In this document: positions 1 through 64,000 of the stretch, one piece after another
How positions within the stretch are numbered: position 1 is the stretch's first letter
Layout: every line of letters begins with the position of its first letter
NCBI GenBank assembly: GCA_016190375.1
Contig: JACPQR010000020.1
Coordinates: 3,665-67,664 of the forward strand
Reading direction: 5' to 3'
Source of the DNA: Deltaproteobacteria bacterium
GTDB lineage: Bacteria > Myxococcota_A > Polyangia > JACPQR01
Length of the DNA stretch: 64,000 bases
Position numbers and translations under genes: made by a program
The notes under the pieces: model-generated
Databases searched by the model: none
Told to the model about the DNA's origin: nothing
What the model saw: the letters and a program-made list of their open reading frames with translations, nothing else

Positions 1-338
1 CGGCCACGAACTTCGGTGAGGGCGTGCGGACCCGAGGTGACGCGGTCGCCGCCTCGCCTTCCCCCGGCGAGGGCTGGGAGGCTCGGATCGCCTGGAGTCA
101 GCTTTACCCCACGCTGGGCGGCCAGGTGCCGCCGGGCGCCACGCTCGGCATCGCCGCCGTGCTCGTCAACGACGACGGCGGCTACACGTCCAACCAGGCC
201 CTGCCCCCGTTCCCGGACGGCACCGAGAACCCGGGCCGGAGCCTCACGCCACTGCCCGGCGTCGTGAGGTTCGTCATCGACTCCGATCTCGACGGCCTGC
301 CGGACGTCGATCTGATGCCGACCGTCGTCGAGCCGTAG
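1..338 (+). CDS. C-terminal fragment of a protein with a probable CBM9/DOMON-like sugar-binding beta-sandwich (5' truncated by window edge)
   Basis: Open frame from the window start (ATNFGEGVR...WEARIAWSQLY...LGIAAVLVNDDGG...) to TAG 336-338; pattern resembles CBM9-like domains. Confidence 0.45.
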   Translation, partial: ATNFGEGVRTRGDAVAASPSPGEGWEARIAWSQLYPTLGGQVPPGATLGIAAVLVNDDGGYTSNQALPPFPDGTENPGRSLTPLPGVVRFVIDSDLDGLPDVDLMPTVVEP

Positions 339-361
339 ACGAGGTATGCTCGGCGCCAGCG

Positions 362-1231
362 ATGCTTCGCGCATCGGTGATCATCGTCGAGTACAACACG
401 CTGCGTCACCTCGGCCGCTGCCTGAGCTCGCTGGGGCAGATGGCCATGCCCGCCGAGGAGTACGAGGTCATCGTGGTGGACAACGGGTCTCCCACGCCCG
501 CGCGGCCGCTCGTGGGAGGTTTTCCCAGGGTCCGGCTGGTCGAGACCGGCAGGAACCTCGGCTTCGCGGGCGGCAACTGCGCCGCGCTGCCCTCGTGCAA
601 CGCCGACGTCGTCGTCGCGCTGAACCCCGACACCGAGGTCGAGCCGGGATGGCTGGCGGCGATGCTCCGGCCCTTCGCGGACCCGGGCGTCGGGATCGTT
701 GGCTGCAAGATCTACTACCCGTCGACGAGGATCCTCCAGCACGCGGGCGGGATCGTCCTGCCTTGCGGCCGGAGCGAGCACCGCGGTCGTGGCGAGCGTG
801 ACGTGGGGCAGTACGACCGGCAGGTGGACGTGCCATACGTGTGCGGAGCCTCGCTGGCCGTTCGCCGCTCCGTGATCGAGCGCATCGGCTTCTTCTCCAC
901 GGCCTACCACCCCGCCTACTACGAGGACACCGAGCTCTGCCTGCGCGCGTGGCAGGCGGGCTACAGGGTCGTCTTCGCTCCCGACGCGGTCGTCTTCCAC
1001 CACGAGTGGGCCGCGAGCGAGGCGGACGCGCTCGGGTCCTTCCGGCTCTCGGAGGTGAGCCGCATCCGTTACATCATGCGAAACTACCGCCTTCGCGACG
1101 TCGTCACGAGATTCCTTCCAGAGGAGCTTGCCTTTCAGCTCGCCGGGGATCGATTCCCGACGGAGCGCAGGATCGCGGCTCTCGCATACCTGAAGGGGGC
1201 GCTCACCTCTCGTGGAGGCGCGCACCGATGA
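362..1231 (+). CDS. Family 2 glycosyltransferase (rhamnosyltransferase-like)
   Basis: ASVIIVEYN, VIVVDNGS, NLGFAGGN, LNPD (DxD), YYEDTELCLRAW motifs. Confidence 0.92.
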   Translation: MLRASVIIVEYNTLRHLGRCLSSLGQMAMPAEEYEVIVVDNGSPTPARPLVGGFPRVRLVETGRNLGFAGGNCAALPSCNADVVVALNPDTEVEPGWLAAMLRPFADPGVGIVGCKIYYPSTRILQHAGGIVLPCGRSEHRGRGERDVGQYDRQVDVPYVCGASLAVRRSVIERIGFFSTAYHPAYYEDTELCLRAWQAGYRVVFAPDAVVFHHEWAASEADALGSFRLSEVSRIRYIMRNYRLRDVVTRFLPEELAFQLAGDRFPTERRIAALAYLKGALTSRGGAHR

Positions 1232-4200
1232 GCCGGATCCTGATCTTCTGCGACGGTCGATTGCCCTGCGAGCCAGGGGCGGGACCGGAAGCGCTCTGCC
1301 ACCGAGCATGGCAGATCGCGCACGAGGCGAGCCTGCTGGATCACGAAGTGGCGCTCCTCGTCCTCTGCAAGCCCCACGGGGTCGCCTGGCGTCACCGCTC
1401 GGTCCGGACGACCGACGAGTCGGGCCTGAGGATCTTCTGGGTCGACGAGCACCTCGGCCACGAGAGGCCGGAGGTGGTCCACCGGATCGTCGAGCAGCAG
1501 AAGCCGAGCGCGGTCGTCGGCGTCGGCTCTCGCGCCTCCTCGCTGGCCGTCAACTTCTGCGCGGAAAAGCCGCTCTGGGCCGACCTCGAAGGCGAGCCAC
1601 TGTGCGAGGCGCAGACGCTCGCGGCGCCGGAAGGCGACGCCGTCGCCTCGGACGCGTACGCCCACCTGGTCCCCATTCTGATGCGCGCAGACAAGCTCTC
1701 GACCCGCACGCGACGGCAGGCGATGGCGCTCATCGGTCAGCTCGCGCTGCTGGGCAGGCTCTCGCCGGAACGAGTGGGCTACTCGTTCGTCTCGACCATG
1801 CCGCCCTGCGTCTCGGAACAGGATCTGGAGCTGTTCGCCACTCCGGAGCGGGCGGCGCGCGGGGCCTCGGATGCGCTGGTGGTCCTGTGGAGCGCAGGCG
1901 CCTCTCCGCTCGCGGACCACGAGACCCTCCATCGGCTCCTCGACGGTGCGATGTCGAGGTTGCCCACGCTTCGCTTCGTCGCGCTGGGCGCGGATGGACC
2001 CGGCGGAAGCGGCGCCCAGGACACGTTTCGCGAGAGGGTGAGCCGGTCGCCGTGGCGGCACAGGTGCAGGTTCCTGGGTAGCGTCCTCGCCGCCGAGCTG
2101 CCGTCGATCTACGCGGGAGCAGACATCGTCCTCGACCTGGAACGGTGGTCCTCCGCGGGGCTTCTTGCGAGCAGCCCCGAGCTCGTACGGTGGCTGGCCG
2201 CGGGGCTGCCGGTCGTCTGCACGAGGCTCTCGGAGGTCTCGGTCGAGCTGGAGCGCGCCGGAATCGCGCTCGGCGCCGAGGAGGGCGATGCGTCCGCCCT
2301 GCAAGGTCACCTCGGGATGCTCGCGCGGGATCCGTCGCGTCGTGCGGCGATGGGAAGCGCCGCGCGAGCCTGGGTCGAGAAGAACCGCCGTGCCCTTACC
2401 GTCCTCCGGCCCCTCCTCGACTGGATCGCCGCGCCGGTCAGGGCTCCCGGTGCAGGCAAGGAGCTCGATCTGAGACCCCTCGACCGCCCGCTCGACTCCG
2501 CGCGGCAGAAGATCGCGCTCTTCCGGCAGACGGCGAAGGACGGCGGGGTGCTCGGCGCCGTTCGAGTCACGGCGGAGTTCGTCGCGCGCAAGGCGCGGAG
2601 CGCCACCGGCCGGTGGCTCGCGAGGAACGGCTACGACCTCGGGATACCCACCGTCGAATCCTCGGCCCAGCGGCCGCCGCCGCGCCCAAGAGGACCGTCT
2701 CGCCCGGCTGCCTACTGGCGAAGGCGATTTGCCCGACGCGACGGGCTGCCGACCGTCCATCTCCTGGTCATCGTCCGCGAGCACGCGGGAGCGCAGGCGC
2801 TCCGCTCGACGGTCGAGCACCTGGCCCAGCAGTACTACCCGCGCTGGGGGCTCGACGTCGTGGCGCCGCCCGCGTGCCCGGAGGAGCTCGCGCGCACGGC
2901 CGCTCGATGCGCCGAGGAGCTCCGCTCGGTCGGAGTCGCGGCGACCGTGATCGAGGGTCCCGTCCCGGTCGGGCACGGGTCGGCCTCGAGCTCCGACTTC
3001 CTGGGGCTCCTCGAGCCGGGCGTGCTCTTGCGGGCCGATGCGCTGTGCGAGCTCGTCGACGCCGCGATCGCACGCAAGGCGGACCTGGCGTACGCCGACG
3101 AGGTGGAGGTGGAGGGCGCCACGGGCGCAGCCCGGACGGTCTGCCGGCCGGCGTGGTCACCGGAGCTCCTCCTCGCGACTCACTACATCGGACAGCCCGC
3201 CCTCTGGCGGACGAGCCTCGTCCAGCGCTGCAAGGACCTGGACACGTCCGCGCCGCTCGAGGCGCTCGAGTACGACCTCTCGCTGCAGCTGAGCTCGCTG
3301 ACCGATCGGATCGCGCACGTGCCGAAGCCCCTCTGCTGGAGGTGGACCCCCGAGCGGAGCAGCATCGCGGAGCGAGTGCGCGGCGAGCAGGAGTGCAACC
3401 TCGCGCTGGAACGGTGCCTGGTCCGACACGTGTGGCGCTCGGGGCTCGACGCGGTGGTCGAGCGTGGCTCGAAGCCGGGCTCGTTCCGGACGCGACACCG
3501 GATCGAGGGCACGCCCCTGGTCACGATCATCGTGCCCACGCGCGACAAGCTCGATCTGCTCAGGGCATGCGTGGAGGGGATCGAGGCGCGCACGACGTGG
3601 CCGAAACGGGAGATCCTGATCATCGACAACGGCAGCCGCGAACGGCGGACGCGGTCGTACCTCGCGCGCTCGGGCCACGAGGTCCTCCGGTACGACGAGC
3701 CGTTCAACTACTCGAGGCTGCACAACAAGGCGATCCGCCACGCCAGGGGCGACTTCGTCGTGCTGATGAACAACGACGTCGAGGTGATCACACCCGACTG
3801 GATCGAAGCCTTGCTGGAGCACGCGCAGCGCCCCGAGGTCGGCGCGGTCGGAGCCAAGCTCCTTCACCGCGACGGGACCCTGCAGCACGCCGGGATCGTG
3901 CTGGGCGACAAGGGGTTCGTGTACGCGCAGGACTGGGCGCGAACCGCGGGCCAGGACCCGTTCCCCGACCTGGTCAAGAACTTCCTCGCCGTCACCGCGG
4001 CCTGCATGATGCTGCGCCGCGAGGTCTACCTGTCTGTCGACGGCCTCGACGAGAAGTTCGCCGTCGCCTACAACGACGTCGACCTCTGCCTGCGGCTGCG
4101 AAAGCGGGGCCTCAGGATCGTGTACACGCCGCACGCCGTGCTGTACCACCACGAGTCCGCGACCCGCGGCCGCGGAAAGCAGCCGGCGGCCGACGATCGG

Positions 4201-4311
4201 CTGCTCAGGAAGCGATGGCTCGACAGGCTCGGCCCCGATCCGTACCTGGGCGCCCTCGCGCCGGCGCGTCCGATCGAGAGGGGGTACAGGGGGCTCGACC
4301 ATAACCGTTAG
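1228..4311 (+). CDS. Multidomain glycosyltransferase (GT4-like + degenerate GT2 + GT2), ~1027 aa
   Basis: ATG overlaps upstream TGA (ATGA); ELVRWLAAGLPVVCT (GT4); DLAYADE; VTIIVPTRD, LMNND, YNDVDLCLRL (GT2). Confidence 0.88.
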   Translation: MSRILIFCDGRLPCEPGAGPEALCHRAWQIAHEASLLDHEVALLVLCKPHGVAWRHRSVRTTDESGLRIFWVDEHLGHERPEVVHRIVEQQKPSAVVGVGSRASSLAVNFCAEKPLWADLEGEPLCEAQTLAAPEGDAVASDAYAHLVPILMRADKLSTRTRRQAMALIGQLALLGRLSPERVGYSFVSTMPPCVSEQDLELFATPERAARGASDALVVLWSAGASPLADHETLHRLLDGAMSRLPTLRFVALGADGPGGSGAQDTFRERVSRSPWRHRCRFLGSVLAAELPSIYAGADIVLDLERWSSAGLLASSPELVRWLAAGLPVVCTRLSEVSVELERAGIALGAEEGDASALQGHLGMLARDPSRRAAMGSAARAWVEKNRRALTVLRPLLDWIAAPVRAPGAGKELDLRPLDRPLDSARQKIALFRQTAKDGGVLGAVRVTAEFVARKARSATGRWLARNGYDLGIPTVESSAQRPPPRPRGPSRPAAYWRRRFARRDGLPTVHLLVIVREHAGAQALRSTVEHLAQQYYPRWGLDVVAPPACPEELARTAARCAEELRSVGVAATVIEGPVPVGHGSASSSDFLGLLEPGVLLRADALCELVDAAIARKADLAYADEVEVEGATGAARTVCRPAWSPELLLATHYIGQPALWRTSLVQRCKDLDTSAPLEALEYDLSLQLSSLTDRIAHVPKPLCWRWTPERSSIAERVRGEQECNLALERCLVRHVWRSGLDAVVERGSKPGSFRTRHRIEGTPLVTIIVPTRDKLDLLRACVEGIEARTTWPKREILIIDNGSRERRTRSYLARSGHEVLRYDEPFNYSRLHNKAIRHARGDFVVLMNNDVEVITPDWIEALLEHAQRPEVGAVGAKLLHRDGTLQHAGIVLGDKGFVYAQDWARTAGQDPFPDLVKNFLAVTAACMMLRREVYLSVDGLDEKFAVAYNDVDLCLRLRKRGLRIVYTPHAVLYHHESATRGRGKQPAADDRLLRKRWLDRLGPDPYLGALAPARPIERGYRGLDHNR

Positions 4312-4366
4312 CAGTTAGCCATCAGCGATGGGTGCAGATCCCACCTTACACAACGGCTCCGATCTG

Positions 4367-4410
4367 TTCGTGGACGTGGTCGTAGACGTGGACGTGGACG
4401 GCTTCTCAGC
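4367..4410. repeat. Left arm of 44-bp inverted repeat (CGTGGA-type hexamer repeats) flanking four-helix-bundle gene
   Basis: 38/44 identical to reverse complement of 4784-4827. Confidence 0.9.
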
Positions 4411-4449
4411 AACGTTGCCAGCACTGCCGGCTCCTTCGGGAGGCCAGCC

Positions 4450-4788
4450 ATGTTCAGCTTCGAGAACCTCGACGTGTACAAGTGCGCGATCCAGTTCCCC
4501 GCTCAGGCCTCGACCATGGTCGGCACGCTGCCGAGTGGGCACGCGGCACTCGCCGATCAGCTCAAGCGAGCCTCCTTGTCGGTTCCGCTCGACATCGCGG
4601 AGGGTTCTGGCCGCACCGGCCAGAGCGACCTACGACGGCACCACGCGATCGCCCGAGGCTCCGCGATTGAGTGCGCCGCGATCCTCGATGCCTGCCGTGT
4701 ACTCGGTCTCGGCCGCGGCGACCGGATCGAAGAAGCCCGAACGTTACTCGAGCGGATCGTCAGCATGCTGTCGAAAATGTGCCGCTGA
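4450..4788 (+). CDS. Four helix bundle protein (23S rRNA IVS / TIGR02436-like family)
   Basis: FENLDVY...DQLKRASLSVPLDIAEGSGR...AIARGSAIECAAILD signature. Confidence 0.88.
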   Translation: MFSFENLDVYKCAIQFPAQASTMVGTLPSGHAALADQLKRASLSVPLDIAEGSGRTGQSDLRRHHAIARGSAIECAAILDACRVLGLGRGDRIEEARTLLERIVSMLSKMCR

Positions 4789-4827
4789 GAAGCCGACCAC
4801 GTCCACGATCACGTCCACGACCACGAA
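4784..4827. repeat. Right arm of 44-bp inverted repeat; overlaps the stop codon
   Basis: Reverse complement of 4367-4410; an outer 16-bp IR also exists (4328-4343 / 4875-4890, 15/16). Confidence 0.9.
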
Positions 4828-4896
4828 TATCACCCCCTGCGCACGGCTGTTCCGCCTCGTTTCCACCTGCAAACTGGGAACTGCACCCATCAGCGA

Positions 4897-5166
4897 CTAG
4901 CCCGGAAAGCGACTTTTCGCGCCTTGGCCCCTTGGCCCCGACGAGACGTCAGCAGCAACCTCCGACCCGTACGAGGCTAACGGGCCGACGAGCACGTTGT
5001 CGATCCGGTCCGAGACGAGGCGAAAGCCGTCCGACATCTCGTGGCGCATCGCGGTGATCTCGCCGCGCATGCCGACGAGCTGCTCGCGTATTGCCTCGAG
5101 GAGGGTGACCGTGGCCCCCTCGCCTCCGTCTCCGTTGCCACTTCCCGCCTTGCTTCGCCTGGCCAT
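4897..5166 (-). CDS. Small hypothetical coiled-coil protein
   Basis: LLEAIREQLVGMRGEITAMRHEMSDGFRLVSDRIDNV heptad-like pattern; start chosen at ATG 5166, longer ORF to 5196. Confidence 0.55.
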   Translation of the reverse strand: MARRSKAGSGNGDGGEGATVTLLEAIREQLVGMRGEITAMRHEMSDGFRLVSDRIDNVLVGPLASYGSEVAADVSSGPRGQGAKSRFPG

Positions 5167-5220
5167 CGACGAACAGTCTAGCAGGGCCTTCGACACCGCC
5201 CAAGGCCGGCCGGCGGAGGG

Positions 5221-5970
5221 TCAGTGCTCCGTCGGCGGGCGGGGCTCTTCCGCCGTCCGCGCGACGTGGCGGCGAATCGCGCCGTCCGTCCTGGCGCTCA
5301 GGAGCTCCCAGAAGAGCTCCGCCTCCGCCCGATCGTGCAGGGTCTCCTTCAGCACCTCGCGCAGCTCGGGCGCCCACTCCCTGTCCTCGGCCGATCGGAT
5401 GGCCTCCGCGACCAGCCGTATTGCCGACGCCTGGCGCTGCATCTCGGCTCGCTCGCGGCGCACGCGCAGGGTCGATCGCACGGTCCAGGCGATGAGCGCG
5501 ACGAGAATCAGCGCGAGCACGCCCGCGATGACCTCTCCCAGCTGGATCCCTCTCTTCGCGGTCTCGGCGACCCTCGTGGCCCGCAGGGCCGCCATCTGAC
5601 CGATGGTGGCCTCCCGTCCAATCACGCGAGCCGTCCTGCCGAGTGTCTGGTTCATCTTGTCGTCGAGCGAGTCCTCGATCGCCGCTCGCACGTGCTCGCG
5701 CAGCATCCGCTCGACTGCCGGGCCGAGCTCCCGGTCGATCCCCTTCGCCATGCCGGCCATCGTGGCCTGCGCGATCGACTCGGCGAGCAGCTCGGCTTCA
5801 CGTCTGATGGCCCGTGCCGCCTTCGAGTCCGCACGGCCGAGCGCGCCCTCGGCCGTGCCCCTGCCCGCCTCGCGAGCGAGCTGCCGGATGCTTGCAGAAC
5901 AGCCGGTGCCGGCGGAAAGGGCCAGCAGGATCGCCACCAGGGTTCGATTTCGCCGTCCGGATTGATGCAT
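5221..5970 (-). CDS. Hypothetical lipoprotein with helical region and one internal TM helix
   Basis: Signal peptide ending in Cys (LLALSAGTGC); TM IAGVLALILVALIAW. Confidence 0.7.
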   Translation of the reverse strand: MHQSGRRNRTLVAILLALSAGTGCSASIRQLAREAGRGTAEGALGRADSKAARAIRREAELLAESIAQATMAGMAKGIDRELGPAVERMLREHVRAAIEDSLDDKMNQTLGRTARVIGREATIGQMAALRATRVAETAKRGIQLGEVIAGVLALILVALIAWTVRSTLRVRRERAEMQRQASAIRLVAEAIRSAEDREWAPELREVLKETLHDRAEAELFWELLSARTDGAIRRHVARTAEEPRPPTEH

Positions 5971-6042
5971 GGCCGGTTGCGCTCGGCGATCTCAGCCGTA
6001 CGCATCGAACCCGACGATCGCAAGCGGGCCCCCGGCAGGTAG

Positions 6043-7351
6043 AATGCCGCCGGCCATGCGCCACGACGGGATGGGACGACCACGGGGCAGCTCCGGAGGT
6101 GGACCGCGCGCATGGCTCGAGCGCGCGCGCAGCGCCGCCGACGTCGCCCGAGGGGCGGTGAGCGCGCTCCAGAGGATCGCCGGCACACCGAGCTCGCCGC
6201 GATCGCGCGTCACCGACCCGCCAGGCGCACGCCCGCGCCCCTTCGGTGTGAACGTGGCCGGCTACTTCGCCTCGGAGAAGGGCGTGGGCGAGGCGGTTCG
6301 CTCGGACGTAAGGAGCCTCGTCGCGGCGGCGGTCCCGCACGTCGTCTGCGACTTCGCCGACACCTGCGGGTCGACGAATCCGATCGTCGTGCAGGCGCCG
6401 CCGGGGTCCGAGGTGTTCGCGTTCAATCTCGTTCACGTGAACGCCGATCAGACGCACGTCTTCGTGGGCGGCAAGTCCGCCGACTGGTTCGAGGGGCGCA
6501 CGAACATCGGCTTCTGGGTCTGGGAGCTCGAGGACTTCCCCTCCCGGTGGCGCTCGTGCTTCGAGTACTTCGACGAGATCTGGACGCCCAGCCGCTTCGC
6601 GCAGGAGGCCATCTCGCGCAGCTCGCCGGTGCCCGTTCTGCGGTTTCCCCACTCGATCGACGTGGATCGGGGCGCCGTCCCGAAGTGGCGTCGCGCCGAC
6701 CTCGGCATACCGGACGGGGCCTTCGTCTTCCTCTTCATGTTCGACTACTACAGCGTCTTCGAGCGCAAGAACCCCCTCGGGCTCGTCGAGGCGTTCCGGC
6801 GAGCGTTCCCGCGAGAGGCAGGGGTCTGGCTCCTCATCAAGACGAGCCACTCCGAGCACGACCGAGCGAACGCCGGCCGGCTGGCTCGCGCGATCCGCGG
6901 CGCGAACGTTCGCGTCATCGACGAGGTCCTCGGAAGCGAACGAACGCTCGGTCTGTACGACCTCTGCGACGCATACGTGTCGCTCCATCGCTCCGAGGGC
7001 TTCGGAATGACCCTGGCGGAGGCGATGTCGTTCGGCAAGCCGGTGATCGCCACGGAGTACGGCGGAAACGTCGACTTCCAGAACCAGGCGAACACGCTGA
7101 CCGTGCCGTTCGAGCTCCGGCCCCTCGAGGAGGACCACGGCCCCTACGCCAAGGGAAGCTCGTGGGCTCATCCGATCCTCGACCGAGCCGCGGAGCTCAT
7201 GCGGTTCCTGGTGAACAATCCTGCGAGCGCCGCCGCCCTGGGCGCGCGCGCTCGGGCCGACGTTCACCGGCAGCTCCATCCGCGCACCGTTGGCGCGGCG
7301 ATGGCGCTCAGGCTCGGTCTTCTCGCCGAGCGGCGGGGCGGCGGGCGATGA
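6043..7351 (+). CDS. Family 4 glycosyltransferase
   Basis: GVNVAGYFASEKGVGEA, IGFWVWELEDFP, RKNPLGL, SLHRSEGFGMTLAEAM...PVIATEYGG; start uncertain (5969-6070). Confidence 0.9.
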
Positions 7352-8817
7352 AGCCGACACTCCTCGTCGCTTTCGAGGCCCTGCGGATCCTCCTTCGAGT
7401 CGTCCTTCTCGCGCTGGCGCACCATCTCGCGCGCGCGAGCTACAGGGTGGTCAAGGCCGGCTGGCCGACCGCCGCCTCTCTGCCGCCCGCGACGGAGGAC
7501 CTTCCCGTCGTCACCGTGCAGCTTCCCATCAGGAACGAGTACTACGTCGCGGAGAGGGTCGTGCGCGCGACCTGCGGCATGGACTACCCGCCCAGCCGCC
7601 TCGAGATCCAGGTGCTCGACGACTCGGACGACGGGACCCGGCCCCTGCTCGAGCGGCTGGTCGGCGAGCTGTCCGCAAAGGGGCTGCCGATCCGCCTGTT
7701 GACCAGGGATCGACCGGACGGATACAAGGCCGGCGCGCTGAACGCGGGCCTCGCCGTCGCGCGGGGCGAGCTCGTCGCGATGTTCGACGCCGACTGCGTG
7801 CCTCCCCCCGATTTCCTGCGCTGGGTCGTGCCCGAGTTCGCCGATCCCACCGTGGGCCTCGTGCAGGTCCGCTGGTCGTTCCTGAACGGCGACCGATCCG
7901 TGTTGACGCGGCTGCAGACGCTCATCCTCGACGGGCTGTTCGCCGTCGACCAGCACGCCAGGAGCTCGTCGGGGATGCCCTTCCAGTTCAACGGGACGAG
8001 CGGCGTGTGGCGCCGGCGGTGCCTCGACGAGACAGGGCCCTGGCGCGGCGAGATACTCGCCGAGGACGCCGACATGGCCCTGCGCGCCTACCTCGGCGGA
8101 TGGAAGCTGTTGCACAGACCCGAGCGCGCCGTTCCGACGGAGGTCCCGGAGGACATGGCGGCCTTCCGGTCGCAGCAGCGGCGATGGGCACGCGGCACCG
8201 CGCAGCTCCTCAGGTCGCTCTTCCCTCGGATCCTGCGCTCCGGCGCGCCCGCTCGCGCCAGGCTGCTCATGCTCCTGCACCTCGGTCGCCACGTGATCGA
8301 CCCGCTCCTCTGCGCCTTGCTCGTCACGACCCCGTTCACGACGCTCTACGGGATGCCGACCCTGTTCGACTACGGAGTCCCGGCGAACGTGGCGACGGTC
8401 GGCGTCGTCCTCGCGGCGATCATCGTCTACTACGGGCTCGCCGTTCGCCGGGTCGGCGGCAACGCCACGAGGGTCCTTTACGCCCCGCTCGTCGTCCCGC
8501 TCGCGCTCGGCCTCGCCCCGCTGTACACGGTCAGCTTGATCCAGGGGCTCCTCTTCTCGGGCGGCGAGTTCGTCCGGACTCCGAAGCACGGCTCCGGCCC
8601 GAGCGCGACGGGCCCCATCTACCGCTCGAGGCTCGATCCGTTCTCGCTCGTCGAGGTCGTCCTCGGGCTGGCTCACGCCTTCTTCGCCCTCTCGGCCTTC
8701 ATGCGCGGCTACGTCGTCTATGCCTCCTTCTTCGCGACCGCCGCCCTGGGGCTCCTGTGGGTCGGCGTCGGTTCCCTGCAAGCCACGGTCGGCCTCGATC
8801 GGAGGACGGAGCAATGA
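7348..8817 (+). CDS. Processive CesA/CslA-like family 2 glycosyltransferase with C-terminal TM helices
   Basis: VTVQLPIRNE, YKAGALN, FDAD, AEDAD, QQRRWARG (D,D,D,QxxRW). Confidence 0.92.
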   Translation: MKPTLLVAFEALRILLRVVLLALAHHLARASYRVVKAGWPTAASLPPATEDLPVVTVQLPIRNEYYVAERVVRATCGMDYPPSRLEIQVLDDSDDGTRPLLERLVGELSAKGLPIRLLTRDRPDGYKAGALNAGLAVARGELVAMFDADCVPPPDFLRWVVPEFADPTVGLVQVRWSFLNGDRSVLTRLQTLILDGLFAVDQHARSSSGMPFQFNGTSGVWRRRCLDETGPWRGEILAEDADMALRAYLGGWKLLHRPERAVPTEVPEDMAAFRSQQRRWARGTAQLLRSLFPRILRSGAPARARLLMLLHLGRHVIDPLLCALLVTTPFTTLYGMPTLFDYGVPANVATVGVVLAAIIVYYGLAVRRVGGNATRVLYAPLVVPLALGLAPLYTVSLIQGLLFSGGEFVRTPKHGSGPSATGPIYRSRLDPFSLVEVVLGLAHAFFALSAFMRGYVVYASFFATAALGLLWVGVGSLQATVGLDRRTEQ

Positions 8818-10130
8818 CCGACGAGACCGGCCGCTTGCCGCCTCCGCTGCGAAGGAAGCTCTCGTACTGGGCCATCCTGTTCCTCGTCGCCGCCGGGCTC
8901 TGCGAGCTCGCGTCCCTCGCCGTCTATCGATGGGCGGCGGGCGAAGGTTTCTCCTTCTCCGCCGTCGACGCGCACCGGTCGAGGATCTTGCAGGAAGTGG
9001 ACGAGGTCGAGCCGGCTCCCGGAGTGACTGGCGACGAGACCCTGACCGCCCAGGTGATTCACCCGTACCTCGGATACGTCGTCGACCCGGCGCGGGCGCG
9101 GCGCCGCGTGCACGCCCAGGGATTCCCCCGGATCGACGCCGCGTTCGCCGCGCCCCGGGAGACGATCGTCGTCGGGGTGTTCGGCGGCTCGGTCGCCGAG
9201 CAGCTCGTGGACCGCGCGAGCCCGACTCTGGCCGAGGGTCTCTCGCGGGCGCCCGCTTTCGCCGGCCGCCGCATCTCCATCGTGAGCGGGGCGCTCCCCG
9301 GGTACAAGCAACCGCAGCAGGCCCTGGCGCTCGCATACCTGCAGATGCTCGGCGCGCGGTTCGACGTCGTCATCAACCTCGACGGCTTCAACGAGATCAC
9401 GCTCCCGGTCGTCGAGAACCTGCCCAGAGGAGTCTTCTTCGCGTATCCGCCCGGGTGGTACCTGCGGACCGTCGGCCTTCACGAGACGCAGGTCGTTCGC
9501 GAGATCGGAACGATCGCCACGATGCGGTCGACGAGGAGGGATCTTGCCCGGTTCGCACGCGAGTCGTTCCTCCGGCACCTCGTGACGCCGAACGTCCTCT
9601 GGTTCTTGATCGACCGGCGGATCTCCGCGAGCGTCGGCCGTCACCAGCGCCTGCTCGGGACGGCCCGGACGGGTCGCTTCCTGCAGGCGGGGCCGCGGGA
9701 CCAGCGCCCGCCGACGAGCGACGAGGTCTTCCGGCGAAGCGCCGAGCTGTGGGTGCGGGGCTCGCAGAGCATGGAGGCGCTCGCGCGGGCCAGGGGCGCC
9801 CCGTACTTCCACTTCCTCCAGCCCAACCAGTACGTGGAGGGCTCGAAGCCGCTCAGCGACGAGGAGCGACACCGCGCCTACGACATGGGCGACGCGAGCT
9901 ACGGCCCGCCGGCGCGGCGAGGCTACCCGCTCCTGATCGTCGAGGGGCGCAAGCTGGCCGCCTCGGGGTTCCCCTTCGAGGATCTGACGGGCATCTTCGC
10001 CGAAGAAACGCGGACCATGTACTCCGACACCTGCTGCCACCTGAACCAGGCAGGATGCGACATCCTGGCGCAGCGCATCGCCGCGACCATCGTCCACGGG
10101 CTCGCGCGGTCCGCCGGCCCGCAGCCATGA
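8814..10130 (+). CDS. Membrane-anchored SGNH/GDSL-hydrolase-like protein
   Basis: N-terminal TM; VFGGSVA, GYKQPQQ, DGFNE, DTCCHLNQAG; ATGA overlap with upstream gene. Confidence 0.7.
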   Translation: MTDETGRLPPPLRRKLSYWAILFLVAAGLCELASLAVYRWAAGEGFSFSAVDAHRSRILQEVDEVEPAPGVTGDETLTAQVIHPYLGYVVDPARARRRVHAQGFPRIDAAFAAPRETIVVGVFGGSVAEQLVDRASPTLAEGLSRAPAFAGRRISIVSGALPGYKQPQQALALAYLQMLGARFDVVINLDGFNEITLPVVENLPRGVFFAYPPGWYLRTVGLHETQVVREIGTIATMRSTRRDLARFARESFLRHLVTPNVLWFLIDRRISASVGRHQRLLGTARTGRFLQAGPRDQRPPTSDEVFRRSAELWVRGSQSMEALARARGAPYFHFLQPNQYVEGSKPLSDEERHRAYDMGDASYGPPARRGYPLLIVEGRKLAASGFPFEDLTGIFAEETRTMYSDTCCHLNQAGCDILAQRIAATIVHGLARSAGPQP

Positions 10131-10690
10131 GCCTGGCGGCGAGCGAGCTCGGGCGTTTCCTGGCGCAGCACAAGATCCTCGTGGCGGCCCCCGCGATGGT
10201 CCTGGTCTCCCTGTTGCTGCTGCTCGCTCGTGAGAACGGCCCTACGCCGGCTTCGGGGGGCGGCCCGATCGATCTGGTCGCTCGGCTCAGGGCCCGCAGC
10301 GGCTGGATCGAGAACGCGGTCGGGCGCGCGCGCGCCGAGGACGGGCATGGGCTGTTCCTGCACCCCAGCATGGCGCGGCAAAGGCCCGCCCAGGCCGTCT
10401 TTCCGATCACCCTGCCGCCGAGGTCGTGCTTCGCGGCAGGGCTGATGCTCACCTCCGCCAGGGGAGACGGCGTGATCTTCGAGGTCGAGCTGGCATCTCG
10501 GTCCGAGTCCCGGACCATCATCCGCGAGGTGCTCGCTCCCGACCGGCAGACTCTCGACGTCTGGCGGCCGATTCCAGCCCGCTTCTGCGATCGCCCGGTC
10601 GAGCTGCGCCTGCGCACCCGTCCGGGGCCGACCGACAACTGGGACTGGGCGCGCTTCGAGGCCCCCCGCATCGTCCCCTGCGGAGGCTGA
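10127..10690 (+). CDS. Membrane-anchored protein with NPCBM/NEW2-like beta-sandwich
   Basis: TM helix then GLFLHP...GDGVIFEV...LRLRT...NWDWARFEAPRI. Confidence 0.55.
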   Translation: MSLAASELGRFLAQHKILVAAPAMVLVSLLLLLARENGPTPASGGGPIDLVARLRARSGWIENAVGRARAEDGHGLFLHPSMARQRPAQAVFPITLPPRSCFAAGLMLTSARGDGVIFEVELASRSESRTIIREVLAPDRQTLDVWRPIPARFCDRPVELRLRTRPGPTDNWDWARFEAPRIVPCGG

Positions 10691-10695
10691 TCCCC

Positions 10696-12600
10696 CTACT
10701 CGCGGCCCCGACGCTTCTCTGCGATCTCCCGCAGCAGCGCGCGTCCTCTCGGGTCGCTCGGCGACTGGGTCGCGAACCTCCTTGCCTCGCGCTCGGCCTC
10801 GGCGAGCTCACCCGCGTCGAGCGCGGCGCGTGCCCAGAGACCATGCAGGCTCCGATCCGTCGAGCCCAGCCGGGACGCCTCGCGTAGCTCGACGAGCGCT
10901 TCGCGAGGGCGGCCGGTCGCGAGGCGCAGTCTTCCGCGCAGCAGGTGCACCGTCGCCGACTGCGGCAAGCGCTCCTCGGCCTCGTCCAGGGCCCTGTCGA
11001 GGTCAGACCATCGCCCGGACGTCGCGAGCACGTCGGCAAGCGACCGAAGCGCGCGCTCGCGGAGCCCGAGCTCCCCGACCACGTGCGGCGTCTCGACGGC
11101 CTTGCGATACCACCGCTCCGCTTCCCTCGGGCGGCCCGTTCGCTCGGCGAGCTTGCCCAGGTTCCACTGGATCGCGGTCCAGGCAGGCGCGAGGCGGTAG
11201 GCCCGGAGCAGCTCGCGCTCCGCCTCGGCCAGGCGCTGCACGCCCAGGTACGCCGCCCCCAGGTTCTGATGGGCTCGTGCCGATCCGGGAGCGTGAAGCA
11301 CCGCGTCCTCCCACAGAGCGACGTCGTCTCGCCACACGGCCGTCCGTTGCCAGGTCATGGCGGCGAAGAGCCCGACGAGTGTCACCGTAGCGATACGCGC
11401 CAGCCGCCGGGCGTCGGGACGGTCCAGCGAGGGGATCCAATCGCCGAGCGCCCAGCCCCCGAGCCAGCAGGCGCCGAGCGAAGCCAGGTACGAGTAGCGG
11501 TCGGCGACGGGATTCAGGAGCAGCGGCACGGCGGAGACGGGCAAGACTCCGATCCAGAACCATCCGAGCCCGAAGGTCACCGCGCGGCGCTTCCTGAATG
11601 TCCGGACCGTGAGCCAGCCGAGGGCCAGGATGACCACGGCGCCCGCAAGAACCGCGGAGGGCTCGCGGAACGGCGCGAAGTCGTACTCGGCCGAAAGCGG
11701 CCAGGGGACCACGAGCTTCACCGCGTAGAAGGCCAGGACCGACGCCGCATGATGGACTCGGACCTCGCCGTACAGGCTCCGCGCCGGGCGCGCAGGCTCC
11801 GAGCTCGCCGGCTGGAAGAAGCCCGCCGCCGCGAAGAGCGGGTGACGCTTCCCGGCGGCGGAGTCCCCGGCGATCTCGAGGCCAGCTCCGCCGGAGAGCG
11901 GTGAGAGCGACGGAAAGCCGAGGCGGGCCTGAAACGCCGTCCATGCACCGAACACGAGGATGAGGACGAGCCCGAGGGCGAGCACGCGCTTCTTCTCCGC
12001 GCGCGGCGCGAACGACGGAAAGCAAACGACGCACAGCGCGAGGAGGAGCGGCGCGACGAGGGCGCCCTCCTTCGAGAAGATCGCGAGCGCGGCGGAGATC
12101 GCCGCACCGACGAGCCAGCGCTTGCGACCGGTGGACAGCCAACGGCCGGCGACGAGGACCAGCGCGAGGACGAAGGCCATCGAGAGCGGGTCCTCGCGGT
12201 TCGACGCGTTGGCGACGGCCTCCACGTGGATCGGATGTGCCGCAAAGAGCGCCGCGGCCACACCCGCGACCTCGACCGAGCCCGACAGCTCGCGGAGCAA
12301 GAGGAACGCGAAGAGCGAGCAGATGGCGTGCCAGAGGACGCTCTGCAGGTGGTATCCGACCGGCGAACCGCCGGACAGCGCCCGGTCCACCAGGTGGGTG
12401 AGCACCAGGACGGGACGGCCTTGATCCGGGAACGCCTCGCGGAAGTAGCGAGAGGGCGCGAGCTCGGAAGGTCCCCGCGCCTCGTTCAGGAACCGATTCT
12501 GGACGATGTGCGAATCGTCGTCGTAGGTGAAGTCGAAGCCCAGCGTGCCCGCGTACGGGACGGTCGCCACGATCGCCACGACGAGCGCCCAGCGGCTCAT
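10696..12600 (-). CDS. TMTC-like GT-C membrane glycosyltransferase with C-terminal TPR repeats
   Basis: FTYDDDSHIVQN, LFAAHPIHVEAVA, FSKE, ADRYSYL, WRDDVALW, followed by TPRs. Confidence 0.85.
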   Translation of the reverse strand: MSRWALVVAIVATVPYAGTLGFDFTYDDDSHIVQNRFLNEARGPSELAPSRYFREAFPDQGRPVLVLTHLVDRALSGGSPVGYHLQSVLWHAICSLFAFLLLRELSGSVEVAGVAAALFAAHPIHVEAVANASNREDPLSMAFVLALVLVAGRWLSTGRKRWLVGAAISAALAIFSKEGALVAPLLLALCVVCFPSFAPRAEKKRVLALGLVLILVFGAWTAFQARLGFPSLSPLSGGAGLEIAGDSAAGKRHPLFAAAGFFQPASSEPARPARSLYGEVRVHHAASVLAFYAVKLVVPWPLSAEYDFAPFREPSAVLAGAVVILALGWLTVRTFRKRRAVTFGLGWFWIGVLPVSAVPLLLNPVADRYSYLASLGACWLGGWALGDWIPSLDRPDARRLARIATVTLVGLFAAMTWQRTAVWRDDVALWEDAVLHAPGSARAHQNLGAAYLGVQRLAEAERELLRAYRLAPAWTAIQWNLGKLAERTGRPREAERWYRKAVETPHVVGELGLRERALRSLADVLATSGRWSDLDRALDEAEERLPQSATVHLLRGRLRLATGRPREALVELREASRLGSTDRSLHGLWARAALDAGELAEAEREARRFATQSPSDPRGRALLREIAEKRRGRE

Positions 12601-13346
12601 GACAGCTCGTCGAGGTAGCTGCGGTACCTCGCGACGCACTCCTCTACGGGCGCATCGACCTCGATCCTGCCGCTCCTCAGCCAGATCGCGCGCGTGCATG
12701 CCCGCCGAACGGCGTCGAGGTCGTGCGACGCGAGGAGGATCGAGGTCCCGGCCTGTTGCAGCTCCTCGATGCGGCGCAGGCACTTGCGCTGGAACGCGCC
12801 GTCCCCGACGGACAGCACCTCGTCTATGAGCAGCAGATCCGCGTCCACGTGCATCACCACGGCGAACGCGAGCCGCGCGACCATGCCCGCGGAGTAGGTC
12901 CGCAGCGGAGCGTTCTCGAAGCCGCCGAGGTCCGCGAAGTCGAGGATCGGCCGCAGCCGGCTCGAGCCCTGGTCGCGGTCGAGGCCGAGCAAGCTCGCGC
13001 TGGCGAACGCATTCTCCGGCGCGGTCATGTCGGGCTGGAAGCCCACGCCCAGGGCGAGCAGGGGCGCCAGCCGCCCCCGGACCGAGACGACGCCCCGGGT
13101 CGGCAGGATCGAGCCGGTCGCGAGGGAGAGGAGCGTGCTCTTGCCGCTCCCGTTCTCCCCCAGGATCGCGACGGACTGGGACGCCGGGATCTGCAGATCG
13201 ATGGCGTCGACCGCCCAGAAGGCCTCGTCGCCGTTCGCCTCGCGTCCCTGCCCCCACTTGCCCGCGACGAGGAACGGCCTGACGTTGCGCCTCACGTACT
13301 GCTTCGAGACCGAGTCGAACCGAAGGACGAGGTCCGGGCTAGACAT
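12597..13346 (-). CDS. wzt: Polysaccharide ABC exporter ATP-binding subunit (Wzt, no C-terminal carbohydrate-binding domain)
   Basis: GENGSGKST, YSAGMVARLAFAV, LLIDEVLSVGDGAFQRKC, SHDL. Confidence 0.92.
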   Translation of the reverse strand: MSSPDLVLRFDSVSKQYVRRNVRPFLVAGKWGQGREANGDEAFWAVDAIDLQIPASQSVAILGENGSGKSTLLSLATGSILPTRGVVSVRGRLAPLLALGVGFQPDMTAPENAFASASLLGLDRDQGSSRLRPILDFADLGGFENAPLRTYSAGMVARLAFAVVMHVDADLLLIDEVLSVGDGAFQRKCLRRIEELQQAGTSILLASHDLDAVRRACTRAIWLRSGRIEVDAPVEECVARYRSYLDELS

Positions 13347-14235
13347 GGTCGGCGATTCGAGACGCGAACCTCCGATAGGTGAGGGCGCCGGCCACGAACA
13401 GCGCGAGCGTCGTCGCGACGCTCAGGGCGAGCGCTCTCGCAGGTGGAGCCTCGCCGTCCATCACGATGTCGCGCACGCACTCGATGAGACCGGTCATCGG
13501 GTTCAGGAACAGTATCCCGCGGACCCGATCCGAGACCGCTTCCACCGGGTACACGATGGGCGTGAGCCAGAAGACCATCAAGAGGAGCGAGCCCACGAGA
13601 TAGCCGACGTCGCGGTACAGGACGTTGAGAGGCGCGGAGGCGAGCGACAGGGCGAGGCCGAGGAGGCAGACGAGGACGACGATCAGTGGGAGCAGGAAGA
13701 GCGCGGCCGAGAGATGGAAGGAATCGGGGTAGAAGACGAGCAAGGGCAGCATGCCGAGCGAGCTGAACCCGAGCGAGATGCCGTTCGACAGGATCGTCGC
13801 CACGATGACGAGGTAAGGGGGAAGCTCGGTTCGCTTGACGATCTCGGAGTAGCGCATGAGGCAGTCGGTCGCCTCGAGCCAGGCGTGGGAGAGGAAGTTC
13901 CACAGGACGAGGCCGATGAGGAGGAACACCGGATAGCCCTCGCGCGCCTGAGGGAAGAGGCGCCCGAAGACGACGGAGACGACCGCCGTCAGGATGAGAG
14001 GGTTTGCGATCGGCCAGAAGACCCCGAGAGCCTGCGCGCGGTGCGTCGAGCGGTACTGCATGGCGACGAGGACCCGCAGCGCATGGCGGTGCTGGCGGAG
14101 CTCCCACAGCAGGGTTCCGATCCGGCTCCTCGAGCGTCCCGGATCGGCCTCGTCGGCGACGAGCGTTCCAGTGCAGGTGCGGTGCCGGAACAGAGCGGCG
14201 CGGGGCGCGGCCACGAGGTGCCACCTTGCCAGCAT
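13339..14235 (-). CDS. wzm: Polysaccharide ABC exporter permease (Wzm)
   Basis: LGVFWPIANPLI, LNVLYRDVGYLV, FWLTPIVYP, NPMTGLIE; start uncertain. Confidence 0.88.
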   Translation of the reverse strand: MLARWHLVAAPRAALFRHRTCTGTLVADEADPGRSRSRIGTLLWELRQHRHALRVLVAMQYRSTHRAQALGVFWPIANPLILTAVVSVVFGRLFPQAREGYPVFLLIGLVLWNFLSHAWLEATDCLMRYSEIVKRTELPPYLVIVATILSNGISLGFSSLGMLPLLVFYPDSFHLSAALFLLPLIVVLVCLLGLALSLASAPLNVLYRDVGYLVGSLLLMVFWLTPIVYPVEAVSDRVRGILFLNPMTGLIECVRDIVMDGEAPPARALALSVATTLALFVAGALTYRRFASRIADHV

Positions 14236-14355
14236 CGCCCTCGCGAGGTCAACACGGTGCCGGCACGAGGTTTCTTCGCAATCTGTCACTCGACAGGTGA
14301 CAGCTCGCTCCGGGGCCTGACAACGCCAGGCGGCTTGAGGTACGCTCGTCGTGAA

Positions 14356-15138
14356 GTGCGGCATCTGGCGCTCCCGGCCCTCGGGCTCCTCGCGCTGTCG
14401 TGCGGGTCCGGCAGCTTCGGCGGGACTCCGATCGGCGGCAGCCCATGCGACGTGGTGGTATGTGCGCCGGGGCACTCGTGCGTGGAAGGGGTATGCGTTC
14501 AAGACGACGCTTGCGCGAACGTCGGCTGCCAGGTGGGGTGGGTCTGCAGCCGGGGGAGCTGCGTCGCGCCGAGGCTCGACGAGGACGGCGACACCTTCGG
14601 CGCGGGGGCGGACTGCGACGACAGGGACCCGCAGATCATCCCGGGGACGACGCGGCCCTGCGCGAATCGCTGCGGGAACGGAGTGACCGTCTGCCAGAAC
14701 GGGGCGTGGTCGGACTGCACCTCACCCGAGGAGTGCAGCTGCGATCCACCCGGATCGGCGCGGCGAGAGCCGTGCGGGCGCTGCGGGACGGCGAATCGGA
14801 GCTGCACCGCCGACGGGGTATGGGCCCGCGACCCGGGTCCCTGCGACGGCCAGGGCGCCTGCGAGCCCGGCTCGGAGCAGGTCGAGGCGTGCGGGGACTG
14901 CTCCACGAGGGGGCGGTCGTGCGGCGCCGAATGCCTCTGGGCCGACTGGGCGGCATGCGAGCGTTCGTCGCAGTGCGATCCCGCCGCGGGCCCCGAGGTC
15001 GCGGACTGCACGGAGTGCGGCACGCAAGAGAGGTCCTGCACGGGGACGTGCCTGTGGGGGACTTGGGGCCTCTGCGAAGGCGGCGATGACAAGTGCGACA
15101 CGCCGATGACTTGCAGCACGAACGGGCTGTGCGCCTGA
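14356..15138 (+). CDS. Cys-rich lipoprotein with putative metal-binding (DxDGD...DCDD) motif
   Basis: GTG start, lipobox LALSC; LDEDGDTFGAGADCDDRDPQIIPG; repeated CGxCG...C...WxxC units. Confidence 0.75.
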   Translation: MRHLALPALGLLALSCGSGSFGGTPIGGSPCDVVVCAPGHSCVEGVCVQDDACANVGCQVGWVCSRGSCVAPRLDEDGDTFGAGADCDDRDPQIIPGTTRPCANRCGNGVTVCQNGAWSDCTSPEECSCDPPGSARREPCGRCGTANRSCTADGVWARDPGPCDGQGACEPGSEQVEACGDCSTRGRSCGAECLWADWAACERSSQCDPAAGPEVADCTECGTQERSCTGTCLWGTWGLCEGGDDKCDTPMTCSTNGLCA

Positions 15139-16223
15139 TCGGCACTCCGCTCCATCTCCCGCTCTATCGCGTGCAGCGCTTCTTCGGCGACGGCCCGCTT
15201 CTGCCGGCCAGCTACACCTTCAGTGTCGTCACCGCCTGCAACGCGCGTTGCCGGACGTGCCGCTCCTACGATCGTGCGGTCGGCCAGCTCGGCGTGGACG
15301 AGTACGACCGGATCGCCCGCTCCATCCGCCAGCGAGGCTTCTGGCTGACCTTGACCGGCGGCGAGCCTCTCGTTCGCAGGGACCTCGCGGATCTGGTCGA
15401 CGCGCTGGTCCGCGGCATTCGCCCCCGCCTGGTGACCCTCCCGACCAACGGCTCCTTTCCCGACAGGGTGAAGGACGTGGTCGGCAGATTGGCCGCTCGG
15501 TGGCCGTCGGTGCACTTCGTCGCGAACGTGTCGCTCGACGAGATCGGGCCGAGGCACGACGAGCTCCGCGGTCTCCCGGGAAGCTTCGACCTCGCGATCG
15601 AGACGCTCCGCGCCCTTCGCACCATCGGGGCGCGAAACCTGACGATCGGGATCAACACGGTGGTCTCGCGGTTCAACGCGGCGCGCTTCCCCGAGGTGTG
15701 CGACGGGCTCCTCGCGCTCGAGCCCGAGTCGTACGTCGTCGAGATCGCGCAGGACCGGATGGAGCTCGGGATGGCCGGGGCGGGCCTCGCGCCCTCGCAT
15801 GCCGAGTGGAGTCGCGCCAGGGCCCATCTGCGGGACCGGCTACGCTCGCGCCGAACGACCGCGCTGGCGCGGCTCATCGCGACGCTGAGGGACGACTACT
15901 ACCGCCGGGTCGAGCACGAGCTCGGCGGCAGGAAGGGCGGCCGCGCCTGCCTCGCGGCGACCGCGTCGGCGTTCGTCGCGCCCGACGGCGAGGTGCTGGC
16001 TTGCGGCGTTCGGGGCGAGTCGCTCGGACGGCTGGCGGAGGCCGACTACGACTTTCCGACCGTCTGGCACGGCGAGCGCGCGCGCAGCGTTCGCCGCCGG
16101 ATCGCGGACGACCGCTGCTCCTGCTCGCTGGCGAACCAGGCTTATCTAGACCTCGCGGCCGATCCGTTCGCGGTCCTGCGCCTGATCATGAGGTCCACCG
16201 GGATCGGGATCACCTCTTCCTGA
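15129..16223 (+). CDS. Radical SAM protein with SPASM/twitch-like C-terminal domain
   Basis: CNARCRTC (CxxxCxxC), LTGGEP, TNGS, CLAA...PDGEVLAC...CSC. Confidence 0.88.
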   Translation: MRLIGTPLHLPLYRVQRFFGDGPLLPASYTFSVVTACNARCRTCRSYDRAVGQLGVDEYDRIARSIRQRGFWLTLTGGEPLVRRDLADLVDALVRGIRPRLVTLPTNGSFPDRVKDVVGRLAARWPSVHFVANVSLDEIGPRHDELRGLPGSFDLAIETLRALRTIGARNLTIGINTVVSRFNAARFPEVCDGLLALEPESYVVEIAQDRMELGMAGAGLAPSHAEWSRARAHLRDRLRSRRTTALARLIATLRDDYYRRVEHELGGRKGGRACLAATASAFVAPDGEVLACGVRGESLGRLAEADYDFPTVWHGERARSVRRRIADDRCSCSLANQAYLDLAADPFAVLRLIMRSTGIGITSS

Positions 16224-17991
16224 CGATCGCGCGACCGATGACGAGGACGTCGATCTCGGTCTTCTGGAAGCACGAGAGTGCATCGCCGGGGGTGCAGACG
16301 ATCGGCTCGTCGCGGACGTTGAAGCTCGTGTTGACGAGGACCGGGCAGCCCGTGCGGGCGAAGAACGCACGGAGCAGTCGGTGGAAGAGCGGGTTGGTCG
16401 CGGGGTCGACCGTCTGGATCCTCGCCGTGTCGTCGACGTGGGTGACCGCGGGGATCGTCGAGCGCACGACGCGCTGTCGATCGAACCCGACGATTGACGC
16501 CTCCTCGCCGGTCAGCGGCCGGCGGTGCGGATCGGCGACCTTGGATACGAGCAGCATGTAGGGGCTCTCGCGGTCGAGGTCGAACCAGCGGGAGACCTCC
16601 TCGCGGAGCACCGCCGGCGCGAAGGGGCGGAACGACTCGCGGAACTTCACCTTGAGGTTCAGGACCGACTGCATCTCGGGCCTCCGCGGGTCGGCGAGGA
16701 TGGACCTCGCGCCCAGCGCCCTCGGACCGAACTCCATCCGTCCTTGGAACCAGCCGACCGCCTGACCGTCGATGAGCGCGTCCACCGTGTGCCGCAGGAG
16801 ATCCTCCTCGTCATGGAGGGCGAACGAGACGCCGCGAGCCGACAGGGTGCGCTGGATCTCGTCCTCGGAGAACGAATCACCGAGGAAGGCGCCCTGCATC
16901 GCGTCGCCGCCGGTGAGGGAGCGGGGCTCGTCCAGCAGCGCGTGGGTTGCGTACAGAGCTGCCCCGAGCGCGCCTCCCGCGTCGCCGGCGGCGGGTTGGA
17001 TCCAGAGCCGATCGAACGGGCCCTCGCGGAGCAGCCGTCCATTCGCAACGCAGTTGAGAGCCACGCCGCCGGCGAGGCAGAGGTCCTTCATCCCCGTCCG
17101 CGCGGCGGCCGTGCGCGCGATCCTTAGGACGACCTCCTCGGTCACGCGCTGGACCGACGCCGCCAGGTCCATGTGGATGCGCTCGATGGGCTCGAAGGGC
17201 GAGCGCGGCGGGCCGCCGAACAGGTCGTGAAAGCGCCGCCCGGTCATGCTCAGGCCAGCGCAGAAGTCGAAGAAATCGAGGTCGAGGCGGAACGATCCGT
17301 CTTCCTTCAGGTCCACGAGACGCTCGAGGATGAGCCCCTCGAAACGCGGCTCGCCGTAGGGGGCCAGGCCCATCACCTTGTACTCGTCCGCGTTGACCTC
17401 GAACCCGATGTACTGCGTGAACGCCGCGTAGAGCAGCCCGAGCGAGTGGGGAAACCTCAGCTCGTCGAGGATCCTCAGGCTCCTGCCGTCACCGATGCCG
17501 ATGGAGCCTGTCGCCCATTCGCCGACGCCGTCCAGCGTGACGACGGCAGCGCGCTCGAACGGCGATGGAAAGAAGGCGCTCGCCGCGTGGCTGAGGTGGT
17601 GCTCCGCGAACAGGAGCCGGTCCTCCGACGGGAAGCGGGCGTCGATCGCGGCGAGCTCGCGGCAGAGCCGGCGCTTCTGGAAGAGTCGCTCGCGCGCCCA
17701 CAGGGGCATCGCCATCCCGAACGAGCGAAAGCCGCGCGGCGCGAGCGCCAGGTACGTCTCGAGCAGCCGATCGAACTTGAGAAAGGGCTTCTCGTAGAAG
17801 ACGACCCGGTCGACGTCGCGGAGCTCGACTCCGCACGCGGACAGGACCGAACGGATGGCCCGGGCGGGGAAGGACGCGTCGAACTTCTTCCTCGAGAAGC
17901 GCTCCTCCTGGGCGGCGGCGACGATCCGGCCGTCCTCGACCAGCGCCGCGGCGCTGTCGTGGTAGTAGGCCGAGATCCCCAGGACGCGCAC
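16210..17991 (-). CDS. Carbamoyltransferase (NodU/CmcH/SxtI family)
   Basis: [74 protein letters not shown]. Confidence 0.96.
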   Translation of the reverse strand: MRVLGISAYYHDSAAALVEDGRIVAAAQEERFSRKKFDASFPARAIRSVLSACGVELRDVDRVVFYEKPFLKFDRLLETYLALAPRGFRSFGMAMPLWARERLFQKRRLCRELAAIDARFPSEDRLLFAEHHLSHAASAFFPSPFERAAVVTLDGVGEWATGSIGIGDGRSLRILDELRFPHSLGLLYAAFTQYIGFEVNADEYKVMGLAPYGEPRFEGLILERLVDLKEDGSFRLDLDFFDFCAGLSMTGRRFHDLFGGPPRSPFEPIERIHMDLAASVQRVTEEVVLRIARTAAARTGMKDLCLAGGVALNCVANGRLLREGPFDRLWIQPAAGDAGGALGAALYATHALLDEPRSLTGGDAMQGAFLGDSFSEDEIQRTLSARGVSFALHDEEDLLRHTVDALIDGQAVGWFQGRMEFGPRALGARSILADPRRPEMQSVLNLKVKFRESFRPFAPAVLREEVSRWFDLDRESPYMLLVSKVADPHRRPLTGEEASIVGFDRQRVVRSTIPAVTHVDDTARIQTVDPATNPLFHRLLRAFFARTGCPVLVNTSFNVRDEPIVCTPGDALSCFQKTEIDVLVIGRAIVRKR

Positions 17992-18001
17992 GCTCGAGCG
18001 C

Positions 18002-18154
18002 TCAGAACAGCGTGTAGATGAACGGGGCGACCGGGCTCGTCTGGGCGAGGACGAGGAGGCCGATCAGCACTAGGAGCACGAGGATGAGCGGGAAGAGCCA
18101 GAGCTTCTTGTTCGCCGCCAGGTACTGGAGAAACTCGCGGACGAAGCCGGCCAC
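18002..18154 (-). CDS. Small membrane protein, DUF5989 / SxtK-like (50 aa; not in ORF track)
   Basis: GTG-AGFVREFLQYLAANKKLWLFPLILVLLVLIGLLVLAQTSPVAPFIYTLF*; typical ...APFIYTLF end and position between SxtJ and carbamoyltransferase. Confidence 0.85.
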   Translation of the reverse strand: MAGFVREFLQYLAANKKLWLFPLILVLLVLIGLLVLAQTSPVAPFIYTLF

Positions 18155-18155
18155 G

Positions 18156-18584
18156 TCAGAACTGGACCTTCATCGATTCGGCAGGTGTGCGGGTCTCTTC
18201 GCGCCTGTGCCAGAAGCTCGGCGCGCCCGGCCGCCGTCGAAGCCCGAGCGGGTCTCGCCCGAACAGGCGGGAGGCCACGGCCACCGGAGTCAAGACGACG
18301 AAGAATGCGATCGCGAGGACCACGACGCCGACGATTCGCTCGACGACGCCCGTGACCCGCGACCATGCGGCGGCGGCGGGCCCGAACAGCCGCGGCAGCA
18401 CCACCGCCGTGGCGGCGACGGCCGAGCCCACCGCGAGCAGCACCCATCTCGGTGATCCACCGCGAACGATCGGCCACGTCGCGAAGAACGCGCAAGCGAC
18501 GCCGATGGCGACTCCGAAGGCCCGGTTCGAGACAGGCCTGCGCGGCGGCCGCCGGTAGTCCTCGTGCAGGCCGCCACCGTTCAC
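18156..18584 (-). CDS. SxtJ family membrane protein
   Basis: SNRAFG, two TM segments, FFVVLTPVA...GRDPLGLR...SFW...MKVQF. Confidence 0.85.
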   Translation of the reverse strand: MNGGGLHEDYRRPPRRPVSNRAFGVAIGVACAFFATWPIVRGGSPRWVLLAVGSAVAATAVVLPRLFGPAAAAWSRVTGVVERIVGVVVLAIAFFVVLTPVAVASRLFGRDPLGLRRRPGAPSFWHRREETRTPAESMKVQF

Positions 18585-18624
18585 GGCAGGTATCGTTCAC
18601 GAACGCGACCGGCGGCGTCAAGCG

Positions 18625-18678
18625 AGCCGACCGCCAGGGTGACACGCACCCAGCCGACCGCCAGGGGGACACGCACCC
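18625..18678. repeat. Tandem 27-bp duplication (AGCCGACCGCCAGGG[T/G]GACACGCACCC x2)
   Basis: Two adjacent copies differ at one position; second copy overlaps the left end of the palindromic element. Confidence 0.9.
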
Positions 18679-18848
18679 GGTTGGCAACCCATCGATTACA
18701 AAGACCTTTCGGGGACAACCGCGCGTTTTGCACCGCGTGCCCGTGGTCAGCCGCAGGATGCTTGACCCTGCGGCGATGGGGATAGATCGCGCGGTTGTGC
18801 CTACGACCGCAATGATTCTACGGTGTTGCGGACCGGGTGCGTGTCCCC
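18665..18848. repeat. 184-bp palindromic intergenic element (REP/MITE-like): two inverted GGGGACACGCACCCG-N38-ACCGCGCG units
   Basis: Perfect 15-bp terminal IR (18665-18679/18834-18848), inner 11-bp IR (18715-18725/18788-18798), central 8-bp hairpin (18750-18757/18767-18774). Confidence 0.85.
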
Positions 18849-18917
18849 GATCCGGTGCCGTCGTTTCTCGACCGTTCTCTCACGGCGGGGTATCTTGCCC
18901 GTGTTGGTGCCGACGAG

Positions 18918-19427
18918 ATGATCCTGAACGATCTGACCCCGTTGCACTGGGCCGTGGCCGGGCTCGGCATCGGCCTCGTCACGCTCGCTCTCCTTTTCCT
19001 CGCCGGCCAGCGATTGGGCGTGTCGACTGGCTTCGAGAGCATCTGCGGGCTCCTCCTGCGCGTTCCCTACCTGCAGCGCCCCGAGATCCGCTCGTCGCGG
19101 GGCTACCGTCTGCCGTTCACGGCCGGCCTCGTGCTCGGTGGTCTCCTCTCCGCGGTCCTCGGCGGAGGGTGGGCGCCGACCTGGGAGCTAGGGATGCTCG
19201 ATGACGCGATCCACGCGAGCCCCGCGGCGAAGCTCGCGTGGATGTTCGCGGGCGGCCTCCTCATCGGGTTCGGGACTCGGCTCGCCGGCGGCTGCACGAG
19301 CGGCCACGGCATCTTCGGGATCTCGAGCGGCGACCGGTCAAGCATCGTGTCGACGCTGGCCTTCATGGCCGCCGGCGCATTCGTCACGAACATCGTCTAT
19401 CGCCTGCTCGTCGGAGCAGCGCCCTGA
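18918..19427 (+). CDS. YeeE/YedE family sulfur-compound transporter subunit
   Basis: RLGVSTG, GFGTRLAGGCTSGHG motif. Confidence 0.9.
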   Translation: MILNDLTPLHWAVAGLGIGLVTLALLFLAGQRLGVSTGFESICGLLLRVPYLQRPEIRSSRGYRLPFTAGLVLGGLLSAVLGGGWAPTWELGMLDDAIHASPAAKLAWMFAGGLLIGFGTRLAGGCTSGHGIFGISSGDRSSIVSTLAFMAAGAFVTNIVYRLLVGAAP

Positions 19428-19435
19428 GGGCCCCC

Positions 19436-19882
19436 ATGTCGATCCTCCATCTCCTGCTCGGAACCATGTTCGGGTGGCTCCTCAGCCGCAGCGGCGCCGC
19501 CGACTACGACTTCATCCAGCGCATGTTCCTCTTCGAGGACATCCAGCTCTTCGGGATCATCGGCACCGCCATCGCGGTCACCGCCCCCGGGCTCTACCTG
19601 ATCAAGAAGCGCGGGCGCACTCTCCTCGGTCGTCCGATCTCGGTCGCGCCCAAGCCCCGCCACCCCGGCAACCTCCTCGGAGGCATCCTCTTCGGCGCGG
19701 GCTGGTCGATCACCGGGATGTGCCCCGGACCGATCTTCGTCAGCATCGGCGAGGGAAAGATCTACGCGCTCGCCGCCCTTGCGGGCGCACTGGTCGGGGC
19801 GGGCATGTTCGGGGCGCTGTACCCCCGCCTCGCGAGCGCATGCGGCCTGCCGCCGCTTGCGAGCGGGCCCGGAGACGGCTGA
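19436..19882 (+). CDS. YeeE/YedE family (DUF6691-type) partner subunit
   Basis: FGWLLSRSG, GGILFGAGWSITGMCPGP. Confidence 0.88.
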   Translation: MSILHLLLGTMFGWLLSRSGAADYDFIQRMFLFEDIQLFGIIGTAIAVTAPGLYLIKKRGRTLLGRPISVAPKPRHPGNLLGGILFGAGWSITGMCPGPIFVSIGEGKIYALAALAGALVGAGMFGALYPRLASACGLPPLASGPGDG

Positions 19883-20037
19883 GTCTCGGGCGGCCGCGAC
19901 CGAGCGCGCCGGAACGGGCGGTGGGCGAGGTCGGGCGCAACCGTGCACCCGAGTGGCGCCCGCGGACGCGGCTCGTGCGCAGCGTTCCCAGGGGTGGAAG
20001 GCGAGGACGAGGTGCGAGACAATCCGTGCGGTTCAGG

Positions 20038-21726
20038 ATGAGACGCGCCCCTCCCCCGAGCTGTCGCAGCTTCGGCGCCGCGCTGGCGGTGCTCGCGCTG
20101 CTCGTCTTGGGTTGCGGTGCTGAGAAGCTCGGGGCGCATGCCGACGGCGACGGCGATGGCGACGGCGATGGCGACCCGGACGGCGGCTTTCGTCCAGGCG
20201 ACCCGGGGGCCGCGGCCATCCTCTTCACCGACCTCACGAGCGGGCCCGTGACGGGTGGTGAGGACGACCTCGGAGTCTTCGTCACGATCTTCGGAGAGGG
20301 ATTCGGCGCCGAGCGCGGCACCTCGAAGGTCACGATCGGGGGCGTGGAGGTGGCCAGATACGTGATCTGGGGCCAGGACAACGCACCCGCGCGCAACCTG
20401 GACGCGATCGTCGTCCAGCCGGGCCCAGAGGTCGTGTCGGGCGACCTCGTCGTCACCAAAGAGGGGAAGTCGAGCAACCCGCTTCGCTTCACCGTTCGCA
20501 GCGGGACGATCTACTTCGTCGAAGAAGGCGCGCCCAACGCGTCCGACGCGAACCCCGGAACGCGTGCCGAGCCGTTCGCGACGCTGCAACGCCCCGCGTC
20601 GGATCTCGCGGCCGGTGACGTTGTGTTCGTCAAGGGCGGAACGTTCGACGCGTCCGATCCCTGGGCGACGGGCTGGGACTGCATCCTCTGCGTGTTCCCC
20701 GACAACCACCCCGCGGCCACGGCCGACGCTCCCGTCGCCTATGTCGGCTACCCTGGCGAGCCGCCGGTCCTCGGAGCTCCTCAGCCCGTCCGCCGGGCGC
20801 TGCGGGTCGACGGCGCGATGACCGGCTACGTGTTCGCCAACCTGCACTTCACGCACTACGGCGGGATGGTGGAGCTGGCCGGCCGTGGCCACCGCTTCGT
20901 GGGCAACTCCCTGTACGACGGGATCGCCTCCTACGCGATCGGGATCGCCGGGAACACCGAGGAGCTCGAGATCCTCGGCAACCTCCTTCGCGACAACGGT
21001 GAGCCAGGCGACAAGATGAACGGGGTCGGCCTCTACCTTCAGGGATTCGGGATCAACCGGAACATCGACTTCGGGTGGAACCAGATCCAGGACCAGCACG
21101 GCTCGCGCCCGGTCCAGGCCTTCGGCCACCAGGGCGGCGACATCGTCGACGAGGTCCGGATCCACGACAACCTCCTGTCGGGCTCCGAGCTGAACCTCAT
21201 CGTCCTCGGCGGGAGCGACGGCGGCACGAACATCCTCGGCACGATCCTGGTGTACAACAACATCCTCGTCGGCGCAGACGATCCCGGGTTGCGCGTCAAC
21301 GAGCCGGCCGGGACGGTCCTCATCCAGAACAACGTCCTGTACGACAACGGATCACCGGGGCTGAACGGCTCGAGGGCACAGATCTGGCTCGAGCGAACCG
21401 GCCGGATCACTCTGCAGGGCAACATCCTGTACGCCCAGACCGACCAGGATTACTTGCAGCTCGGCGACGTTCCGGTCGACCAGCTCGCCGCCGATCACAA
21501 CCTCGTGTTCAACTCGGGCGCCGACGGCTGCGCCGGCTGGGATCCGAGCTGCATCGACGCGGACCCTCTCTTCGTCGACGTCGCTTCGGGTGATTTCCGC
21601 CTCGACGCCTCGAGCCCGGCCGTCGACTCGGGAGCGGACACCGGGATCGGTCGCGACTACGCCGGCACGTCGCGGCCCCAGGGAGCGGCGTTCGACGTCG
21701 GAGCCTACGAGCGCGTCGCCGAGTGA
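20038..21726 (+). CDS. Secreted lipoprotein with IPT/TIG domain, right-handed beta-helix (pectin-lyase-like) and choice-of-anchor-Q-like C-terminus
   Basis: Lipobox LVLGC, (DG)n linker, VTIFGEGFG, GDVVFVKGG, Asn-ladder repeats, DFRLDASSPAVDSG...RPQGAAFDVGAYE. Confidence 0.78.
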   Translation: MRRAPPPSCRSFGAALAVLALLVLGCGAEKLGAHADGDGDGDGDGDPDGGFRPGDPGAAAILFTDLTSGPVTGGEDDLGVFVTIFGEGFGAERGTSKVTIGGVEVARYVIWGQDNAPARNLDAIVVQPGPEVVSGDLVVTKEGKSSNPLRFTVRSGTIYFVEEGAPNASDANPGTRAEPFATLQRPASDLAAGDVVFVKGGTFDASDPWATGWDCILCVFPDNHPAATADAPVAYVGYPGEPPVLGAPQPVRRALRVDGAMTGYVFANLHFTHYGGMVELAGRGHRFVGNSLYDGIASYAIGIAGNTEELEILGNLLRDNGEPGDKMNGVGLYLQGFGINRNIDFGWNQIQDQHGSRPVQAFGHQGGDIVDEVRIHDNLLSGSELNLIVLGGSDGGTNILGTILVYNNILVGADDPGLRVNEPAGTVLIQNNVLYDNGSPGLNGSRAQIWLERTGRITLQGNILYAQTDQDYLQLGDVPVDQLAADHNLVFNSGADGCAGWDPSCIDADPLFVDVASGDFRLDASSPAVDSGADTGIGRDYAGTSRPQGAAFDVGAYERVAE

Positions 21727-21727
21727 C

Positions 21728-22672
21728 CTATCCCCGCACCTTGTCGAGCGCGCGCGCGAGATCCTCGGGGAGCTTCGACTTGACGCGGATGGGCTTTCTG
21801 GTTCGCGGGTGAACGAACGCGATCGTCTCGGCGTGAAGGAACTGGCGGCCGAGACCCTCGATCGGGGGACCGCCGTACAGCGTGTCGCCCGCGATGGGGT
21901 GACCGACCGCCGCGAGGTGGACGCGGATCTGATGCCTCAGGGCAGGAGCGGCGCGTACCCTGAGGAGCGTGAGCTCGCCGTATCTCGAGAGGACTTCGTA
22001 GCGCGTCTCCGCCATTCGCGCCTCGGGGCGACGCCGCCGGCGTTCCTCGGGAACGACCTCGACCCGCTTTCGGTCCTTCCGGTGCGGCGCGATGGCGAGG
22101 AGGATACGACCGGAGCTGGCGATGTCGCCGCCCACGAGCGCGCGGTACTCCTTGCGGATGTCACCCGCGCGGAGCGCGTCCCGGAGCGCCGTCCACGCCG
22201 CCTGCGACCTGGCGCACAGGAGGAGCCCGCTCGTGTCGGTATCGAGGCGATGCACGAGGCCCGGCTCTCGTCCCGAGTAGCCGACGCCGGCCATCTCCGG
22301 GTAGCGCGCGACGAGGGCGTTCGCAACGGTGCCCGTCTCGTCGGGCCCGAGCGGATGAGCCGGTACCCCCGCGAGCTTGTCGACGACGACGACGTCGGCG
22401 TCCTCGTGGACGATCCTGAGCGGCATCGCGGCATCCGGCGCCGGCGACCACTCCGCCTCGGGAAGACCGCCTCGGACGGTGACCTCGTCGCCCGGCGAGA
22501 CGGGGTCGGCCTTGCGCGCCTTCTTGCCGTTCACGACGACCCTGCCGGACTCGATGAGGCGCATCGACGCCGCCCGGGAGAGCGACGGGACCCTGCCCGC
22601 CAACCAGCGATCCAGCCGGCCACCCTCGTCGGGACCGACGACGGCGGACCAGCCTTCCGGCGCCTCGCTCAC
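21728..22672 (-). CDS. rluD: RluA-family pseudouridine synthase with S4 domain (RluD-like)
   Basis: RLDRWLA S4 domain, VVDKLAG, HRLDTDTSG catalytic motif, HQIRVHLAAVGHPIAGDTLYG. Confidence 0.9.
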   Translation of the reverse strand: MSEAPEGWSAVVGPDEGGRLDRWLAGRVPSLSRAASMRLIESGRVVVNGKKARKADPVSPGDEVTVRGGLPEAEWSPAPDAAMPLRIVHEDADVVVVDKLAGVPAHPLGPDETGTVANALVARYPEMAGVGYSGREPGLVHRLDTDTSGLLLCARSQAAWTALRDALRAGDIRKEYRALVGGDIASSGRILLAIAPHRKDRKRVEVVPEERRRRRPEARMAETRYEVLSRYGELTLLRVRAAPALRHQIRVHLAAVGHPIAGDTLYGGPPIEGLGRQFLHAETIAFVHPRTRKPIRVKSKLPEDLARALDKVRG

Positions 22673-23733
22673 TGGCCGCCCGAGGCGCGCCGGAAACGCT
22701 CGATCTGCGTGCCGTAGTAGGGCGCGGCAGGATCGATCACGTGGGCGCGCTCCTCCGCTCGAACGGCCTCGGCGGGCCTGCCGCGCTCCGCGACGATCTC
22801 GGCGAACGTGTCCCACAGGGAAGCATCCTGCGGGTTCTTCACCAGTCCCACTCGCGCGAACCCCTCGGCACGCTCGAGGAGCCAGCGCTCCCGATAGAGG
22901 AAGAACGCGACCGTGTTGTAGCGGTCCGAGTCGTCCGGGCCGCGTCCAATGTGGCGCTCGAGCTCGGCCAGCGCAGCGGCGTCGCGCCCGAGCCTGTGGC
23001 GAGCCTTGGCCAGATCGATGGCGAAGGCGCCGCCTCTGACCTCCTCGGACTCTGGATACCGCGCCCTCAGATCCTCGAACGCCCTGATCGCGCCGAGCCA
23101 GTCCTCGTTGCCCCTCAGGTAGTGGTAGCGGGCGACGTGAAACAGCACCTTGGACGCAAGCCCCCGGCCATTGTCCCGGTCCGCGCCGACCACCCGGTCG
23201 ACCAGCGGGCGCGCCGTCGTCCAGTCGCCACGCACCACCGACCGCGTCGCGACTTCGGTCGCCAGCGCGAGGTCGTCGGGATGCTCCGCCAGCTCGGCGA
23301 GCTTCGTCGCCAGCGTGCCGACGCCCTCACGGTATCCCCGGAGCACCCTCGCGAGCTCCGGGCCGTCGGCGAAGCCGAAGACGCGATCGACCTCGGTCCC
23401 GTCGGGCCTGAGCACGAGGATCGTCGGGAACCCGACGACGTGGTAGCGGCGCATGACCTCCGGGCCCTCGCCGCGCTCGCCGTCGATCCTGAGCGCCAGG
23501 AAGTGCGCGTCCGTCTCGCGGGCGACGTCCGCGTGAACGAACGACTCCTCTTCGAGCTTCTGGCACGGGCCGCACCAGGTCGCGAAGACGTCGACCATGA
23601 CCAGGCGATCCTCGGTGGCGGCGCGGCGGAGCAGCTCGTCGAGGCGTCCGGACTGGAAATGGACGGCCGCCTCGGAAACACCGGGGACGACGAGCGTCGC
23701 CCACAGGGCCCACGTGATAGACTGCACCGACAT
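22669..23733 (-). CDS. Secreted thioredoxin-family protein with TPR region
   Basis: Signal-like N-terminus, DVFATWCGPC, VGFPTILV, helical TPR-like C-terminus. Confidence 0.85.
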   Translation of the reverse strand: MSVQSITWALWATLVVPGVSEAAVHFQSGRLDELLRRAATEDRLVMVDVFATWCGPCQKLEEESFVHADVARETDAHFLALRIDGERGEGPEVMRRYHVVGFPTILVLRPDGTEVDRVFGFADGPELARVLRGYREGVGTLATKLAELAEHPDDLALATEVATRSVVRGDWTTARPLVDRVVGADRDNGRGLASKVLFHVARYHYLRGNEDWLGAIRAFEDLRARYPESEEVRGGAFAIDLAKARHRLGRDAAALAELERHIGRGPDDSDRYNTVAFFLYRERWLLERAEGFARVGLVKNPQDASLWDTFAEIVAERGRPAEAVRAEERAHVIDPAAPYYGTQIERFRRASGGQ

Positions 23734-24826
23734 GCCGCGCACCCTGCCCATCTCGTTCGTGGAGAAGCTACCAAAGACGGATCTGCACGTCCATCTGGAC
23801 GGGTCGCTACGGCTCGAGACGATCCTCGATCTCGCCGAGAAGGACCGCATCCAGCTCCCGGCGAACGATCTCGACAAGCTGCGCGAGTCGATGCACATCG
23901 GCAAGGTGTGCTCGAGCCTCGTCGACTACCTCAAGGCGTTCGACGTGACGTTGAGGGTCATGCAGACCGAGGACGCCCTCTACCGGACTGCCTACGAGCT
24001 CGCCGAGGACGCCGCCCGCGAGAACGTCCGGTACATGGAGGTCCGCTACTCGCCGATCCTCCACACAGCGAAGGGCCTGCGGCTCACGACGGTCGTCGAG
24101 TCGGTGAACCAGGGGCTGAGGCAGGCCGAGCGCGACTTCGGGATCGAGAGCGGCATCATCATATGCGGCATCCGGAACATCTCCCCGCAGTCGAGCCTCG
24201 AGATGGCCGAGCTGGCCGTGGCCTACAAGAACCGGGGCGTCGTCGGCTTCGACCTCGCGGGTGCGGAGTACGATTACCCTGCCAAGCACCACCGCGACGC
24301 CTTCCAGCTCATCCTCAACAACAACATCAACTGCACGGCGCACGCGGGCGAGGCCTACGGCCCGGCGTCGATCGCCCAGGCGATCCACTTCTGCGGCGCC
24401 CACCGGATCGGCCACGGCGTCCGGCTTCGCGAGGACGGGGGCCTCCTGAACTACGTCGCCGACCATCGCATCCCCCTCGAGTGCTGCCCCTCGTCGAACG
24501 TGCAGACCGGCGCCGTGCGCGACGTCGCCGCCCACCCGATCAAGTTCCTGTTCGACTTCGGGTGCCGCGTGACCATCAACACGGATAACCGTCTCATCAC
24601 CGACACCACCGTCTCCAAGGAGATGTGGCTCGTTCACAAGCACCTCGGCTTCGGCCTCGGGGACCTCAAGCAGATCATCGTGTCCGGCTTCAAGAGCGCT
24701 TTCATGCCCTTCCACCTGAAGCAGGACACTCTGCGGCGGATCACGAAGGAGCTCGAGACGATCGTCGAGCCCGTCGACGAGCCGGAGCCCGTGGCGCCGA
24801 GCCCGCAGAAGACGGATCAGAACTGA
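23732..24826 (+). CDS. add: Adenosine deaminase
   Basis: LPKTDLHVHLDGS, EVRYSP, GFDLAGAE, TAHAGE, RIGHG, CPSSN, INTDN. Confidence 0.95.
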   Translation: MPRTLPISFVEKLPKTDLHVHLDGSLRLETILDLAEKDRIQLPANDLDKLRESMHIGKVCSSLVDYLKAFDVTLRVMQTEDALYRTAYELAEDAARENVRYMEVRYSPILHTAKGLRLTTVVESVNQGLRQAERDFGIESGIIICGIRNISPQSSLEMAELAVAYKNRGVVGFDLAGAEYDYPAKHHRDAFQLILNNNINCTAHAGEAYGPASIAQAIHFCGAHRIGHGVRLREDGGLLNYVADHRIPLECCPSSNVQTGAVRDVAAHPIKFLFDFGCRVTINTDNRLITDTTVSKEMWLVHKHLGFGLGDLKQIIVSGFKSAFMPFHLKQDTLRRITKELETIVEPVDEPEPVAPSPQKTDQN

Positions 24827-25318
24827 TCAGTCGATCGAGGGGAAGCAGCGGCGCTCGCCCTCGTCGAAGCTCAGGCACGTCGAGGGCACCGGGCAGGAGC
24901 CGCAGTCGCCGTCCGAGGCGCACTGACCGAGGCAGGCCGGCGTCTCGTCGTCACCATCGACCACGTCGACGGTGAAGGCAACCTCGTCGAGGACCACGTC
25001 GCCATCGCCGTCCGGCGTCAACGCGACCGCGAGCAAGTGCCCGCCCGTGGGAAGGCCCTCACGCCGCACCGAGATCGAGCCCAAGGACCCGGCCCTGTAC
25101 TCGACGGGCTCGGTCAGCGCACCCATCGAGTCCGGGTCGCCCAGGGCCGCCGCGACCGTCCCGTCCCGCGTCCCGACGAACAGAAGCCCGATCTCGGTCG
25201 TCGCGGCATCGACGATTCGATCCTCGGGCTCCGTCGCGAGGACGCGCACCGAAGGTGCGACCGGGCTGGCCTCGCAGCCCCAGATGAGCAACGCCCCGAA
25301 CATCGCGACCCGACACAT
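24827..25318 (-). CDS. Hypothetical lipoprotein with C-terminal Cys cluster
   Basis: LLIWGC lipobox; [20 protein letters not shown]...C. Confidence 0.6.
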
Positions 25319-25429
25319 CTGTCCGCCGCGAGCTGGCAAGCCTCGTGCCGGCGAACAACGCTCGTGGAATCGGGAACGGCTGACGCGGCCGGGTTGTCAG
25401 GGCGCAACCGGCAGGGGTATCTTCCGGAC

Positions 25430-26131
25430 ATGGTGCCCTCGTACCGGATGGCCTTGCTATGCGCGCTCGCGGCTTGCGGGACCCGAACCTCTCCCTTCTA
25501 CGACGCCAAGGCGTTCAGCCCCGACGCCGACGCCGATGCCGACACGGACGCCGACGCCGATGCCGACACGGACGCCGACACGGACGTCGACGCCGACGCC
25601 GACACGGACGCCGACACGGACGTCGACGCCGACGCCGACACGGACGCCGACGCCGACGCCGACACGGACACGGACGCGGACGCGGACGGCGACGCCGACG
25701 GGCCGACGTGCGAGGGCATGTGCGAACGGGCTGACGATTGCGGGATCCTGGACGGCGGGGAAACCGTCGCGGAGTGCCTGGGCAATTGTGAGGACCTCCG
25801 CGCGGGGTGGAACCCGGAGGCTTGGTCGGTCCTGGGGAGCTGCTTCGAGGGGCGGTGCCGCGAGATCGAGGAGTGCTGGGAGGACGGGCTCGAGGAGCTC
25901 CCGGCGCAGGAGTACCACGTGGCGCTCTGCGAGACGTTCTGCGATCGCGCCGAGGACTGCGACGAGGCCGAGCCGGACTGCGTCGAGGAGTGCCTCGAGA
26001 ACGACGAACCTGCAATCCGCGTGCTGTCGCAGGACGTGGTGGAGGAGCTGCTCGCCTGCGCCGAGCTGCGCTGTCGCGAGATCGAGGAGTGCGTCGACGA
26101 GGTCCTGCAAGACCACGGTATGGGCAGCTGA
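25430..26131 (+). CDS. Lipoprotein with (D-X)30 acidic linker and Cys-rich helical repeats
   Basis: ALAAC lipobox; DA/DT repeat 25523-25702; two CxxxCxxxxxC...CxxxC units. Confidence 0.75.
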
Positions 26132-26137
26132 CCGCTC

Positions 26138-27541
26138 TTGGGGGGGCTCGAAATAAGAGTAGGATCAGCGCTCTTGGGTCGCTCGTTCCTGCTGCTCGCC
26201 ACGCTGTCGTGCGCTCGATGCGCTCCAGGTGGCGACGACTCCTATTCCGACACCGACGCCGGGTCCCAGGGCGCCGACTCGGGACAGGAGCTTGCCGCGC
26301 GGTTCGAGGCCTGTGTGGGCGGAGGATGCGAGGTGGGCCTGAGCTGCTTCACCCCCACGGGTCGCTCCGGGGGCACCTGCACGACCATCTGCGCGTCCGA
26401 CGCCGACTGCCCCGAGTCCGTCTGCGCCGAGACCGATCCGCGACTCTGTGCCCAAAGCTGTGCCGCCGATCCCTCGGACTGCGACGAGGGCACCGAGTGC
26501 GGCGACGTCGAGGGGCGTCCGGTATGCCTCGGCCCGGTGCTTCCAGAACGCCACTGCTTCGAAGGCGGCGCCAAGCTCGATCTGCTCTTCATGGTCGACG
26601 ACTCGAACTCGATGGCGCAGGAGCAGGCGAACCTGGCCTCGAACTTCTCGAGGCTCATCGACGCCCTCGTCGACCCGCCCGATCGAAACGGCGACGGCTG
26701 GCCCGACTGGGAGGCTCTGGAGGACGTGCACGTGGGCGTCGTGAGCTCGGACCTGGGCACGGGCGGCTACGTCATCCGAACCTGTGACGATCCAGTCGAC
26801 GGCGACGGCGGCGAGCTGCTCCACGCAGGAAACACCCGGATGGAGAACTGCGCCGAGGACTACCCGACCTACCTCGAGGGGCCGAGCGGCCGCCTCGCCT
26901 CGGACTTCGGCTGCATCGCTACCCTGGGCACCGGAGGCTGCGGCTTCGAGCAGCAGCTCGAGTCCGTCCGCCGCGCGCTCGTGGATCGAGGGCAGGACGC
27001 CAACGCGGGATTCCTCAGGCCGGACTCCGCCGTCGCCATCGTGCTCGTCACCGACGAGGACGACTGCAGCGCGTCGGATCCCTCGATCTTCGACCCCGAC
27101 GACGACGACCTCGGGGTCATGAACCTGCGCTGCTTCCGCCATCCCGAGATGATCACGCCCGTCCGCGCGTTCGTGGACGCCTTCCTGGGGCTGCGCGAGA
27201 CCCCCGACAGGCTGACGGTCGCCGCGATCACGGGCGTCCCGCCGGAGCTGCTCGCCACCTACGGCGGGATCTTCGAGGCGCAGGACTTCGACGAGATCCT
27301 CGCCGCGGACGAGATGCAGTTCGTGGTCGACGTGGACGGCGAGCACCTCGTCCGCAGCTGCGACGTGCAGGGGCTCGGCGAGGCCGTCCCTCCGAGGCGG
27401 ATCGTCGAGGTGCTTCGCGACGTCGCCGCCGAGGCGCCCGGCTCGGCCTATCTCGCCAGCATCTGCACGTCCGACTGGACCGACACCGTCGAGGGGCTGG
27501 CGGCGTCGATCGGCCGTTCTCTCTGCGACCCGATCGAATGA
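26138..27541 (+). CDS. Myxobacterial-type lipoprotein with Cys-rich region and vWA-like domain
   Basis: LATLSC; [18 protein letters not shown] (MIDAS-like), [30 protein letters not shown]. Confidence 0.8.
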
Positions 27542-27544
27542 CCG

Positions 27545-30160
27545 ATGCGCTTCGGTCCCTACGAGCTCGAAGAACGGCTGGCGGTCGGAGGGATGGCAGA
27601 GGTCTTCCTCGCCGTGCGGGCGGGCGCCGAGGGGTTCCGCCGCAGGATCGTGCTCAAGCGCATCCTGCCGCAGTTCGCCGAGGACGCCGACTTCCAGACG
27701 CTCTTCGCCGACGAGGCGCGGCTCGGCGGGCTGCTTCACCACCCGAACATCGTGCAGATGTTCGACTACGACCGCGTGGACGGCGTGGCCTACCTGGCGA
27801 TGGAGTATGTGGCCGGGCGCGACCTCGGCTACGTGCTCAAGCACGGACCGAGGATGCCGCTACAGGCCGCGCTCTTCGTCGTGCTCGAGGTGCTCGAGGG
27901 CCTCGGCTACGCGCACGACCTCACCGACGGCGGCCGGCCGCTCCACATCGTCCACCGCGACATCTCTCCCGCCAACATCCTCTTGTCGTACGCGGGTGAG
28001 GTTAAGATCGCCGACCTCGGAGTCGCCCGCGCCGACACCGCGGCGCACCAGACGACCGCCGGCGCGCTCAAGGGCAAGATCCCGTACCTGTCGCCCGAGC
28101 AGGTGGCGGCTCAGCCCGCGGACGCCCGCAGCGACCTGTTCTCGCTCTCGGTGGTCCTCTACCAGATGTTGACTGGCTCTCGTCCCTTCGACGCCACGAG
28201 CGAGATGGAGGTCCTGCAGAGGATCGCCTTCGGCGACTTCTTGGCTCCGACCAGGATCGCCCCCGACCTGCCGTCCGTCCTCGAGCCGGTGATCATGAAG
28301 GGCCTCGCCACCGATCGCGCCAAGCGCTTCCAGACCGCGGCCGAGCTCGGCGCGGCGCTTCGGGCGGCCGCCGCGAGCGTCGGGCTCGCGCCTTCCGCCG
28401 ACGCCCTGCGCGAGCACCTGTCGGCGCACTTCACGGGCCGCGCGACCGTGCGCACCGCGGCGCAGAGCTCACGCTCCGGGGTTTCGGACGATGCCCCGAC
28501 GATCGACGCGGCACACGCCTCGTTCGTGCCCGTCCCCGATGCCGCCACCGGCTACGACGGCCCGACCGTACCGGACCGCAAGATCCAGGGTTCGACGCCC
28601 CGTCCCGAGGTGCCTCGCGCGCCGGACCCGGGGACGCGGCAGACGTCGAGAGCGTCCAGGCGCTCGTCCTCCGTCGCGTTGATCGTGGCCGGAGCGCTGG
28701 CGGTCCTCGGGGCGGCGCTCGCCCTCTTGGCGGGCCTCCCCGATTGGCTCGCCGGCGGCGCAGGCGAGCCGGCGGCGCATCGTGCAGCGCCGCCGTGGGT
28801 CATCGTCTGGCGCATGACCGACCAGCAGGAGGGGTGGGCGCTCAGGCACCTCGTCAGGCCCTTCATCGATCTCCGGCATGAGCGAATCCGTCTCGTTCGC
28901 TTCCGCGACGTCGGCGACCTTCCGCGCGCGCTGCGCGACGCCGGGCCGACCGATCTCGTCAAGGTCCCCTTGCCGGTGGCTCGCGCGCTGGTCGACTCGG
29001 GGCTCGTGCGATCGATCACGCGGCTCGTGGACGACCTCGATCTCGAGGGCGGTCTGTCGGCCGTCACCTCCGGCTTCGAGCCACGGGCGATCCGTCTGTG
29101 CGAGTACCCGACGATCGTCGGTCGCGAGCTCTTCTTCCTCCCGCGCAAGGAGGAGGTGCGCGTCCTCGTCTACAGACGAGAGGCGGTCAGGGCAGCCGTC
29201 GCCGCTTTCCCCGCTCTCCGAGCGAGCCTCGAGGCGGACCTCGTCCGACTGCACGGACAGGGGCTACCCGATGGGTTCGTGCTCGAGGACGACCCCGAAG
29301 AGTGGGACTGGTACGACCTCTTGGCGGTCGCCTACGCGATGGCCCGGACGCCCGACGACCGAGGCAGGACGATGCCGCGCGTCGCGCGAAGGGTCCACCC
29401 CTACTGGGGCACCGTGGGCACCACGCTAGACATGCTGCGCGCCCTCGGACAGGCCGACCCGGCGATCGAGCCATCGCAACAGATGATCGACTTCGTGGCC
29501 TGGGAGGCCGCCTATCGCGAGCTCGGTCTGTACCACTCATCGATGTACCGCGACGAGGAGGTCCTGTCGGGTCGTGGCCTGTACGAGGCGATGCAGCGAG
29601 GTGACGTCCACCTGACGACCACCCACTCCCTCGGAGTCAGGCTCCTCGTGGGAAGCCCCGACGCGGCCCTCGTCGGCTATGTCCCGGACGGCGAGACCAG
29701 CCTCGGCCTGTCCACGCTGCCGCGTGGCGTGTCCTTCGCGCTCGACTCCTCCGGCAAGCCACTCCGGCTGGGCCGCAGAGGCGGACTGGTGGACGGCTGG
29801 CTCTGGGGGATCCCCGCCTCGGCCCCCGACCCCGTGCGCTCTCTCGCGCTCCTTCGACACCTGACCTCACGCGAGTCCGCTATTCGCGAGACGCGTGCGT
29901 TCTATCTGCAGCCGGTTCGCACCGACGTCGCGTTGGACGGCGACCCGCTCGCCTTGCGCCTCGCGGCGGTGATCGCGGCCCAGATGCAACAGGACGAGGG
30001 AGCGCTCGTCCCGCGTCCCGCGGACCCCGCCGAGCTCGATCGAATGCGCGACCGCGCCGTGGCGGTGTGGCGCGAGCTGATCGTGGCCGGCGCCCACGGC
30101 GATTCGGGCCGGATCGACGAGGGCACGATTGCGAACGAGCTCCGCGCGATCCTGCGCTAG
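27545..30160 (+). CDS. Transmembrane Ser/Thr protein kinase with extracytoplasmic solute-binding-protein-like domain
   Basis: AVGGMAEV, HRDISPAN, DLG, YLSPEQ; TM ALIVAGALAVLGAALALLAGL; SBP-like C-terminus. Confidence 0.88.
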   Translation: MRFGPYELEERLAVGGMAEVFLAVRAGAEGFRRRIVLKRILPQFAEDADFQTLFADEARLGGLLHHPNIVQMFDYDRVDGVAYLAMEYVAGRDLGYVLKHGPRMPLQAALFVVLEVLEGLGYAHDLTDGGRPLHIVHRDISPANILLSYAGEVKIADLGVARADTAAHQTTAGALKGKIPYLSPEQVAAQPADARSDLFSLSVVLYQMLTGSRPFDATSEMEVLQRIAFGDFLAPTRIAPDLPSVLEPVIMKGLATDRAKRFQTAAELGAALRAAAASVGLAPSADALREHLSAHFTGRATVRTAAQSSRSGVSDDAPTIDAAHASFVPVPDAATGYDGPTVPDRKIQGSTPRPEVPRAPDPGTRQTSRASRRSSSVALIVAGALAVLGAALALLAGLPDWLAGGAGEPAAHRAAPPWVIVWRMTDQQEGWALRHLVRPFIDLRHERIRLVRFRDVGDLPRALRDAGPTDLVKVPLPVARALVDSGLVRSITRLVDDLDLEGGLSAVTSGFEPRAIRLCEYPTIVGRELFFLPRKEEVRVLVYRREAVRAAVAAFPALRASLEADLVRLHGQGLPDGFVLEDDPEEWDWYDLLAVAYAMARTPDDRGRTMPRVARRVHPYWGTVGTTLDMLRALGQADPAIEPSQQMIDFVAWEAAYRELGLYHSSMYRDEEVLSGRGLYEAMQRGDVHLTTTHSLGVRLLVGSPDAALVGYVPDGETSLGLSTLPRGVSFALDSSGKPLRLGRRGGLVDGWLWGIPASAPDPVRSLALLRHLTSRESAIRETRAFYLQPVRTDVALDGDPLALRLAAVIAAQMQQDEGALVPRPADPAELDRMRDRAVAVWRELIVAGAHGDSGRIDEGTIANELRAILR

Positions 30161-30618
30161 GGCCGTTCTTGGACCCCGAGCGTCGGCGAACCGGCCGGAT
30201 CGACGAGGCGCTCGAAGCCTGCATCCGCGAAGTGCCTGACATTGCGCGTGTAGAGCGTGCGCACGCCAGCCGCGCGAAGGGTGTGGGCGAGCTGAGCGTC
30301 GAACGAGCGGCCAGCCGCGAACCCTCTCCTGCCCAGGTCCGCGCGAAGGGGCGGCCAGAGGTCGTGTGCGTATCCGACCCGCTGACAGCCGCAGCGGTCG
30401 AAGAAGTCCACGACCTCGGCGGCCTTCCCGGCAGTCAATGGCCGTTCGAGGACCGACGGGTTGCGCAGCAGGCGGTACAGCTCGATCAGCACCTGATCTG
30501 CGACGACCCAATCGACGCCGCCATTCGCCAGATCGTCGAGCACCGGGCGGCAGGCCTCGTGCTCGACGCAGTCCTCGTTCAGCGCGTAGAGGAGGACGTT
30601 CGTGTCGGCGCTCTTCAC
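30157..30618 (-). CDS. vapC: PIN-domain toxin (VapC)
   Basis: ADTNVLLYA, IELYRLL, RSFDAQLA, LYTRNVRHF. Confidence 0.9.
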   Translation of the reverse strand: MKSADTNVLLYALNEDCVEHEACRPVLDDLANGGVDWVVADQVLIELYRLLRNPSVLERPLTAGKAAEVVDFFDRCGCQRVGYAHDLWPPLRADLGRRGFAAGRSFDAQLAHTLRAAGVRTLYTRNVRHFADAGFERLVDPAGSPTLGVQERP

Positions 30619-30863
30619 CTGGCCTCCCGGTCCGAGTACGCGGCTTCGCGGAGCCGAGCGGCTGGCAGCTTCACCCGGCCGCCCCGGAACGACGGCGGCT
30701 GGCGAACGGGCCCGCCCCGACCGGCGTCGAGGTATCGCTTGCGCTCGAGCCAGGCTTCCGTCGCTCGCCTCACGACCTCCGAGACCGCCTGGTCTTCCTC
30801 CCTCGCGACCCGCCGCAGACGGTGCATCAAGGGCTCCGGGAAGAGAATTTGGATTTTTTGCAT
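30615..30863 (-). CDS. vapB: Ribbon-helix-helix antitoxin (VapB-like)
   Basis: KIQILFPEPLMHRLRRVAREEDQAVSEVVRRA; 4-bp overlap with the PIN gene. Confidence 0.85.
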   Translation of the reverse strand: MQKIQILFPEPLMHRLRRVAREEDQAVSEVVRRATEAWLERKRYLDAGRGGPVRQPPSFRGGRVKLPAARLREAAYSDREAR

Positions 30864-30881
30864 GTATCCATGTTATAGACT

Positions 30882-30915
30882 GCTGCTTGCCCCCGCAAGC
30901 AGCCTTTGCGCAAAG
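30882..30915. promoter_or_regulatory. Candidate operator palindromes upstream of the vapBC operon
   Basis: 9-bp IR GCTGCTTGC-cccc-GCAAGCAGC (30882-30903) and perfect 12-bp palindrome CTTTGCGCAAAG (30904-30915); TATAAC on minus strand 8 nt before the ATG. Confidence 0.5.
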
Positions 30916-30942
30916 CTCGTCCGGGACGTACCTTGGCGTCCC

Positions 30943-31188
30943 ATGACCGACGAGCTCCCGACGCCCGAGCCCAAGGAAATCGACGAGAAGCTCTCGATCC
31001 AGCTCCGGCACCTGGCGGAGGACGCCGTGCTCCGCGGCCGGCCCAACGGTGACGAACGTTGCGACGGCTGCCTCTACTACCTGAGCCCGGATCAGGCACT
31101 CGCCTACTGCTGGCACCCCAAGCTCCGGATCCTCGTGGGCGCCTCCTGGTGGTGCCAGTGGTGGGAGAAGATCCCCGAGGACGGCTGA
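30943..31188 (+). CDS. HiPIP-like small Fe-S protein without export signal
   Basis: C-x2-C-x12-C-x14-C with WWCQWW end. Confidence 0.7.
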   Translation: MTDELPTPEPKEIDEKLSIQLRHLAEDAVLRGRPNGDERCDGCLYYLSPDQALAYCWHPKLRILVGASWWCQWWEKIPEDG

Positions 31189-31202
31189 CAGGCCCGTCTC
31201 GG

Positions 31203-31505
31203 ATGCTCGCCAGACACTGGACCGTTTACATCCTGCGCTGCGGTGACGGATCGCTGTACACAGGCATCACCGATCGACTGCAGAAGCGGCTCGAGGCGCA
31301 CCGTGCCGGAAGGCGGGGCGCTCGGTACACGAGGTCCCGGCTGCCGATCGAGCTGGTGTGGAGCTCCGGCCGCAAGAGCGGCACCGAGGCACGGAAGCTC
31401 GAGCACGCGATCAAGCGGTTGACCCGCCGGGAAAAGCTGCGGCTCGTCGCCGGAAGCCGGCGGCTCTGGAGTCGGTTGCGGCGCGCGGTGCTCGGCGCTG
31501 TCTAA
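31203..31505 (+). CDS. GIY-YIG nuclease family protein (UPF0213/YhbQ-like)
   Basis: VYILRCGDGSLYTGIT...RLEAH...GARYTRSRLP...EHAIKRL. Confidence 0.92.
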   Translation: MLARHWTVYILRCGDGSLYTGITDRLQKRLEAHRAGRRGARYTRSRLPIELVWSSGRKSGTEARKLEHAIKRLTRREKLRLVAGSRRLWSRLRRAVLGAV

Positions 31506-31537
31506 TCCTGTCGTTTCGCTGGTATCCTGAGGATCGG

Positions 31538-33232
31538 ATGCCGGCCGGTCCGCCACCGCTGCCCGCGCAGTTTCCCATGCCCTATGGGCGGTACGTGCTC
31601 ACCGGAGCGCTCGGCCGGGGCGGGATGGCGGAGATCTTCCTCGCCCAGCAGCAGGGGCCTCACGGCTTCCAGAGGGAGGTCGTCGTCAAGAGGATCCTGC
31701 CCCACATCTCGGACGACGACGAGTTCGTGCGGATGTTCATCCAGGAGGCCAAGCTCACGGCGCGCCTGGTGCACCCGAACATCGTACAGGTGCTCGATTT
31801 CGGAGAGGAGGCGGGGCAGCTCTTCCTCGCGATGGAGTTCGTGGACGGGACGGACGTGAGGGCCTTGCTCCGCGCGCTTCGCAAGTCACGCGAGCTGCTC
31901 GACGTGGAGATCGCCTGCCACGTCGTCATGGAGCTCGCGCGTGGGCTGGACCACGCACATCGTCTGGCCGACCCGGTATCGGGGGACCCGCTCGGCCTGG
32001 TTCACCGGGACATCTCGCCATCGAACGTGCTCCTGTCGTGCGAGGGCGCCGTCAAGCTCTGCGACTTCGGCATCGCCCACGTGGGGTCCGAAGCGATGAC
32101 GAGGGTGGGCACGCTCAAGGGCAAGTACGGCTACATGTCGCCCGAGCAGGCCACGGGCAGGCCAATCGACGCGCGCAGCGACGTCTTCTCGCTCGGCGCG
32201 CTGTTCTGGGAGCTCCTCGCGGCGCGCCGCCTCTACGGTGCCGACAGCGAGCTCGGGGTCCTGGAGCTCGCGCGCAACTGCGAGCCGCGGCCGCTGCCGC
32301 GCACCGACCTGCCGATGTTCCCCGCGCTGGCCGCGACACTCGAGCGTGCGCTCGCGCGCGATCCCGACCAGCGATACGACCGCGCCTCCGAGCTCGCGAA
32401 GGACCTCGCCGAGTACCTCCGCGCCGTCGACCTGTACGTCTCGACCAGCGAGCTCGCAGCGACGCTCCAGAAGTACTGCCCGACGGAGCTCGGGCGAAGC
32501 CGCGAGGTCCGCAAGCGGGCGCTCACCCAGGGCACGGGCACCGGCACCGGATCCGAGCCATCGTTCGGCGTCGCTTGGCAGTCGGTCGCCGAGGATCCAC
32601 CCCCATTCATCCCGATCACGGTGGACGAGGACATCCAGCCCGTGGTCGAGGCGCCGCGAGCAAGCCAGCCCCCGCCGCAGCCGACCGCGGTCCAGCCGGC
32701 GCCTCGCGCCTCGCGGGTCGACGATCTGGCGCGGATCCTCCTGCAATCGGGCGTGGTGACCCAGGCGCAGCTCCAGGCGGCACGCGAGGCCGCGGCCAGG
32801 TCCGGCCGAACGGTCGTGTTCGCGCTCCTCGCCATGCGGGTCGTGAGCGACTCGGATCTCGCGCACGCATTCGGCGTCCTTCTCGACCTGCCGGTCGTGG
32901 ACCTGGCCAAGGAGGTCGTCCTCGATGCGGTCGCCAGACGCATCCCGGGGCCGCTGGCGGTCCGCCTCTCGGCCATCCCCTTCCGCGTCGCCGACTCCGG
33001 GATGGGCCGGCCGACGCTGCACGTCGCCTTCGCGAACCCGGCATCGCTCGGATCCGTTCCGGAGATCGAGTTCGCCACGGGCATGAAGATCCGCCCGTAC
33101 ATCGCACGCCAGGCCGCCGTGCTCGCTCGCATCCGGCGCGCGTTCTACGGTGAGGATCTGCCGGTACCTCCTCTGTCCCCGTCTCCCGAGCTGCGCGGCG
33201 GCGGCGGTGACCCGGACGGGGGAGAGTGGTGA
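31538..33232 (+). CDS. Ser/Thr protein kinase with C-terminal MshEN/GSPII_N-like domain
   Basis: GRGGMAEI, HRDISPSN, DFG, YMSPEQ; C-terminal LARILLQSGVVTQAQL...AFANPA...IEFATGMKIRPYIA. Confidence 0.88.
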   Translation: MPAGPPPLPAQFPMPYGRYVLTGALGRGGMAEIFLAQQQGPHGFQREVVVKRILPHISDDDEFVRMFIQEAKLTARLVHPNIVQVLDFGEEAGQLFLAMEFVDGTDVRALLRALRKSRELLDVEIACHVVMELARGLDHAHRLADPVSGDPLGLVHRDISPSNVLLSCEGAVKLCDFGIAHVGSEAMTRVGTLKGKYGYMSPEQATGRPIDARSDVFSLGALFWELLAARRLYGADSELGVLELARNCEPRPLPRTDLPMFPALAATLERALARDPDQRYDRASELAKDLAEYLRAVDLYVSTSELAATLQKYCPTELGRSREVRKRALTQGTGTGTGSEPSFGVAWQSVAEDPPPFIPITVDEDIQPVVEAPRASQPPPQPTAVQPAPRASRVDDLARILLQSGVVTQAQLQAAREAAARSGRTVVFALLAMRVVSDSDLAHAFGVLLDLPVVDLAKEVVLDAVARRIPGPLAVRLSAIPFRVADSGMGRPTLHVAFANPASLGSVPEIEFATGMKIRPYIARQAAVLARIRRAFYGEDLPVPPLSPSPELRGGGGDPDGGEW

Positions 33233-33276
33233 GCGTCCTTCCCGTTCGACTCTCGTAGGCCGAGCCCGCCGTTTGA

Positions 33277-33465
33277 CACAATCGCGTCGATGCCGACACC
33301 GACGCGGACGCGGACGCGGACGGAGGCGGTGGCGATGGCGAAGGGACGGTCGGCTGCTGTGCCAGCGGGAAGAGCGGAGCTTCCGCCGCGAACGCGCTCG
33401 CTCTGTGCTTCGGGCTCGCGAGCTTCATCGCCGCGCGACGTCGCGCCGGTGACCTCGACCCTTGA
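33277..33465 (+). pseudogene. Orphan 3' remnant encoding an acidic linker plus MYXO-CTERM-like sorting signal
   Basis: Frame reads [58 protein letters not shown]; in-frame TGA at 33274, no start codon before the motif. Confidence 0.65.
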
Positions 33466-33489
33466 CGTGACCGGGTCCGAGCCCTATCC

Positions 33490-33984
33490 GTGAGCCTCGT
33501 GGGTGATCCGTCGCTGAAGCAGCGGGCGCTGCAGCTCTGGCAGGAGGCCCAGAGGCACCACATGCAGGGCCAGGTGGACCGCGCGATCGATCTGTACTCC
33601 CAGTCAATCGGACTGCACCCGACCGCGGAGGCGTACACCTTCCGTGGCTGGGCCTACAGCTTCCAGAGTCGATACGAGGAGGCGATCGCCGAGTGCAAGA
33701 AGGCGATCGAGGTGGATCCCACGTTCGGCAATCCCTACAACGACATCGGTTCGTACCTCGTCGCGCTCGGCAAGCACGACGAGGCGATCGAGTGGCTCGA
33801 GCGAGCGAAGGTGGCGCCGCGCTACGAGCCACGCCACTTCCCGTACATGAACCTCGGCCGCGTCTACGCCGTGAAGGGAATGGTGCTCAGCGCGATCCGC
33901 GAGTTCGAGGAGGCGCTTCGGATCCGGCCCGACGAGCCGTCCTGCGTGGCCGCGCTCGAGGAGCTCCGCCGCGCCCTCAACTGA
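33490..33984 (+). CDS. Tetratricopeptide repeat protein
   Basis: Several TPRs (AEAYTFRGWAY, NPYNDIG, FPYMNLGRVY). Confidence 0.88.
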   Translation: MSLVGDPSLKQRALQLWQEAQRHHMQGQVDRAIDLYSQSIGLHPTAEAYTFRGWAYSFQSRYEEAIAECKKAIEVDPTFGNPYNDIGSYLVALGKHDEAIEWLERAKVAPRYEPRHFPYMNLGRVYAVKGMVLSAIREFEEALRIRPDEPSCVAALEELRRALN

Positions 33985-34031
33985 GAGCCTGAGCAGCCTC
34001 GACGTCACCGCGGTGCTACGATGCCGGGTCC

Positions 34032-34718
34032 ATGGCGACCCAGCCCGCCGATCTCGATCGCATCGCCGCCGCCGCCCTCGGTCTCGTCGGTGCCGACATG
34101 TTGCTCGGCCTCGGCACCGGCCGCGCCGCGGAGGCTTTCATCCGCGGGCTCGGCGAGCGGGTCCGGCAGGGCCTGCGCGTTCGTGGCGTTCCGACCTCTC
34201 GACGCTCCGAGGCGCTCGCCCGTTCCGTCGGCATCGAGGTCACCTCGCTCGACGAGGTCGACGGGCTGGACGTCGCCTTCGACGGAGCGGACGAGGTCAC
34301 GCCGCACCTGGACCTGACCAAGGGGCTCGGCGGCGCGCTCCTGCGCGAGCGCGTCGTGGCGAACGCCGCCGAGACGTTCGTCGTGCTCGTGACGCCCGAG
34401 AAGCTCGTCGAGAAGCTCAACTCGCGCGGTCCGATCCCGATCGAGATCGTCGCGTTCGCGCGCGCTCCGATCGTCCGCGGTCTCGCCGCGCTCGGCGGCC
34501 GTCCGACCCTGCGCGTGGACCAGGCCGGCACGACCTATTTCACCGACAACGGAAACCCGATCGTCGACACCGACTTCGGTCCGATCTCCGACCCCGCCGG
34601 CCTCGACTCGGCCATCCGGAAGATTCCCGGCGTGGTCGACACCGGGATGTTCCTGTCCATGGCCGACGTCGTCTTCGTCGGCGATGCCGATCGGATCCGC
34701 GAGTTGCGTCGCCGCTGA
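34032..34718 (+). CDS. rpiA: Ribose-5-phosphate isomerase A
   Basis: LGLGTG, DGADEV, KGLGGALLRE, TDNGN, PGVVDTGMF. Confidence 0.95.
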   Translation: MATQPADLDRIAAAALGLVGADMLLGLGTGRAAEAFIRGLGERVRQGLRVRGVPTSRRSEALARSVGIEVTSLDEVDGLDVAFDGADEVTPHLDLTKGLGGALLRERVVANAAETFVVLVTPEKLVEKLNSRGPIPIEIVAFARAPIVRGLAALGGRPTLRVDQAGTTYFTDNGNPIVDTDFGPISDPAGLDSAIRKIPGVVDTGMFLSMADVVFVGDADRIRELRRR

Positions 34719-34799
34719 ACGCGAGGCCGCTGGACGCGCAGGTTTCCGTCGGGCTCACGCTTGCACCGCCGGCGGGCGGTTCTTAGGTAATTCCCGAGA

Positions 34800-35273
34800 A
34801 TGGGCAACCAGCAAGGGTGGCCTCCTCTCGGCTCGCCCATGCAAGGTCGACGCTCGTTTCTGGGACGCTTCGTGATGTGGGTGAGCCTCATCGTGAGCCA
34901 CCTGACCGCGGGCGCCTTCGTCCTGCGCTTCCTCACTCCGCCTAGACGGCGGCCGGCGCACCGAGCGGTGTACGTCGCGAGGCTGGAGGACCTGCCGGAA
35001 TCGGAGAGCGTCGTCGTGGAGGATCTGCGCGGCGTCCCCGTCGCGGTCGTCCGTGAGGGGACGACGATCAGGGCGCTGTCGACGGTCTGCACGCACCTCG
35101 GCTGCCGGGTTCGCTGGGAGGGCAACAAGCAGCGTTTCTTCTGTCCATGCCACGACGGGATCTTCGATCGCGAGGGCCGCGTCGTCGCCGGACCCCCGCC
35201 GCGCCCGCTCGACCGGTACGAGGTCCGGATCGACAAGGACCTCGTCTTCCTCACGATGGAGGAGCCGGCGTGA
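34800..35273 (+). CDS. Rieske [2Fe-2S] subunit
   Basis: RRSFL N-terminus + TM; CTHLGC and CPCHDGIF motifs. Confidence 0.93.
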   Translation: MGNQQGWPPLGSPMQGRRSFLGRFVMWVSLIVSHLTAGAFVLRFLTPPRRRPAHRAVYVARLEDLPESESVVVEDLRGVPVAVVREGTTIRALSTVCTHLGCRVRWEGNKQRFFCPCHDGIFDREGRVVAGPPPRPLDRYEVRIDKDLVFLTMEEPA

Positions 35274-35289
35274 TCGAGGAGCCTCGAGC

Positions 35290-36324
35290 ATGAGCGCGAT
35301 CGGCGCGTGGCTGAAGACGAGGTTCCCGATCGACGTCGATCGGCTTCGCGCCGTCACCGACGAGCCCATCCCCGGCCACCTGAAGAGATGGTGGTTCGCG
35401 CTGGGCGGAACGCCGGCCTATCTGTTCGCCGTCCAGATCGTGACGGGGATCCTCCTTCTCTTCTACTACGTCCCCGAGCCCGGTCGCGCCTACGACTCCG
35501 TCGCCGAGATCACGTCGGGCGTCCGCTTCGGCTGGTGGCTGCGCAGCATCCACAAGTGGGCCGCCACGGGGATGATCGTAGCGGTCTGTCTGCACACGAT
35601 CCGCGTCTTCTTCACGGGCGCGTACCGAAAGCCACGGGAGCTCACGTGGGTGGTCGGGTGCATGCTCCTGTTCGCGACGCTCACGGCGGGACTGACGGGC
35701 TATTCGCTCGTCTACGAGCAGCTCTCGTACTGGGGGACGACCGTGACGTCGAACCTCGTGGCGGCAGTGCCGGTCCTGGGCGGGACGCTCGCTCGGTTCC
35801 TGCGTGGCGGCGCCGAGGTCGGGCCCGCGACGCTCACTCGCTTCTTCGTCCTGCACGTCGCCATCGTGCCCGGCGCGATCGCCACCCTGGCCATGCTCCA
35901 CCTCGCGCTCGTCCGCGCGCACGGCGTCACGGAGCTCGAGCCACGGCGTGGCGAGCCTCGCACGTTCCCGCTCATCCCCGACCACGTCCTCACCGAGCTG
36001 TCGATCGCGCTCGTCCTGATGATCGCGCTCAACGTCCTGGCGATCCTTCTGCCGGCGGAGCTCGGGGAACGCGCCAGCCCCACCGCGACGCCGGAGCACA
36101 TCCGGCCGGAGTGGTACTTCTACTTCGCGTTCCGCTGGCTGAAGCTGACGTCGCTCCGCATGGGCGTCCTGGGTGTCGGGGTCGCGGCCGCGATCATGGT
36201 CGTCTGGCCCGCGATCGACGTAGTGCTGCGCCGCCTGTCGCCGCGGCGTGAGCTGTCCGTCCTCTTCGGAGCCGCCGCGGTCCTGGCCGTGGTGGCCCTG
36301 ACCCTGTGGGAGGCGCTCGCATGA
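35290..36324 (+). CDS. Cytochrome b (b6 and subunit-IV parts fused)
   Basis: RSIHKW, LHTIRVF, SYWG, RFFVLHV, PEHIRPEWYF. Confidence 0.95.
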   Translation: MSAIGAWLKTRFPIDVDRLRAVTDEPIPGHLKRWWFALGGTPAYLFAVQIVTGILLLFYYVPEPGRAYDSVAEITSGVRFGWWLRSIHKWAATGMIVAVCLHTIRVFFTGAYRKPRELTWVVGCMLLFATLTAGLTGYSLVYEQLSYWGTTVTSNLVAAVPVLGGTLARFLRGGAEVGPATLTRFFVLHVAIVPGAIATLAMLHLALVRAHGVTELEPRRGEPRTFPLIPDHVLTELSIALVLMIALNVLAILLPAELGERASPTATPEHIRPEWYFYFAFRWLKLTSLRMGVLGVGVAAAIMVVWPAIDVVLRRLSPRRELSVLFGAAAVLAVVALTLWEALA

Positions 36325-37640
36325 TGACCGTCGGCCCGAAGCGCTGGATCGTGGCGAGCCTCGGCTTGCTCTTCCTCCTGTCGCTCATCGTCGTCTCTTA
36401 CCGGGAGATCGCGACCGAGCGCCGGCCGACCGAGAGGCCCCGCCCCGTGGTCGCCGCCGCCGACAGGGTCTGCGTCGACTGCCATGGGCGAGTGACGCCA
36501 TCGATCGTCCACCAGTGGGAGGACTCGCGGCACGCGACCCGCGGCATCGGCTGCGCCGCATGCCACGGCGCGAAGCAGAGGGACCCCGACGCGTTCGTGC
36601 ACTACGGCGTGCGCATCGCGGCGATCGTCAGTCCACTGGACTGCTCCCGATGCCATCAGCGCGAGTTCCGCGAGCAGACCGGCAGCCGCCACGCCGACGC
36701 TCTGGCGTTGATGCGCGAGAACGACGGCGACGTCGCGCGGTTCGTGGGCGCCGAGCCGCTCGGCTGCCAGGGATGTCACGGCGCCAGGGTCATCGCAACC
36801 GGTGCCGGCCAGCTCGACCCGACCACCTGGCCGAACGGAGGCATCGGCCGCATCAACCCGGATGGCTCGAAGGGCTCGTGCTCCGCCTGCCATACGCGGC
36901 ACGACTTCTCGCTCGCGCTGGCGCGGGCGCCGGAAGCCTGCGCGAAGTGCCACCAGGGAGACGACCACGCCCCGGCGATGGACGTGTACCAGGAGTCCAA
37001 GCACGGGGCCCGCTTCCGCGAGATGCATGACGAGATGAACCTCGGAAGCTCGACGTGGATCGTGGGCCGGGACTACTACGCGGCCCCGACCTGCGCGACC
37101 TGCCACATGTCGGCGACGCCCTCTCAGCCAGTCACCCACGACGTGGGCACGCGCCTGGGCTGGACCCTTCGGCCTGTCGTCTCGGTCCGGCAGGCCGGCT
37201 GGGAGGACAAGCGGGACGCGATGGTCGACGTGTGCTTGCAGTGCCACGCAGACCAGTGGGTGCAGAACTACTTCACTCAGTTCGACGCGTTCGTCGAGGA
37301 CTACAACGGCCGGTTCGCGATGCCGGCGCGCCAGATCATGGAGGCGCTCCGGCGCAAGGGCGCGCTCACCCCCGCCCCGTTCGACGAGCCGATCGAGTAC
37401 ACGTACTTCGCGCTGTGGAGCCAGGCAGGCCGGCGGGGGCGCATGGGCGCCGCGATGATGGGGCCGTACTTCGTCCAGTGGCGAGGCGCGTACGAGGTGG
37501 CCAGGGTCTTCTACTCGGAGCTTCTCCCGGAGGCGGAGAGGCTGCGCCCCGGCATCACGGCGCCGTTCGTCACCACCGGAGCGCGCGTGACTCGCGCAAG
37601 GCGACCGGCGCCAGCCGCCACGCTCGGAGAGCGCCGGTAG
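36321..37640 (+). CDS. Octaheme cytochrome c, hydroxylamine-oxidoreductase-like family, N-terminally anchored
   Basis: Eight CxxCH motifs (CVDCH, CAACH, CSRCH, CQGCH, CSACH, CAKCH, CATCH, CLQCH); helical C-terminus GRRGRMGAAMMGP..QWRG. Confidence 0.88.
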   Translation: MMTVGPKRWIVASLGLLFLLSLIVVSYREIATERRPTERPRPVVAAADRVCVDCHGRVTPSIVHQWEDSRHATRGIGCAACHGAKQRDPDAFVHYGVRIAAIVSPLDCSRCHQREFREQTGSRHADALALMRENDGDVARFVGAEPLGCQGCHGARVIATGAGQLDPTTWPNGGIGRINPDGSKGSCSACHTRHDFSLALARAPEACAKCHQGDDHAPAMDVYQESKHGARFREMHDEMNLGSSTWIVGRDYYAAPTCATCHMSATPSQPVTHDVGTRLGWTLRPVVSVRQAGWEDKRDAMVDVCLQCHADQWVQNYFTQFDAFVEDYNGRFAMPARQIMEALRRKGALTPAPFDEPIEYTYFALWSQAGRRGRMGAAMMGPYFVQWRGAYEVARVFYSELLPEAERLRPGITAPFVTTGARVTRARRPAPAATLGERR

Positions 37641-37704
37641 GGGACACGCACCCGCTCTCCAAACAAGCGATGTCGCTGGCTTTTCAGACCATACCGCGCG
37701 ATCT
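37640..37704. repeat. Solo copy of GGGGACACGCACCCG-N38-ACCGCGCG(ATCT) motif between convergent stop codons
   Basis: Same two blocks and same 38-nt spacing as both units at 18665-18848. Confidence 0.85.
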
Positions 37705-37705
37705 G

Positions 37706-38254
37706 TCAAGGCAGCACGTACATCGGCGCGGTCTGCGCGGGCCGGCCCAGGATCTCGTCCTCGAAGTAGCCGCGTACGACTCTGCGCACGAAGTCGAGGT
37801 GCTCCTCCTCTTCGTGGAGGAACTTCCGGAAGGCCCTCTCGGCCTTGTGATCGGCCGCATCCTCCGCGAGGTGGACGAGCAGGTCCCAGCCCGCGTTGTC
37901 CTGCAGCTCCGCCGCGAGGAGCGCGTGGAACAGATCGGGGATCCTGTTGGACCCGTTCAGGACGACCTTCTCGATTCCCTCGGTCTCGGTCTCGATCAAC
38001 CGGGTCCTCTCGGTCGAGACATGCGGATCCCCGCCCAGGGCGCGGATCTGTTCCTCGAGCCATTCCTCGTGGTCCTTCTCCTGGTCGCGGTACTCGCGGA
38101 CGGTGTCGAGCATCGCCGTCACCTCCGGGTCGCCCGACCTCTTCATCTTCTGGAGGATGGCATCGTACAGTTTCACGCCCTCGTGCTCGAACGCGCATCG
38201 CTCGGTGAGGGCGTCGATCACCTTCGCTGGATTGCTGCGCGAGAGCTCATGCAT
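37706..38254 (-). CDS. Ferritin-like domain protein
   Basis: FEHEGVKLY, QEKDHEEWL, AELQDNAGW, HEEEEH carboxylate/His pattern; start at MHELS..., longer ORF to 38305. Confidence 0.85.
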   Translation of the reverse strand: MHELSRSNPAKVIDALTERCAFEHEGVKLYDAILQKMKRSGDPEVTAMLDTVREYRDQEKDHEEWLEEQIRALGGDPHVSTERTRLIETETEGIEKVVLNGSNRIPDLFHALLAAELQDNAGWDLLVHLAEDAADHKAERAFRKFLHEEEEHLDFVRRVVRGYFEDEILGRPAQTAPMYVLP

Positions 38255-38488
38255 GGCGACTGCCTCCGCACCCTCGAAAGCTGCAACCGGCGCCACGCAA
38301 GTCAACGGGTACCTTGGGAAAGCGAGAGCCGCGAGGTCTCGAGACCCCGGCTCCAGGTAGGGCCGCCGTTTTGTCGAGGACGGACAGGGAAGGCACCAGA
38401 CTAGAAGCTACGACTGACTGTTCATCGCCGGACACCGCTCGGGGGTCGGCCGATCCCGCGGCCTCTAGGCGAGGTACGCTGGCGGCCG

Positions 38489-40126
38489 ATGACCGCCAGA
38501 CGGCCTGCCGACTTCTCGCTAGCCCACGCCGTTCGGTCCGACTCGTTCACGCCGCGGCGGAGCGACCTCGAGCCGCTACTGAACCTGCTCGCCCAGGACG
38601 AGTCCCTGGAGGGGCCGATCGAGCGGGCGATCTCGAGGGTGGGACCGGAATCGGTGCCGGCCGTTCGCGCCAGGCTCCGGGAGGCGACGCCGCCCTTCAA
38701 GGGCCGGCTCGCGAGGCTGCTCGGCCGGCTCGCCGTCACGGACCCGAGCCTGCGGGCGGACCTGGCAGGCCTCCTCGTGGACTCCGACCCGAAGACGCGC
38801 CGGAACGCGATCATCGCGCTCGGCAAGGTCCCCTCGTCGCTCGGCGGGGCCGGTCCGCCGGTCGATGTCGAGGCAGCCCTGATCGCGGCCTGGGGCAGAG
38901 AGACCCGCGAGGACCTGCGTCGATCGATCGCCGATGCGCTGGGCAAGATCGGCGGAGCTACGGCGCTCGAGCTCTTGAAGAGGTTCGAGCCTCGAACACC
39001 CGAGACGCCGGGGCTCGCCGAGGTGGTCGGACGGGCAACGACGAAGCTCCACCGCTCGCTCCTCCGTGCGAGCCGGTCGCGGATCGACCCCGAAAGGGCG
39101 CCGCCATCGCCAGTGCCGATCGTCTTTCACTGCCGCTCGGGCCTCGCGCCGATTCTCGCCGACGAGCTCCCGCCCGGCTTCCGTGCCCGCGTGGATGGCC
39201 CCGACCGCGTGCTCGCCGTGCTGACCGGCCCGCTGTCCGAGGTGTTTCGCGCCCGCACGATGTTGCGGTTCGGGTTTCCCCTCCCGGCGGAGCGCGGCGA
39301 GACAGGAAACGCGCTGGTTCGGGCGCTCACGTCGGAGGCCGCGGGCCGCGTCTTCGAGACCTGGACCGATGGCGCCATCCGCTACGGAATCCGCTGGGTC
39401 GGCGGAGGCCACCAGCGCGCGCTCGCCTGGAGCACGGCCCAGCGTGTGGCCGAGAAGCGGCCGACCTTCGTCAACGATCCCACGCGGAGCACGTGGGATG
39501 CCGTCGTCGAGGAGGCCAACGGCGAGGTTCGAGTCGAGCTGGTCCCCAAGGCCCTCGACGACCCCCGCTTCGACTACAGGCTAGGCCAGGTCGCCGCAGC
39601 CTCGCACCCGACGATCGCCGCGGCGCTCGCGCGAATCGCAGGCGCCAGACCCGACGACGTCGTCTGGGATCCCTTCGTCGGATCCGGCCTCGAGCTCGTC
39701 GAGCGCGCACGGCTCGGCAGATCGCGCGCGCTCCACGGCACCGACCGAGATCCGAAGGCCATCGGCGTCGCCCGGCGCAACCTGGCCGCCGCCGGCATCC
39801 ACGGCGCGAGGCTGGCGGTGGCGGACGCGGGCGAGCACGAGGTCCCCGGCGTCACCCTGATCATCACGAACCCTCCGATGGGCCGCCGCATCGATCGCGG
39901 CGACGTCGGTCCCCTGCTCGATCGCTTCATCGATCACGCGGGCCGTAGCCTGGTCGATGGAGGCAGGCTCGTCTGGGTGTCGCCCTTGCCGCGACGCACC
40001 ATCGCCCGCGCCCGCCGAGTCGGCCTCGTCCTTGCCTCCACTCGCGACATCGACATGGGCGGCTTCACTGCCCAGATCCAGGTCTTCTGCAAGGCGAAGC
40101 AGCCCGCGACCAAGCCGCGGTCGTAG
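38489..40126 (+). CDS. HEAT-repeat protein fused to class I SAM-dependent (RNA-type) methyltransferase
   Basis: N-terminal HEAT repeats; VWDPFVGSG, GTDRD, ITNPPMG. Confidence 0.82.
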   Translation: MTARRPADFSLAHAVRSDSFTPRRSDLEPLLNLLAQDESLEGPIERAISRVGPESVPAVRARLREATPPFKGRLARLLGRLAVTDPSLRADLAGLLVDSDPKTRRNAIIALGKVPSSLGGAGPPVDVEAALIAAWGRETREDLRRSIADALGKIGGATALELLKRFEPRTPETPGLAEVVGRATTKLHRSLLRASRSRIDPERAPPSPVPIVFHCRSGLAPILADELPPGFRARVDGPDRVLAVLTGPLSEVFRARTMLRFGFPLPAERGETGNALVRALTSEAAGRVFETWTDGAIRYGIRWVGGGHQRALAWSTAQRVAEKRPTFVNDPTRSTWDAVVEEANGEVRVELVPKALDDPRFDYRLGQVAAASHPTIAAALARIAGARPDDVVWDPFVGSGLELVERARLGRSRALHGTDRDPKAIGVARRNLAAAGIHGARLAVADAGEHEVPGVTLIITNPPMGRRIDRGDVGPLLDRFIDHAGRSLVDGGRLVWVSPLPRRTIARARRVGLVLASTRDIDMGGFTAQIQVFCKAKQPATKPRS

Positions 40127-40160
40127 CGGCTCGACCGGCACGCCCTCGTTCGTGAACTTG

Positions 40161-40883
40161 TTAACCTCGTCCCCCGCTGTCCGCGTCGTACTCCTTACGG
40201 GAGGCGGGGTCGCCGACCTTCCGTAAGGCCCACGAGACCCGCTTGAAGATCTGGTAGAGACGCTCGCGGGTCTCCTCGTCCGGGATCGCATGTCGGAGAT
40301 CGGGGTGGCACTCCAGGGCCCGCTGGCGGAACGCGGCCTGGATCTCGCGGTCGGTGGCCGTGGGCTGGACGCGCAGGATCTGGTAGGCGTCGAGCGATTC
40401 GAGCTTCGCGTGGAGCCGTTCCGCCCAGCGAGCTAGCTGTTCGAGGTCCACCTCGACCGGCTCTTCGGGGTCGCGGAAGGCCGGAATGCCCGTCGCGCTC
40501 GACTGCCGCACGGGCCGGCCGCCGGCCGCCGCCGTCACCGCCTCGACGAGTGCCGAGCGATCGGGCGGAACGCAGACGAAGGAGCTCGCGCCGAACGCCC
40601 TCGCGTCGACGAGGCCGCGGCGCTCGTCGGAGTAGCCGCGATCCGCCAGGACGAAGCCCACGGGACCGCTGCAGGCGCCGCGGAGCCGGTCGAGCGCGTC
40701 CGGGCTGGCCCGGACCACCTCCGCCTGCAGGATCACGACGTCTGGGCCGTCCTGGCCGACGAGCGCGAGCGCTCCCGCCAAGGAGTCCGCGAACTGAACC
40801 TCATGCTCGGCAGGGTCGAGCAGCGACAGGAACAGCGCGCGAGTCACGCTGTTCGGTGAAACGAGGAGGACTCGCCGACTCAT
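40161..40883 (-). CDS. Pseudo-receiver + J-domain protein
   Basis: RVLLVSP / PDVVILQ receiver-like N-terminus; YQILRV...CHPD...YD J-domain. Confidence 0.85.
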   Translation of the reverse strand: MSRRVLLVSPNSVTRALFLSLLDPAEHEVQFADSLAGALALVGQDGPDVVILQAEVVRASPDALDRLRGACSGPVGFVLADRGYSDERRGLVDARAFGASSFVCVPPDRSALVEAVTAAAGGRPVRQSSATGIPAFRDPEEPVEVDLEQLARWAERLHAKLESLDAYQILRVQPTATDREIQAAFRQRALECHPDLRHAIPDEETRERLYQIFKRVSWALRKVGDPASRKEYDADSGGRG

Positions 40884-42565
40884 GCCCCGGAGCCCATCCG
40901 CTGCCTCGACTCGGCGATCTGGGCCTCGCTCGGGCCCGAGAGCTTCAGCCGTCGGGAGTGCTGCCGGCCCGAGTCGAGGTCCGTCGCGGTGACGCAGAGG
41001 ATACCGTTGACGTCTACCTCGAACGTGACCTCTACCGACACGTCCCCGGCCCCCGCGGGTCTCAGACCCGAGACGACGAAGTCGCCGAGCCTCGTGTTCT
41101 CGGCTGCCTGGGGAGAGTCCCCCTGGATGAGGACGAAGCGCATCTCCGGTTGCCCCTCGCGCCATGTCGTGAACCGACGCTTCTCCTCGGTCGGGACGAC
41201 GGAGTAGCTCTTGAGCACCCACTCGACGCCGCCGCCCGCGACCGCGATCCCGATCGAGTGAGGAAGGACGTCGATGAGAAGCGCGCTGGCGACCGCCGCG
41301 GGTGCCGCTGCGCTCGCGGCCCCAGACGAGGCCTCGGCGGGCTCGCCGCCGCCCGGTCCCGGCGCCGACGCGTTCCCGGCGGCAGGAGTCGAGCGCCTCT
41401 GGGGCTTGACCGTCCCGCCCGTCAGCAGCGCGGCATGCATCGACGCGCCCAGAGCGACCGCGTGCATCGGATCGACTTCCCGCCGGGGCTTCTTTCCGAA
41501 GAACTCGGCGACAGCGTCGGCCACCAGGGGCACCTGGGTCGTCCCGCCCACCAGGACCACGTCGTTGACGTCGGAGGGCGCGACCCTCGCGGCCTGCAAT
41601 CCCCTCCTCGTGAGGTCGATCGAGCGCTCCACGAACGTGTACGCGATCGAGGCCAGGTCCGTGCGGGACAGATCCATCCGCAGGTCCTGCGCGCCCGAGT
41701 CCCCGAAGCCGGCGCCCTCGATCACGACCTCGGTCTTCTCCTGGGATGCCAGCTCGATCTTGGCCTTCTCCGCGGCGAACAGGAGCCTCTGCCACTCGGT
41801 CTGCGAGCGCCTCAGGTCGATCCGCGCATCCCTGCGGAAACGGTCGGCGAGGCGCCCGGCGAGCGCCACGTCGATATCGTCGCCTCCCAGGAACGGATCG
41901 CCCGCCGTCGACAGCACCCGGTACACGCCCTTGCGGATCTCCACGACCGAGATGTCGAACGTCCCGCCGCCGAAGTCGTAGACCGCGATCACACCATCGC
42001 GCGAGCCGTCGAACCCGAACGCCAGCGCTGCGGCGGTCGGCTCGTTGACGATCCTGAGGACCTCGAGCCCCGCGATACGCCCCGCGACCCTCGTGTACTC
42101 GCGCTGGCCGTCGTTGAAGTTCGCCGGGACGGTGATCACCGCATGGACCGGCTGATCCCCGAGCTTCGCTCGCGCGACCGCCGCCATCTTCCGCAGGATC
42201 ATGGCGGCGATCTCCGCCACGGAGTACGTGCCGCCGCGAGTGTGGATGGCCACCTGTCCGTCGGGGCCCGAGACGACCTCGTACGGGAGCGCCGCGCGGG
42301 CGATGCGGACTGCCGGGTCGGAGTAAGGACGACCGATGAGCCTCTTCGAAGAGTAGATGGTGTTCGTCGGATCTTCGACCAGCCTGGATCTGGCGCGATG
42401 GCCGACGAGGATCTCGTTAGCATCCGTGAACGAGACGACGCTCGGCGTCGTGGTCCGGCCTTGAGGATCGGCGAGGACGGACGGTTCACCTCCGACGACG
42501 GCGGCCACGGACGAGTTCGTGGTCCCGAGATCTATCCCCACCACCAGAGCGGATGAGCGAGACAC
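40880..42565 (-). CDS. Atypical Hsp70 (DnaK-family) protein lacking most of the C-terminal lid
   Basis: GIDLGTTNS, TVPANF, RIVNEPTAAA, YDFGGGTFDIS, LVGGTT, TFEVDVNGIL; start approximate. Confidence 0.9.
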   Translation of the reverse strand: MSRSSALVVGIDLGTTNSSVAAVVGGEPSVLADPQGRTTTPSVVSFTDANEILVGHRARSRLVEDPTNTIYSSKRLIGRPYSDPAVRIARAALPYEVVSGPDGQVAIHTRGGTYSVAEIAAMILRKMAAVARAKLGDQPVHAVITVPANFNDGQREYTRVAGRIAGLEVLRIVNEPTAAALAFGFDGSRDGVIAVYDFGGGTFDISVVEIRKGVYRVLSTAGDPFLGGDDIDVALAGRLADRFRRDARIDLRRSQTEWQRLLFAAEKAKIELASQEKTEVVIEGAGFGDSGAQDLRMDLSRTDLASIAYTFVERSIDLTRRGLQAARVAPSDVNDVVLVGGTTQVPLVADAVAEFFGKKPRREVDPMHAVALGASMHAALLTGGTVKPQRRSTPAAGNASAPGPGGGEPAEASSGAASAAAPAAVASALLIDVLPHSIGIAVAGGGVEWVLKSYSVVPTEEKRRFTTWREGQPEMRFVLIQGDSPQAAENTRLGDFVVSGLRPAGAGDVSVEVTFEVDVNGILCVTATDLDSGRQHSRRLKLSGPSEAQIAESRQRMGSGA

Positions 42566-42608
42566 GGCGGAAGAGCGCCAGCATACCACGACGGGGTTGG
42601 CTGAACGC

Positions 42609-45600
42609 TCAGGATCCGAGCAGCGCGCGCAAGCGCGACCGAAGGGCCCCGCTCGCTCCGGCGGCGCGCCCCTCGACCGCGCTCCGGCCGTCCTTTCCCC
42701 CGATCGCGAGCAGGACCCGCGCGATCGTCTCGACGACCAGCGGGCTCGCCTGACCCTTGCCGGATCCGACGAAGCGCGACACGACGCCACCCCTCCTCGG
42801 CTCCATTGCCTTGACCAGGACCTCCACGGCGCCAGGCTTCGCGTCCTGAACGACGTCGAACAGCGCCGCCGCGGCCGTCGCGCAGAGGTCATCGCCCGCC
42901 GGGGTGACGCCGGAGAGGATCTTCTCGATCCGCAGGACGACCTCGGCGTCCACGCCGCCGACCCGGCGCAGCCCCGCCACCGCGGCGACCCTCACGCCGT
43001 CGTCGGGATCGTCGAGGAGCGTCGCCAACCTCTGGCGCGCGCGTGGACCCCACAGTGCGGCCAGGGCGAGCGTCGCGACCCTGCGCACGGACGGCGCGCG
43101 ATGTGAGAGGAAGCGGGCGACCAGTCGGCCCAGGTCCTCGTCGATGACCTCCGGCATGGCGCGGAGCAGGTCCTCGGCCAGCGTCGGCTCGGCGTCGGGG
43201 CGCACCGGATCGATGCCGGACAGCACGGTGGCGATCACGGGAACCGCCTCCGGGCCCAGCTCGCGCAGCGTCGCGACGAAGCGTGGCCTGCCGATATCGG
43301 CAGCCTTGCCTCGCTCCCTCGCCGCGCAGAGCGCGCGGGCTCCCTCGGCGCCCGCGCTCACGAGGATCCCGCGCGCCGGGTCGCGAACGGCCATGCCTCC
43401 GGTGAGGAGCGCATCGGCGACGGGAGCGAGAAGGGCCGGGTCCTGCAGCGTCCGCAGCGTTCTCGCCGCGAGCCCCTCGCGGGTCGAGTCCGACGGCTCC
43501 GCGCCCCGCGCGTGCCGCTCGAGCCGCGCGACCACGGCCCAGAGCGCCGCCGCCTCGCCACGCCTGGCCAGGACGCGCATCGCGCGATCCAGCGTGGCGA
43601 CCTCGCGTGCGTAGCGGGCCTCGTCGAAGATGGTGTCGAGGGACCGCAGTATGGCCTCGGGGTTCTTCGCCAGGGCCTCCGCCTGCTGCTCGGCGAGGAT
43701 CCAGAGCTGCAGATCGGGCGGCAGCTCCGGGAAGGACAGGATCGCCCTCTCGTGCAGGACACGGAGGACCTCATCGGAGTCGACCGTCCGCTCGCGTACG
43801 AAGCGGGCGCCGAACAGGTGGACCAGCTTGCGCGCGACCGTGGTCCCACCCCCACCCTCCTCCGAGCCGTGCGACGCCACCTCCTTCTCGAGGTCGCCGA
43901 GGAGCAGCCCCGCGACGCGCGTGCACAGGGCGTGCGGCAAGGCCGCGACGATCAGCGTCGACAGGTCGAGGGACGCGAGCTCCGGCACGTGGCGAACGGC
44001 CACTCCTACGAGGTCCGCGTTGGCGAGCAGGAGCCTGACGGGCTCGGGCCCGCGCAGGGTCCTGACGACGTCGCCGATGAGCTGCGTCCTCAGCTTCCTC
44101 ATCCCCTCGAGGTCGACGCCGCGCAGCATCGGCAGCGCTCTGAGATCCCGGGCCAGCCGGGAGATGCAGAGATCCACCTCCCAGGGAAGCCTCCGCTCCC
44201 GACCGAGCAGGTCCGCCGCGAAGAGCACCGAGACGTGGCGGAGCCCCCGCGACAGGAAGGTCGCGCGGAGCTGGTCGGTCGCGACCTCGGGGCCGGAGAG
44301 CAGCTCGACCACGTCTGCGAGCTCGCCCTGGCCGATCCCCTCCTTGAGCGTCAGCGCGATCATGTGGCGGCGCACGAAGACGTCCGCCATCCGCGCTCCG
44401 TGTGCCTCGAAGACCGACACCGGTACGAGCTTGCGCAGCTCGTAGGTCTCGCCGAGCCCCGTCTGCACGGTGAGCTGGACGACGTGCTGAACGTCGCGCC
44501 GGGCGATGGAGGTCTCGCCCCGATCTCTCAGCACCGGCCCGACGGATCGCACGACTGCCGTCAGCGACTTGTCGAACTCGGGGTGTCCCCGCTCGTAGTA
44601 GCTCGTCCGGGAGACCGCGGCCGTCAGGGCGACGAAGAGCTCGGCAAAGCCCGAGCTGGGGTCGTCGAGCGCGACCGAGAGCCCCGGGTCCGATGCGGTC
44701 TGTTCCGGCTGGGGTGGAGGCGCGGACGATGGCCGTCGCTGCTCGGGAGCGTCGACATCGATCAGGTCGTCGAGGACGACGAGCGCGGGACGATCGTCTT
44801 CGACGATCCGCGCCGAGTCGACCTTCGTCACCGACGTTCGCTCGGCGTCGAGGGGTGGAGGGCTGACCTCGGTCTTGGCGTCCTGGAAGCCGCCACCAGG
44901 AACGTCCCGTCGCACCGTCTTCTCGTCGAGCATCTGCTCGAGCAGCGCCCTGAGCTCCGCGCGCAGCTCGCGCGCCGACTGCTGCCGCTTCGACGGGTCC
45001 TTCTGCATCGCCTTCAGGACCACCGTCTCCAGGCTCGGATCCACCGTGGGGTTCACCCGCGTTGGCGGGATGGGCACCTCGCTCACGTGCTTCATCGCCA
45101 CGCCCAGGGCGCTGTCGTCCGTGAAGGGCACCCGTCCGGTCGTCATCTCGTAGAGGATGACGCCGCACGAGTAGATGTCCGATCGGGCATCGATCGGCTG
45201 CGCCCGCGCCTGCTCGGGAGACATGTAGTGAGGCGTTCCCCAGATGGTCCCGACGGCCGTGAGCTTCTTGAGCTTCTCCTGATCTTGCCCGTCGGCTCGG
45301 TCCTGGAGCTTGGCGATCCCGAAGTCGCACACCTTGACGACATCGACCACGGAGCCGTCGTCGTCCCGTCCCTGGACGATCACGACGTTCTCGGGCTTGA
45401 CGTCGCGGTGGACGATCCCGAGATCGTGCGCCGCCGACAGCGCCGCGCACACCTGCGACATGACCTCGACGCAGCGGGCCAGCGGCATGGGGCCGCCCGT
45501 GTCGAGGATGATCTGCAGGTCCTGGCCCGCGAGGTATTCCATCGCGATGTAGAGGAGCCCGTCGGGCTCCTGTCCGAAGTCCAGGACCCTCATGACGTTC

Positions 45601-46586
45601 GGGTGGTCGAGCTTGCTCGTCGCCAGCGCCTCCCGGTGAAAACGCGCCGCGAACTGGACGTCGGCCTGGTAGGCCGAGTGCAGGACCTTGATGGCGATCA
45701 GCTTGTCGAGCGCGACGTGCCGCGCCTTGTATACGTTGCCCGTCCCACCACGGCCGAGGTGCGTCCGGATCTCGTACTTGCCGCCGCCGAGGATGCGTCC
45801 GACGAGCGGGTCCGGCGCGAAGACCGGCTCCTGGCCGTGCGCCGTGAGGTCCAGCTCGAGAGGACCCGAGTCCAGGCGCTCGTCGTCGAGGACGAGCTCG
45901 CGCGCCCCGCCAAGAGCGGGCGAGCCCTCGGCAGGAGTCATCGCAGGGGCCGCGCTCGCCGGCTCCACCGAGACGACCTTCGCTCGCTCGGGACCGGCGG
46001 GCTCCACGATCGTGACCGCGGTGGTCTCGTCCATCGAGGCATCCCGTGCCACCGGAGCGGCCCGGGGGGTAGTCTCGGCTGGAGCCGGCGCCACGGGAGC
46101 AATCGGGGTCGCGCCCGAAGGCGACTTGGGCGCCCTGAACACGAGGTCGGGTGCGGCCTCCTTCGCCCCGCCGGGATCGACCGGCGGCTGCTGCGGCCGG
46201 TCTCGCACGGGAGCGTCGAGCATCCCCATCCCCTCGAACTCGCCCACGACGACGAGCGCCGGAGCGTCGTCCGGCACGCTGAGCACTGGCGGCGGGAGGC
46301 TTCCTCTCAGGAACGCCCTCAGCTCGCGGACCTGATCGTCATCGATAGGACGCAGTCGGAGCGGGAACATGCCCGCGACCGGCTCGCCCGCCGGCTCGGC
46401 GGTCACGACCAGAGGCTGTTCGAGATCCGGTGCGTGAAGCTCGATCCTCTGCGCGCCCTCCCACTCGGGAGCCGCCTCCAGGGGCACGAGCGAGACCGTC
46501 TCGCCGAGGCAGGCCTCGATGACGTGGACTACCTCCGAGCGATCGAGCAGCCTCGCGACGAGCACGACGGAGCCCAAGCCTAGCAC
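42609..46586 (-). CDS. Large Ser/Thr protein kinase with C-terminal helical/HEAT region (1325 aa)
   Basis: GRGGTGNV, AIKVL, HRDVKPEN, DFG, GTPHYMSPEQ; HEAT repeats near C-terminus. Confidence 0.9.
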   Translation of the reverse strand: MLGLGSVVLVARLLDRSEVVHVIEACLGETVSLVPLEAAPEWEGAQRIELHAPDLEQPLVVTAEPAGEPVAGMFPLRLRPIDDDQVRELRAFLRGSLPPPVLSVPDDAPALVVVGEFEGMGMLDAPVRDRPQQPPVDPGGAKEAAPDLVFRAPKSPSGATPIAPVAPAPAETTPRAAPVARDASMDETTAVTIVEPAGPERAKVVSVEPASAAPAMTPAEGSPALGGARELVLDDERLDSGPLELDLTAHGQEPVFAPDPLVGRILGGGKYEIRTHLGRGGTGNVYKARHVALDKLIAIKVLHSAYQADVQFAARFHREALATSKLDHPNVMRVLDFGQEPDGLLYIAMEYLAGQDLQIILDTGGPMPLARCVEVMSQVCAALSAAHDLGIVHRDVKPENVVIVQGRDDDGSVVDVVKVCDFGIAKLQDRADGQDQEKLKKLTAVGTIWGTPHYMSPEQARAQPIDARSDIYSCGVILYEMTTGRVPFTDDSALGVAMKHVSEVPIPPTRVNPTVDPSLETVVLKAMQKDPSKRQQSARELRAELRALLEQMLDEKTVRRDVPGGGFQDAKTEVSPPPLDAERTSVTKVDSARIVEDDRPALVVLDDLIDVDAPEQRRPSSAPPPQPEQTASDPGLSVALDDPSSGFAELFVALTAAVSRTSYYERGHPEFDKSLTAVVRSVGPVLRDRGETSIARRDVQHVVQLTVQTGLGETYELRKLVPVSVFEAHGARMADVFVRRHMIALTLKEGIGQGELADVVELLSGPEVATDQLRATFLSRGLRHVSVLFAADLLGRERRLPWEVDLCISRLARDLRALPMLRGVDLEGMRKLRTQLIGDVVRTLRGPEPVRLLLANADLVGVAVRHVPELASLDLSTLIVAALPHALCTRVAGLLLGDLEKEVASHGSEEGGGGTTVARKLVHLFGARFVRERTVDSDEVLRVLHERAILSFPELPPDLQLWILAEQQAEALAKNPEAILRSLDTIFDEARYAREVATLDRAMRVLARRGEAAALWAVVARLERHARGAEPSDSTREGLAARTLRTLQDPALLAPVADALLTGGMAVRDPARGILVSAGAEGARALCAARERGKAADIGRPRFVATLRELGPEAVPVIATVLSGIDPVRPDAEPTLAEDLLRAMPEVIDEDLGRLVARFLSHRAPSVRRVATLALAALWGPRARQRLATLLDDPDDGVRVAAVAGLRRVGGVDAEVVLRIEKILSGVTPAGDDLCATAAAALFDVVQDAKPGAVEVLVKAMEPRRGGVVSRFVGSGKGQASPLVVETIARVLLAIGGKDGRSAVEGRAAGASGALRSRLRALLGS

Positions 46587-46642
46587 GGCTTGCCTGCGGC
46601 TCGACGACTGCCTGACGCGGCGTCAGGTTCGCCGCGCCGCGA

Positions 46643-46933
46643 TCAGTCGGCGTGCGCCTCGGGCGCCGGAGCCGGCGCTGGAGGCGTCGGAGCCGGGGCC
46701 GCGGAGCGCTCCTCTTCTCGCCTCTCGTGGTCCAGCACCATCTTCACCATGTCACGAACGGCGCGCTGCTGGGACGCGCTCTCCTGGGAGGCCGTGCTCA
46801 GCCGCGCCAGGATCCGATCGACGCCCTGATCGACCGTGGCCCAGACCATGTACTGGCCCCCGAGCAGAGCGACGAGGATGAGGACGATCAGCCCGACGGA
46901 GAGTGGGTCCTTCTTCTTCTCTTGGTCTGCCAT
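46643..46933 (-). CDS. Small hypothetical membrane protein
   Basis: TM VGLIVLILVALLGG, coiled segment, Pro/Ala tail. Confidence 0.6.
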   Translation of the reverse strand: MADQEKKKDPLSVGLIVLILVALLGGQYMVWATVDQGVDRILARLSTASQESASQQRAVRDMVKMVLDHERREEERSAAPAPTPPAPAPAPEAHAD

Positions 46934-47016
46934 GCGGGCCTCCTCTCATGATCGGGGGTATGAGCGCAAGATGATTCGGGGCTCATTCGCGTTCGCTCAT
47001 GCCGGTGGCCGACGGG

Positions 47017-48072
47017 TCAGCCCGGACACCAATCCCTGCACTCGCTGCCGCAGCACTCGTGCCACTGGTTGCACGTCACCCCACAGCCGCCGCAGTTCTC
47101 GTCGTCGTCGCTCGTGTCCACGCACCGGCCGTCGCAGAGCTCTTCGGCCGGGCCGTTGCACCTGCGGCAATTGCCGTTCTCGCAGGCCTCGTCGGCCGCG
47201 CAGGACGTGTCGCAGTCGCCGCAGTACCTGGGGTCCCACTCGACCCAACGGCAGGCCCCGTTACAGAGCATCTGGCCCGCGTCGGGACAAGCGCACTCGC
47301 CATCCACGCAGAGGTTCTGCTGGCAATCGATGGCGCAGTCGCCGCAGTGGTCGCGGTCGGTCTCCAGGTCCACGCACTCGTTGCCGCAGAGATCCGGCTC
47401 CCCGTCCGGGCAAACGCAGTCGCCGCCCACGCAGGTGGCTCCAGGAGGGCACACGGTCTCGCACCGCCCGCAGTGTCCCTCGTCCACCTCCGTGTCGAAG
47501 CACCCGCCGGGACAGATGCGCAGGTCGGCCGGGCAGACGCACTCCAGGTCCTCGCATGACTGTCCGGCCGCGCACGCGTTGCCGCAGGCCCCGCAGTTCC
47601 TCGCGTCGACGGCGGGGTCCACGCAGTCGGCGTCGCACGGTGACAGGCCGGCGGGACAGGCGCAGACGCTGTTCACGCATTCCTGCGACGGGAGGCACGC
47701 CGCCGCGCACGCCCCGCAGTTCTCGGCGTTCGTCGCGAGATCGACGCATGCCCCGCCGCAGTCCTCGAGGGGCTCCTCGCACTCGGTGGCGCACAGACCG
47801 GAGCTGCAGACCTCGCCGTCGTCACAGACGGTCCCGCAGTCCCCGCAGTGCTCCGGATCGCCCTGCAGCCAGACGCAGTCCTCGCCGCAAGGCGAGAGTC
47901 CCGACTTGCATCCGGCGTCCGGCGCCGCCGCGTCGCCCGGGGACCCGTCGGCCCCCGTGTCGGCCAGAGCCGCATCGGCGGGCTCGAAGGGCTCGTGATC
48001 CAGGAAGGTCGAGCAGAGACACCCCTGTAGCGACGCGGGAATCAGGAGCGCCGAGAGGAGGTTCAACCGCAT
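47017..48072 (-). CDS. Cys-rich repeat lipoprotein (MXAN_6577/Stigma1-like repeats)
   Basis: Repeated CVDxxxDxxxCGxCGxxC...C units; SLQGC lipobox. Confidence 0.85.
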   Translation of the reverse strand: MRLNLLSALLIPASLQGCLCSTFLDHEPFEPADAALADTGADGSPGDAAAPDAGCKSGLSPCGEDCVWLQGDPEHCGDCGTVCDDGEVCSSGLCATECEEPLEDCGGACVDLATNAENCGACAAACLPSQECVNSVCACPAGLSPCDADCVDPAVDARNCGACGNACAAGQSCEDLECVCPADLRICPGGCFDTEVDEGHCGRCETVCPPGATCVGGDCVCPDGEPDLCGNECVDLETDRDHCGDCAIDCQQNLCVDGECACPDAGQMLCNGACRWVEWDPRYCGDCDTSCAADEACENGNCRRCNGPAEELCDGRCVDTSDDDENCGGCGVTCNQWHECCGSECRDWCPG

Positions 48073-48117
48073 GTGGACGGCCCTTCGGTACGTCGCTGTG
48101 GACGGCCCGAGATCTCG

Positions 48118-48504
48118 ATGCTACAGTTTTTCGTCGTGGCTGTCCCGAGATCACGAGTGGTTGCCCTGGCGCTGATGGCCGCCGCCGTCTGGTCCGCGGC
48201 CATGCCCGCCGTGGCGGCCGTCCAGCTCGCGGCCGACCGGGACTGTCCCTGCCCGCTTCACAAGCCGCCGGCCGAGCCGAGCTTGACCGCACAGTGCGAG
48301 TGCCACGAGCTCCCGGCGGGCACCGATGTCGTTCCCAGCGTGGCCACGCCTCCGGCGGCCGACGCGTCCTCGACCGTGGTCGCACCGCCTGGACAGGCGC
48401 TGCCGCCGGTCCCGGCCTGGTCGGCGGCCGGTCTGGAACCTACACCCGTCTCGACGGGCCCCGATCCACCCGCGTACCTCCTCAACCTCTCCATTCGCCG
48501 CTAG
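48118..48504 (+). CDS. Candidate leader/uORF protein upstream of metal efflux operon (DUF2946-like architecture)
   Basis: Hydrophobic N-terminus, CPCPLH and CECH, Pro-rich C-terminus TGPDPPAYLLNLSIRR. Confidence 0.6.
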   Translation: MLQFFVVAVPRSRVVALALMAAAVWSAAMPAVAAVQLAADRDCPCPLHKPPAEPSLTAQCECHELPAGTDVVPSVATPPAADASSTVVAPPGQALPPVPAWSAAGLEPTPVSTGPDPPAYLLNLSIRR

Positions 48505-48505
48505 C

Positions 48506-48586
48506 TCTCGCTCCCGCCGCGCCCGAGTGCGCCGAACCACGGTGGGTACGAGTGCGGACGCATGTCGTCCGCCGGAGAGAGCGAGA
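48506..48586 (+). promoter_or_regulatory. Candidate RBS-sequestering RNA structure
   Basis: TCTCGCTC (48506-13) pairs with GAGCGAGA (48579-86, includes A of ATG); inner hairpin GCGGACG/CGTCCGC (48554-60/48566-72). Confidence 0.45.
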
Positions 48587-49980
48587 TGAGCGAGCCAGCC
48601 AAGAAGATCCAGCCGGACAATGCCACGAAGCCCGTTCCCGACGGCCATGCGCCGGGTCACGACGGTGAGCACATGCCCGAAGGCGAGGAAGAGGCCCCGC
48701 ACGGGACGCGCGCGGCCGCGATCGTCCGGTGGGTGATCATCCTCTCCGTGGCCGCGGTGGCGGCCTTCACGGTCGGCAAGTGCATCGTCGACTCGGCGGC
48801 CGGCCCGTCGGCAGAGAGCCAGACCGTGTGGACCTGCCCGATGCACCCGCAGATCGTCCAGAACGAGCCGGGCGAGTGCCCGATCTGCGGCATGGACCTG
48901 GTGCCGAAGCAGAGGGAAGCGGCGCACGAGGACCACGCGAACGCGGATGGCGGCGTCGCCGGGCTCGTCCCGGTGACGATCTCGGAGGAGCGGATCCAGT
49001 CCAGCGGGATCCGCACGACGAAGGCCGTCAGGAAGTCGCTGGAGGGCGGGATTCGCACCCTCGGCACCGTCGCGCCCGACGAGCGGAGGTTCGCGGACGT
49101 GACGGCGCGAGTGCCGGGCTGGCTGGGCTCCGTCCGCGTCGCCGCCGTCGGCGACCGAGTTCGCCGCGGGCAGCTCCTCGCGTCGATCGAGAGCCCGGAC
49201 GTCCTGGCGGCGAGCCGCGAGCTGGTGCAGCTCCGCTCGCTCGGCTCGACCCAGGCGCTGGCGGGCGCCGACCTCGCTGCCCCGGTTCGACAGAGGCTGG
49301 AGCTTCTTGGCCTGCCTCGCGGGCAGATAGACCGGATCGAGCGAACGGGCCAGCCCGTGGGCGCGGTGCCGATCTCGGCGCCGATCGCCGGCACCGTGAT
49401 CGCCCGGAGCGCGATCCCGGGCAGCTACGTGGACCGCGGCGCGCCGCTGTACCAGATCGGCGACCTGAGCACGGTCTGGGTGTTGGTCGACGTCTACCCC
49501 CGCGATCTACCAAGGGTCAGCGTCGGGCAGCACGCGGTGGTCCAGCTCGAGGGAGGCGCGGCGCCCCCGGTCGAGGGCACCGTCACCTACCTTTACCCGA
49601 CGACCGACCTCCAGACGCGTACGACCCGAGTGCGCATCGAGCTACAGAACACCGATGGGAGGATCCGCCCCGGGCTGTTCGCCGAGGTCACGCTCCACGC
49701 TCCGCCCGTCGATGCCGTCGTCGTCCCTTCCGAGGCGGTCGCGTCGACCGGCGAGCAGGAGCACGTGTTCGTGGCCACGGGTGGAGGCCGCTTCGAGCCT
49801 CGCCGGGTGCGGACGGGAACCCGCAGCGGCGCCGAGGTGGCGATCGTGGAGGGGCTCGCCGAGGGCGAGGAGGTCGTCTCCAGCTCCGCGTTCCTGCTCG
49901 ATTCCGAGAGCCGGCTGAGGTCGGCGATCCAGGGTGGCGGAGGATCCGCGGGCGGGGGCCACCAGGGGCACGGGCAATGA
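48586..49980 (+). CDS. cusB: Heavy-metal RND periplasmic adaptor (CusB-like)
   Basis: WTCPMHP...CPICGMDL metal-binding domain; MFP fold; His-rich termini; start 48562 or 48586. Confidence 0.9.
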   Translation: MSEPAKKIQPDNATKPVPDGHAPGHDGEHMPEGEEEAPHGTRAAAIVRWVIILSVAAVAAFTVGKCIVDSAAGPSAESQTVWTCPMHPQIVQNEPGECPICGMDLVPKQREAAHEDHANADGGVAGLVPVTISEERIQSSGIRTTKAVRKSLEGGIRTLGTVAPDERRFADVTARVPGWLGSVRVAAVGDRVRRGQLLASIESPDVLAASRELVQLRSLGSTQALAGADLAAPVRQRLELLGLPRGQIDRIERTGQPVGAVPISAPIAGTVIARSAIPGSYVDRGAPLYQIGDLSTVWVLVDVYPRDLPRVSVGQHAVVQLEGGAAPPVEGTVTYLYPTTDLQTRTTRVRIELQNTDGRIRPGLFAEVTLHAPPVDAVVVPSEAVASTGEQEHVFVATGGGRFEPRRVRTGTRSGAEVAIVEGLAEGEEVVSSSAFLLDSESRLRSAIQGGGGSAGGGHQGHGQ

Positions 49981-52900
49981 TCGGCGGAATCATCGAGTGG
50001 AGCGCGAAGAACCGCTTCTTCGTGGTGCTCGCGGCCATGGGGCTCGCCGCCGGGGCGTACTACGCGATGCGGGAGGTCCCGCTCGACGCCATCCCCGACC
50101 TGTCCGACACGCAGGTCATCGTCTTCACCGAGTGGATGGGCCGCAGCCCCACGCTCGTCGAGGACCAGATCACCTACCCCCTGGTCACCTCTCTCGTGTC
50201 CGCCCCGAAGGTCACGGACGTCCGCGGCTTCTCGATGTTCGGGATGTCCTTCCTCTACGTCCTGTTCGAGGAGGGGACCGACGTCTACTGGGCGCGCAGT
50301 CGCGTCCTCGAGTACCTGGGGTCAGTCCGGGAACGCCTTCCGGACGGCGTCAGCCCCACTCTCGGTCCCGACGCGACCGGGGTCGGATGGGCGTTCCAGT
50401 ACACCCTGGTCGACAAGTCCGGCAACCACGACCTGGCGGAATTGAGGACCTTCCAGGACTTCACGCTCCGCTATGCCGTCGCGGCCGTTCCCGGCGTGGC
50501 CGAGGTCGCGAGCCTGGGCGGGTACGAGAAGCAGTACCAGGTGATCGTCGAGCCGCGGCGCCTGCGGGCCTACGGCATCCCGCTCGACGAGGTGATCCGG
50601 GCCGTCCGTGGCAGCTCGAACGACGTGGGCGGACGCGTGGTCGAGATGTCGGGGCGCGAGTACTACGTGCGCGGCCGAGGGTACATCGAGAACCTCGGGG
50701 ACCTCGCCGGCACGGTCGTCCGCGCCTCGGGCCCGTCCGGGACTCCCATCCGATTGTCGGATCTCGGCGAGGTACGGTTCGGCCCGGACATGCGCAGGGG
50801 CCTGCTCGAATGGAACGGCACGGGCGAGGCCGTGGGCGCGATCGTCATCGTCCGTGACAAGGAGAACGCCCTCGAGGTCATCGATCGAGTCAAGGAGAAG
50901 CTCCGATCGGTCCTGCCTTCCGACGGGATCGACTTCGAGGTGGCCTACGACCGGTCGGCGCTGATCCGGCGCTCCATCGACACGCTCACCCACTCGCTCC
51001 TCGAAGAGGCGATCGTCGTCAGCGTCGTCATCATCCTCTTCCTGCTCCACTTCCGGAGCGCGCTAGTCCCGATCCTGTCCTTGCCCATCGGAGTCGCGGC
51101 GGCCTTCATCCCGATGGCCGTCATCGGAGTGAGCTCGAACATCATGAGCCTCGGAGGGATCGCGATCGCCATCGGCGCGATGGTGGACGCCGCCATCGTG
51201 ATGGTCGAGAACGCCCACAAGAAGCTGGAGAAGCACCCGCCCGGTGCGCCGACGCTTCCGGTCATGATCGATGCCGCCAGGGAGGTCGGGCCGGCCATCT
51301 TCTTCTCGCTCCTGGTCATCACCGTGGGGTTCCTCCCGATCTTTGCGCTGACCGGGCAGCCCGGGCGCCTCTTCATTCCCATGGCGTTCACCAAGACCTT
51401 CGTCATGTTCTCCTCCGCGATCCTCGCGATCACGCTCGGCCCGGCGCTCATGGCGATCTTCATCAGGGGCAAGATCCGTCACGAGGCCGACCACCCGATC
51501 TCGAAGGTGATCCTGAGAGCGTACAAGCCCTTCGTGTACGTCGCGCTGCGCAACCCGATCACGACCATCTCGATCGCGGCGTTCGCGATCCTCTCGATGC
51601 TCCCGCTCGTCCGGCACCTCGGAAGCGAGTTCATGCCGCCGCTCAACGAGGGCGACATCCTGTACATGCCGACGACCTTCCCGAACATCTCGATCGAGCA
51701 GGCCAAGGTCGAGCTGCAGCGGCAGGACCGCGTGCTCGCGAGCTTTCCGGAGGTGCTCAGCGTCTTCGGCAAGATCGGGCGAGCCGAGACCGCGACCGAC
51801 CCCGCGCCCCTGACGATGGTCGAGACCACGATCCGCCTCAGGCCGCGGGAGGAGTGGCGAAAGGTCGACGAGGAGCGCTGGTACTCCGGCTGGGCGCCGG
51901 GATGGCTGAAGGCGGTCCTTCGGAGCGTCTGGGCAGACCGGCGGCCCCTCACCTGGGAGGAGCTCACTGCCAAGATGAACGTTGCATTGCAGCCTCCCGG
52001 CTGGACGAACGCGTTCACGATGCCGATCAAGACGCGCATCGACATGCTCACGACGGGCGTCCGGACCCCGATCGGGATAAAGGTCTTCGGGGACGACCTC
52101 CAGACCATCGAGCACGTGGGCACGGCGCTCGAGGCGGTGATCTCCCCGATCCGCGGGACCCGCAGCGTCCTGTACGAGCGCAACCTGGGCGGCCTCTACA
52201 TCGACATCATCCCCGACCGCGCAGCCCTCGCCAGGCAGGGCATGACGGTCGACGACCTGCAGCGCACCATCGAGGCTGCCATCGGCGGGATGCCGATCCT
52301 CGTGACGGTCGAGGGACGATCCCGCTTCTCGATCAACGTTCGCTATCCGCAGGACGTGCGCTCCGACATCGACGCCCTGCGCGCGCTGCCCGTTCCCGTG
52401 GGCCGGTCGGGTGGCGGCATGGGTCCGATGGGCGCCGTGTCGGGACCCCGGCAAACGCTCATCGCTCAGAACATGCCGATGGGCGGCGGACCGGCAGGGA
52501 GCATCCCGGCCCCGCCCGGGCTGGGCAGCCCGATGGGCCAGATGGTCGGGCCGATGAGCGACGTTCCCACGAGGGCTCCGATGGGCGGTGCGCTCTCGGG
52601 AGCGGCCATGTCCGGAGGATCGGCCCGCGGGGCTGGCGGCGCCTCGGGCTCCGCGCCGTCGGCCACGCGCTACCTCCCTCTCGGACAGCTCGCGGAGGTC
52701 AAGATCGTCAGCGGCCCGCCGATGGTGCGCGACGAGGACGGGCTGCTCGTGGGCTACGTCTACGTCGACATCGACACGAACCAGCGAGACATCGGCGGCT
52801 ACGTGGACGAGGCCAAGGCGGCCGTCGAGCGGGCCAGGCAGGAGGGCAGGCTGCACCTGACGTCCGGGATGTTCCTCAAGTGGACGGGCCAGTACGAGCT

Positions 52901-53672
52901 GCTCGAGAAGATGACCGAGCGGATGAAGGTCGTCCTCCCGCTCACGCTGGGCATCATCATCATCCTCCTGTTCCTGCACTTCAGGAACATGGTCGAGGTG
53001 CTGATCGTCCTGTGCTCCATCCCGTTCGCGCTGGTCGGGAGCGTGTGGGCGATGTACCTGCTCGACTACCGGATCTCGACGGCGGTCTGGGTCGGCGTGA
53101 TCGCGCTCGGTGGGCTGGCGGCGCAGACCGGCATCGTCATGATCGTCTACATCGACCACGCCTTCGAGCGGCGCCAGAAGGCCGGGAAGATCCGCTGCCT
53201 GCAGGACATCGTCTGGGCCCACATGGAGGGGACGGTGATGCGCGTCCGCCCCAAGCTGATGACGGTCGCGACGATGATGGTGGGCCTTCTGCCGCTCCTG
53301 TGGGCCGAGGGGAGCGGCGCCGACGTGATGAAGCGGATCGCGGCGCCGATGGTCGGGGGCCTCGCGACGAGCGCTTTCCTGACGCTCGAGGTCATCCCCG
53401 TCATCTACACCTACTGGCGCTGGGAGCAGCTCCTGTGGGGGAAGCTGGCGGAAACCCAGCCGCGGCTCCTCGCCAGGCTGCGCCCGCCCGCCATCCTCGT
53501 CGGGATCGGCTTCTTCCTCCCCTGGGCGATCGGGCTCGCGATGCTCTACCTGACGATTCCGTTCTGGATCGTCGAGGCGGTCGTGGCCGTGGCCGGCGCG
53601 GCCCTGCTCGGCGGCGCGATCGCCTACCTGATCCAGCGACCGGGAGCGGCCCGCGCCGTGGCGCTGACATGA
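49977..53672 (+). CDS. cusA: CusA/CzcA family heavy-metal RND transporter (Cu+/Ag+ type)
   Basis: DAIPDLSD, GPDATGVG, GAMVDAAIVMVEN, LYMP / PLTMVET / RIDML Met sites, RVRPKLMT. Confidence 0.95.
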   Translation: MIGGIIEWSAKNRFFVVLAAMGLAAGAYYAMREVPLDAIPDLSDTQVIVFTEWMGRSPTLVEDQITYPLVTSLVSAPKVTDVRGFSMFGMSFLYVLFEEGTDVYWARSRVLEYLGSVRERLPDGVSPTLGPDATGVGWAFQYTLVDKSGNHDLAELRTFQDFTLRYAVAAVPGVAEVASLGGYEKQYQVIVEPRRLRAYGIPLDEVIRAVRGSSNDVGGRVVEMSGREYYVRGRGYIENLGDLAGTVVRASGPSGTPIRLSDLGEVRFGPDMRRGLLEWNGTGEAVGAIVIVRDKENALEVIDRVKEKLRSVLPSDGIDFEVAYDRSALIRRSIDTLTHSLLEEAIVVSVVIILFLLHFRSALVPILSLPIGVAAAFIPMAVIGVSSNIMSLGGIAIAIGAMVDAAIVMVENAHKKLEKHPPGAPTLPVMIDAAREVGPAIFFSLLVITVGFLPIFALTGQPGRLFIPMAFTKTFVMFSSAILAITLGPALMAIFIRGKIRHEADHPISKVILRAYKPFVYVALRNPITTISIAAFAILSMLPLVRHLGSEFMPPLNEGDILYMPTTFPNISIEQAKVELQRQDRVLASFPEVLSVFGKIGRAETATDPAPLTMVETTIRLRPREEWRKVDEERWYSGWAPGWLKAVLRSVWADRRPLTWEELTAKMNVALQPPGWTNAFTMPIKTRIDMLTTGVRTPIGIKVFGDDLQTIEHVGTALEAVISPIRGTRSVLYERNLGGLYIDIIPDRAALARQGMTVDDLQRTIEAAIGGMPILVTVEGRSRFSINVRYPQDVRSDIDALRALPVPVGRSGGGMGPMGAVSGPRQTLIAQNMPMGGGPAGSIPAPPGLGSPMGQMVGPMSDVPTRAPMGGALSGAAMSGGSARGAGGASGSAPSATRYLPLGQLAEVKIVSGPPMVRDEDGLLVGYVYVDIDTNQRDIGGYVDEAKAAVERARQEGRLHLTSGMFLKWTGQYELLEKMTERMKVVLPLTLGIIIILLFLHFRNMVEVLIVLCSIPFALVGSVWAMYLLDYRISTAVWVGVIALGGLAAQTGIVMIVYIDHAFERRQKAGKIRCLQDIVWAHMEGTVMRVRPKLMTVATMMVGLLPLLWAEGSGADVMKRIAAPMVGGLATSAFLTLEVIPVIYTYWRWEQLLWGKLAETQPRLLARLRPPAILVGIGFFLPWAIGLAMLYLTIPFWIVEAVVAVAGAALLGGAIAYLIQRPGAARAVALT

Positions 53673-54967
53673 GAGCCATGCCCAGACACGTGCTCGTCGT
53701 CCTCCCGATCGCGCTCCTCGCGGGCTCGCTCGCCCAGGCCGATCCGCCTGGGCGCCCGCTGACGATGCAGTGGGTCGTCGCGATGCTCCAGGCACGGCAT
53801 CCGGCGGTGCAGGCCGCTCGGGAGCGGTTGCGCGCGGCCCAGACCGGTGCGGCACAGGCGTACATCCTTCCCGATCCGATGTTCATGGTGGAAGGCCAGC
53901 CGGCCTACCGTTTCGGCGAGGGCGTGGGGATGCTGATGTACTCGCTGCAGCAGAGCTTCCCGCTCGGCCCAGAGCGGAGCCTGAACGCCCGCGCGGCCAG
54001 GTCGGAAGCGGCGGCCAGCAGGGTCGACGTCGAGACCACGAAGCTCGACCTCGTGCTCGCGGCGAAGCTCGCCTTCGTGCGCCTGGCGGAGGCGGAGGCG
54101 GTTCGCGCGACGCGCGAGGAGGAGCTGGCCATTGCGACCTCGACGGCGCAGGTGGTCCGGGCCCGGGTCAGCGTGGGCGCGACGCCGCCGTCGAACGCGC
54201 TCAACGCGACGTTCCTGGTCACCACGGCGGAGACCGCGCTCGAGGCAGCCCACGGCGAGGAGAGGTCCGCGCGTACCGCGCTGCTCGCGCTCGTGGGGCT
54301 GCCGCCGGACGCCGAGCTCGGGCCGGCGCAGCCGCTGACGGTCGCGGCCGAGCCGCCACCGCTCGGAGCCCTCTTCGACGGTGCCCGGCGCTCCAGACCC
54401 GAGCTCCGGGCGTACGCGGCGCGCGCCACCGCGGCAGAGCGACGCGGTGCCGCCATCGACTCGCGATCGTCGCCCATGCTCACCGTCGGCGCGGGGTACG
54501 TGCAGGACTTCGCGATGATGCCCGCCGAGGACGGTGGGACCGAGTCGGCGGCGGACGGCATCATGGCGATGGCCGGCATCTCGCTCCCCATCTGGACGAG
54601 CCCCCGCCGCGCCGCGGCCGCCGAGGCGCGGGCGAACGCGAGGGCGCTTCGGGCGGACGCGGCGACCGTGCTCAGGAGCGCCGAGACCGAGATCGCCTCG
54701 CTCCGGGCCAGCATCGTCTCGGCGCGCGCCCGGGCGGCGATCATCCACGATCGACTGATCCCACAGGCGAACGCCCACCACGAGCTGGCCTCCATCGAGT
54801 ACGTGCGAGGACAGACCGATTTCTTCGACCTGCAGGAGGCTGTCAGACACCACATCTCGAGCCAGCTCGACGAGGTTCGAGTCATCGCCGAGCTCTCGCG
54901 GCTCGAGGCGATGCTGGAGCGCACCATCGGAACCGAGCTCACACCGCTACAAGGAGAAGGAAGATGA
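53669..54967 (+). CDS. TolC/CusC-like outer-membrane efflux protein
   Basis: LPDPMF, QQSFPLG, ISLPIW, helical repeats; ATGA overlap with cusA. Confidence 0.88.
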   Translation: MRAMPRHVLVVLPIALLAGSLAQADPPGRPLTMQWVVAMLQARHPAVQAARERLRAAQTGAAQAYILPDPMFMVEGQPAYRFGEGVGMLMYSLQQSFPLGPERSLNARAARSEAAASRVDVETTKLDLVLAAKLAFVRLAEAEAVRATREEELAIATSTAQVVRARVSVGATPPSNALNATFLVTTAETALEAAHGEERSARTALLALVGLPPDAELGPAQPLTVAAEPPPLGALFDGARRSRPELRAYAARATAAERRGAAIDSRSSPMLTVGAGYVQDFAMMPAEDGGTESAADGIMAMAGISLPIWTSPRRAAAAEARANARALRADAATVLRSAETEIASLRASIVSARARAAIIHDRLIPQANAHHELASIEYVRGQTDFFDLQEAVRHHISSQLDEVRVIAELSRLEAMLERTIGTELTPLQGEGR

Positions 54968-55326
54968 CGGACTGGATCAAAGGCACGATTCTCGGCGCCG
55001 GGCTTGCCCTCGTCGGAGCCTGCTCACAGGGTCAGGCGGACGAGCACGAGCAGCACCAGACCTCGGACGGCAGAGCCGCCGTGACCGTCGACTCGGACGG
55101 CTACCACCCCGCGACCATCCACGCGCCCGCCGGCAAGGCGCTGAAGATCGTGTTCACGCGAACGACCGACCGCAGCTGCGGCACCGAGGTCGTGTTCCCG
55201 TCGCTCGACATCCGCCGGGACCTCCCGCTGAACCGCCCCGTGGAGGTGACCGTCACGCCGACCGCCGGCACGGTCTCGTTCACGTGCGGCATGTCGATGT
55301 ACCGCGGATCCATCGTCGCGCATTAG
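54964..55326 (+). CDS. Cupredoxin-domain lipoprotein (CupA-like copper chaperone)
   Basis: LVGAC lipobox; [26 protein letters not shown]. Confidence 0.88.
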
Positions 55327-55336
55327 ACTACCCGGC

Positions 55337-55750
55337 GTGATCAGCTACCCTGTCTCCCCCGCCAAGCAGCGCGCTCTGGAAGAGCGGTTCTCGAGGCTCG
55401 GGATTCGCCAGGAGGACCTCGAGGAGACCTTCGTCCGTTCCGGCGGCAAGGGCGGCCAGAACGTCAACAAGGTGTCGACCTGCGTGGTCCTGCTCCACCG
55501 GCCGACCGGGACACGTGTCAAGTGCCAGATCGAGCGCTCTCAAGCGCTCAACCGCTTTCGCGCCCGGACTCTGTTGGCCGAACGGATCGAGCGGCAGGTC
55601 CTCGGGAAGGCGAGCGCCGAGGCAGCGCGGATCGCGAAGGTCCGCCGCCAGAAGCGCCGCCGCTCCCGGCGCGCGAAGGAGAAGATCCTCGCCGAGAAGC
55701 ACGCCCGCTCGGAGACGATCGCCTCGCGCAAGAAGGTCGACGAGGCGTAG
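55337..55750 (+). CDS. arfB: Ribosome-rescue peptidyl-tRNA hydrolase (ArfB/YaeJ-like)
   Basis: [17 protein letters not shown] (GGQ), RSQALNR, basic C-terminal tail. Confidence 0.85.
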
Positions 55751-56884
55751 TCACGACGGCCGTTGCCCCGCCACGCCGACGGCGAGGAAGGCGGCTCCGA
55801 GGTACAGCTCCCGCATCCAGGAGCGCGGCAAGCACCGCGAAAACGAGTCCCATGGGTGACGCACTCCAGCGCCCAGCGTCACGCCGTATGGGCGCGCAAG
55901 CGCCACGGCGGCACGTACGAGCCATGGAGGCCAATCATCCGGCATCTTCATGTCGAGCACCACCCAGCGGCCGCCAGGCGCCAGGGCGCGGGCGCCGCGG
56001 GCTATGATCGCGTCGAACTCGGGGCTCAATGTCAGGGCGAACGTCGACAGGATGCCATTGACGCCGGAGGGGAAACCGAAGCTCGCAGCGTCGGTCCGGA
56101 CGAGCTCGACGTTCGGCCAGCCTTCCAGGAGCACCCGGCGACGTGCCTGCTCGAGCATGGCCTCGGTCAGATCGACGCCGATGATCCGGCCGGCCCTCCC
56201 GACGGCCCGCTCGAGAAGAGGGAAGTTCGCGCCGGTGCCGCAGCCGATCTCCACGACGGTTGCGCCAGGCTGAAGGGCGAGGGCGTCCACCGCCATCTGC
56301 CGATAGCGGTCGATCCGGAAGCCGATGAGCCGGTAGAGCCGACTCTCGAAGTCGTAGCGCGCCGCGCGCTTCCCGTAGAGCCGGGCAACCTCGTCGGGCT
56401 CGAATGCCCGGTCGCCGCTGCGCGGCTCGGTTCGCGAGGATGCAGGCCCGAAGGCTCGCTCGAGCCTCGCGAGCGACCGCTCGACCTCGGTAGCCACCAG
56501 CCGCCGCACGAGCCCGTCACCGACACGGCCCAGGAGCCAGGGCGGATGGGTCCACTCGATTCGGACGTGAACACGGCTGCGACCCGGTCCCACGTCGTCG
56601 ACCCAAAGCGAGGAGCCGAAGTGAACCGGCCCCACCCGACCCTCGTAGTCGGCGCGCCGACCCCCGTCCCACGTCACGACCCGCTCGACCACTGGCAGAC
56701 GCAAGGGTCCCAGCTCCGCCACCCATTCGTAGCTCGCGCCGGGCCCGGTCCCGGCCGATGTCGTCACGCGGCCGCTCGCGTAGCCGGCGACGTAATCCGC
56801 GAAGCGCGCCGGATCGGTCGCGTACTCGAAGACAGGCCTCTGGTCGGCGGTCACATCGGCGCTTCTCTCGACGTGGGAGATCAT
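55751..56884 (-). CDS. SRPBCC (START-like) domain fused to class I SAM methyltransferase
   Basis: N-terminal VFEYATDP...FADY...VTWD; VVEIGCGTG, GVDLTEAML. Confidence 0.8.
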   Translation of the reverse strand: MISHVERSADVTADQRPVFEYATDPARFADYVAGYASGRVTTSAGTGPGASYEWVAELGPLRLPVVERVVTWDGGRRADYEGRVGPVHFGSSLWVDDVGPGRSRVHVRIEWTHPPWLLGRVGDGLVRRLVATEVERSLARLERAFGPASSRTEPRSGDRAFEPDEVARLYGKRAARYDFESRLYRLIGFRIDRYRQMAVDALALQPGATVVEIGCGTGANFPLLERAVGRAGRIIGVDLTEAMLEQARRRVLLEGWPNVELVRTDAASFGFPSGVNGILSTFALTLSPEFDAIIARGARALAPGGRWVVLDMKMPDDWPPWLVRAAVALARPYGVTLGAGVRHPWDSFSRCLPRSWMRELYLGAAFLAVGVAGQRPS

Positions 56885-56902
56885 CCGCTCACCAGCACAT
56901 CG

Positions 56903-58516
56903 TCACGGGCCCACGCACCGCGACGGGTCCCCCGCGCACCGCGCTTCCTCGTCGCAGCAGTCGGATGGATCGTCGCAACGCTCGCCTTCTTCGCCGCACT
57001 CTTCGAGAACGCAGCGACCCCAGTCGCATCGATTCGAGCAGCAATCGTCTCCTTCGCTGCACAGCTCACCGGAGACGCCACATCCCGCGATGTCCTGGCA
57101 ACGCGCCGGGCTGCCCGCGCACATCCCGCCGCAGCAGTCCGAGTCGCCGCCCGGGCAGAGCTCGCCCGCGACCTGGCAGCCGTCGACGGGGTCGCAGCGC
57201 CCGTCGAGACCGCACTGGCGGGTGCAGCAGTCGTCGGCGAGCGAGCAGAGCTCGCCCGTCACGAGGCAGGTACCGCCTACTGGCTGGCAACGCGGGGGAT
57301 CGCCGGAGCAGCGGTCGGAGCAGCAGTCGGCGTCGCCTCCGGGACACAGCTCGCCGATGACCTGGCACTCGTCGCGCGGCTCGCAGCGACCGTCGAGCGA
57401 GCATCGGTTCGTGCAGCAGTCGCTCCAGAGGGTGCATACCTCGCCTGCGACCCGGCAGGAACCGCCGATGTCGTTGCACCTTGCGGGGTCGCCCGAGCAG
57501 CTCCCGCCGCAGCAGTCGGCGTCTCCTCCGGGGCAGCGCTCGCCGGCCACCTGGCAGCCCTCGCGAGCCTGGCAGCGTCCGTCGATGCCGCACCGGTTCG
57601 TGCAGCAGTCGTCCCAGAGCGTGCACAGCTCGCCGGTGACGCTGCACGAACCGCCGATCTCCTGGCAGCGCGGCGGGTCGCCCGCGCATTGCCCGCCGCA
57701 GCAATCTCGATCTCCTCCGCGGCAGAGCTCGCCGGCGACCTGGCACGAGTCGAGCTCCTGGCAGCGCCCGTCGATGCCGCACCGGTTCGTGCAGCACTCG
57801 TCCCAGACCCCGCAGGTCTCACCGGCGACGTCGCAAGCCCCGCCGATCTCCTGACAGCGAGGCGGATCGCCGACGCACTGCCCGCTGCAGCACTGCTCGT
57901 CCCCCAGCGAGCAGAGCTCCCCGACGACGCGGCAGCCCTCGAGCGCCTGGCAGTGCCCGTCGATCCCGCAGCGCCCCGAGCAGCACTCGGACCAGAGCGC
58001 GCACGTGGACCCCGCCACGTGGCAGCCCCCGACGTCGATGCAGCTTCCGCCGCCACACGCGTCGTCGCAGCAGTCCGCGTCGACGGCGCAGACCTCGTCG
58101 TGCGAGGCGCACATCGGGGCGTCGCACAGCCCGCCGTGACAGCCCAGATCACAGCAGTCCGCGGCGCGAGCGCACGGACCACCCGCCTGCACACACTCCA
58201 GGTCGACGTCGCCGTCCCCGTCCGCGTCGCCGTCGCCGTCCGAATCCGCATCGGCGTCGCCGTCGGAGTCCGAGTCGGAATCGCCGTCGGAGTCCGAGTC
58301 GGAATCGCCGTCGGTATCGGCGTCCGCATCGGTGTCGCCGTCGCCGTCGGTGTCGCCGTCGGTGTCGCCGTCGGTGTCGCCATCCGCGTCGGAGTCGGAG
58401 TCGGCGTCGCCGTCCGCTCCGGCATCGGCATCCAGCGGCTCCAGGGGTCGCGGATCGAGATCACAAGCACCCAATGCAGCGAGGGACATGACCCACCGGA
58501 ATGCCCACCGACCCAT
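56903..58516 (-). CDS. Lipoprotein with acidic (D-X)n linker and 14 tandem six-Cys (C-C-CC-C-C) modules
   Basis: ALGAC lipobox; linker 58202-58432; alternating ~30/33-aa modules. Confidence 0.85.
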
Positions 58517-58628
58517 CGCCGCTCATCTTATCGCGTCCGGGCCAGAGAGGCGCATCCGGCTCGCGCGTGGGGGGCCGCGGCGCACGACCTGTTCGGCTCG
58601 AACCGGTCGGTCTATCCTGCTCCGGTTC

Positions 58629-59237
58629 ATGTCGACCTTCGAGACCGTCGCGGCCGTCGCGGGAGCCCTCCTGACAATCGGCTGCGCGGTGTGGTGGGGG
58701 CTCTGGTACTCGCGCCGGACCAGGGATCGGCTGAACGAGCGAGTCGGGCGTGTCGAGGAGGCGTTTGCGAGGGTCGCCGCGCGCCTCGCGCTCGAGCTCC
58801 GCCACGGCGAGACCTACGTCCATCCCATGGCCGGTCGATATCCGGACTACCCGGTGCTGACTGGGACCCTGGGGGAGCGGCGGATCCGTGTCGTCGTCGA
58901 GTCGGAGTCGGCGGGGGAGTCCGGCAGGAGCGACCGCATGGCGATCGTCGTCTCGCCGAGGGCCGGTACGAGCTGGATTGCGCGGGGGCGGCTCCACCAA
59001 CGTCGCACGGATCTTCCCGGCGACGCCGTGCGCTCACTCGCAGAGCTCGACTCCGCCGTCCGGTCGATCAACCTCGACCATGAGGTACTGCGCGTCTTCC
59101 CCCGCGGCGATCGCTCGGGATCCGGACTCTCCGTGGACTACGAGCTCTTGATCGATCCTGACGCGCTCGAGCAGCTCGTCAACCGATGCGCGGCGCTCGC
59201 GGCCTTACTCGAGCAGCCTGGCGCCACGGTGAGCTAG
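58629..59237 (+). CDS. Hypothetical membrane-anchored protein
   Basis: N-terminal TM VAAVAGALLTIGCAVWWGLWY; clean ORF. Confidence 0.65.
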   Translation: MSTFETVAAVAGALLTIGCAVWWGLWYSRRTRDRLNERVGRVEEAFARVAARLALELRHGETYVHPMAGRYPDYPVLTGTLGERRIRVVVESESAGESGRSDRMAIVVSPRAGTSWIARGRLHQRRTDLPGDAVRSLAELDSAVRSINLDHEVLRVFPRGDRSGSGLSVDYELLIDPDALEQLVNRCAALAALLEQPGATVS

Positions 59238-59252
59238 ACTGCGGGCACCTCG

Positions 59253-61616
59253 GTGCCCAACCACCACTCGATCGTCGTCGCGTTCGGATCGCTGGGCGCG
59301 CGTGTGCTGGAGCGGGTCGGTCAGAAGGGCGATCTCGACCTCGGGCCGCTTCCCGATGAGGACCCGGGCCGCCAGCTCTTGCGAGTGATGGACGAGGCCT
59401 GCGCCCGGATGGCGCTCGGGAGCGTCATCCAGGCAAGTGATCCGGCCGATCCGGGCGAGCCCGTGCTCGACGTCGTCGTCGTCGCCGACCTCGGTGAGCC
59501 CGGGATCGCGGAGCGGCTCGCGCGGTTCATCGCGGCGCTCAGAGCTCGCCTCCTCGCGGACTTCTCGCACCTCTTCGGAGCGCACAACCCGCGCTTCGCG
59601 CTGTGCGCGGTCCTCGCGCTCACCGGTGCCCGCGATCCGGGACGGCGCGGCGCCCTTCGAGCGGGCCTCGAGGGGCTCGAGGCAATCTCGGCTCGCGCCG
59701 GCGAGTACGAGCCCTTCGGGCGCGTGTTCCTGATCGAGGACCAGAGCGGGCGCTACCTGCTCCCCCCCGCCGAGCGGGAGAACGCGGTCGCCTCGCTCGT
59801 CACGGTGCTGCGTTCGGACGCGGGCCGCAGGACGGCCGGGCTCGGCGCCCCACCGGACCCGCAGGGGCTGTTCGTCGCGTTCGCCGCGGCGACCCTCGAG
59901 GTCCCATCCGCAGACCTGCAGCGCTTCTGCGAATCCAGGACGGCCCGGGGTCTGCTCGAGGAGCTGCGGCGAGGCAGCGACCTCGGCATCGCCGACCGAC
60001 AGGCGCGAATCCAGCCGTATCTCTTCGATCGCGGCGCGCTGGACCAGCGGCTCGGGCTCAAGGACGGCGCCGGCGATCTCGAGCGCATGGTTCGCGACGC
60101 GCGACCGCGCACCGAGTGCCCGGAGCTCGAGCCCCATGCGACGCCGGAGGCGATCCGGGACTCGCTGTACGGATGGGACTGGTACGCCCGCCAGGAGTCG
60201 GAGATCCGCAGGTTCAGCGAGGAGCTCGAGCATTTCCGGATGCCCGCGCTCGTCGCGGAGGTGGACTCGCAGGGAACCAAGCTCGCCCGGGAGCTGCCCG
60301 CGGCCCTCGCGAAGGCCGTCGACGGCTGGGTCTGGTCCGGGCCGAGGGGCTGGGCCGATGCTCGTGACTGCCTCGAGGACCTGCGGCTTCGCACCGAGAA
60401 GGCCGAGGGGGAGCTCGCCTCGGAGATCCGACGGGAGGTCCTGCCCGATTTTCCCTCGTTCGAGAGCTTCGAGGAGCGCTTCCGGGCCCTCAGGGCGGGC
60501 TCCGAGAGGCGGCCGCGGCCGGCCCGGCTCTGGTTCTTCGGTGCCCTCTTCACACTGGCCGCCACGGCGATCCTGCACCCGTTGCCGAAGTGGATCTGGG
60601 TCCGGCTTCTCTCGGGCCGCGCGCCGCTGCTCACACGGATGCTCGTCGACCCCATGGCGGTCGAGCTCGGACCGGTCGGCCATGCCTTCCTCGACCGCCC
60701 CTGGGTCCTCGCCTGGCTCGCACTGGTCACCGGGAGCCTCGTGGCCTGGCGCCTCCGCAACCTGGCCCGCGATCGACACGCGGAGCTCGGCGCGATGCGT
60801 GACGAGATGGGCTACCGGCTGCGCGACCTCGTGGAAGGAGATCGGGGCTCGGTCCTCGCCTACTACCTCTCGCGGCTTCGCTTCTCGTACCGGTTGTGGG
60901 AGATGCGCATCCTGCGTCGCTACCTGGACGCGATCCGGGGCGAGATCGAGCGGCTCGAGACCGTCAGGCTCGCGCTCGACCAGATGGACCTCGCCTACCG
61001 CGAGGAGGAACGACGGCTCTCGCCCGAGCCCGCCGGGGTGAGCGTCAGAGCGGCCGGTCCAGCACCGACTAGGGCGCAAGACGCGAACGTCCTTTACCGC
61101 ACGGTCGCGGGAGGGCCGCTGTTCGAGGCCATCCACCGCGCGGACGCACAGCCTGCGGACGCGCTGGCCGGCGCGTTCTTCGCGGAGCTCGCGGATCCGG
61201 AGCCCCCGCCGTGGCGCGACGCCGCACCGTTCGCCGATCCCCTCCGGATCGACGCCTTCGTGCGCTCGCTTCTCGGTCCCCGCGAGCGCCGGGCGCTCCG
61301 GCCATCCAGCCCCCAGCCAGTTCGCGATGCGCTGTCGTCCTTTCTCGCCGACGTAGGGGAGAAGCTGGCGCCCGGGCTCGAGGTGTACCGGGAGCAGATC
61401 ACCCTCGAGCCCCGCCGCCTCCTCCTGGTTCCCTCGGGTGCAGAGCCGGTGGTGGACGAGTGCATCGCGGCCGTCCGCCGGACGGGCGCGGACGCATTCG
61501 GCTCGGGTCTGCTCGTCAGCGGCTGTTCGCTCCCGAGCGAGTGCGTCCACCTCGTCGTCCTCGAGCCCGGGATCCCCCTACGAGCGATCCGAGCGCCTGC
61601 CGCCGATGCCGTATGA
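59253..61616 (+). CDS. Degenerate tubulin/FtsZ-like (Tubulin_2-type) protein with two TM helices
   Basis: IVVAFGSLGARVLERV, VVVVADL, RVFLIED, FVAFAAATLEVP; TMs LWFFGALFTLAATAIL and WVLAWLALVTGSLVAW. Confidence 0.55.
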   Translation: MPNHHSIVVAFGSLGARVLERVGQKGDLDLGPLPDEDPGRQLLRVMDEACARMALGSVIQASDPADPGEPVLDVVVVADLGEPGIAERLARFIAALRARLLADFSHLFGAHNPRFALCAVLALTGARDPGRRGALRAGLEGLEAISARAGEYEPFGRVFLIEDQSGRYLLPPAERENAVASLVTVLRSDAGRRTAGLGAPPDPQGLFVAFAAATLEVPSADLQRFCESRTARGLLEELRRGSDLGIADRQARIQPYLFDRGALDQRLGLKDGAGDLERMVRDARPRTECPELEPHATPEAIRDSLYGWDWYARQESEIRRFSEELEHFRMPALVAEVDSQGTKLARELPAALAKAVDGWVWSGPRGWADARDCLEDLRLRTEKAEGELASEIRREVLPDFPSFESFEERFRALRAGSERRPRPARLWFFGALFTLAATAILHPLPKWIWVRLLSGRAPLLTRMLVDPMAVELGPVGHAFLDRPWVLAWLALVTGSLVAWRLRNLARDRHAELGAMRDEMGYRLRDLVEGDRGSVLAYYLSRLRFSYRLWEMRILRRYLDAIRGEIERLETVRLALDQMDLAYREEERRLSPEPAGVSVRAAGPAPTRAQDANVLYRTVAGGPLFEAIHRADAQPADALAGAFFAELADPEPPPWRDAAPFADPLRIDAFVRSLLGPRERRALRPSSPQPVRDALSSFLADVGEKLAPGLEVYREQITLEPRRLLLVPSGAEPVVDECIAAVRRTGADAFGSGLLVSGCSLPSECVHLVVLEPGIPLRAIRAPAADAV

Positions 61617-61659
61617 CTGCTATCATACGAGTCGTACGACGGCACAGGAGGAGGAGAGC

Positions 61660-62604
61660 ATGACGGAAATCCCGTACGAGACACTGGATCTGCGCCGCAC
61701 CGCAGAGGAGGCTCGCCGGGCCGAGCGGCTGCGCGGCATCTACCACGCTGCGCAGGATCTGGCGTGGGACGGGCGAGAGGTGCTCCCGGCTCTCATCGCA
61801 ACGCACGGCGGCGTCCATGCGGAGCCGAGGGCCGTGCGCGCGATCGGCCGGATCTTCTCGGTGATCCTCTGGGGCGAGCTCGCCGCGTGGCGGATCAGCG
61901 CCCAGCTCGCGGCGGACCTGGTCCCGCTCGAGGCGAAGATGGCCGCGACGAGCCAGGCTTTCGACGAGGCCCGCCACTTCTACGTGATGTACGACTATCT
62001 GTCGGCGCTGGGCGTGAAGCCGGAGCCGATGCCCCGTGCCTCGCGCGAGCTCCTGGAGCTGGTGCTCCGGCAGCGCGACCTCACGCTCAAGCTCGTGGGA
62101 ATGCAGCTCATGGTCGAGACGACCGCGCTGACCATCTTCCAGGCCGTTCGCGAGACCGGCGCCGAGCCCGTGCTGTGCGCGCTCCTGCCGTACTACGAGA
62201 AGGACGAGGCCCGCCACGTCGGCCTCGGCGTACAGCACCTTCCCTCGTGCCTGAAGGGAATGGGCCGCACGGGGCTCGCGCGAATGACGGGCTACGAGCT
62301 CCGGCTCATCTACTGGGAGCTCGCCTCGCTGGCGGCCCTCGAGGACGATCTGCGCGTGCTCGGGATCCGCGCCGGCGAGATCGTGCGGCTCGGGACGGCC
62401 AAGCAGCTCCAGGCGCACGAGGCGATGTGGGCCCAGATCGGCGAGTATGACCGCGGCTTCGAGAAGCTGATGACCCGCGCCGTGCACACGGTCTGCGAGG
62501 TGCGATTCCCCGAGGACGGCAGCCCGCGCGGCGCCCTGGAACGGATCACCTCGGCGCGCAAGGTCTGGCGGGATGGCGGCTACGACTCACGCGCCGTCAG
62601 CTGA
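61660..62604 (+). CDS. Ferritin-like diiron-carboxylate protein (AurF/desaturase-like fold)
   Basis: WGELAA, DEARHF, MVETTA, DEARHV paired ExxH motifs; SD AGGAGG upstream. Confidence 0.8.
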   Translation: MTEIPYETLDLRRTAEEARRAERLRGIYHAAQDLAWDGREVLPALIATHGGVHAEPRAVRAIGRIFSVILWGELAAWRISAQLAADLVPLEAKMAATSQAFDEARHFYVMYDYLSALGVKPEPMPRASRELLELVLRQRDLTLKLVGMQLMVETTALTIFQAVRETGAEPVLCALLPYYEKDEARHVGLGVQHLPSCLKGMGRTGLARMTGYELRLIYWELASLAALEDDLRVLGIRAGEIVRLGTAKQLQAHEAMWAQIGEYDRGFEKLMTRAVHTVCEVRFPEDGSPRGALERITSARKVWRDGGYDSRAVS

Positions 62605-62609
62605 AAGAC

Positions 62610-62642
62610 CACCCTCGCGCGAAAGGGCGGCGGTCGAGGGTG
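62610..62642. terminator. Possible hairpin between convergent genes
   Basis: 8-bp IR CACCCTCG/CGAGGGTG; no U-tract. Confidence 0.3.
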
Positions 62643-62646
62643 ACGC

Positions 62647-63798
62647 CTAGGCGGCTGCCTGGACGAGGATCGCGATCTTGCCCTTGTGGCGGTTGTCGGC
62701 GACGAGCTGGTGGGCCTCGGCGGCGCGGTGGAGCGGGAAGACCTGGTCGAGGACGGGACGGATCTTGCCCTCGATCACGAGGCGGTTGGCGCGCTCGGCC
62801 TCGTACGCGTTCGCGAAGTGCGAGCCGATGATCGTCTTCTGTCGCATCCAGAGGTAGCGCACGTCGAAGTCGAGGTCGTAGCCGCTGGTCGCGCCGCAGA
62901 TCACGATCTTGCCGAAGCGCTTGGCGACGAGCACGGAGGTCGGGAAGGTCTGCTTGCCGACGTGCTCGAACACGATGTCGGCGTCCTTGCCGCCAGTGAG
63001 CTCGCGGATCCGGGCGCCGAAGGCGCGCGACACCTGGGGCCCCCTCGTGAAATCGAAGCCCGTGCGGTCGATCACCATCGACGCGCCCAGCTCCCGTACG
63101 AGCCGCTCCCTCTCTGGAGACGAGACCACTGCGATGGGGTTCGCGCCGACGAGCTTGCAGAGCTGTACGGCGAAGCTGCCGAGACCTCCGCCGGCGCCCC
63201 AGACGAGGACGTTGTCGCCCGGCTTCATCTCGGCCCGGTCGACCAGCATCCGGTACGCCGTGAAGTACGTGAGGCCGTAGGAGGCCGCCTCGGCCCAGCC
63301 GAGCTGGCGGGGCTTGTGGACGAGCTGCTGCGCCTGCACCTTGGCGAGCTGCGCGAACGATCCCCAGCTCGTCTCGTAGCCCCAGATCTTCTGGCGCTCG
63401 CAGGCCATCGGATCGAGGCCGTTGCACTCCGGGCACTGGCCGCAGCTCTGGTTGCAGTGGACGACGACCTCGTCGCCGGGCTTCCACCGCGTGACAGACT
63501 CGCCGACCTTCCAGACGATCCCGGCCGCGTCGGAGCCGGCGATGTGGAAGGGCTCGTGGTGCATGTCGAACACGCTCACGGGCCTGCCGCGCGCCGCCCA
63601 GACGCCGTTGAAGTTGACGCCGGCCGCCATCACGAGGACGAGGACCTCGTCGGGCCCGATCCCTGGGACGGGCACCTCCTCCAGCTTCATCGCGTCCCTG
63701 GGCTCTCCCTCGCGCTCCCTTCGAATCGTCACGGCCAGCATCGAGTCCGGGATCGCTCCGGGAGGCGCCGTGACGGCGCCGAGGTCGAGCCGCTTCAT
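62647..63798 (-). CDS. ccr: Crotonyl-CoA carboxylase/reductase
   Basis: VMAAGVNFNGVWAARG, HIAGSDAAG, IWGYET, GLTYFTAYRML, VWGAGGGLG, YLWMRQKTIIGSHFAN. Confidence 0.92.
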   Translation of the reverse strand: MKRLDLGAVTAPPGAIPDSMLAVTIRREREGEPRDAMKLEEVPVPGIGPDEVLVLVMAAGVNFNGVWAARGRPVSVFDMHHEPFHIAGSDAAGIVWKVGESVTRWKPGDEVVVHCNQSCGQCPECNGLDPMACERQKIWGYETSWGSFAQLAKVQAQQLVHKPRQLGWAEAASYGLTYFTAYRMLVDRAEMKPGDNVLVWGAGGGLGSFAVQLCKLVGANPIAVVSSPERERLVRELGASMVIDRTGFDFTRGPQVSRAFGARIRELTGGKDADIVFEHVGKQTFPTSVLVAKRFGKIVICGATSGYDLDFDVRYLWMRQKTIIGSHFANAYEAERANRLVIEGKIRPVLDQVFPLHRAAEAHQLVADNRHKGKIAILVQAAA

Positions 63799-64000
63799 GA
63801 GCGTCCTTTGCTCCGCTGGACGAGCTCCACCAGCACTCCTCCGGCCGCTCGCGGGTGAAGGAACGCGACGAGATGCCCCCGCGCGCCCGGCCGGGGCGCC
63901 TCGTCGATCAGCGCCACGCCAGCCTGCCTCAGGCGCGCGAGGGACTCGCCGATGTCGGTCACCGCGAATGCGACGTGGTGCAGGCCGGGCCCGCGCTTCT
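63795..64000 (-). CDS. mce: Methylmalonyl/ethylmalonyl-CoA epimerase, C-terminal part (5' end outside window)
   Basis: KRGPGLHHVAFAVTDI...PRPGARGHLVAFLHP...GGVLVELVQ*; stop overlaps ccr ATG. Confidence 0.85.
   Translation of the reverse strand, partial: KRGPGLHHVAFAVTDIGESLARLRQAGVALIDEAPRPGARGHLVAFLHPRAAGGVLVELVQRSKGRS

Follow-up and report, generated by a model that had tools for sequence, protein, structure and literature searches.

REP/REPIN-RAYT systems, or REPtrons, were reportedly described by Nunvar in 2010 and by Bertels and Rainey in 2011. TIRtrons form the largest RAYT group and have already been catalogued, and we found no report of characterised substrates, a mechanism or a role for them. 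In the sections available of the catalogue of Di Nocera, De Gregorio and Rocco (2013, PMC3733652), RAYT-like genes flanked by long TIRs instead of REPs are called 'TIRtrons' or 'TIRYT'; GGGGWSAS is common to many of these TIRs, which are found at similar distances from the gene and make up families of moderate abundance, with members that are single, dimeric or grouped (PMC3733652). The available text of Quentin et al. (2018, PMC6006769) places most TIRYTs in TnpA_REP subclass 2.1, which is RAYT group 1 of Bertels, and reports no REP-like secondary structures near subclass 2.1 genes, together with the consensus GGGG[AT][CG]A[CG]. The same text describes the action of IS608 and ISDra2 as replication-coupled and confined to one strand (PMC6006769). 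For RAYT group 1, the portion available of Bertels et al. (2017, PMC5581495) gives about 12 occurrences of the flanking 16-mers.

The window analysed here is a 64-kb stretch (positions 3665-67664 of contig C162) of the metagenome-assembled genome G000 (7.8 Mb, 70% G+C, 247 contigs, 88% complete), in which genes were called as crude GC3-based ORFs. It contains three exact copies of the 15-mer GGGGACACGCACCCG, at 18665(+), 18848(-) and 37640(+), and in all three ACCGCGCG follows after exactly 38 nt, as the earlier note had described. The sequence ACCGCGCGATCT is common to copies 2 and 3, and copy 1 carries ACCGCGCGTTTT. With the 15-mer as the head and the second block as the tail of a unit, the features in the window are the following.

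18156-18584 (-): ORF with its 5' end toward the doublet, putatively 'sxtJ-like' as named in the earlier note
18625-18664 (+): 5' 'stutter', a 27-nt tandem duplication of flank and head
18665-18731 (+): unit 1, with its head at 18665-18679, a 38-nt interior, the tail AACCGCGCG at 18717-18725 and then TTTTGC
18732-18781 (no strand): locus-specific 50-nt spacer between the two tails, holding an 8-bp hairpin
18782-18848 (-): unit 2, tail to tail with unit 1 (184-bp doublet), with its head at 18848-18834 and a tail of class ACCGCGCGATCT
18837-19427 (+): ORF with its 5' end toward the doublet and a probable ATG near 18918, presumably 'yeeE' as it had been named before
36306-37640 (+): multihaem ORF; its TAG stop and the head of unit 3 overlap
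37640-37706 (+): unit 3, a singleton whose G1 is the G of the upstream TAG stop
37706-38305 (-): convergent ORF; its stop and the end of unit 3 overlap

Units 1 and 2 lie in a divergent gap, between the oppositely oriented ORFs at 18156-18584(-) and 18837-19427(+), and as facing copies they form the 184-bp palindrome that had been noticed there, with nested inverted arms and a central 8-bp hairpin (18750-18757 / 18767-18774). The outer arms (18665-18688 / 18825-18848, 24 nt) are 92% complementary and the inner arms (18712-18725 / 18788-18801, 14 nt) 93%; folded as ssDNA, the 184 nt reach -60.1 kcal/mol versus -36.0 for shuffles (z = -7.3). No promoter-like or terminator-like sites were found in this pair. 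The two halves of the stutter (18625-18651 / 18652-18678) are 96% identical, and a fourth, partial head, GGTGACACGCACCCA at 18638-18652, which had previously been missed, lies within this 27-nt tandem duplication. Unit 3 exactly fills a 65-nt gap between convergent stops and overlaps both of them (TAG at 37638-37640 and TCA at 37706-37708); its positions 67-69 are the TCA, the reverse of TGA, of the convergent ORF.

By the 3-mismatch statistic of the window, three exact 15-mers per 64 kb are not significant. The motif is placed beyond chance by the whole genome, in which we found 138 exact heads and a spacing of exactly 38 nt in 164 of 165 head-tail pairs; a reversed-pattern control for the bipartite motif gave 0 matches. 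Full units number at least 163; they align without gaps and occupy 124 loci. From position 1 to about 67, the unit reads GGGGACACGCACCCG, 38 nt, then ACCGCGCG[A/T]T[C/T][C/T]GT. Head positions 1-8 are GGGGACAC in 152-163 of the 163 units, and the same eight positions recur in cross-species flanks.

The interior of the unit had been regarded as fixed in length and free in sequence, and the second half of this claim did not hold. Fixed anchors (CAA, CG, ATC, TT and G) were found among the conserved positions C21-A22-A23-C24, C29-G30, A33-T34-C35, T43-T44, G48 and A/T53, and phased A/T-rich patches occur at about -1, 11, 22-23, 31-34, 43-44, 53-54 and 62-63, giving a periodogram peak at 10-10.5 bp in the G000 units. 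Seventy units from other genomes, taken as an independent set, showed the phasing again (peak at 10.5-11). When only the interior was used to build a weight matrix, about 170 sites were recovered, about 160 of them with head and tail intact, so the conservation of the ends is real and not a selection artefact. The mean pairwise identity of the interiors is 19.5/38, compared to a column expectation of 19.6, which is near saturation, and the nearest non-local neighbours share 25-31 of the 38 positions. Apparently 'headless' copies proved to be a subfamily of seven units whose head is interrupted after position 12 by a 13-nt insertion, GAACCGCGGCGCG.

C42:13225-13325, and sites on C18, C120, C77, C221, C230 and C1: units with the 13-nt insertion

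The units occur in three arrangements. Tail-to-tail doublets of 155-196 bp (19 of them) take up 38 of the 163 units and 20 pairs are tandem neighbours, while head-to-head pairs are not found among the 163 units; singletons outnumber doublets in G000, whereas doublets dominate elsewhere. The tandem neighbours are local duplicates, with an interior identity of 35/38. In the doublets, the arm-to-arm interior identity is 17.5/38 versus 19.5 for random pairs, the pairing is confined to the conserved head, tail and anchors, and the tail-to-tail spacers vary among the 19. The 184-bp palindrome consists of two independent units that face each other, with interiors no more similar than those of random units. 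A group of seven doublets, each exactly 155 bp long, shares a 33-nt central palindrome, AACAC-N4-CGTGCCANTGGCACG-N4-GTGTT, which is absent from the rest of the genome. Their left and right arms are distinct, and this subfamily resembles a composite that was mobilised in one piece.

C162:96666-96820 (on the contig of the window, outside the window), C35:8969-9123 and C51:36341-36495: 155-bp doublets
C104:6112-6266, C175:149469-149623 and C197:18564-18718: further 155-bp doublets

Most units lie downstream of genes, at their 3' ends. Stop-like triplets favour two starting positions, -4 (TGA-NN-head; 29 units) and -1 (TA followed by the first G of the head; 18 units), compared to 1-8 units for other nearby positions, and in about 33 units a co-directional coding-like ORF ends within 7 nt of the head. 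On the tail side, convergent stops are frequent, with a looser fit than at heads. Where a gene end was called on one side only, it is faced by the head in 32 cases and by the tail in 27. In addition, a 5' stutter precedes 45 of the 163 units, which have between one and five partial heads in the 200 nt upstream. The stutters are mostly tandem duplications of 6-20 nt of unique 5' flank plus head; they sometimes include up to about 35 nt of interior, and their periods are 18-63 nt. No tail-side stutter was seen.

C231:24094-24150, C127:20-120, C170:9672-9779 and C77:56348-56490: examples of stutters

Contigs of 30 kb or longer carry 78 independent single-orientation loci, and at these we compared orientation with GC skew. 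The GGGG-strand coincides with the locally C-rich strand in 55 cases and with the G-rich one in 22 (p = 1.5e-4), and the split is 33:9 for |skew| > 0.01 and 13:3 for |GC skew| > 0.02. No bias relative to the local gene strand was found (59:63).

A Pfam Y1_Tnp search of G000 returned six genes, of which only one is of RAYT-like type. It lies on another contig, and the earlier observation that the window holds no transposase stands for this Y1/HUH type.

C145:25244-25893: RAYT-like Y1/HUH gene, 216 aa, outside the window
C85:605-889, C207:2791-3033, C91:25957-26238, C96:23758-24015 and C108:5632-5892: the other Y1_Tnp genes

Units at 25121(+), 25965(-) and 26058(-) surround the C145 gene, with their heads outward and their tails toward the gene. 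The suggestion of an HUH-nuclease as a partner is thereby borne out by a RAYT-like Y1 gene that is bracketed by inverted units, and homologues in Polyangia are bracketed alike. The protein scores 50.7 bits to Pfam Y1_Tnp; among NCBIfam models it scores 74.2 bits to REP_Tyr_transpos (cut-off 80) versus 17 bits to IS200. Both H60-A-H62 (HUH) and Y120 in AYVELNP are invariant in 29 homologues. Among PDB entries, 4ER8 (E. coli TnpA_REP) ranks first both in sequence (E = 9e-10) and in fold (predicted model with pLDDT 89.8, TM-score 0.76 on the target). The C-terminal third (residues 129-216) gave no Pfam match even at E = 10, and no HTH or other DNA-binding domain was detected in it; here the predicted model has a disordered tail in addition to a few helices.

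The other five Y1_Tnp genes were ruled out as the partner, being of a different family (HVHL... RYHAR motifs) and having no units nearby. Three of them are closely related to one another, and the five may represent a separate multi-copy element. When we looked for an autonomous element in the form of two outward-facing units at most 6 kb apart, there were three candidates; two of these hold ordinary genes, and the third encloses the C145 Y1 gene.

Homologues of the C145 protein are numerous (981 at E <= 1e-10). At seven loci from metagenomes and MAGs, with 51-69% identity, the gene is bracketed by inverted units in 7/7 cases, and these units have the length and the anchors of those in G000. 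We then considered 80 homologue loci from other species, nearly all of them Polyangia MAGs, in which the bracketed homologues have 40-69% identity. A correctly oriented head is present upstream at 50/80 loci, downstream at 43/80 and on both sides at 40/80, compared to only 12 and 5 wrongly oriented heads, and the distances between head and gene are conserved (about -97 to -113 and +57 to +76). Head identity is 0.80 between loci and 0.90 within a locus; for tails the corresponding values are 0.46 and 0.81. The more alike two RAYTs are, the more alike are their tails (Spearman 0.54, Mantel p = 0.001); some correlation of this kind would be expected from shared descent alone. Examples of lineage-specific tails are CAAAGATCGCAGCG, CACACCGCGAAAAC, CAAACGTCCAATC and ACTCGTAGA, the last of which, from one related lineage, contains GTAG; another lineage has CAAAGATCGCA, compared to ACCGCGCG in G000. 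The 746-kb contig L034 (uncultured delta proteobacterium MAG) has its RAYT module immediately downstream of smpB, between two tandem arrays of four units each with periods of 104-128 nt. A stutter also occurs beside the RAYT homologue there.

Six other genomes with head-flanked homologues contain 25-119 copies of head-N8-YAA, mostly as doublets, versus 0-1 in reversed controls. The gene is present in 12 of 120 sampled genomes of the class, usually as a single copy. Among these 12, two have 25-43 matches and ten have none by the strict pattern; in 19 genomes of the class without the gene, there are 0-2 matches. The bipartite pattern specific to G000 gave nothing in 40 genomes of the same class, and no close relative of G000 was found in the genome collections. 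Among 185,579 species genomes, this pattern had two matches, a true copy in a Polyangiales MAG and another due to chance; in metagenomes, four to five true contigs were obtained. At four loci with matching flanks, the presence or absence of a unit differs between related genomes and G000, and related metagenome contigs carry units beside genes whose G000 orthologues have none. One orthologous gene ends in ...GCGAAGTGA in G000, with no unit, and in ...GCGAAGTAG directly followed by GGACACG in the relative; this hints at insertion at the stop codon, or at rebuilding of the stop codon.

L031:430-640 compared with G000 C84:880-1090: orthologous gene ends; in L031 the stop overlaps the head of a unit of the RAYT module

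The system shares with TIRtrons a RAYT-like Y1/HUH gene with a catalytic Tyr (Y---NP) flanked by long inverted repeats, a head, GGGGACAC, that fits the outer motif GGGGWSAS exactly, TIRs at a roughly constant distance from a single or low-copy gene, and dispersed repeats, here 163 units at 124 loci with 19 doublets and 20 tandem pairs. All of the defining features of a TIRtron that were tested are present. The system differs in copy number, with at least 163 units (138 exact 15-mers) in G000 versus about 12 occurrences in the available part of the report on RAYT group 1 (PMC5581495). By analogy with the classification seen in the available parts of two studies, the C145 system probably belongs to TnpA_REP subclass 2.1, that is, RAYT group 1 (PMC6006769, PMC5581495), although a C-terminal HTH-like extension is expected in subclass 2.1 and the G000 protein has no Pfam-detectable HTH. 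The available portions of three papers do not mention the rigid 67-bp geometry, the anchors or the 10.5-bp phasing (PMC3733652, PMC6006769, PMC5581495). Likewise, in the accessible parts of the TIRtron/RAYT literature we did not find the universal head with a co-diverging tail, the abutment on stop codons, the stutters or the GC-skew bias, and no link between RAYTs or TIRYTs and Myxococcota was found in the literature searched. The earlier note had stated that a match to an already described REP or MITE family would tell against its reading, and this is partly the case: as a class, the units match the TIRYT TIRs with GGGGWSAS known from the portions available of two papers (PMC3733652, PMC6006769), and the family is an unusually abundant case of a known but little-studied kind of system, the TIRtron, whose anatomy is newly detailed here.

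The resemblance to REPtrons includes a single-copy gene of RAYT fold bracketed by inverted copies of an abundant extragenic repeat, a concentration of the repeats downstream of genes and the occurrence of doublets. However, the REPtron repeat is an imperfect palindrome of 20-40 nt with a GTAG/CGTC tag, whereas the G000 units are not palindromic and lack this tag in both the head GGGGACAC and the tail ACCGCGCG. The arms of a REPIN are complementary, unlike the interiors of the doublet arms in G000, and the G000 units have no master sequence and are highly diverged except for the ends and anchors. With IS200/IS605 elements (IS608, ISDra2) and the gene-less PATEs, the system has in common the Y1/HUH fold, the absence of a target duplication, an orientation bias relative to replication and one end that abuts a short preferred flank. 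In contrast, IS200/IS605 elements have two different ends with subterminal hairpins and move as whole multi-copy elements, whereas in G000 inverted copies of one hairpin-less unit surround a gene that is present in a single copy. The two boxes are likely the head and tail of a unit of about 67 bp that serves as the cognate terminal repeat of a single-copy RAYT-like Y1/HUH transposase of the TIRYT/TIRtron type.

Two other readings treat the units as classical mobile elements or as RNA. If they were MITEs of a DDE transposon (IS630/Tc1-like, with TA as the target), a complete element would correspond to the doublet, and singletons would be relics of which half has been deleted. TA does precede the head in 17/163 units, and one doublet has TA on both sides, but most flanks are other than TA, the interiors of the doublet arms are unrelated and singletons are more numerous than doublets. 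Furthermore, with six candidate 5' and 27 candidate 3' boundaries, no target-site duplication of 2-5 nt exceeded shuffled controls at any tested boundary, and none was visible at the 19 doublets. Units bracket only one gene, of Y1/HUH type, in G000 as well as at 40 other loci, and we consider the MITE reading extremely improbable. We also found no link between the 5' flank tetramer and the tail class, as a 'guide' idea would have it. A structured RNA, a 3'-UTR element or terminator transcribed with the upstream gene, would agree with heads that lie 0-5 nt after co-directional stops in about 33 units and with the position of most units downstream of genes. It would not agree with the facing of one-sided gene ends by heads and tails (32 vs 27), with an orientation that follows GC skew and not the gene strand, with the absence of terminator-like sites in the window pair, or with a 10.5-nt periodicity, which is a property of duplex DNA. 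Covariation analysis of the units gave no covarying column pairs (maximum mutual information 0.2 bit), and single units in G000 fold no better than shuffles (-17.2 vs -17.9 kcal/mol). In the cross-species set, the MFE is only 1.7 kcal/mol better than that of shuffles, the head forms at best a 3-5-bp G/C mini-stem, and Rfam covariance models gave chance-level matches only (E >= 1.4); an RNA element is accordingly a scarcely credible explanation. With neither hairpin nor covariation, Rfam match or duplication, the single unit is not a REP-type palindrome, a structured RNA or a classical MITE, which agrees with the previous judgement that this is not an ordinary REP.

A further explanation overlaps the one that we prefer and does not exclude it. 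The units could be protein-binding or wrapping sites that are maintained by the host and punctuate gene ends, with transposition now rare or extinct; we regard this as somewhat unlikely, and with the same reserve a nucleoid protein, gyrase or the domesticated RAYT itself might be named as the binding partner. About 160 copies have an almost unchanged head and tail, whereas free positions of the interior are near saturation, and the A/T phasing of about 10.5 bp is found both in G000 and in the independent cross-species set. In the 20 tandem duplicates, anchors changed at 10/280 positions versus 50/640 for free positions (p = 0.019), a weak test that is partly shaped by the selection of units. 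The RAYT-like gene is single copy, as are domesticated RAYTs in the part available of one study (PMC5581495). On the other hand, presence and absence of units differ between related lineages at flank-matched loci, the copy number ranges from 0 to more than 160 among genomes that carry the gene, and no host factor was identified.

Taking the units as the cognate terminal repeats of the RAYT-like transposase, we propose that they were dispersed across the genome, whether singly, as tail-to-tail doublets or in local tandem copies. The conserved HUH core would act at the junction of head and flank, where it is placed because the GGGGWSAS motif, the abutment on stop codons and the stutters coincide there, and a more variable surface of the protein may read the lineage-specific tail. 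The phased 38-nt interior would present head and tail on one face of the helix, or bend the DNA, for joint binding. The GC-skew bias suggests that mobilisation may be coupled to replication and act on one strand, as for IS608 and ISDra2. The G-rich strand is usually the lagging-strand template, and with this assignment the processed strand would end in ...GGGTGCGTGTCCCC-3'. Stutters might be by-products of nicking or of fork stalling at a tightly bound head. Cleavage, excision and insertion by the predicted enzyme are part of this proposal.

Two observations sit uneasily with a standard Y1 mechanism. To our knowledge, characterised Y1 transposases recognise single-stranded hairpins, and the single units, having no hairpin, are unlike such substrates, which speaks against the transposase reading. 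In addition, phasing at 10.5 bp suggests that duplex DNA is recognised, for which this enzyme class offers no explanation. Heads that are near-invariant beside saturated interiors fit selection on resident copies better than recent transposition. Likewise, some genomes with a homologue have no units by the pattern applied, and the C-terminal third of the protein shows no DNA-binding domain; both count against the transposase reading. A bolder version, speculative and in our judgement unlikely, is that TIRYT enzymes recognise about 67 bp of duplex on one face, with the core on the GGGGACAC head and a variable surface on the tail 38 bp away, that nicking during replication gives rise to the stutters, and that the host has kept the units as punctuation at stop codons.

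G000 and the approximately 40 related loci make up an unusually large and clean TIRtron data set. Testable predictions follow on which strand is cut and at which junction, which part of the protein reads the tail, and whether duplex DNA is what is recognised. In genome annotation, many of the exact-fit intergenic fillers and "palindromes" of Polyangia are accounted for by this family. If the bolder version of the transposase reading were true, both the mode of substrate recognition and the domesticated role would be new for HUH transposases.

Follow-up and report, generated by a model that had tools for sequence, protein, structure and literature searches.

Which role could an octaheme cytochrome c play when it stands in the place of cytochrome c1 behind a Rieske protein and a cytochrome b? 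The question is raised by a unit of three genes on the + strand of the window, i.e., the whole 64-kb stretch of DNA analysed here, which belongs to a groundwater metagenome-assembled genome (MAG), probably of Myxococcota. The unit lacks cytochrome c1 and consists of the genes for a Rieske subunit (34800-35273), a cytochrome b (35290-36324) and an octaheme cytochrome c (OCC; 36321-37640). Judged from sequence, the products probably form a quinol-oxidising Rieske/cytochrome b complex in which the anchored OCC replaces c1 and reduces nitrite. In the lineage of the window, however, the catalytic subunit deviates from its family.

The operon and its membrane subunits

The Rieske [2Fe-2S] subunit (157 aa, 34800..35273, +; PF00355, E=1.7e-15) has an N-terminal Tat-type anchor, with the twin-arginine motif RRSFL read directly from the translation (34848..34862, +). 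Its cluster-binding boxes (35088..35153, +) were located by motif as CTHLGC (35088-35105) and CPCH (35142-35153); the latter, CPCHDGIF, is without the Ser/Tyr of high-potential Rieske proteins, and the closest NCBIfam similarity is to the PetC of b6f, under the cut-off. The cytochrome b (344 aa, 35290..36324, +) is of the fused b6 plus subunit IV type (PF00033, 1.4e-53; PF13631, 1.2e-44; PF00032, 6.5e-10). It has the b6-like haem b ligand pairs H88/H102 (H-x13-H) and H189/H204 (H-x14-H) and the PEWY motif of the Qo (quinol-oxidation) site (36106..36117, +, by motif location), and no Cys for haem ci (sequence WFALGG). The Rieske boxes, the two bis-His haem sites and PEWY are those of the bc1/b6f superfamily, but the third gene encodes an octaheme protein instead of a c1- or f-type monohaem subunit. 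Compared with other OCC-linked homologues, the Rieske protein deviates at 0/21 conserved columns and the cytochrome b at 0/62; both subunits are fully canonical.

The ATG of cytochrome b lies 16 nt past the Rieske stop and is preceded by GAGGAG. An upstream GTG at 35053 was rejected as its start, since the first 79 codons from there overlap with the Rieske gene and match no Pfam family, and the start was therefore set at ATG 35290. The ATG of the OCC gene overlaps the TGA of cytochrome b (ATGA). The unit was taken as three genes because it is flanked upstream by rpiA (+) and downstream by a convergent ferritin-like gene. Neither a cytochrome c1/f gene nor a class-I cytochrome c was found in the operon, and no nitrogen-cycle gene adjoins it in the 64-kb window, where the flanks are rpiA, the ferritin-like gene and kinases. 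A scan of the locus for promoters and terminators returned nothing informative. The original prediction, made from the letters of the DNA, had described a closely spaced Rieske-cytb-multiheme operon without cytochrome c1, and this description holds.

The order Rieske-cytb-OCC is not due to chance, as it recurs in GTDB loci and on metagenome contigs. The OCC family comprises >5500 proteins and is found in >588 species genomes; about 19 of the 69 GTDB loci with enough upstream sequence, i.e., about a quarter of the copies examined, show this order. Linkage to Rieske/cytochrome b is also phylogenetically clustered, with 5 parsimony changes vs 20.5 in shuffles (minimum 16). Moreover, linkage goes together with the form of the N terminus. 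The OCC of the window has an uncleaved transmembrane anchor, KRWIVASLGLLFLLSLIVVSYRE (36330..36419, +), predicted by AF2 as a helix of residues 4-33 (block pLDDT 76-95) in a model with pLDDT 65 and without haems that was used for helix boundaries only. All 22 homologues with linkage have this helix motif, and signal peptides take its place in the 20 unlinked sequences inspected; the uncleaved anchor is thus kept only in OCCs behind Rieske/cytochrome b.

Family and proposed function of the octaheme subunit

The OCC (439 aa from the ATG, 36321..37640, +) was assigned to the IhOCC/HAO clade by PF13447, PDB 4qo5 and Foldseek. It has exactly eight haem motifs, all CxxCH, which lie at residues 51, 78, 108, 149, 187, 207, 258 and 305 in the order of hydroxylamine oxidoreductase (HAO), and it scores 96.4 bits against PF13447, the HAO family (cut-off 21.9). 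In profile-profile comparison (hhalign), residues 45-352 match Nitrosomonas europaea HAO (NeHAO) with a probability of 99.9 and with the haem motifs aligned. The best match is to IhOCC, PDB 4qo5 (E=5.6e-42; 5.3e-68 with the family profile), and Foldseek ranked 4qo5 above 6h5l and the latter above NeHAO. Membership of the ONR (TvNiR) or NrfA families was rejected, as all motifs are CxxCH and not CxxCK and the genome has no match to PF02335; the profile match to TvNiR reaches only E=0.0036, and the Foldseek values for TvNiR (0.36-2.7) and TaNiR (4.7) are not significant. By these comparisons the OCC belongs to the HAO superfamily, nearest to IhOCC and then to the reductive anammox HAOr. An HAO-like third subunit with an N-terminal anchor and eight CxxCH motifs, as originally predicted, is thus borne out.

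As HAO reference served a complete NeHAO-type sequence taken from metagenome contigs; it matches the PDB fragment at 100% identity, and its Tyr491 is the mature Tyr467. Haem 4 of the OCC (CQGCH, 36765..36779, +), presumed to be the catalytic one, aligns with the P460 haem of HAO in the local hhalign alignment (probability 99.9). D215 and H216 align with D267/H268 of HAO and are kept in 193 and 199 of 200 family members, respectively, so that haem 4 has the distal Asp-His pair of the superfamily. R284 (37170..37172, +; by hhalign and column counts) lies at the position of the HAO active-site Tyr334 (precursor Tyr358), and this column is Arg in 199/200 family sequences.

The host genome, which is 88% complete, encodes a NarG that scores 1483 bits against a cut-off of 1084; the genes for NarI and an MFS transporter lie beside it. 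NrfA (PF02335) and NirK were not found in it, NirB was not found above the cut-off and NirBD is absent from the gene content found, and NirS was represented by weak partial NirS-like repeats only, none of them convincing. Since NarGHI is present and NrfA, NirBD, NirK and a convincing NirS were not found at this completeness, the complex is, on gene content, the only recognisable candidate for a nitrite reductase in the genome. As the other cytochrome b loci of the genome have class-I c partners, the Rieske/cytochrome b-OCC complex can be considered an extra, dedicated one. The sequencing runs searched were groundwater DNA metagenomes only, with no RNA run among them.

We infer what the complex acts on and what it makes, which way its electrons flow and how its parts are physically assembled, as follows. 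(Mena)quinol would be oxidised at the normal Qo site of the membrane complex, and the electrons of the high-potential chain would pass from the Rieske cluster to the periplasmic OCC rather than to cytochrome c1/f, with the N-terminal helix of the OCC anchoring it in the complex. Within the OCC, the chain of haems would feed the open catalytic haem 4, whose pocket holds the Asp-His pair and Arg, and nitrite, probably also hydroxylamine or NO, would be reduced there, with ammonium as the most likely product. The electrons for this step would come from a Q-cycle enzyme, which would couple it to the proton-motive force. Nitrite could be supplied by the cytoplasmic NarGHI nitrate reductase through the MFS transporter that adjoins the nar genes. 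A reductive role tied to quinol oxidation, which the original prediction had put forward, remains the best reading.

Deviation of the catalytic subunit and other readings

Among 200 family members, none deviates more than the OCC of the window (P0004) and one relative (P0005), with 12 and 16 of 117 near-invariant columns changed, respectively, against a family median of 1. The changes are clustered. The distal-pocket loop (36957..36977, +; located by alignment to the family and HAO) is GDDHAPA instead of the family consensus GPDH-PQ, with P214D, the inserted A217 and Q219A found only in the window OCC and P0005. In the C-terminal helix-loop-helix segment (Y362...W387R388, 37404..37484, +; from column counts in 200 sequences and the AF2 helices 357-378 and 383-408), the lineage-specific changes are H367S, H368Q, D383Y and H388R, and the conserved C-terminal tail of the family is lost in both proteins. 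Only six non-motif His are invariant in the family besides the catalytic His216, and H367/H368 are therefore a candidate for the seventh distal ligand; they are absent from the window OCC. The core of the OCC shows a dN/dS of 0.18 against its 83%-identical relative, from two independent samples with the same synteny, whereas that of the tail is 0.66. The low core value indicates purifying selection. The closest homologue in the class-level search has 60% identity, and the GTDB family consists of this genome only.

The chemistry of the window OCC may accordingly differ from that of the rest of the family, given that the 12 of 117 near-invariant positions changed include the loop beside the catalytic Asp-His pair and two near-invariant His. 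One could then suppose the same architecture with a catalytic subunit that has changed its job, in which a remodelled pocket brings another substrate or product (e.g., hydroxylamine, NO, sulfite or peroxide, or NO in place of ammonium) or an altered haem ligation. We regard this as possible but unlikely. The derived state is maintained, as the dN/dS of 0.18 shows, beside membrane partners with no deviating column, and this speaks for it. However, D215/H216, R284 and all eight haem motifs are retained, and IhOCC also has no His at 367/368 (FY there) and yet reduces nitrite according to the literature. Furthermore, no structure places the changed residues, and only two sequences carry them.

The helix-loop-helix of HAO reaches the active site of the neighbouring subunit and supplies the cross-linking Tyr. 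It may tentatively be proposed that in a groundwater lineage, made up of the window genome and one Logan contig, the OCC was retooled within an otherwise canonical Rieske/cytochrome b-OCC complex by a rewritten distal loop, the loss of two possible haem-ligand His and the change of an invariant Asp to Tyr in the helix-loop-helix. Should a single inter-subunit pocket be lined by the changed residues, nature would have re-engineered an active site of the HAO family, which might even carry an independently acquired Tyr-haem contact and have a substrate or product unlike the family's.

Another reading, which we consider improbable, is that the OCC serves in electron transfer only, as a long substitute for c1 that passes electrons from the Rieske protein on to an acceptor that is soluble or lies further out, for instance an oxidase, NapA-type enzymes or extracellular metals. 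A Tat protein of 773-930 aa is encoded directly downstream in 10/17 linked loci, and it is NapA above the equivalog cut-off in 4/4 tested. The OCC could link NapA to the quinol pool in such loci, a possibility also weighed by the authors of the Caldithrix study (PMC5317091). However, no acceptor gene adjoins the operon in the window, the closest characterised relatives are enzymes, and the conservation of Asp-His and Arg284 around haem 4 (193-199/200) would be unexpected for a mere wire.

Nitrite reduction by the OCC also has to be weighed against an oxidative role, which depends on the Tyr that is cross-linked to the haem in HAO. It had been predicted that a Trp occupies the place of this Tyr. 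The residue-level equivalent of HAO Tyr491 was given up, as the global, local and C-terminal alignments are all untrustworthy: the reliable local alignment stops at residue 352, the forced global one places Tyr491 opposite the family's C-terminal tail, which the window OCC lacks, and the C-terminal-only one yields a 7-residue match, WTYYELW-WTYTEGW, with a probability of 0.55%. By topology, the helix-loop-helix Y362...W387R388 corresponds to the HAO loop that bears the cross-linking Tyr. Motif and topology arguments leave 362, 383 and 384 as candidate columns, and none of them holds an invariant Tyr across the 200 family sequences (362, Y 150/F 48; 384, Y 146/F 53; 383, D 198). The family has an invariant W387, and in HAO an invariant Trp likewise stands four residues past the Tyr (W-T-Y491-T-E-G-W495); rather than a replacement of the Tyr, the Trp is therefore more probably a neighbour of the cross-link site that both have. 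The residues of the window OCC at the candidate columns are Y362, Y383 and F384, so that two of the three hold a Tyr.

We consider it very improbable that the OCC is an HAO-like enzyme for the oxidation of hydroxylamine or a related compound, in which Y383 or Y362 would form the Tyr-haem cross-link. If W387 corresponds to W495, Tyr491 falls on column 383, where only the window OCC and P0005 have Tyr, and the family's WTYYELW is a weak local match to WTYTEGW of HAO. However, neither alignment is statistically supported, and the loop between the C-terminal helices has 4 residues in the AF2 model of the OCC vs about 14 in that of NeHAO (pLDDT 36, without haems, read for helix boundaries only). 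Moreover, Rieske/cytochrome b normally oxidises quinol and passes the electrons on to the c-type subunit, the genomic setting is one of nitrate reduction, and the closest relatives act reductively. A copy in decay or without function, which the many lost near-invariant residues and the degenerate tail might suggest, is hardly credible with an intact frame, all haem motifs, fully conserved partner genes and the same synteny in two independent samples, and the pseudogene reading was rejected by the core dN/dS.

Comparison with known systems

NeHAO (PDB 1FGJ/4FAS) and the Kuenenia HOX/HDH share with the OCC eight haems in order, the Asp-His pair by haem 4 and three C-terminal helices. However, NeHAO is soluble, oxidative and about 130 residues longer and has the invariant cross-linking Tyr491, whereas in the OCC family the Tyr334 position is taken by Arg and the matching C-terminal segment is without an invariant Tyr. 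The anammox HAOr (6h5l, Kustc0458), the second-best structural match, is nitrite-reducing and Tyr-less and has the GPDHP of the OCC family consensus. In anammox bacteria a Rieske/cytochrome b complex (kuste4569-4574) includes the HAO-like Kuste4574, which is without the cross-link and thought to reduce nitrite (PMC12485887); the product proposed there is NO. Six genes make up the anammox operon, among them those for an NAD(P)-oxidoreductase module and a hexahaem protein, whereas that of the window has three. The anammox complex, which the original prediction named as the best-known case, is not the closest analogue, as the OCC is nearer to IhOCC; the window operon is also without the extra subunits. 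Since the window OCC is much nearer to IhOCC than to HAOr (family profile E of 5e-68 vs 1.5e-31), its coupling to Rieske/cytochrome b may have arisen separately.

IhOCC (Igni_0955 of Ignicoccus hospitalis, PDB 4QO5) is the best match in both sequence and fold, and its C-terminal helix-loop-helix aligns with that of the OCC family. It is described in PMC9250108 as a membrane-associated octaheme nitrite reductase of the HAO clade without P460 haem; no link to Rieske/cytochrome b is described for it in PMC4429474 and PMC9250108. Unlike the OCC, it is archaeal and about 80 residues longer, and it has Val where the OCC family has the catalytic His (DPDVP vs GPDHP).

The three-gene module itself has already been described from genomes, as "ONR + Rieske/cyt b" in Nitrospira and with "epsilon-Hao" in Caldithrix. 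The nap-Rieske/cyt b-'epsilon-Hao' cluster of Caldithrix abyssi (Cabys_2556-2564) likewise sets Rieske/cytochrome b beside a Tyr-less HAO-like octaheme, which was proposed as an ammonifying nitrite reductase (PMC5317091). Orthology is suggested by a locus of a Calditrichaceae MAG (L044), i.e., at the family level, where the order is Rieske-cytb-OCC-NapA-tetrahaem and the OCC is 47% identical to that of the window. However, no nap cluster lies beside the window operon, and nitrate reduction would rest on Nar elsewhere in the genome.

The Nitrospira module is described in PMC6311188, PMC6606698 and PMC12342949 (Koch 2015 as cited there; N. moscoviensis, N. japonica), and its genes were co-expressed with nitrite as the sole N source (PMC6606698). 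The order Rieske-cytb-OCC, the OCC family and the proposed route from quinol to nitrite are the same as in the window, as judged on uncultured Nitrospira loci (L084 and L065, 46-47% identity to the window OCC; L084 with Rieske/cytochrome b upstream). Most ONR genes of Nitrospirales adjoin petBC and a quarter have NapC instead (PMC12342949); the same split was seen in the loci surveyed here, where a NapC/NrfH-like alternative partner stands beside unlinked OCC copies. The name "ONR" is misleading, as the protein is of the HAO/IhOCC type and not of the CxxCK TvNiR type. The Nitrospira genes lie in a nitrogen-assimilation cluster and are read as assimilatory, whereas the window operon lies between rpiA and the ferritin-like gene in a genome with respiratory NarGHI. 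Amt is encoded upstream in two other linked loci only, L084 and L015.

The cassette would link quinol to nitrite reduction by a proton-motive route; it is present in hundreds of species of many phyla and is missed by surveys of nrfA, nirK and nirS. To these can be added, from the window, a Myxococcota-like groundwater organism whose Nar nitrate reductase has no other recognisable partner than this complex. Compared with the Nitrospira module, the derived pocket residues belong to the window OCC, and what is new here is this variant of the catalytic subunit, carried by the window OCC and a single relative beside a canonical Rieske/cytochrome b. It is a natural variant with the membrane partners untouched and the catalytic subunit changed at a dozen near-invariant sites, which mark the residues worth mutating in an expressed family member.

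The Rieske-cytochrome b-octaheme operon

The octaheme operon is real, and its third product is rightly placed in the HAO family. Its three co-directional genes occupy the position originally predicted, in a window with about 70% G+C. The first (34800-35273, +) encodes a Rieske protein of 157 aa whose anchor is of the twin-arginine type (RRSFL) and whose cluster boxes read CTHLGC and CPCH. The second starts at ATG 35290 (+), 16 nt past the Rieske stop and preceded by GAGGAG, and its product is cytochrome b (344 aa), in which b6 and subunit IV are fused and the motifs H-x13-H, H-x14-H and PEWY occur; an upstream GTG that had been listed mechanically as its start was ruled out, since ATG 35290 follows GAGGAG. 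The third starts at ATG 36321 (+), overlaps the cytochrome b TGA (ATGA) and encodes the octaheme (OCC), a protein of 439 aa with an N-terminal helix and exactly eight CxxCH motifs. The operon is flanked by rpiA upstream and by a convergent ferritin-like gene downstream, and neither a cytochrome c1/f gene nor a nitrogen-cycle gene adjoins it in the gene annotation of the window. The coordinates, motifs and ATGA thus bear out the original prediction of a Rieske-cytochrome b-multiheme operon with overlapping stop and start and without c1, and the helix and motif count bear out the N-terminal anchor and eight CxxCH ascribed to the third gene.

Two large Ser/Thr protein kinases are encoded just upstream of the operon (27545-30160, + and 31358-33232, +), the second with a C-terminal MshEN domain; between the two kinase genes, the minus strand holds a weak PIN-domain ORF (30157-31116). 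Also present in the window are a 545-aa protein with HEAT repeats and an RMKL/UPF0020-type methyltransferase domain (38489-40126, +) and an Hsp70-family protein with an N-terminal extension of ~115 residues ahead of the Hsp70 domain (40880-42892, -).

Relationship of the octaheme to HAO and the cross-link tyrosine

The predicted HAO-family membership of the third gene held, both in the Pfam match (PF13447, 96.4 bits) and in the profile-profile alignment of the octaheme family with an NeHAO-type (Nitrosomonas europaea HAO) alignment made up of loci from metagenomes, the best of them identical to the PDB fragment (hhalign probability 99.9, residues 45-352). The best solved sequence relative is IhOCC of Ignicoccus hospitalis (4QO5; E=5.6e-42, or 5.3e-68 with the family profile), followed by NeHAO (about 1e-22 and 6.5e-33, respectively) and then by the reductive anammox HAOr (6H5L), HOX and HDH, with the CxxCK-type TvNiR a marginal match. 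A similar order (IhOCC > HAOr > NeHAO > HDH > HOX) was obtained by Foldseek with a modest AF2 model (pLDDT 65), to which neither TvNiR nor TaNiR gave a significant match. IhOCC falls in one clade with HAO and HDH, is termed a nitrite reductase and is without the P460 heme (PMC9250108). In the profile-profile alignment, heme 4 (CQGCH149-153) takes the position of the HAO P460 heme, D215/H216 align to HAO D267/H268, and an invariant R284 stands at the position of HAO Tyr334.

In the original prediction, Trp also appeared to stand where the cross-linking Tyr of oxidative HAOs is expected. In NeHAO this residue, Tyr491, lies in the invariant motif W-T-Y491-T-E-G-W495 between the last two long helices. 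Significant alignment stops at residue 352, and past it three mutually exclusive placements of Tyr491 were obtained. Global hhalign sets it opposite the C-terminal tail of the family, which is absent from the window octaheme. When the invariant Trp serves as the anchor (W387 in the family, W495 in HAO), Tyr491 falls at column 383, or at column 384 if a short gap is allowed. The third is a weak match of WTYYELW (360-366) to WTYTEGW, with a probability of 0.55%; these residues belong to a helix predicted with confidence, and their resemblance to the cross-link motif is not significant. The family motif here is W-T-Y-[YF]-E-L-W, and residues 360-366 of the window octaheme (37398-37418) read YTYFALW. 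Among the 200 aligned family members, column 362 has 150 Y and 48 F, column 383 has 198 D, and column 384 has 146 Y and 53 F. As no candidate column is invariant Tyr, an obligatory family-wide cross-link is argued against, which fits the cross-link-free IhOCC. The window octaheme carries Y362, Y383 and F384, and on sequence alone a cross-link in this protein itself is conceivable. Given the conflicting placements and the lack of an invariant Tyr, a substitution of Trp for Tyr is unproven; the Trp is more probably a neighbouring residue that is conserved than a replacement.

Family contexts and lineage-specific changes

The OCC family is represented in a large protein collection by more than 5500 proteins with lengths of about 430-450 aa, and it occurs in at least 588 GTDB species genomes of many phyla, including Nitrospira, Calditrichaceae and Myxococcota; a homologue was found in 43 of the 301 genomes of the window's own class, the closest at 60% identity. 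By a strict adjacency test, Rieske and cytochrome b genes lie directly upstream of OCC in 17 of the 69 GTDB loci with sufficient upstream sequence; two further loci (L084 and L075), where they are slightly more distant, fall outside this count, and independent metagenome contigs carry the same cassette. On the OCC tree the linked copies group strongly together, with 5 changes where label shuffles gave 20.5 (minimum 16). A conserved N-terminal helix that is not cleaved (KR.IVA.L..LFL..L.VV.[WY].E) is common to all linked OCCs, and we infer that it would dock the octaheme into the complex, as the c1 and f anchors do. Ordinary signal peptides are present in the 20 unlinked OCCs that were inspected, which are solitary or stand beside a NapC/NrfH-like tetraheme protein. 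Examples with signal peptides are locus L073 (5965-7986), where a 211-aa tetraheme NapC/NrfH-like protein comes next after OCC, and many Acidobacteriota loci (e.g., L009 and L014). This second context matches the NapC alternative of lineage IV Nitrospirales (PMC12342949). In 10 of the 17 linked loci, a Tat protein of 773-930 aa follows immediately 3' of OCC, and all four tested were NapA above the equivalog cut-off; Amt lies upstream in a Nitrospira locus and in L015. In an uncultured Nitrospira sp. (L065), OCC (524-1708) is followed by Rieske (2126-2347) and cytochrome b (2439-3392) genes, downstream rather than upstream; either the gene order differs in this locus or the pair belongs to an unrelated complex III.

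The window octaheme shares residues absent from the rest of the 200 sequences with one relative, P0005, which is 83% identical, comes from a Logan contig of a different sequencing run and has the same cytochrome b-OCC-ferritin synteny. In both, the distal loop reads GDDHAPA against GPDH-PQ in the family (P214D and Q219A, with an additional Ala between them), two positions that hold His in 198 and 197 of the 200 are changed (H367S and H368Q), D383Y replaces the near-invariant Asp, and H388R is accompanied by loss of the conserved C-terminal tail. They are the most deviant members, differing at 12 and 16 of 117 near-invariant columns (median 1); the window Rieske protein deviates at 0 of 21 conserved columns and cytochrome b at 0 of 62. 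The core dN/dS between the two OCC genes is 0.18, so the derived state is maintained. Outside the heme motifs, only six His are invariant in the family besides the catalytic one, and the HAO helix that corresponds to that of H367/H368 contains two invariant His; H367/H368 may therefore supply the seventh distal heme ligand in the family, in which case one heme of the window octaheme would have a different ligation. IhOCC differs from the family in having Phe-Tyr at these positions. By analogy with the HAO architecture, the changed residues may all line one inter-subunit pocket. This lineage-specific remodelling is the only part of the system that could be new.

Predicted nitrite supply in the host genome and known counterparts

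The host assembly (7.8 Mb, 88% complete, from groundwater metagenomes) contains one OCC of the family and four further cytochrome b loci, two of them with class-I cytochrome c partners, so that the Rieske/cytochrome b-OCC is an additional, dedicated complex. At one of these loci (contig C128, 7105-10711, -), a second b6-like gene precedes one for a protein of 663 aa whose eight CxxCH belong to class-I cytochrome c domains (PF00034 x4, PF13442 x3) and not to the HAO type, and a protein of 655 aa encoded upstream has Cys clusters of the Fe-S type. A 567-aa cytochrome b with a C-terminally fused diheme class-I cytochrome c (C89, 13755-15458, -) is a third Rieske/cytochrome b complex type, and contigs C73 and C247 each end in a fragment of cytochrome b.

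Nitrite could be supplied by NarG (1483 bits, cut-off 1084), which has NarI and an MFS transporter as neighbours. In this 88% complete assembly NrfA and NirK were not found, no NirB exceeded the cut-off, and only weak partial NirS-like repeats occurred; the sole NIR_SIR protein is nearest to the AsrC/Dsr sulfite reductase type and below cut-off. The Rieske/cytochrome b-OCC is therefore the only recognisable candidate for removal of the nitrite formed by Nar, and it is predicted, with reasonable though limited confidence, to be a proton-motive quinol:nitrite (or hydroxylamine/NO) reductase downstream of Nar. In the narGHI cluster, which includes the MFS transporter (C240, 26174-36917), two membrane- or periplasm-facing c-type cytochromes of 303 and 549 aa, each with two CxxCH, are encoded directly upstream of narG, a layout reminiscent of Thermus-type narC clusters.

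As a kind of system, the Rieske/cytochrome b-OCC is common and known from genome analyses. Nitrospira moscoviensis and N. japonica have an "ONR" preceded by two Rieske/cytochrome b genes; it is co-expressed on nitrite as sole N source, and it has been suggested to link the quinone pool to the assimilatory reduction of nitrite (PMC6311188, PMC6606698). Most Nitrospirales ONR genes are adjoined by petBC, and a quarter by NapC instead (PMC12342949). Caldithrix abyssi, an ammonifier without NrfA, holds Rieske/cytochrome b genes and an "epsilon-Hao" in its nap cluster (PMC5317091). The anammox Kuste4574 complex is larger, with six genes and an octaheme similar to HAOr (PMC12485887); the window octaheme is closer to IhOCC than to HAOr.

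Follow-up and report, generated by a model that had tools for sequence, protein, structure and literature searches.

Fourteen tandem knottin-like modules in a predicted lipoprotein of a myxococcotal bacterium

A single gene in the window (the whole 64,000-nucleotide stretch of DNA analysed here) encodes a protein, P0001, in which a predicted lipoprotein signal and a long acidic spacer are followed by 14 tandem six-cysteine modules. An inhibitor-cystine-knot (ICK) or knottin fold of these modules is well supported by profile comparison, by structure models, by the way in which cysteines are lost across the family and by the VKOR/DsbA system encoded in the genome. The protein is not singular but a further, very regular member of a large bacterial family. 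As to its role, we lean towards an intact, protease-resistant and polyanionic rod, anchored by lipid in the envelope or at the cell surface, whose 14 ICK modules would act as a scaffold or as a multivalent binding array; this reading is probable, with appreciable room left for others.

The coding sequence is complete (56903..58516, minus strand; 537 amino acids plus stop) and has one candidate start only, with a stop codon two codons upstream. Its GC content at codon positions 1, 2 and 3 (0.69, 0.61 and 0.855) is the coding signature of its 70% GC genome, and an overlapping plus-strand open reading frame of 1106 amino acids was therefore set aside as spurious, the GC3 of 0.855 against a GC2 of 0.61 ruling it out. 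The first-pass annotation had given the feature as 56903-58200, an interval that does span the module array while stopping short of the gene, which extends to 58516. On the same strand, 18 nt past the stop codon, lies a gene fusing an SRPBCC (Polyketide_cyc2) domain to a class I SAM methyltransferase (55751..56884), probably co-transcribed with the array gene. On the other side, a divergent plus-strand gene (58629..59237) encodes a small membrane-anchored protein that no Pfam model matches; the comparison of neighbour proteins revealed no homologue of it beside related arrays. Neither neighbour hints at a function, and a functional link to the methyltransferase fusion is not evident. Scanning for sigma-70 promoters and terminators returned no sites. 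The source assembly measures 7.8 Mb and is 88% complete; the GC3-based gene caller was crude, mis-called some cysteine-rich genes and served for context only.

Residues 1-18 (58463..58516, minus strand) read as a signal peptide and lipobox ([17 protein letters not shown], LGA then C18), that is, as a pattern match to a lipoprotein signal ending in cysteine, in agreement with the lipobox reported by the first-pass annotation. The glycine at position -2 is unusual and recurs in the paralogue on contig C233 of the same genome (LIGSC), and the residue at +2 is aspartate. Residues 19-107 (58196..58462, minus strand) form a polyanionic (D-x)n spacer with 42 acidic residues out of 89, chiefly in D-x dipeptides, and with DNA repeat periods of 6 and 24 nt between 58202 and 58429. 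The 77-residue acidic linker described earlier corresponds to the D-x run from D29 to D105, while the full stretch from C18 to the first module cysteine amounts to 89 residues. This layout is generic in the genome. A hydrophobic stretch, [GAS]-C and an Asp-rich spacer occur in at least 82 of its open reading frames (counted as a lipobox cysteine followed by at least 35% Asp within 60 residues), and the N-terminal ~100 residues alone, signal and spacer together, are matched by more than 100 of them; lipobox-like N-termini are also common among the database relatives. It is thus the array, not the tether, that forms the specific part of the protein, whose location could be the inner membrane, the outer membrane or the cell surface.

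Parsed by regular expression, residues 108-534 (56915..58195, minus strand) resolve into 14 ICK-type modules, all of the form C-x6-C-x5/6-CC-x3(5)-C-x4-6-C, with 42 predicted disulfides in total. They contain 84 of the 85 cysteines, the remaining one being C18, and are joined by linkers of 4-6 amino acids. Cysteine spacings are 6/5/3/4 in three modules, 6/5/3/5 in five (type A, motif ..[13 protein letters not shown]), 6/6/3/6 in another five (type B, motif ..GGD.DCCGG.C.GDPPRC) and 6/5/5/6 in the final one. When the same 433 residues were shuffled 20,000 times, never more than one module appeared; the pattern lies far beyond chance. Types A and B alternate in five exact double units of 63 amino acids without indels (residues 165-479; 57080..58024, minus strand), seen by Tandem Repeats Finder as a period of 189 nt in 4.8 copies (57094-58004). 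Parse and shuffles thus agree with the earlier description of 14 tandem six-cysteine modules behind an acidic linker, and the exact units with its A/B alternation in duplications of about 63 residues. Among themselves the A/B units share 51-71% amino acid identity, with dS of 0.37-1.09 and dN/dS of 0.29-0.60; the former indicates that they are old and not recent copies, the latter that they are kept under purifying selection. The whole protein is 16% Cys and 22% Asp+Glu (120 acidic residues), and the array has a net charge of -52 and not a single lysine.

To place the modules among known folds we compared a profile of 137 aligned modules (13 from P0001 and 124 from database relatives) with all PDB chain sequences. 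It produced 42 matches at E<10, of which the top 18 were all ICK peptides, including Dg12a (5.5e-5), omega-atracotoxin-Hv1a (7.8e-5), scytotoxin Sth1a (9.2e-5) and the spinach trypsin inhibitor SOTI-III (1.3e-4), with omega-conotoxins following at 2e-3 to 2e-2. EGF, defensin and Dickkopf chains were absent from the matches at E<10, and a receptor with LDL-A repeats was reached only at E=1. EGF domains and defensins are both abundant in the PDB, yet the profile left them unmatched.

Structure prediction gave a consistent picture. With the module alignment as input, AlphaFold2 modelled module 4 alone at a pLDDT of 88, and Foldseek returned SOTI-III as the top match of this model (TM 0.75, rmsd 1.9 Å, 43% identity), with atracotoxin, Aps III, nemertide and Dg12a among the further matches and colipase at ranks 4 and 6 (TM 0.60-0.63). 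A four-module model reached a pLDDT of 87.4 and a pTM of 0.70, linkers included, and nemertide alpha-1, hairpinless atracotoxin and scytotoxin fit its modules at 0.7-1.0 Å. In both models the DSSP string EE----EE closes each module, that is, a C-terminal beta-hairpin carrying Cys V and Cys VI. The omega-conotoxin/knottin framework proposed in the first-pass annotation is therefore borne out by two of the checks it suggested, a module-based search, in which solved ICK peptides match best, and single-module structure prediction, which is knottin-like with SOTI-III as best match, as well as by the cysteine losses described below.

To see which cysteines disappear together, we aligned some 1,600 modules, taken from 176 proteins of the family, to the profile. 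Cys I and Cys IV are jointly missing in 13 distinct modules, which then read G-x-x-C...C-x-S-x-x-C...C, and Cys II and Cys V in three (in P0057, P0120 and P0076), while joint loss of any other pair was found in none of these ~1,600 modules. The apparent classes 'CCCCxx', 'CCCCCx' and 'xCCCCC' proved to be alignment artefacts of long loops and not cysteine losses. The pattern of co-loss fits I-IV and II-V disulfides and not EGF-type pairing. Together with the model superpositions, in which the cysteines align with those of solved knottins, it indirectly supports the pairing I-IV, II-V, III-VI; given the fit of 0.7-1.0 Å to knottins, the III-VI disulfide likely threads the ring formed by I-IV and II-V, as in a true knot. 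The module lacking I and IV corresponds to the two-disulfide hairpin that has been put forward as the core of the knot.

Two other folds were considered and rejected. An EGF-like fold (pairing I-III, II-IV, V-VI) is contradicted by the I+IV and II+V co-losses, and no EGF chain was matched in the PDB; for a Dickkopf_N/colipase fold, there was no Dickkopf_N match on P0001, and colipase ranks below the knottins in Foldseek. With regard to disulfide formation, the genome encodes one VKOR and six DsbA-like proteins, so that an extracytoplasmic oxidising system is available; no DsbB gene was found in it.

The array protein escapes the family models of Pfam and NCBIfam. Scans with both gave nothing above cut-off: in Pfam, Toxin_19 reached 14.8 bits (cut-off 23.2) and Conotoxin 14.9 bits (cut-off 25.1), and NCBIfam, including the Myxococcus cysteine-rich repeat TIGR02232, contributed only low-complexity SD-repeat matches far under the cut-offs. 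A word-indexed database search retrieved 22 relatives, the best of them 41-46% identical, and 'hypothetical protein' was the sole name that any of them bore. The module profile reached much further, with 1,535 of 1.84 billion cluster representatives matching at E≤1e-3, 510 at ≤1e-10 and 55 at ≤1e-30; the best 150 of the 1,535 carry 5-18 modules per chain. The named bacterial relatives that we looked up are annotated 'hypothetical protein' and come from 'Deltaproteobacteria bacterium' metagenome-assembled genomes, and the matches also include a choanoflagellate transcript, a sulfatase with a 13-module tail. Full-text literature searches on bacterial and tandem knottins, and broader ones, located no description of such a family of tandem-array lipoproteins; what they did yield is a one-line mention of bacterial knottins in the KNOTTIN database paper (PMC5753296).

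Among the genomes searched as relatives, none is closer than class level, and by this class-level kinship we assign the lineage of this uncultured bacterium to the Myxococcota; the genome contigs searched contained no close relative of the whole protein. The assembly lacks rpoB, and a search with GyrB matched only proteins of 51-57% identity, spread over many phyla. At E≤1e-5, modules occur in 16 genomes out of 41 (the host genome and 40 others from the class), and in 16 of 201 sampled genomes of the phylum at E≤1e-6, which indicates a patchy distribution. The same genome holds four more arrays, on contigs C233, C209, C186 and C100. The first is 50% identical to P0001 and repeats its plan of lipobox, SD-spacer and array, the second differs in its N-terminal domain, the third is a 1,062-aa open frame and the fourth a 259-aa lipoprotein. 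One of the paralogues lies near a gene for an M74 murein endopeptidase. Among the 20 longest relatives scanned, some arrays are fused to other extracytoplasmic domains (FecR, a PD40 propeller, TSP3, a MopE-type motif, DUF7151 or a sulfatase), whereas in none of the 20 does an array form the tail of a cell-wall-degrading enzyme. Unlike module variants stand in the same order in relatives such as P0006, P0009 and P0010. No operon partner is conserved, the neighbours differing across 12 related loci; when the neighbour proteins were compared all against all by BLAST, the only links were among FecR-like proteins and for a single accessory protein, both within a subfamily linked to sigma factors.

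These observations lead us to propose the following course of events. The protein would be exported by the Sec route and then lipidated at Cys18, and the mature chain would hang from a membrane, tethered by ~89 flexible and strongly acidic (D-x)n residues. Beyond it, 14 mini-domains of ~30 residues each would fold around three ICK disulfides apiece (I-IV, II-V, III-VI), presumably made by a VKOR/DsbA-type oxidising system. The array would then work as it stands: a rod, semi-rigid, polyanionic and resistant to proteases, that sits in the envelope or at the cell surface and serves as a scaffold or multivalent binding array and probably as neither a toxin nor a peptide precursor. We favour an intact array because the linkers are short and lack a cleavage motif, the multi-module model is confident, arrays are fused to other domains, module order is kept and the modules are acidic, and also because the repeat units are no recent copies and are subject to purifying selection.

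Alternatively, the array could be part or output of envelope signalling by ECF sigma and anti-sigma factors, either as a sensor partner or as a stress-induced envelope protein under the control of an ECF sigma factor. Other members of the family offer several indications of this kind. In four of eight relatives (P0013, P0014, P0015 and P0016) an ECF sigma gene lies one or two genes away on the same strand, at the P0013 and P0014 loci together with a FecR-like anti-sigma factor in what is apparently one operon each, and the relative P0044 is itself a FecR-array fusion. In the same genome, the C100 paralogue, an array lipoprotein, comes fourth in a row of clustered same-strand genes, after a sigma factor, a zf-HC2-type anti-sigma factor and a third gene (X), and some 2 kb separate the C186 paralogue from a sigma gene. 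Given that 7.8 Mb contain 36 sigma70_r2 genes, such proximity is expected by chance at ~3% per gene, and the observed frequency is far above this. The contig of P0001 (C162), on the other hand, contains no sigma70_r2 match at all, so the association covers part of the family and not this protein. Its neighbours are instead the methyltransferase fusion and the small membrane protein without a Pfam match, the relatives linked to sigma genes share only 33-34% identity with it, and proximity to sigma genes shows no mechanism. For P0001 itself, we thus regard a signalling role as unlikely.

A second alternative is a polyprotein precursor, cut between modules into free knottin peptides that would act on prey or competitors. 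Multi-knottin precursors exist in plants and animals, the modules resemble toxins and inhibitors, and the lineage is Myxococcota. The linkers, however (QEIGGA, QELDS, QAREG, NDIGGS, EPRDE and others), have no protease site in common and lack dibasic motifs, and the four-module model stays confident through them (pTM 0.70). The protein carries a predicted lipid anchor and a long tether, non-equivalent modules keep their order in P0006, P0009 and P0010, arrays form the tails of larger proteins, and the modules carry a strong negative charge, which sets them apart from most knottins directed at pores or channels. Such processing therefore appears improbable, and among the functions suggested in the first-pass annotation (adhesin, rod or precursor) the precursor is the least supported.

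Lower again in our estimate stands a multi-headed protease inhibitor, which would shield the envelope of its own cell against secreted proteases or regulate such proteases. The best structural match of the module is indeed a knottin trypsin inhibitor, SOTI-III (TM 0.75, 43% identity), and an arginine immediately precedes Cys VI in 11 of the 14 modules. Nevertheless, the reactive-site loop of SOTI-III is longer and differs in sequence, no protease gene is linked, and the likeness is one of fold, common to knottins of many functions. The least probable reading of all is a binder of metals or cations, with metallothionein-like cysteine thiolates or with the 120 acidic residues holding Ca2+/Mg2+: the cysteine and acidic contents, the charge of the module region and the MopE-type metal motif or TSP3 calcium-binding repeats beside the array in some relatives would suit it, but metal binding by the cysteines instead of disulfides is disfavoured by the predicted export into a compartment served by VKOR/DsbA oxidases, by the loss of cysteines strictly in the pairs expected of disulfides and by the fixed ICK spacing with confident knottin-like models, and cation binding by the acidic surface could coexist with an intact rod.

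The significance of the family lies partly in the fold itself. The extreme stability of knottins makes them sought-after scaffolds for drugs and imaging, and almost all work on them concerns animals, plants and fungi. The bacterial family, with over 1,500 sequence clusters, would extend the sequence space known for the fold and provide natural examples of how modules can be joined into rigid arrays, among which P0001 stands out by its unusually regular A/B architecture. Since the relatives include variants without the I-IV disulfide, the family also offers a test of how the knot evolved. Finally, for bacterial cell biology, it draws attention to envelope proteins of the Myxococcota that form a class not yet studied, part of which is tied to ECF sigma factors.

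A bolder and rather speculative proposal is that prokaryotes have long and abundantly used the knottin module to build extracytoplasmic proteins, the module being homologous to the toxin and inhibitor knottins of eukaryotes and not convergent with them. In that case bacterial arrays would catch the evolution of the module under way, with ICK modules of three disulfides and hairpin modules of two taking each other's place at equivalent positions, and part of the family would work with ECF sigma and anti-sigma factors as a hitherto unrecognised device for envelope sensing or protection.

In relation to known systems, the only curated models with any signal in the family are Pfam Toxin_19 (PF08088), Conotoxin_I2 (PF17557) and Omega-toxin (PF06357). 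Several relatives clear a whole-protein cut-off of the Toxin_19 or Conotoxin_I2 type by the summing of weak module matches (P0054 with 51 bits, P0051 with 70 bits), although I-superfamily conotoxins have eight cysteines against six in each P0001 module. Dickkopf_N (PF04706) and colipase are ten-cysteine domains, again unlike the six-cysteine modules, and the relative P0054 clears the Dickkopf_N cut-off (28.1 bits) through the C-terminal third of the model. The spacer recalls the SD-repeat stalks of the staphylococcal Sdr/Clf adhesins, where a D-x dipeptide repeat likewise stands between the anchor and the functional region; P0001 differs from them as a Gram-negative lipoprotein with an N-terminal anchor, and the likeness is one of composition only, with scores far under the cut-offs.

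Knottin-type sequences in bacteria have been predicted before from sequence alone, and are described as lacking an experimental structure, in the part of the KNOTTIN database paper drawn upon here (Postic et al. 2018, PMC5753296); the same part of its text, in treating these 'bacterial knottins', contains no mention of tandem arrays, of a lipoprotein plan, of family size or of gene context (PMC5753296).

The closest parallels remain the ICK peptides themselves (omega-atracotoxin-Hv1a, U3-scytotoxin-Sth1a, Dg12a, nemertide alpha-1, the omega-conotoxins and SOTI-III). The modules have their C-C-CC-C-C framework and loop lengths, share with them positions other than the cysteines (a glycine in loop 1, an acidic residue before CC and a serine or threonine after it), and as models superpose on them within 0.7-1.9 Å at 35-43% identity, a likeness that may reflect either homology or convergence. 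Yet the ICK peptides are eukaryotic, secreted, built of single or double domains and mostly cationic, and act on ion channels or proteases, whereas P0001 is a bacterial protein of 14 fused domains, predicted to be lipid-anchored and strongly anionic.

Within G000, the genome assembly of the window itself, a small paralogue of the knottin-array lipoprotein P0001 is encoded in a four-gene cluster on the minus strand of contig C100 (positions 2778-6413). This cluster comprises genes for an ECF sigma factor (5796-6413), a zf-HC2-type anti-sigma factor (4339-5781), an uncharacterised 259-aa protein (3582-4361) and the array lipoprotein (2778-3557), in which a long Gly/Asp repeat is inserted into the second loop of one module. 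An ECF sigma factor gene also lies close to the array genes of four database relatives, P0013, P0014, P0015 and P0016 (loci L114, L119, L116 and L117, respectively), and at all four loci the two genes apparently form operons. A FecR-like anti-sigma factor is additionally present at two of them (P0013 and P0014), and the P0014 and P0015 loci have in common a further accessory protein, which is conserved and some 290-340 aa long.

Other array genes have different neighbours. Contig C146 of G027, a Myxococcota genome from the same class (locus L017), carries two array genes, and next to each of them a secreted protein some 216 aa long is encoded (6799-7449 and 11662-12315); neither of these proteins has a Pfam match, and BLASTP between the two found no similarity at E≤1e-3. 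In the window, the small membrane-anchored divergent neighbour of the P0001 gene (58629-59237) is adjoined by a 787-aa ORF (59253-61616, plus strand), likewise with no Pfam match. A further relative, P0103 (1,403 aa), combines a sulfatase domain at its N-terminus with 13 C-terminal knottin-like modules; it is encoded by a EukProt transcript labelled as the choanoflagellate Stephanoeca diplocostata, which may be genuinely eukaryotic or may stem from a contaminating bacterium.

As for disulfide formation, G000 contains six DsbA-like (Thioredoxin_4) genes arranged as two tandem triplets (C169:67341-69149 and C208:50226-52019), together with a single VKOR homologue (C129:3159-3593); no DsbB was found in this genome. 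Read out as open frames, the C169 DsbA-like genes contain one in-frame TGA per copy.

The acidic (D-x)n spacer of P0001 (window 58196-58462) recurs directly after the lipobox cysteine in at least 82 predicted lipoproteins across the whole genome, where the P0001 signal and spacer alone are matched by more than 100 ORFs. Anchoring lipoproteins through a polyanionic tether thus seems to be customary in this lineage, throughout the genome.

Over its 537 aa (56903-58516), P0001 contains 89 aspartates and 31 arginines but not a single lysine, a residue that is, in contrast, present in its relatives.
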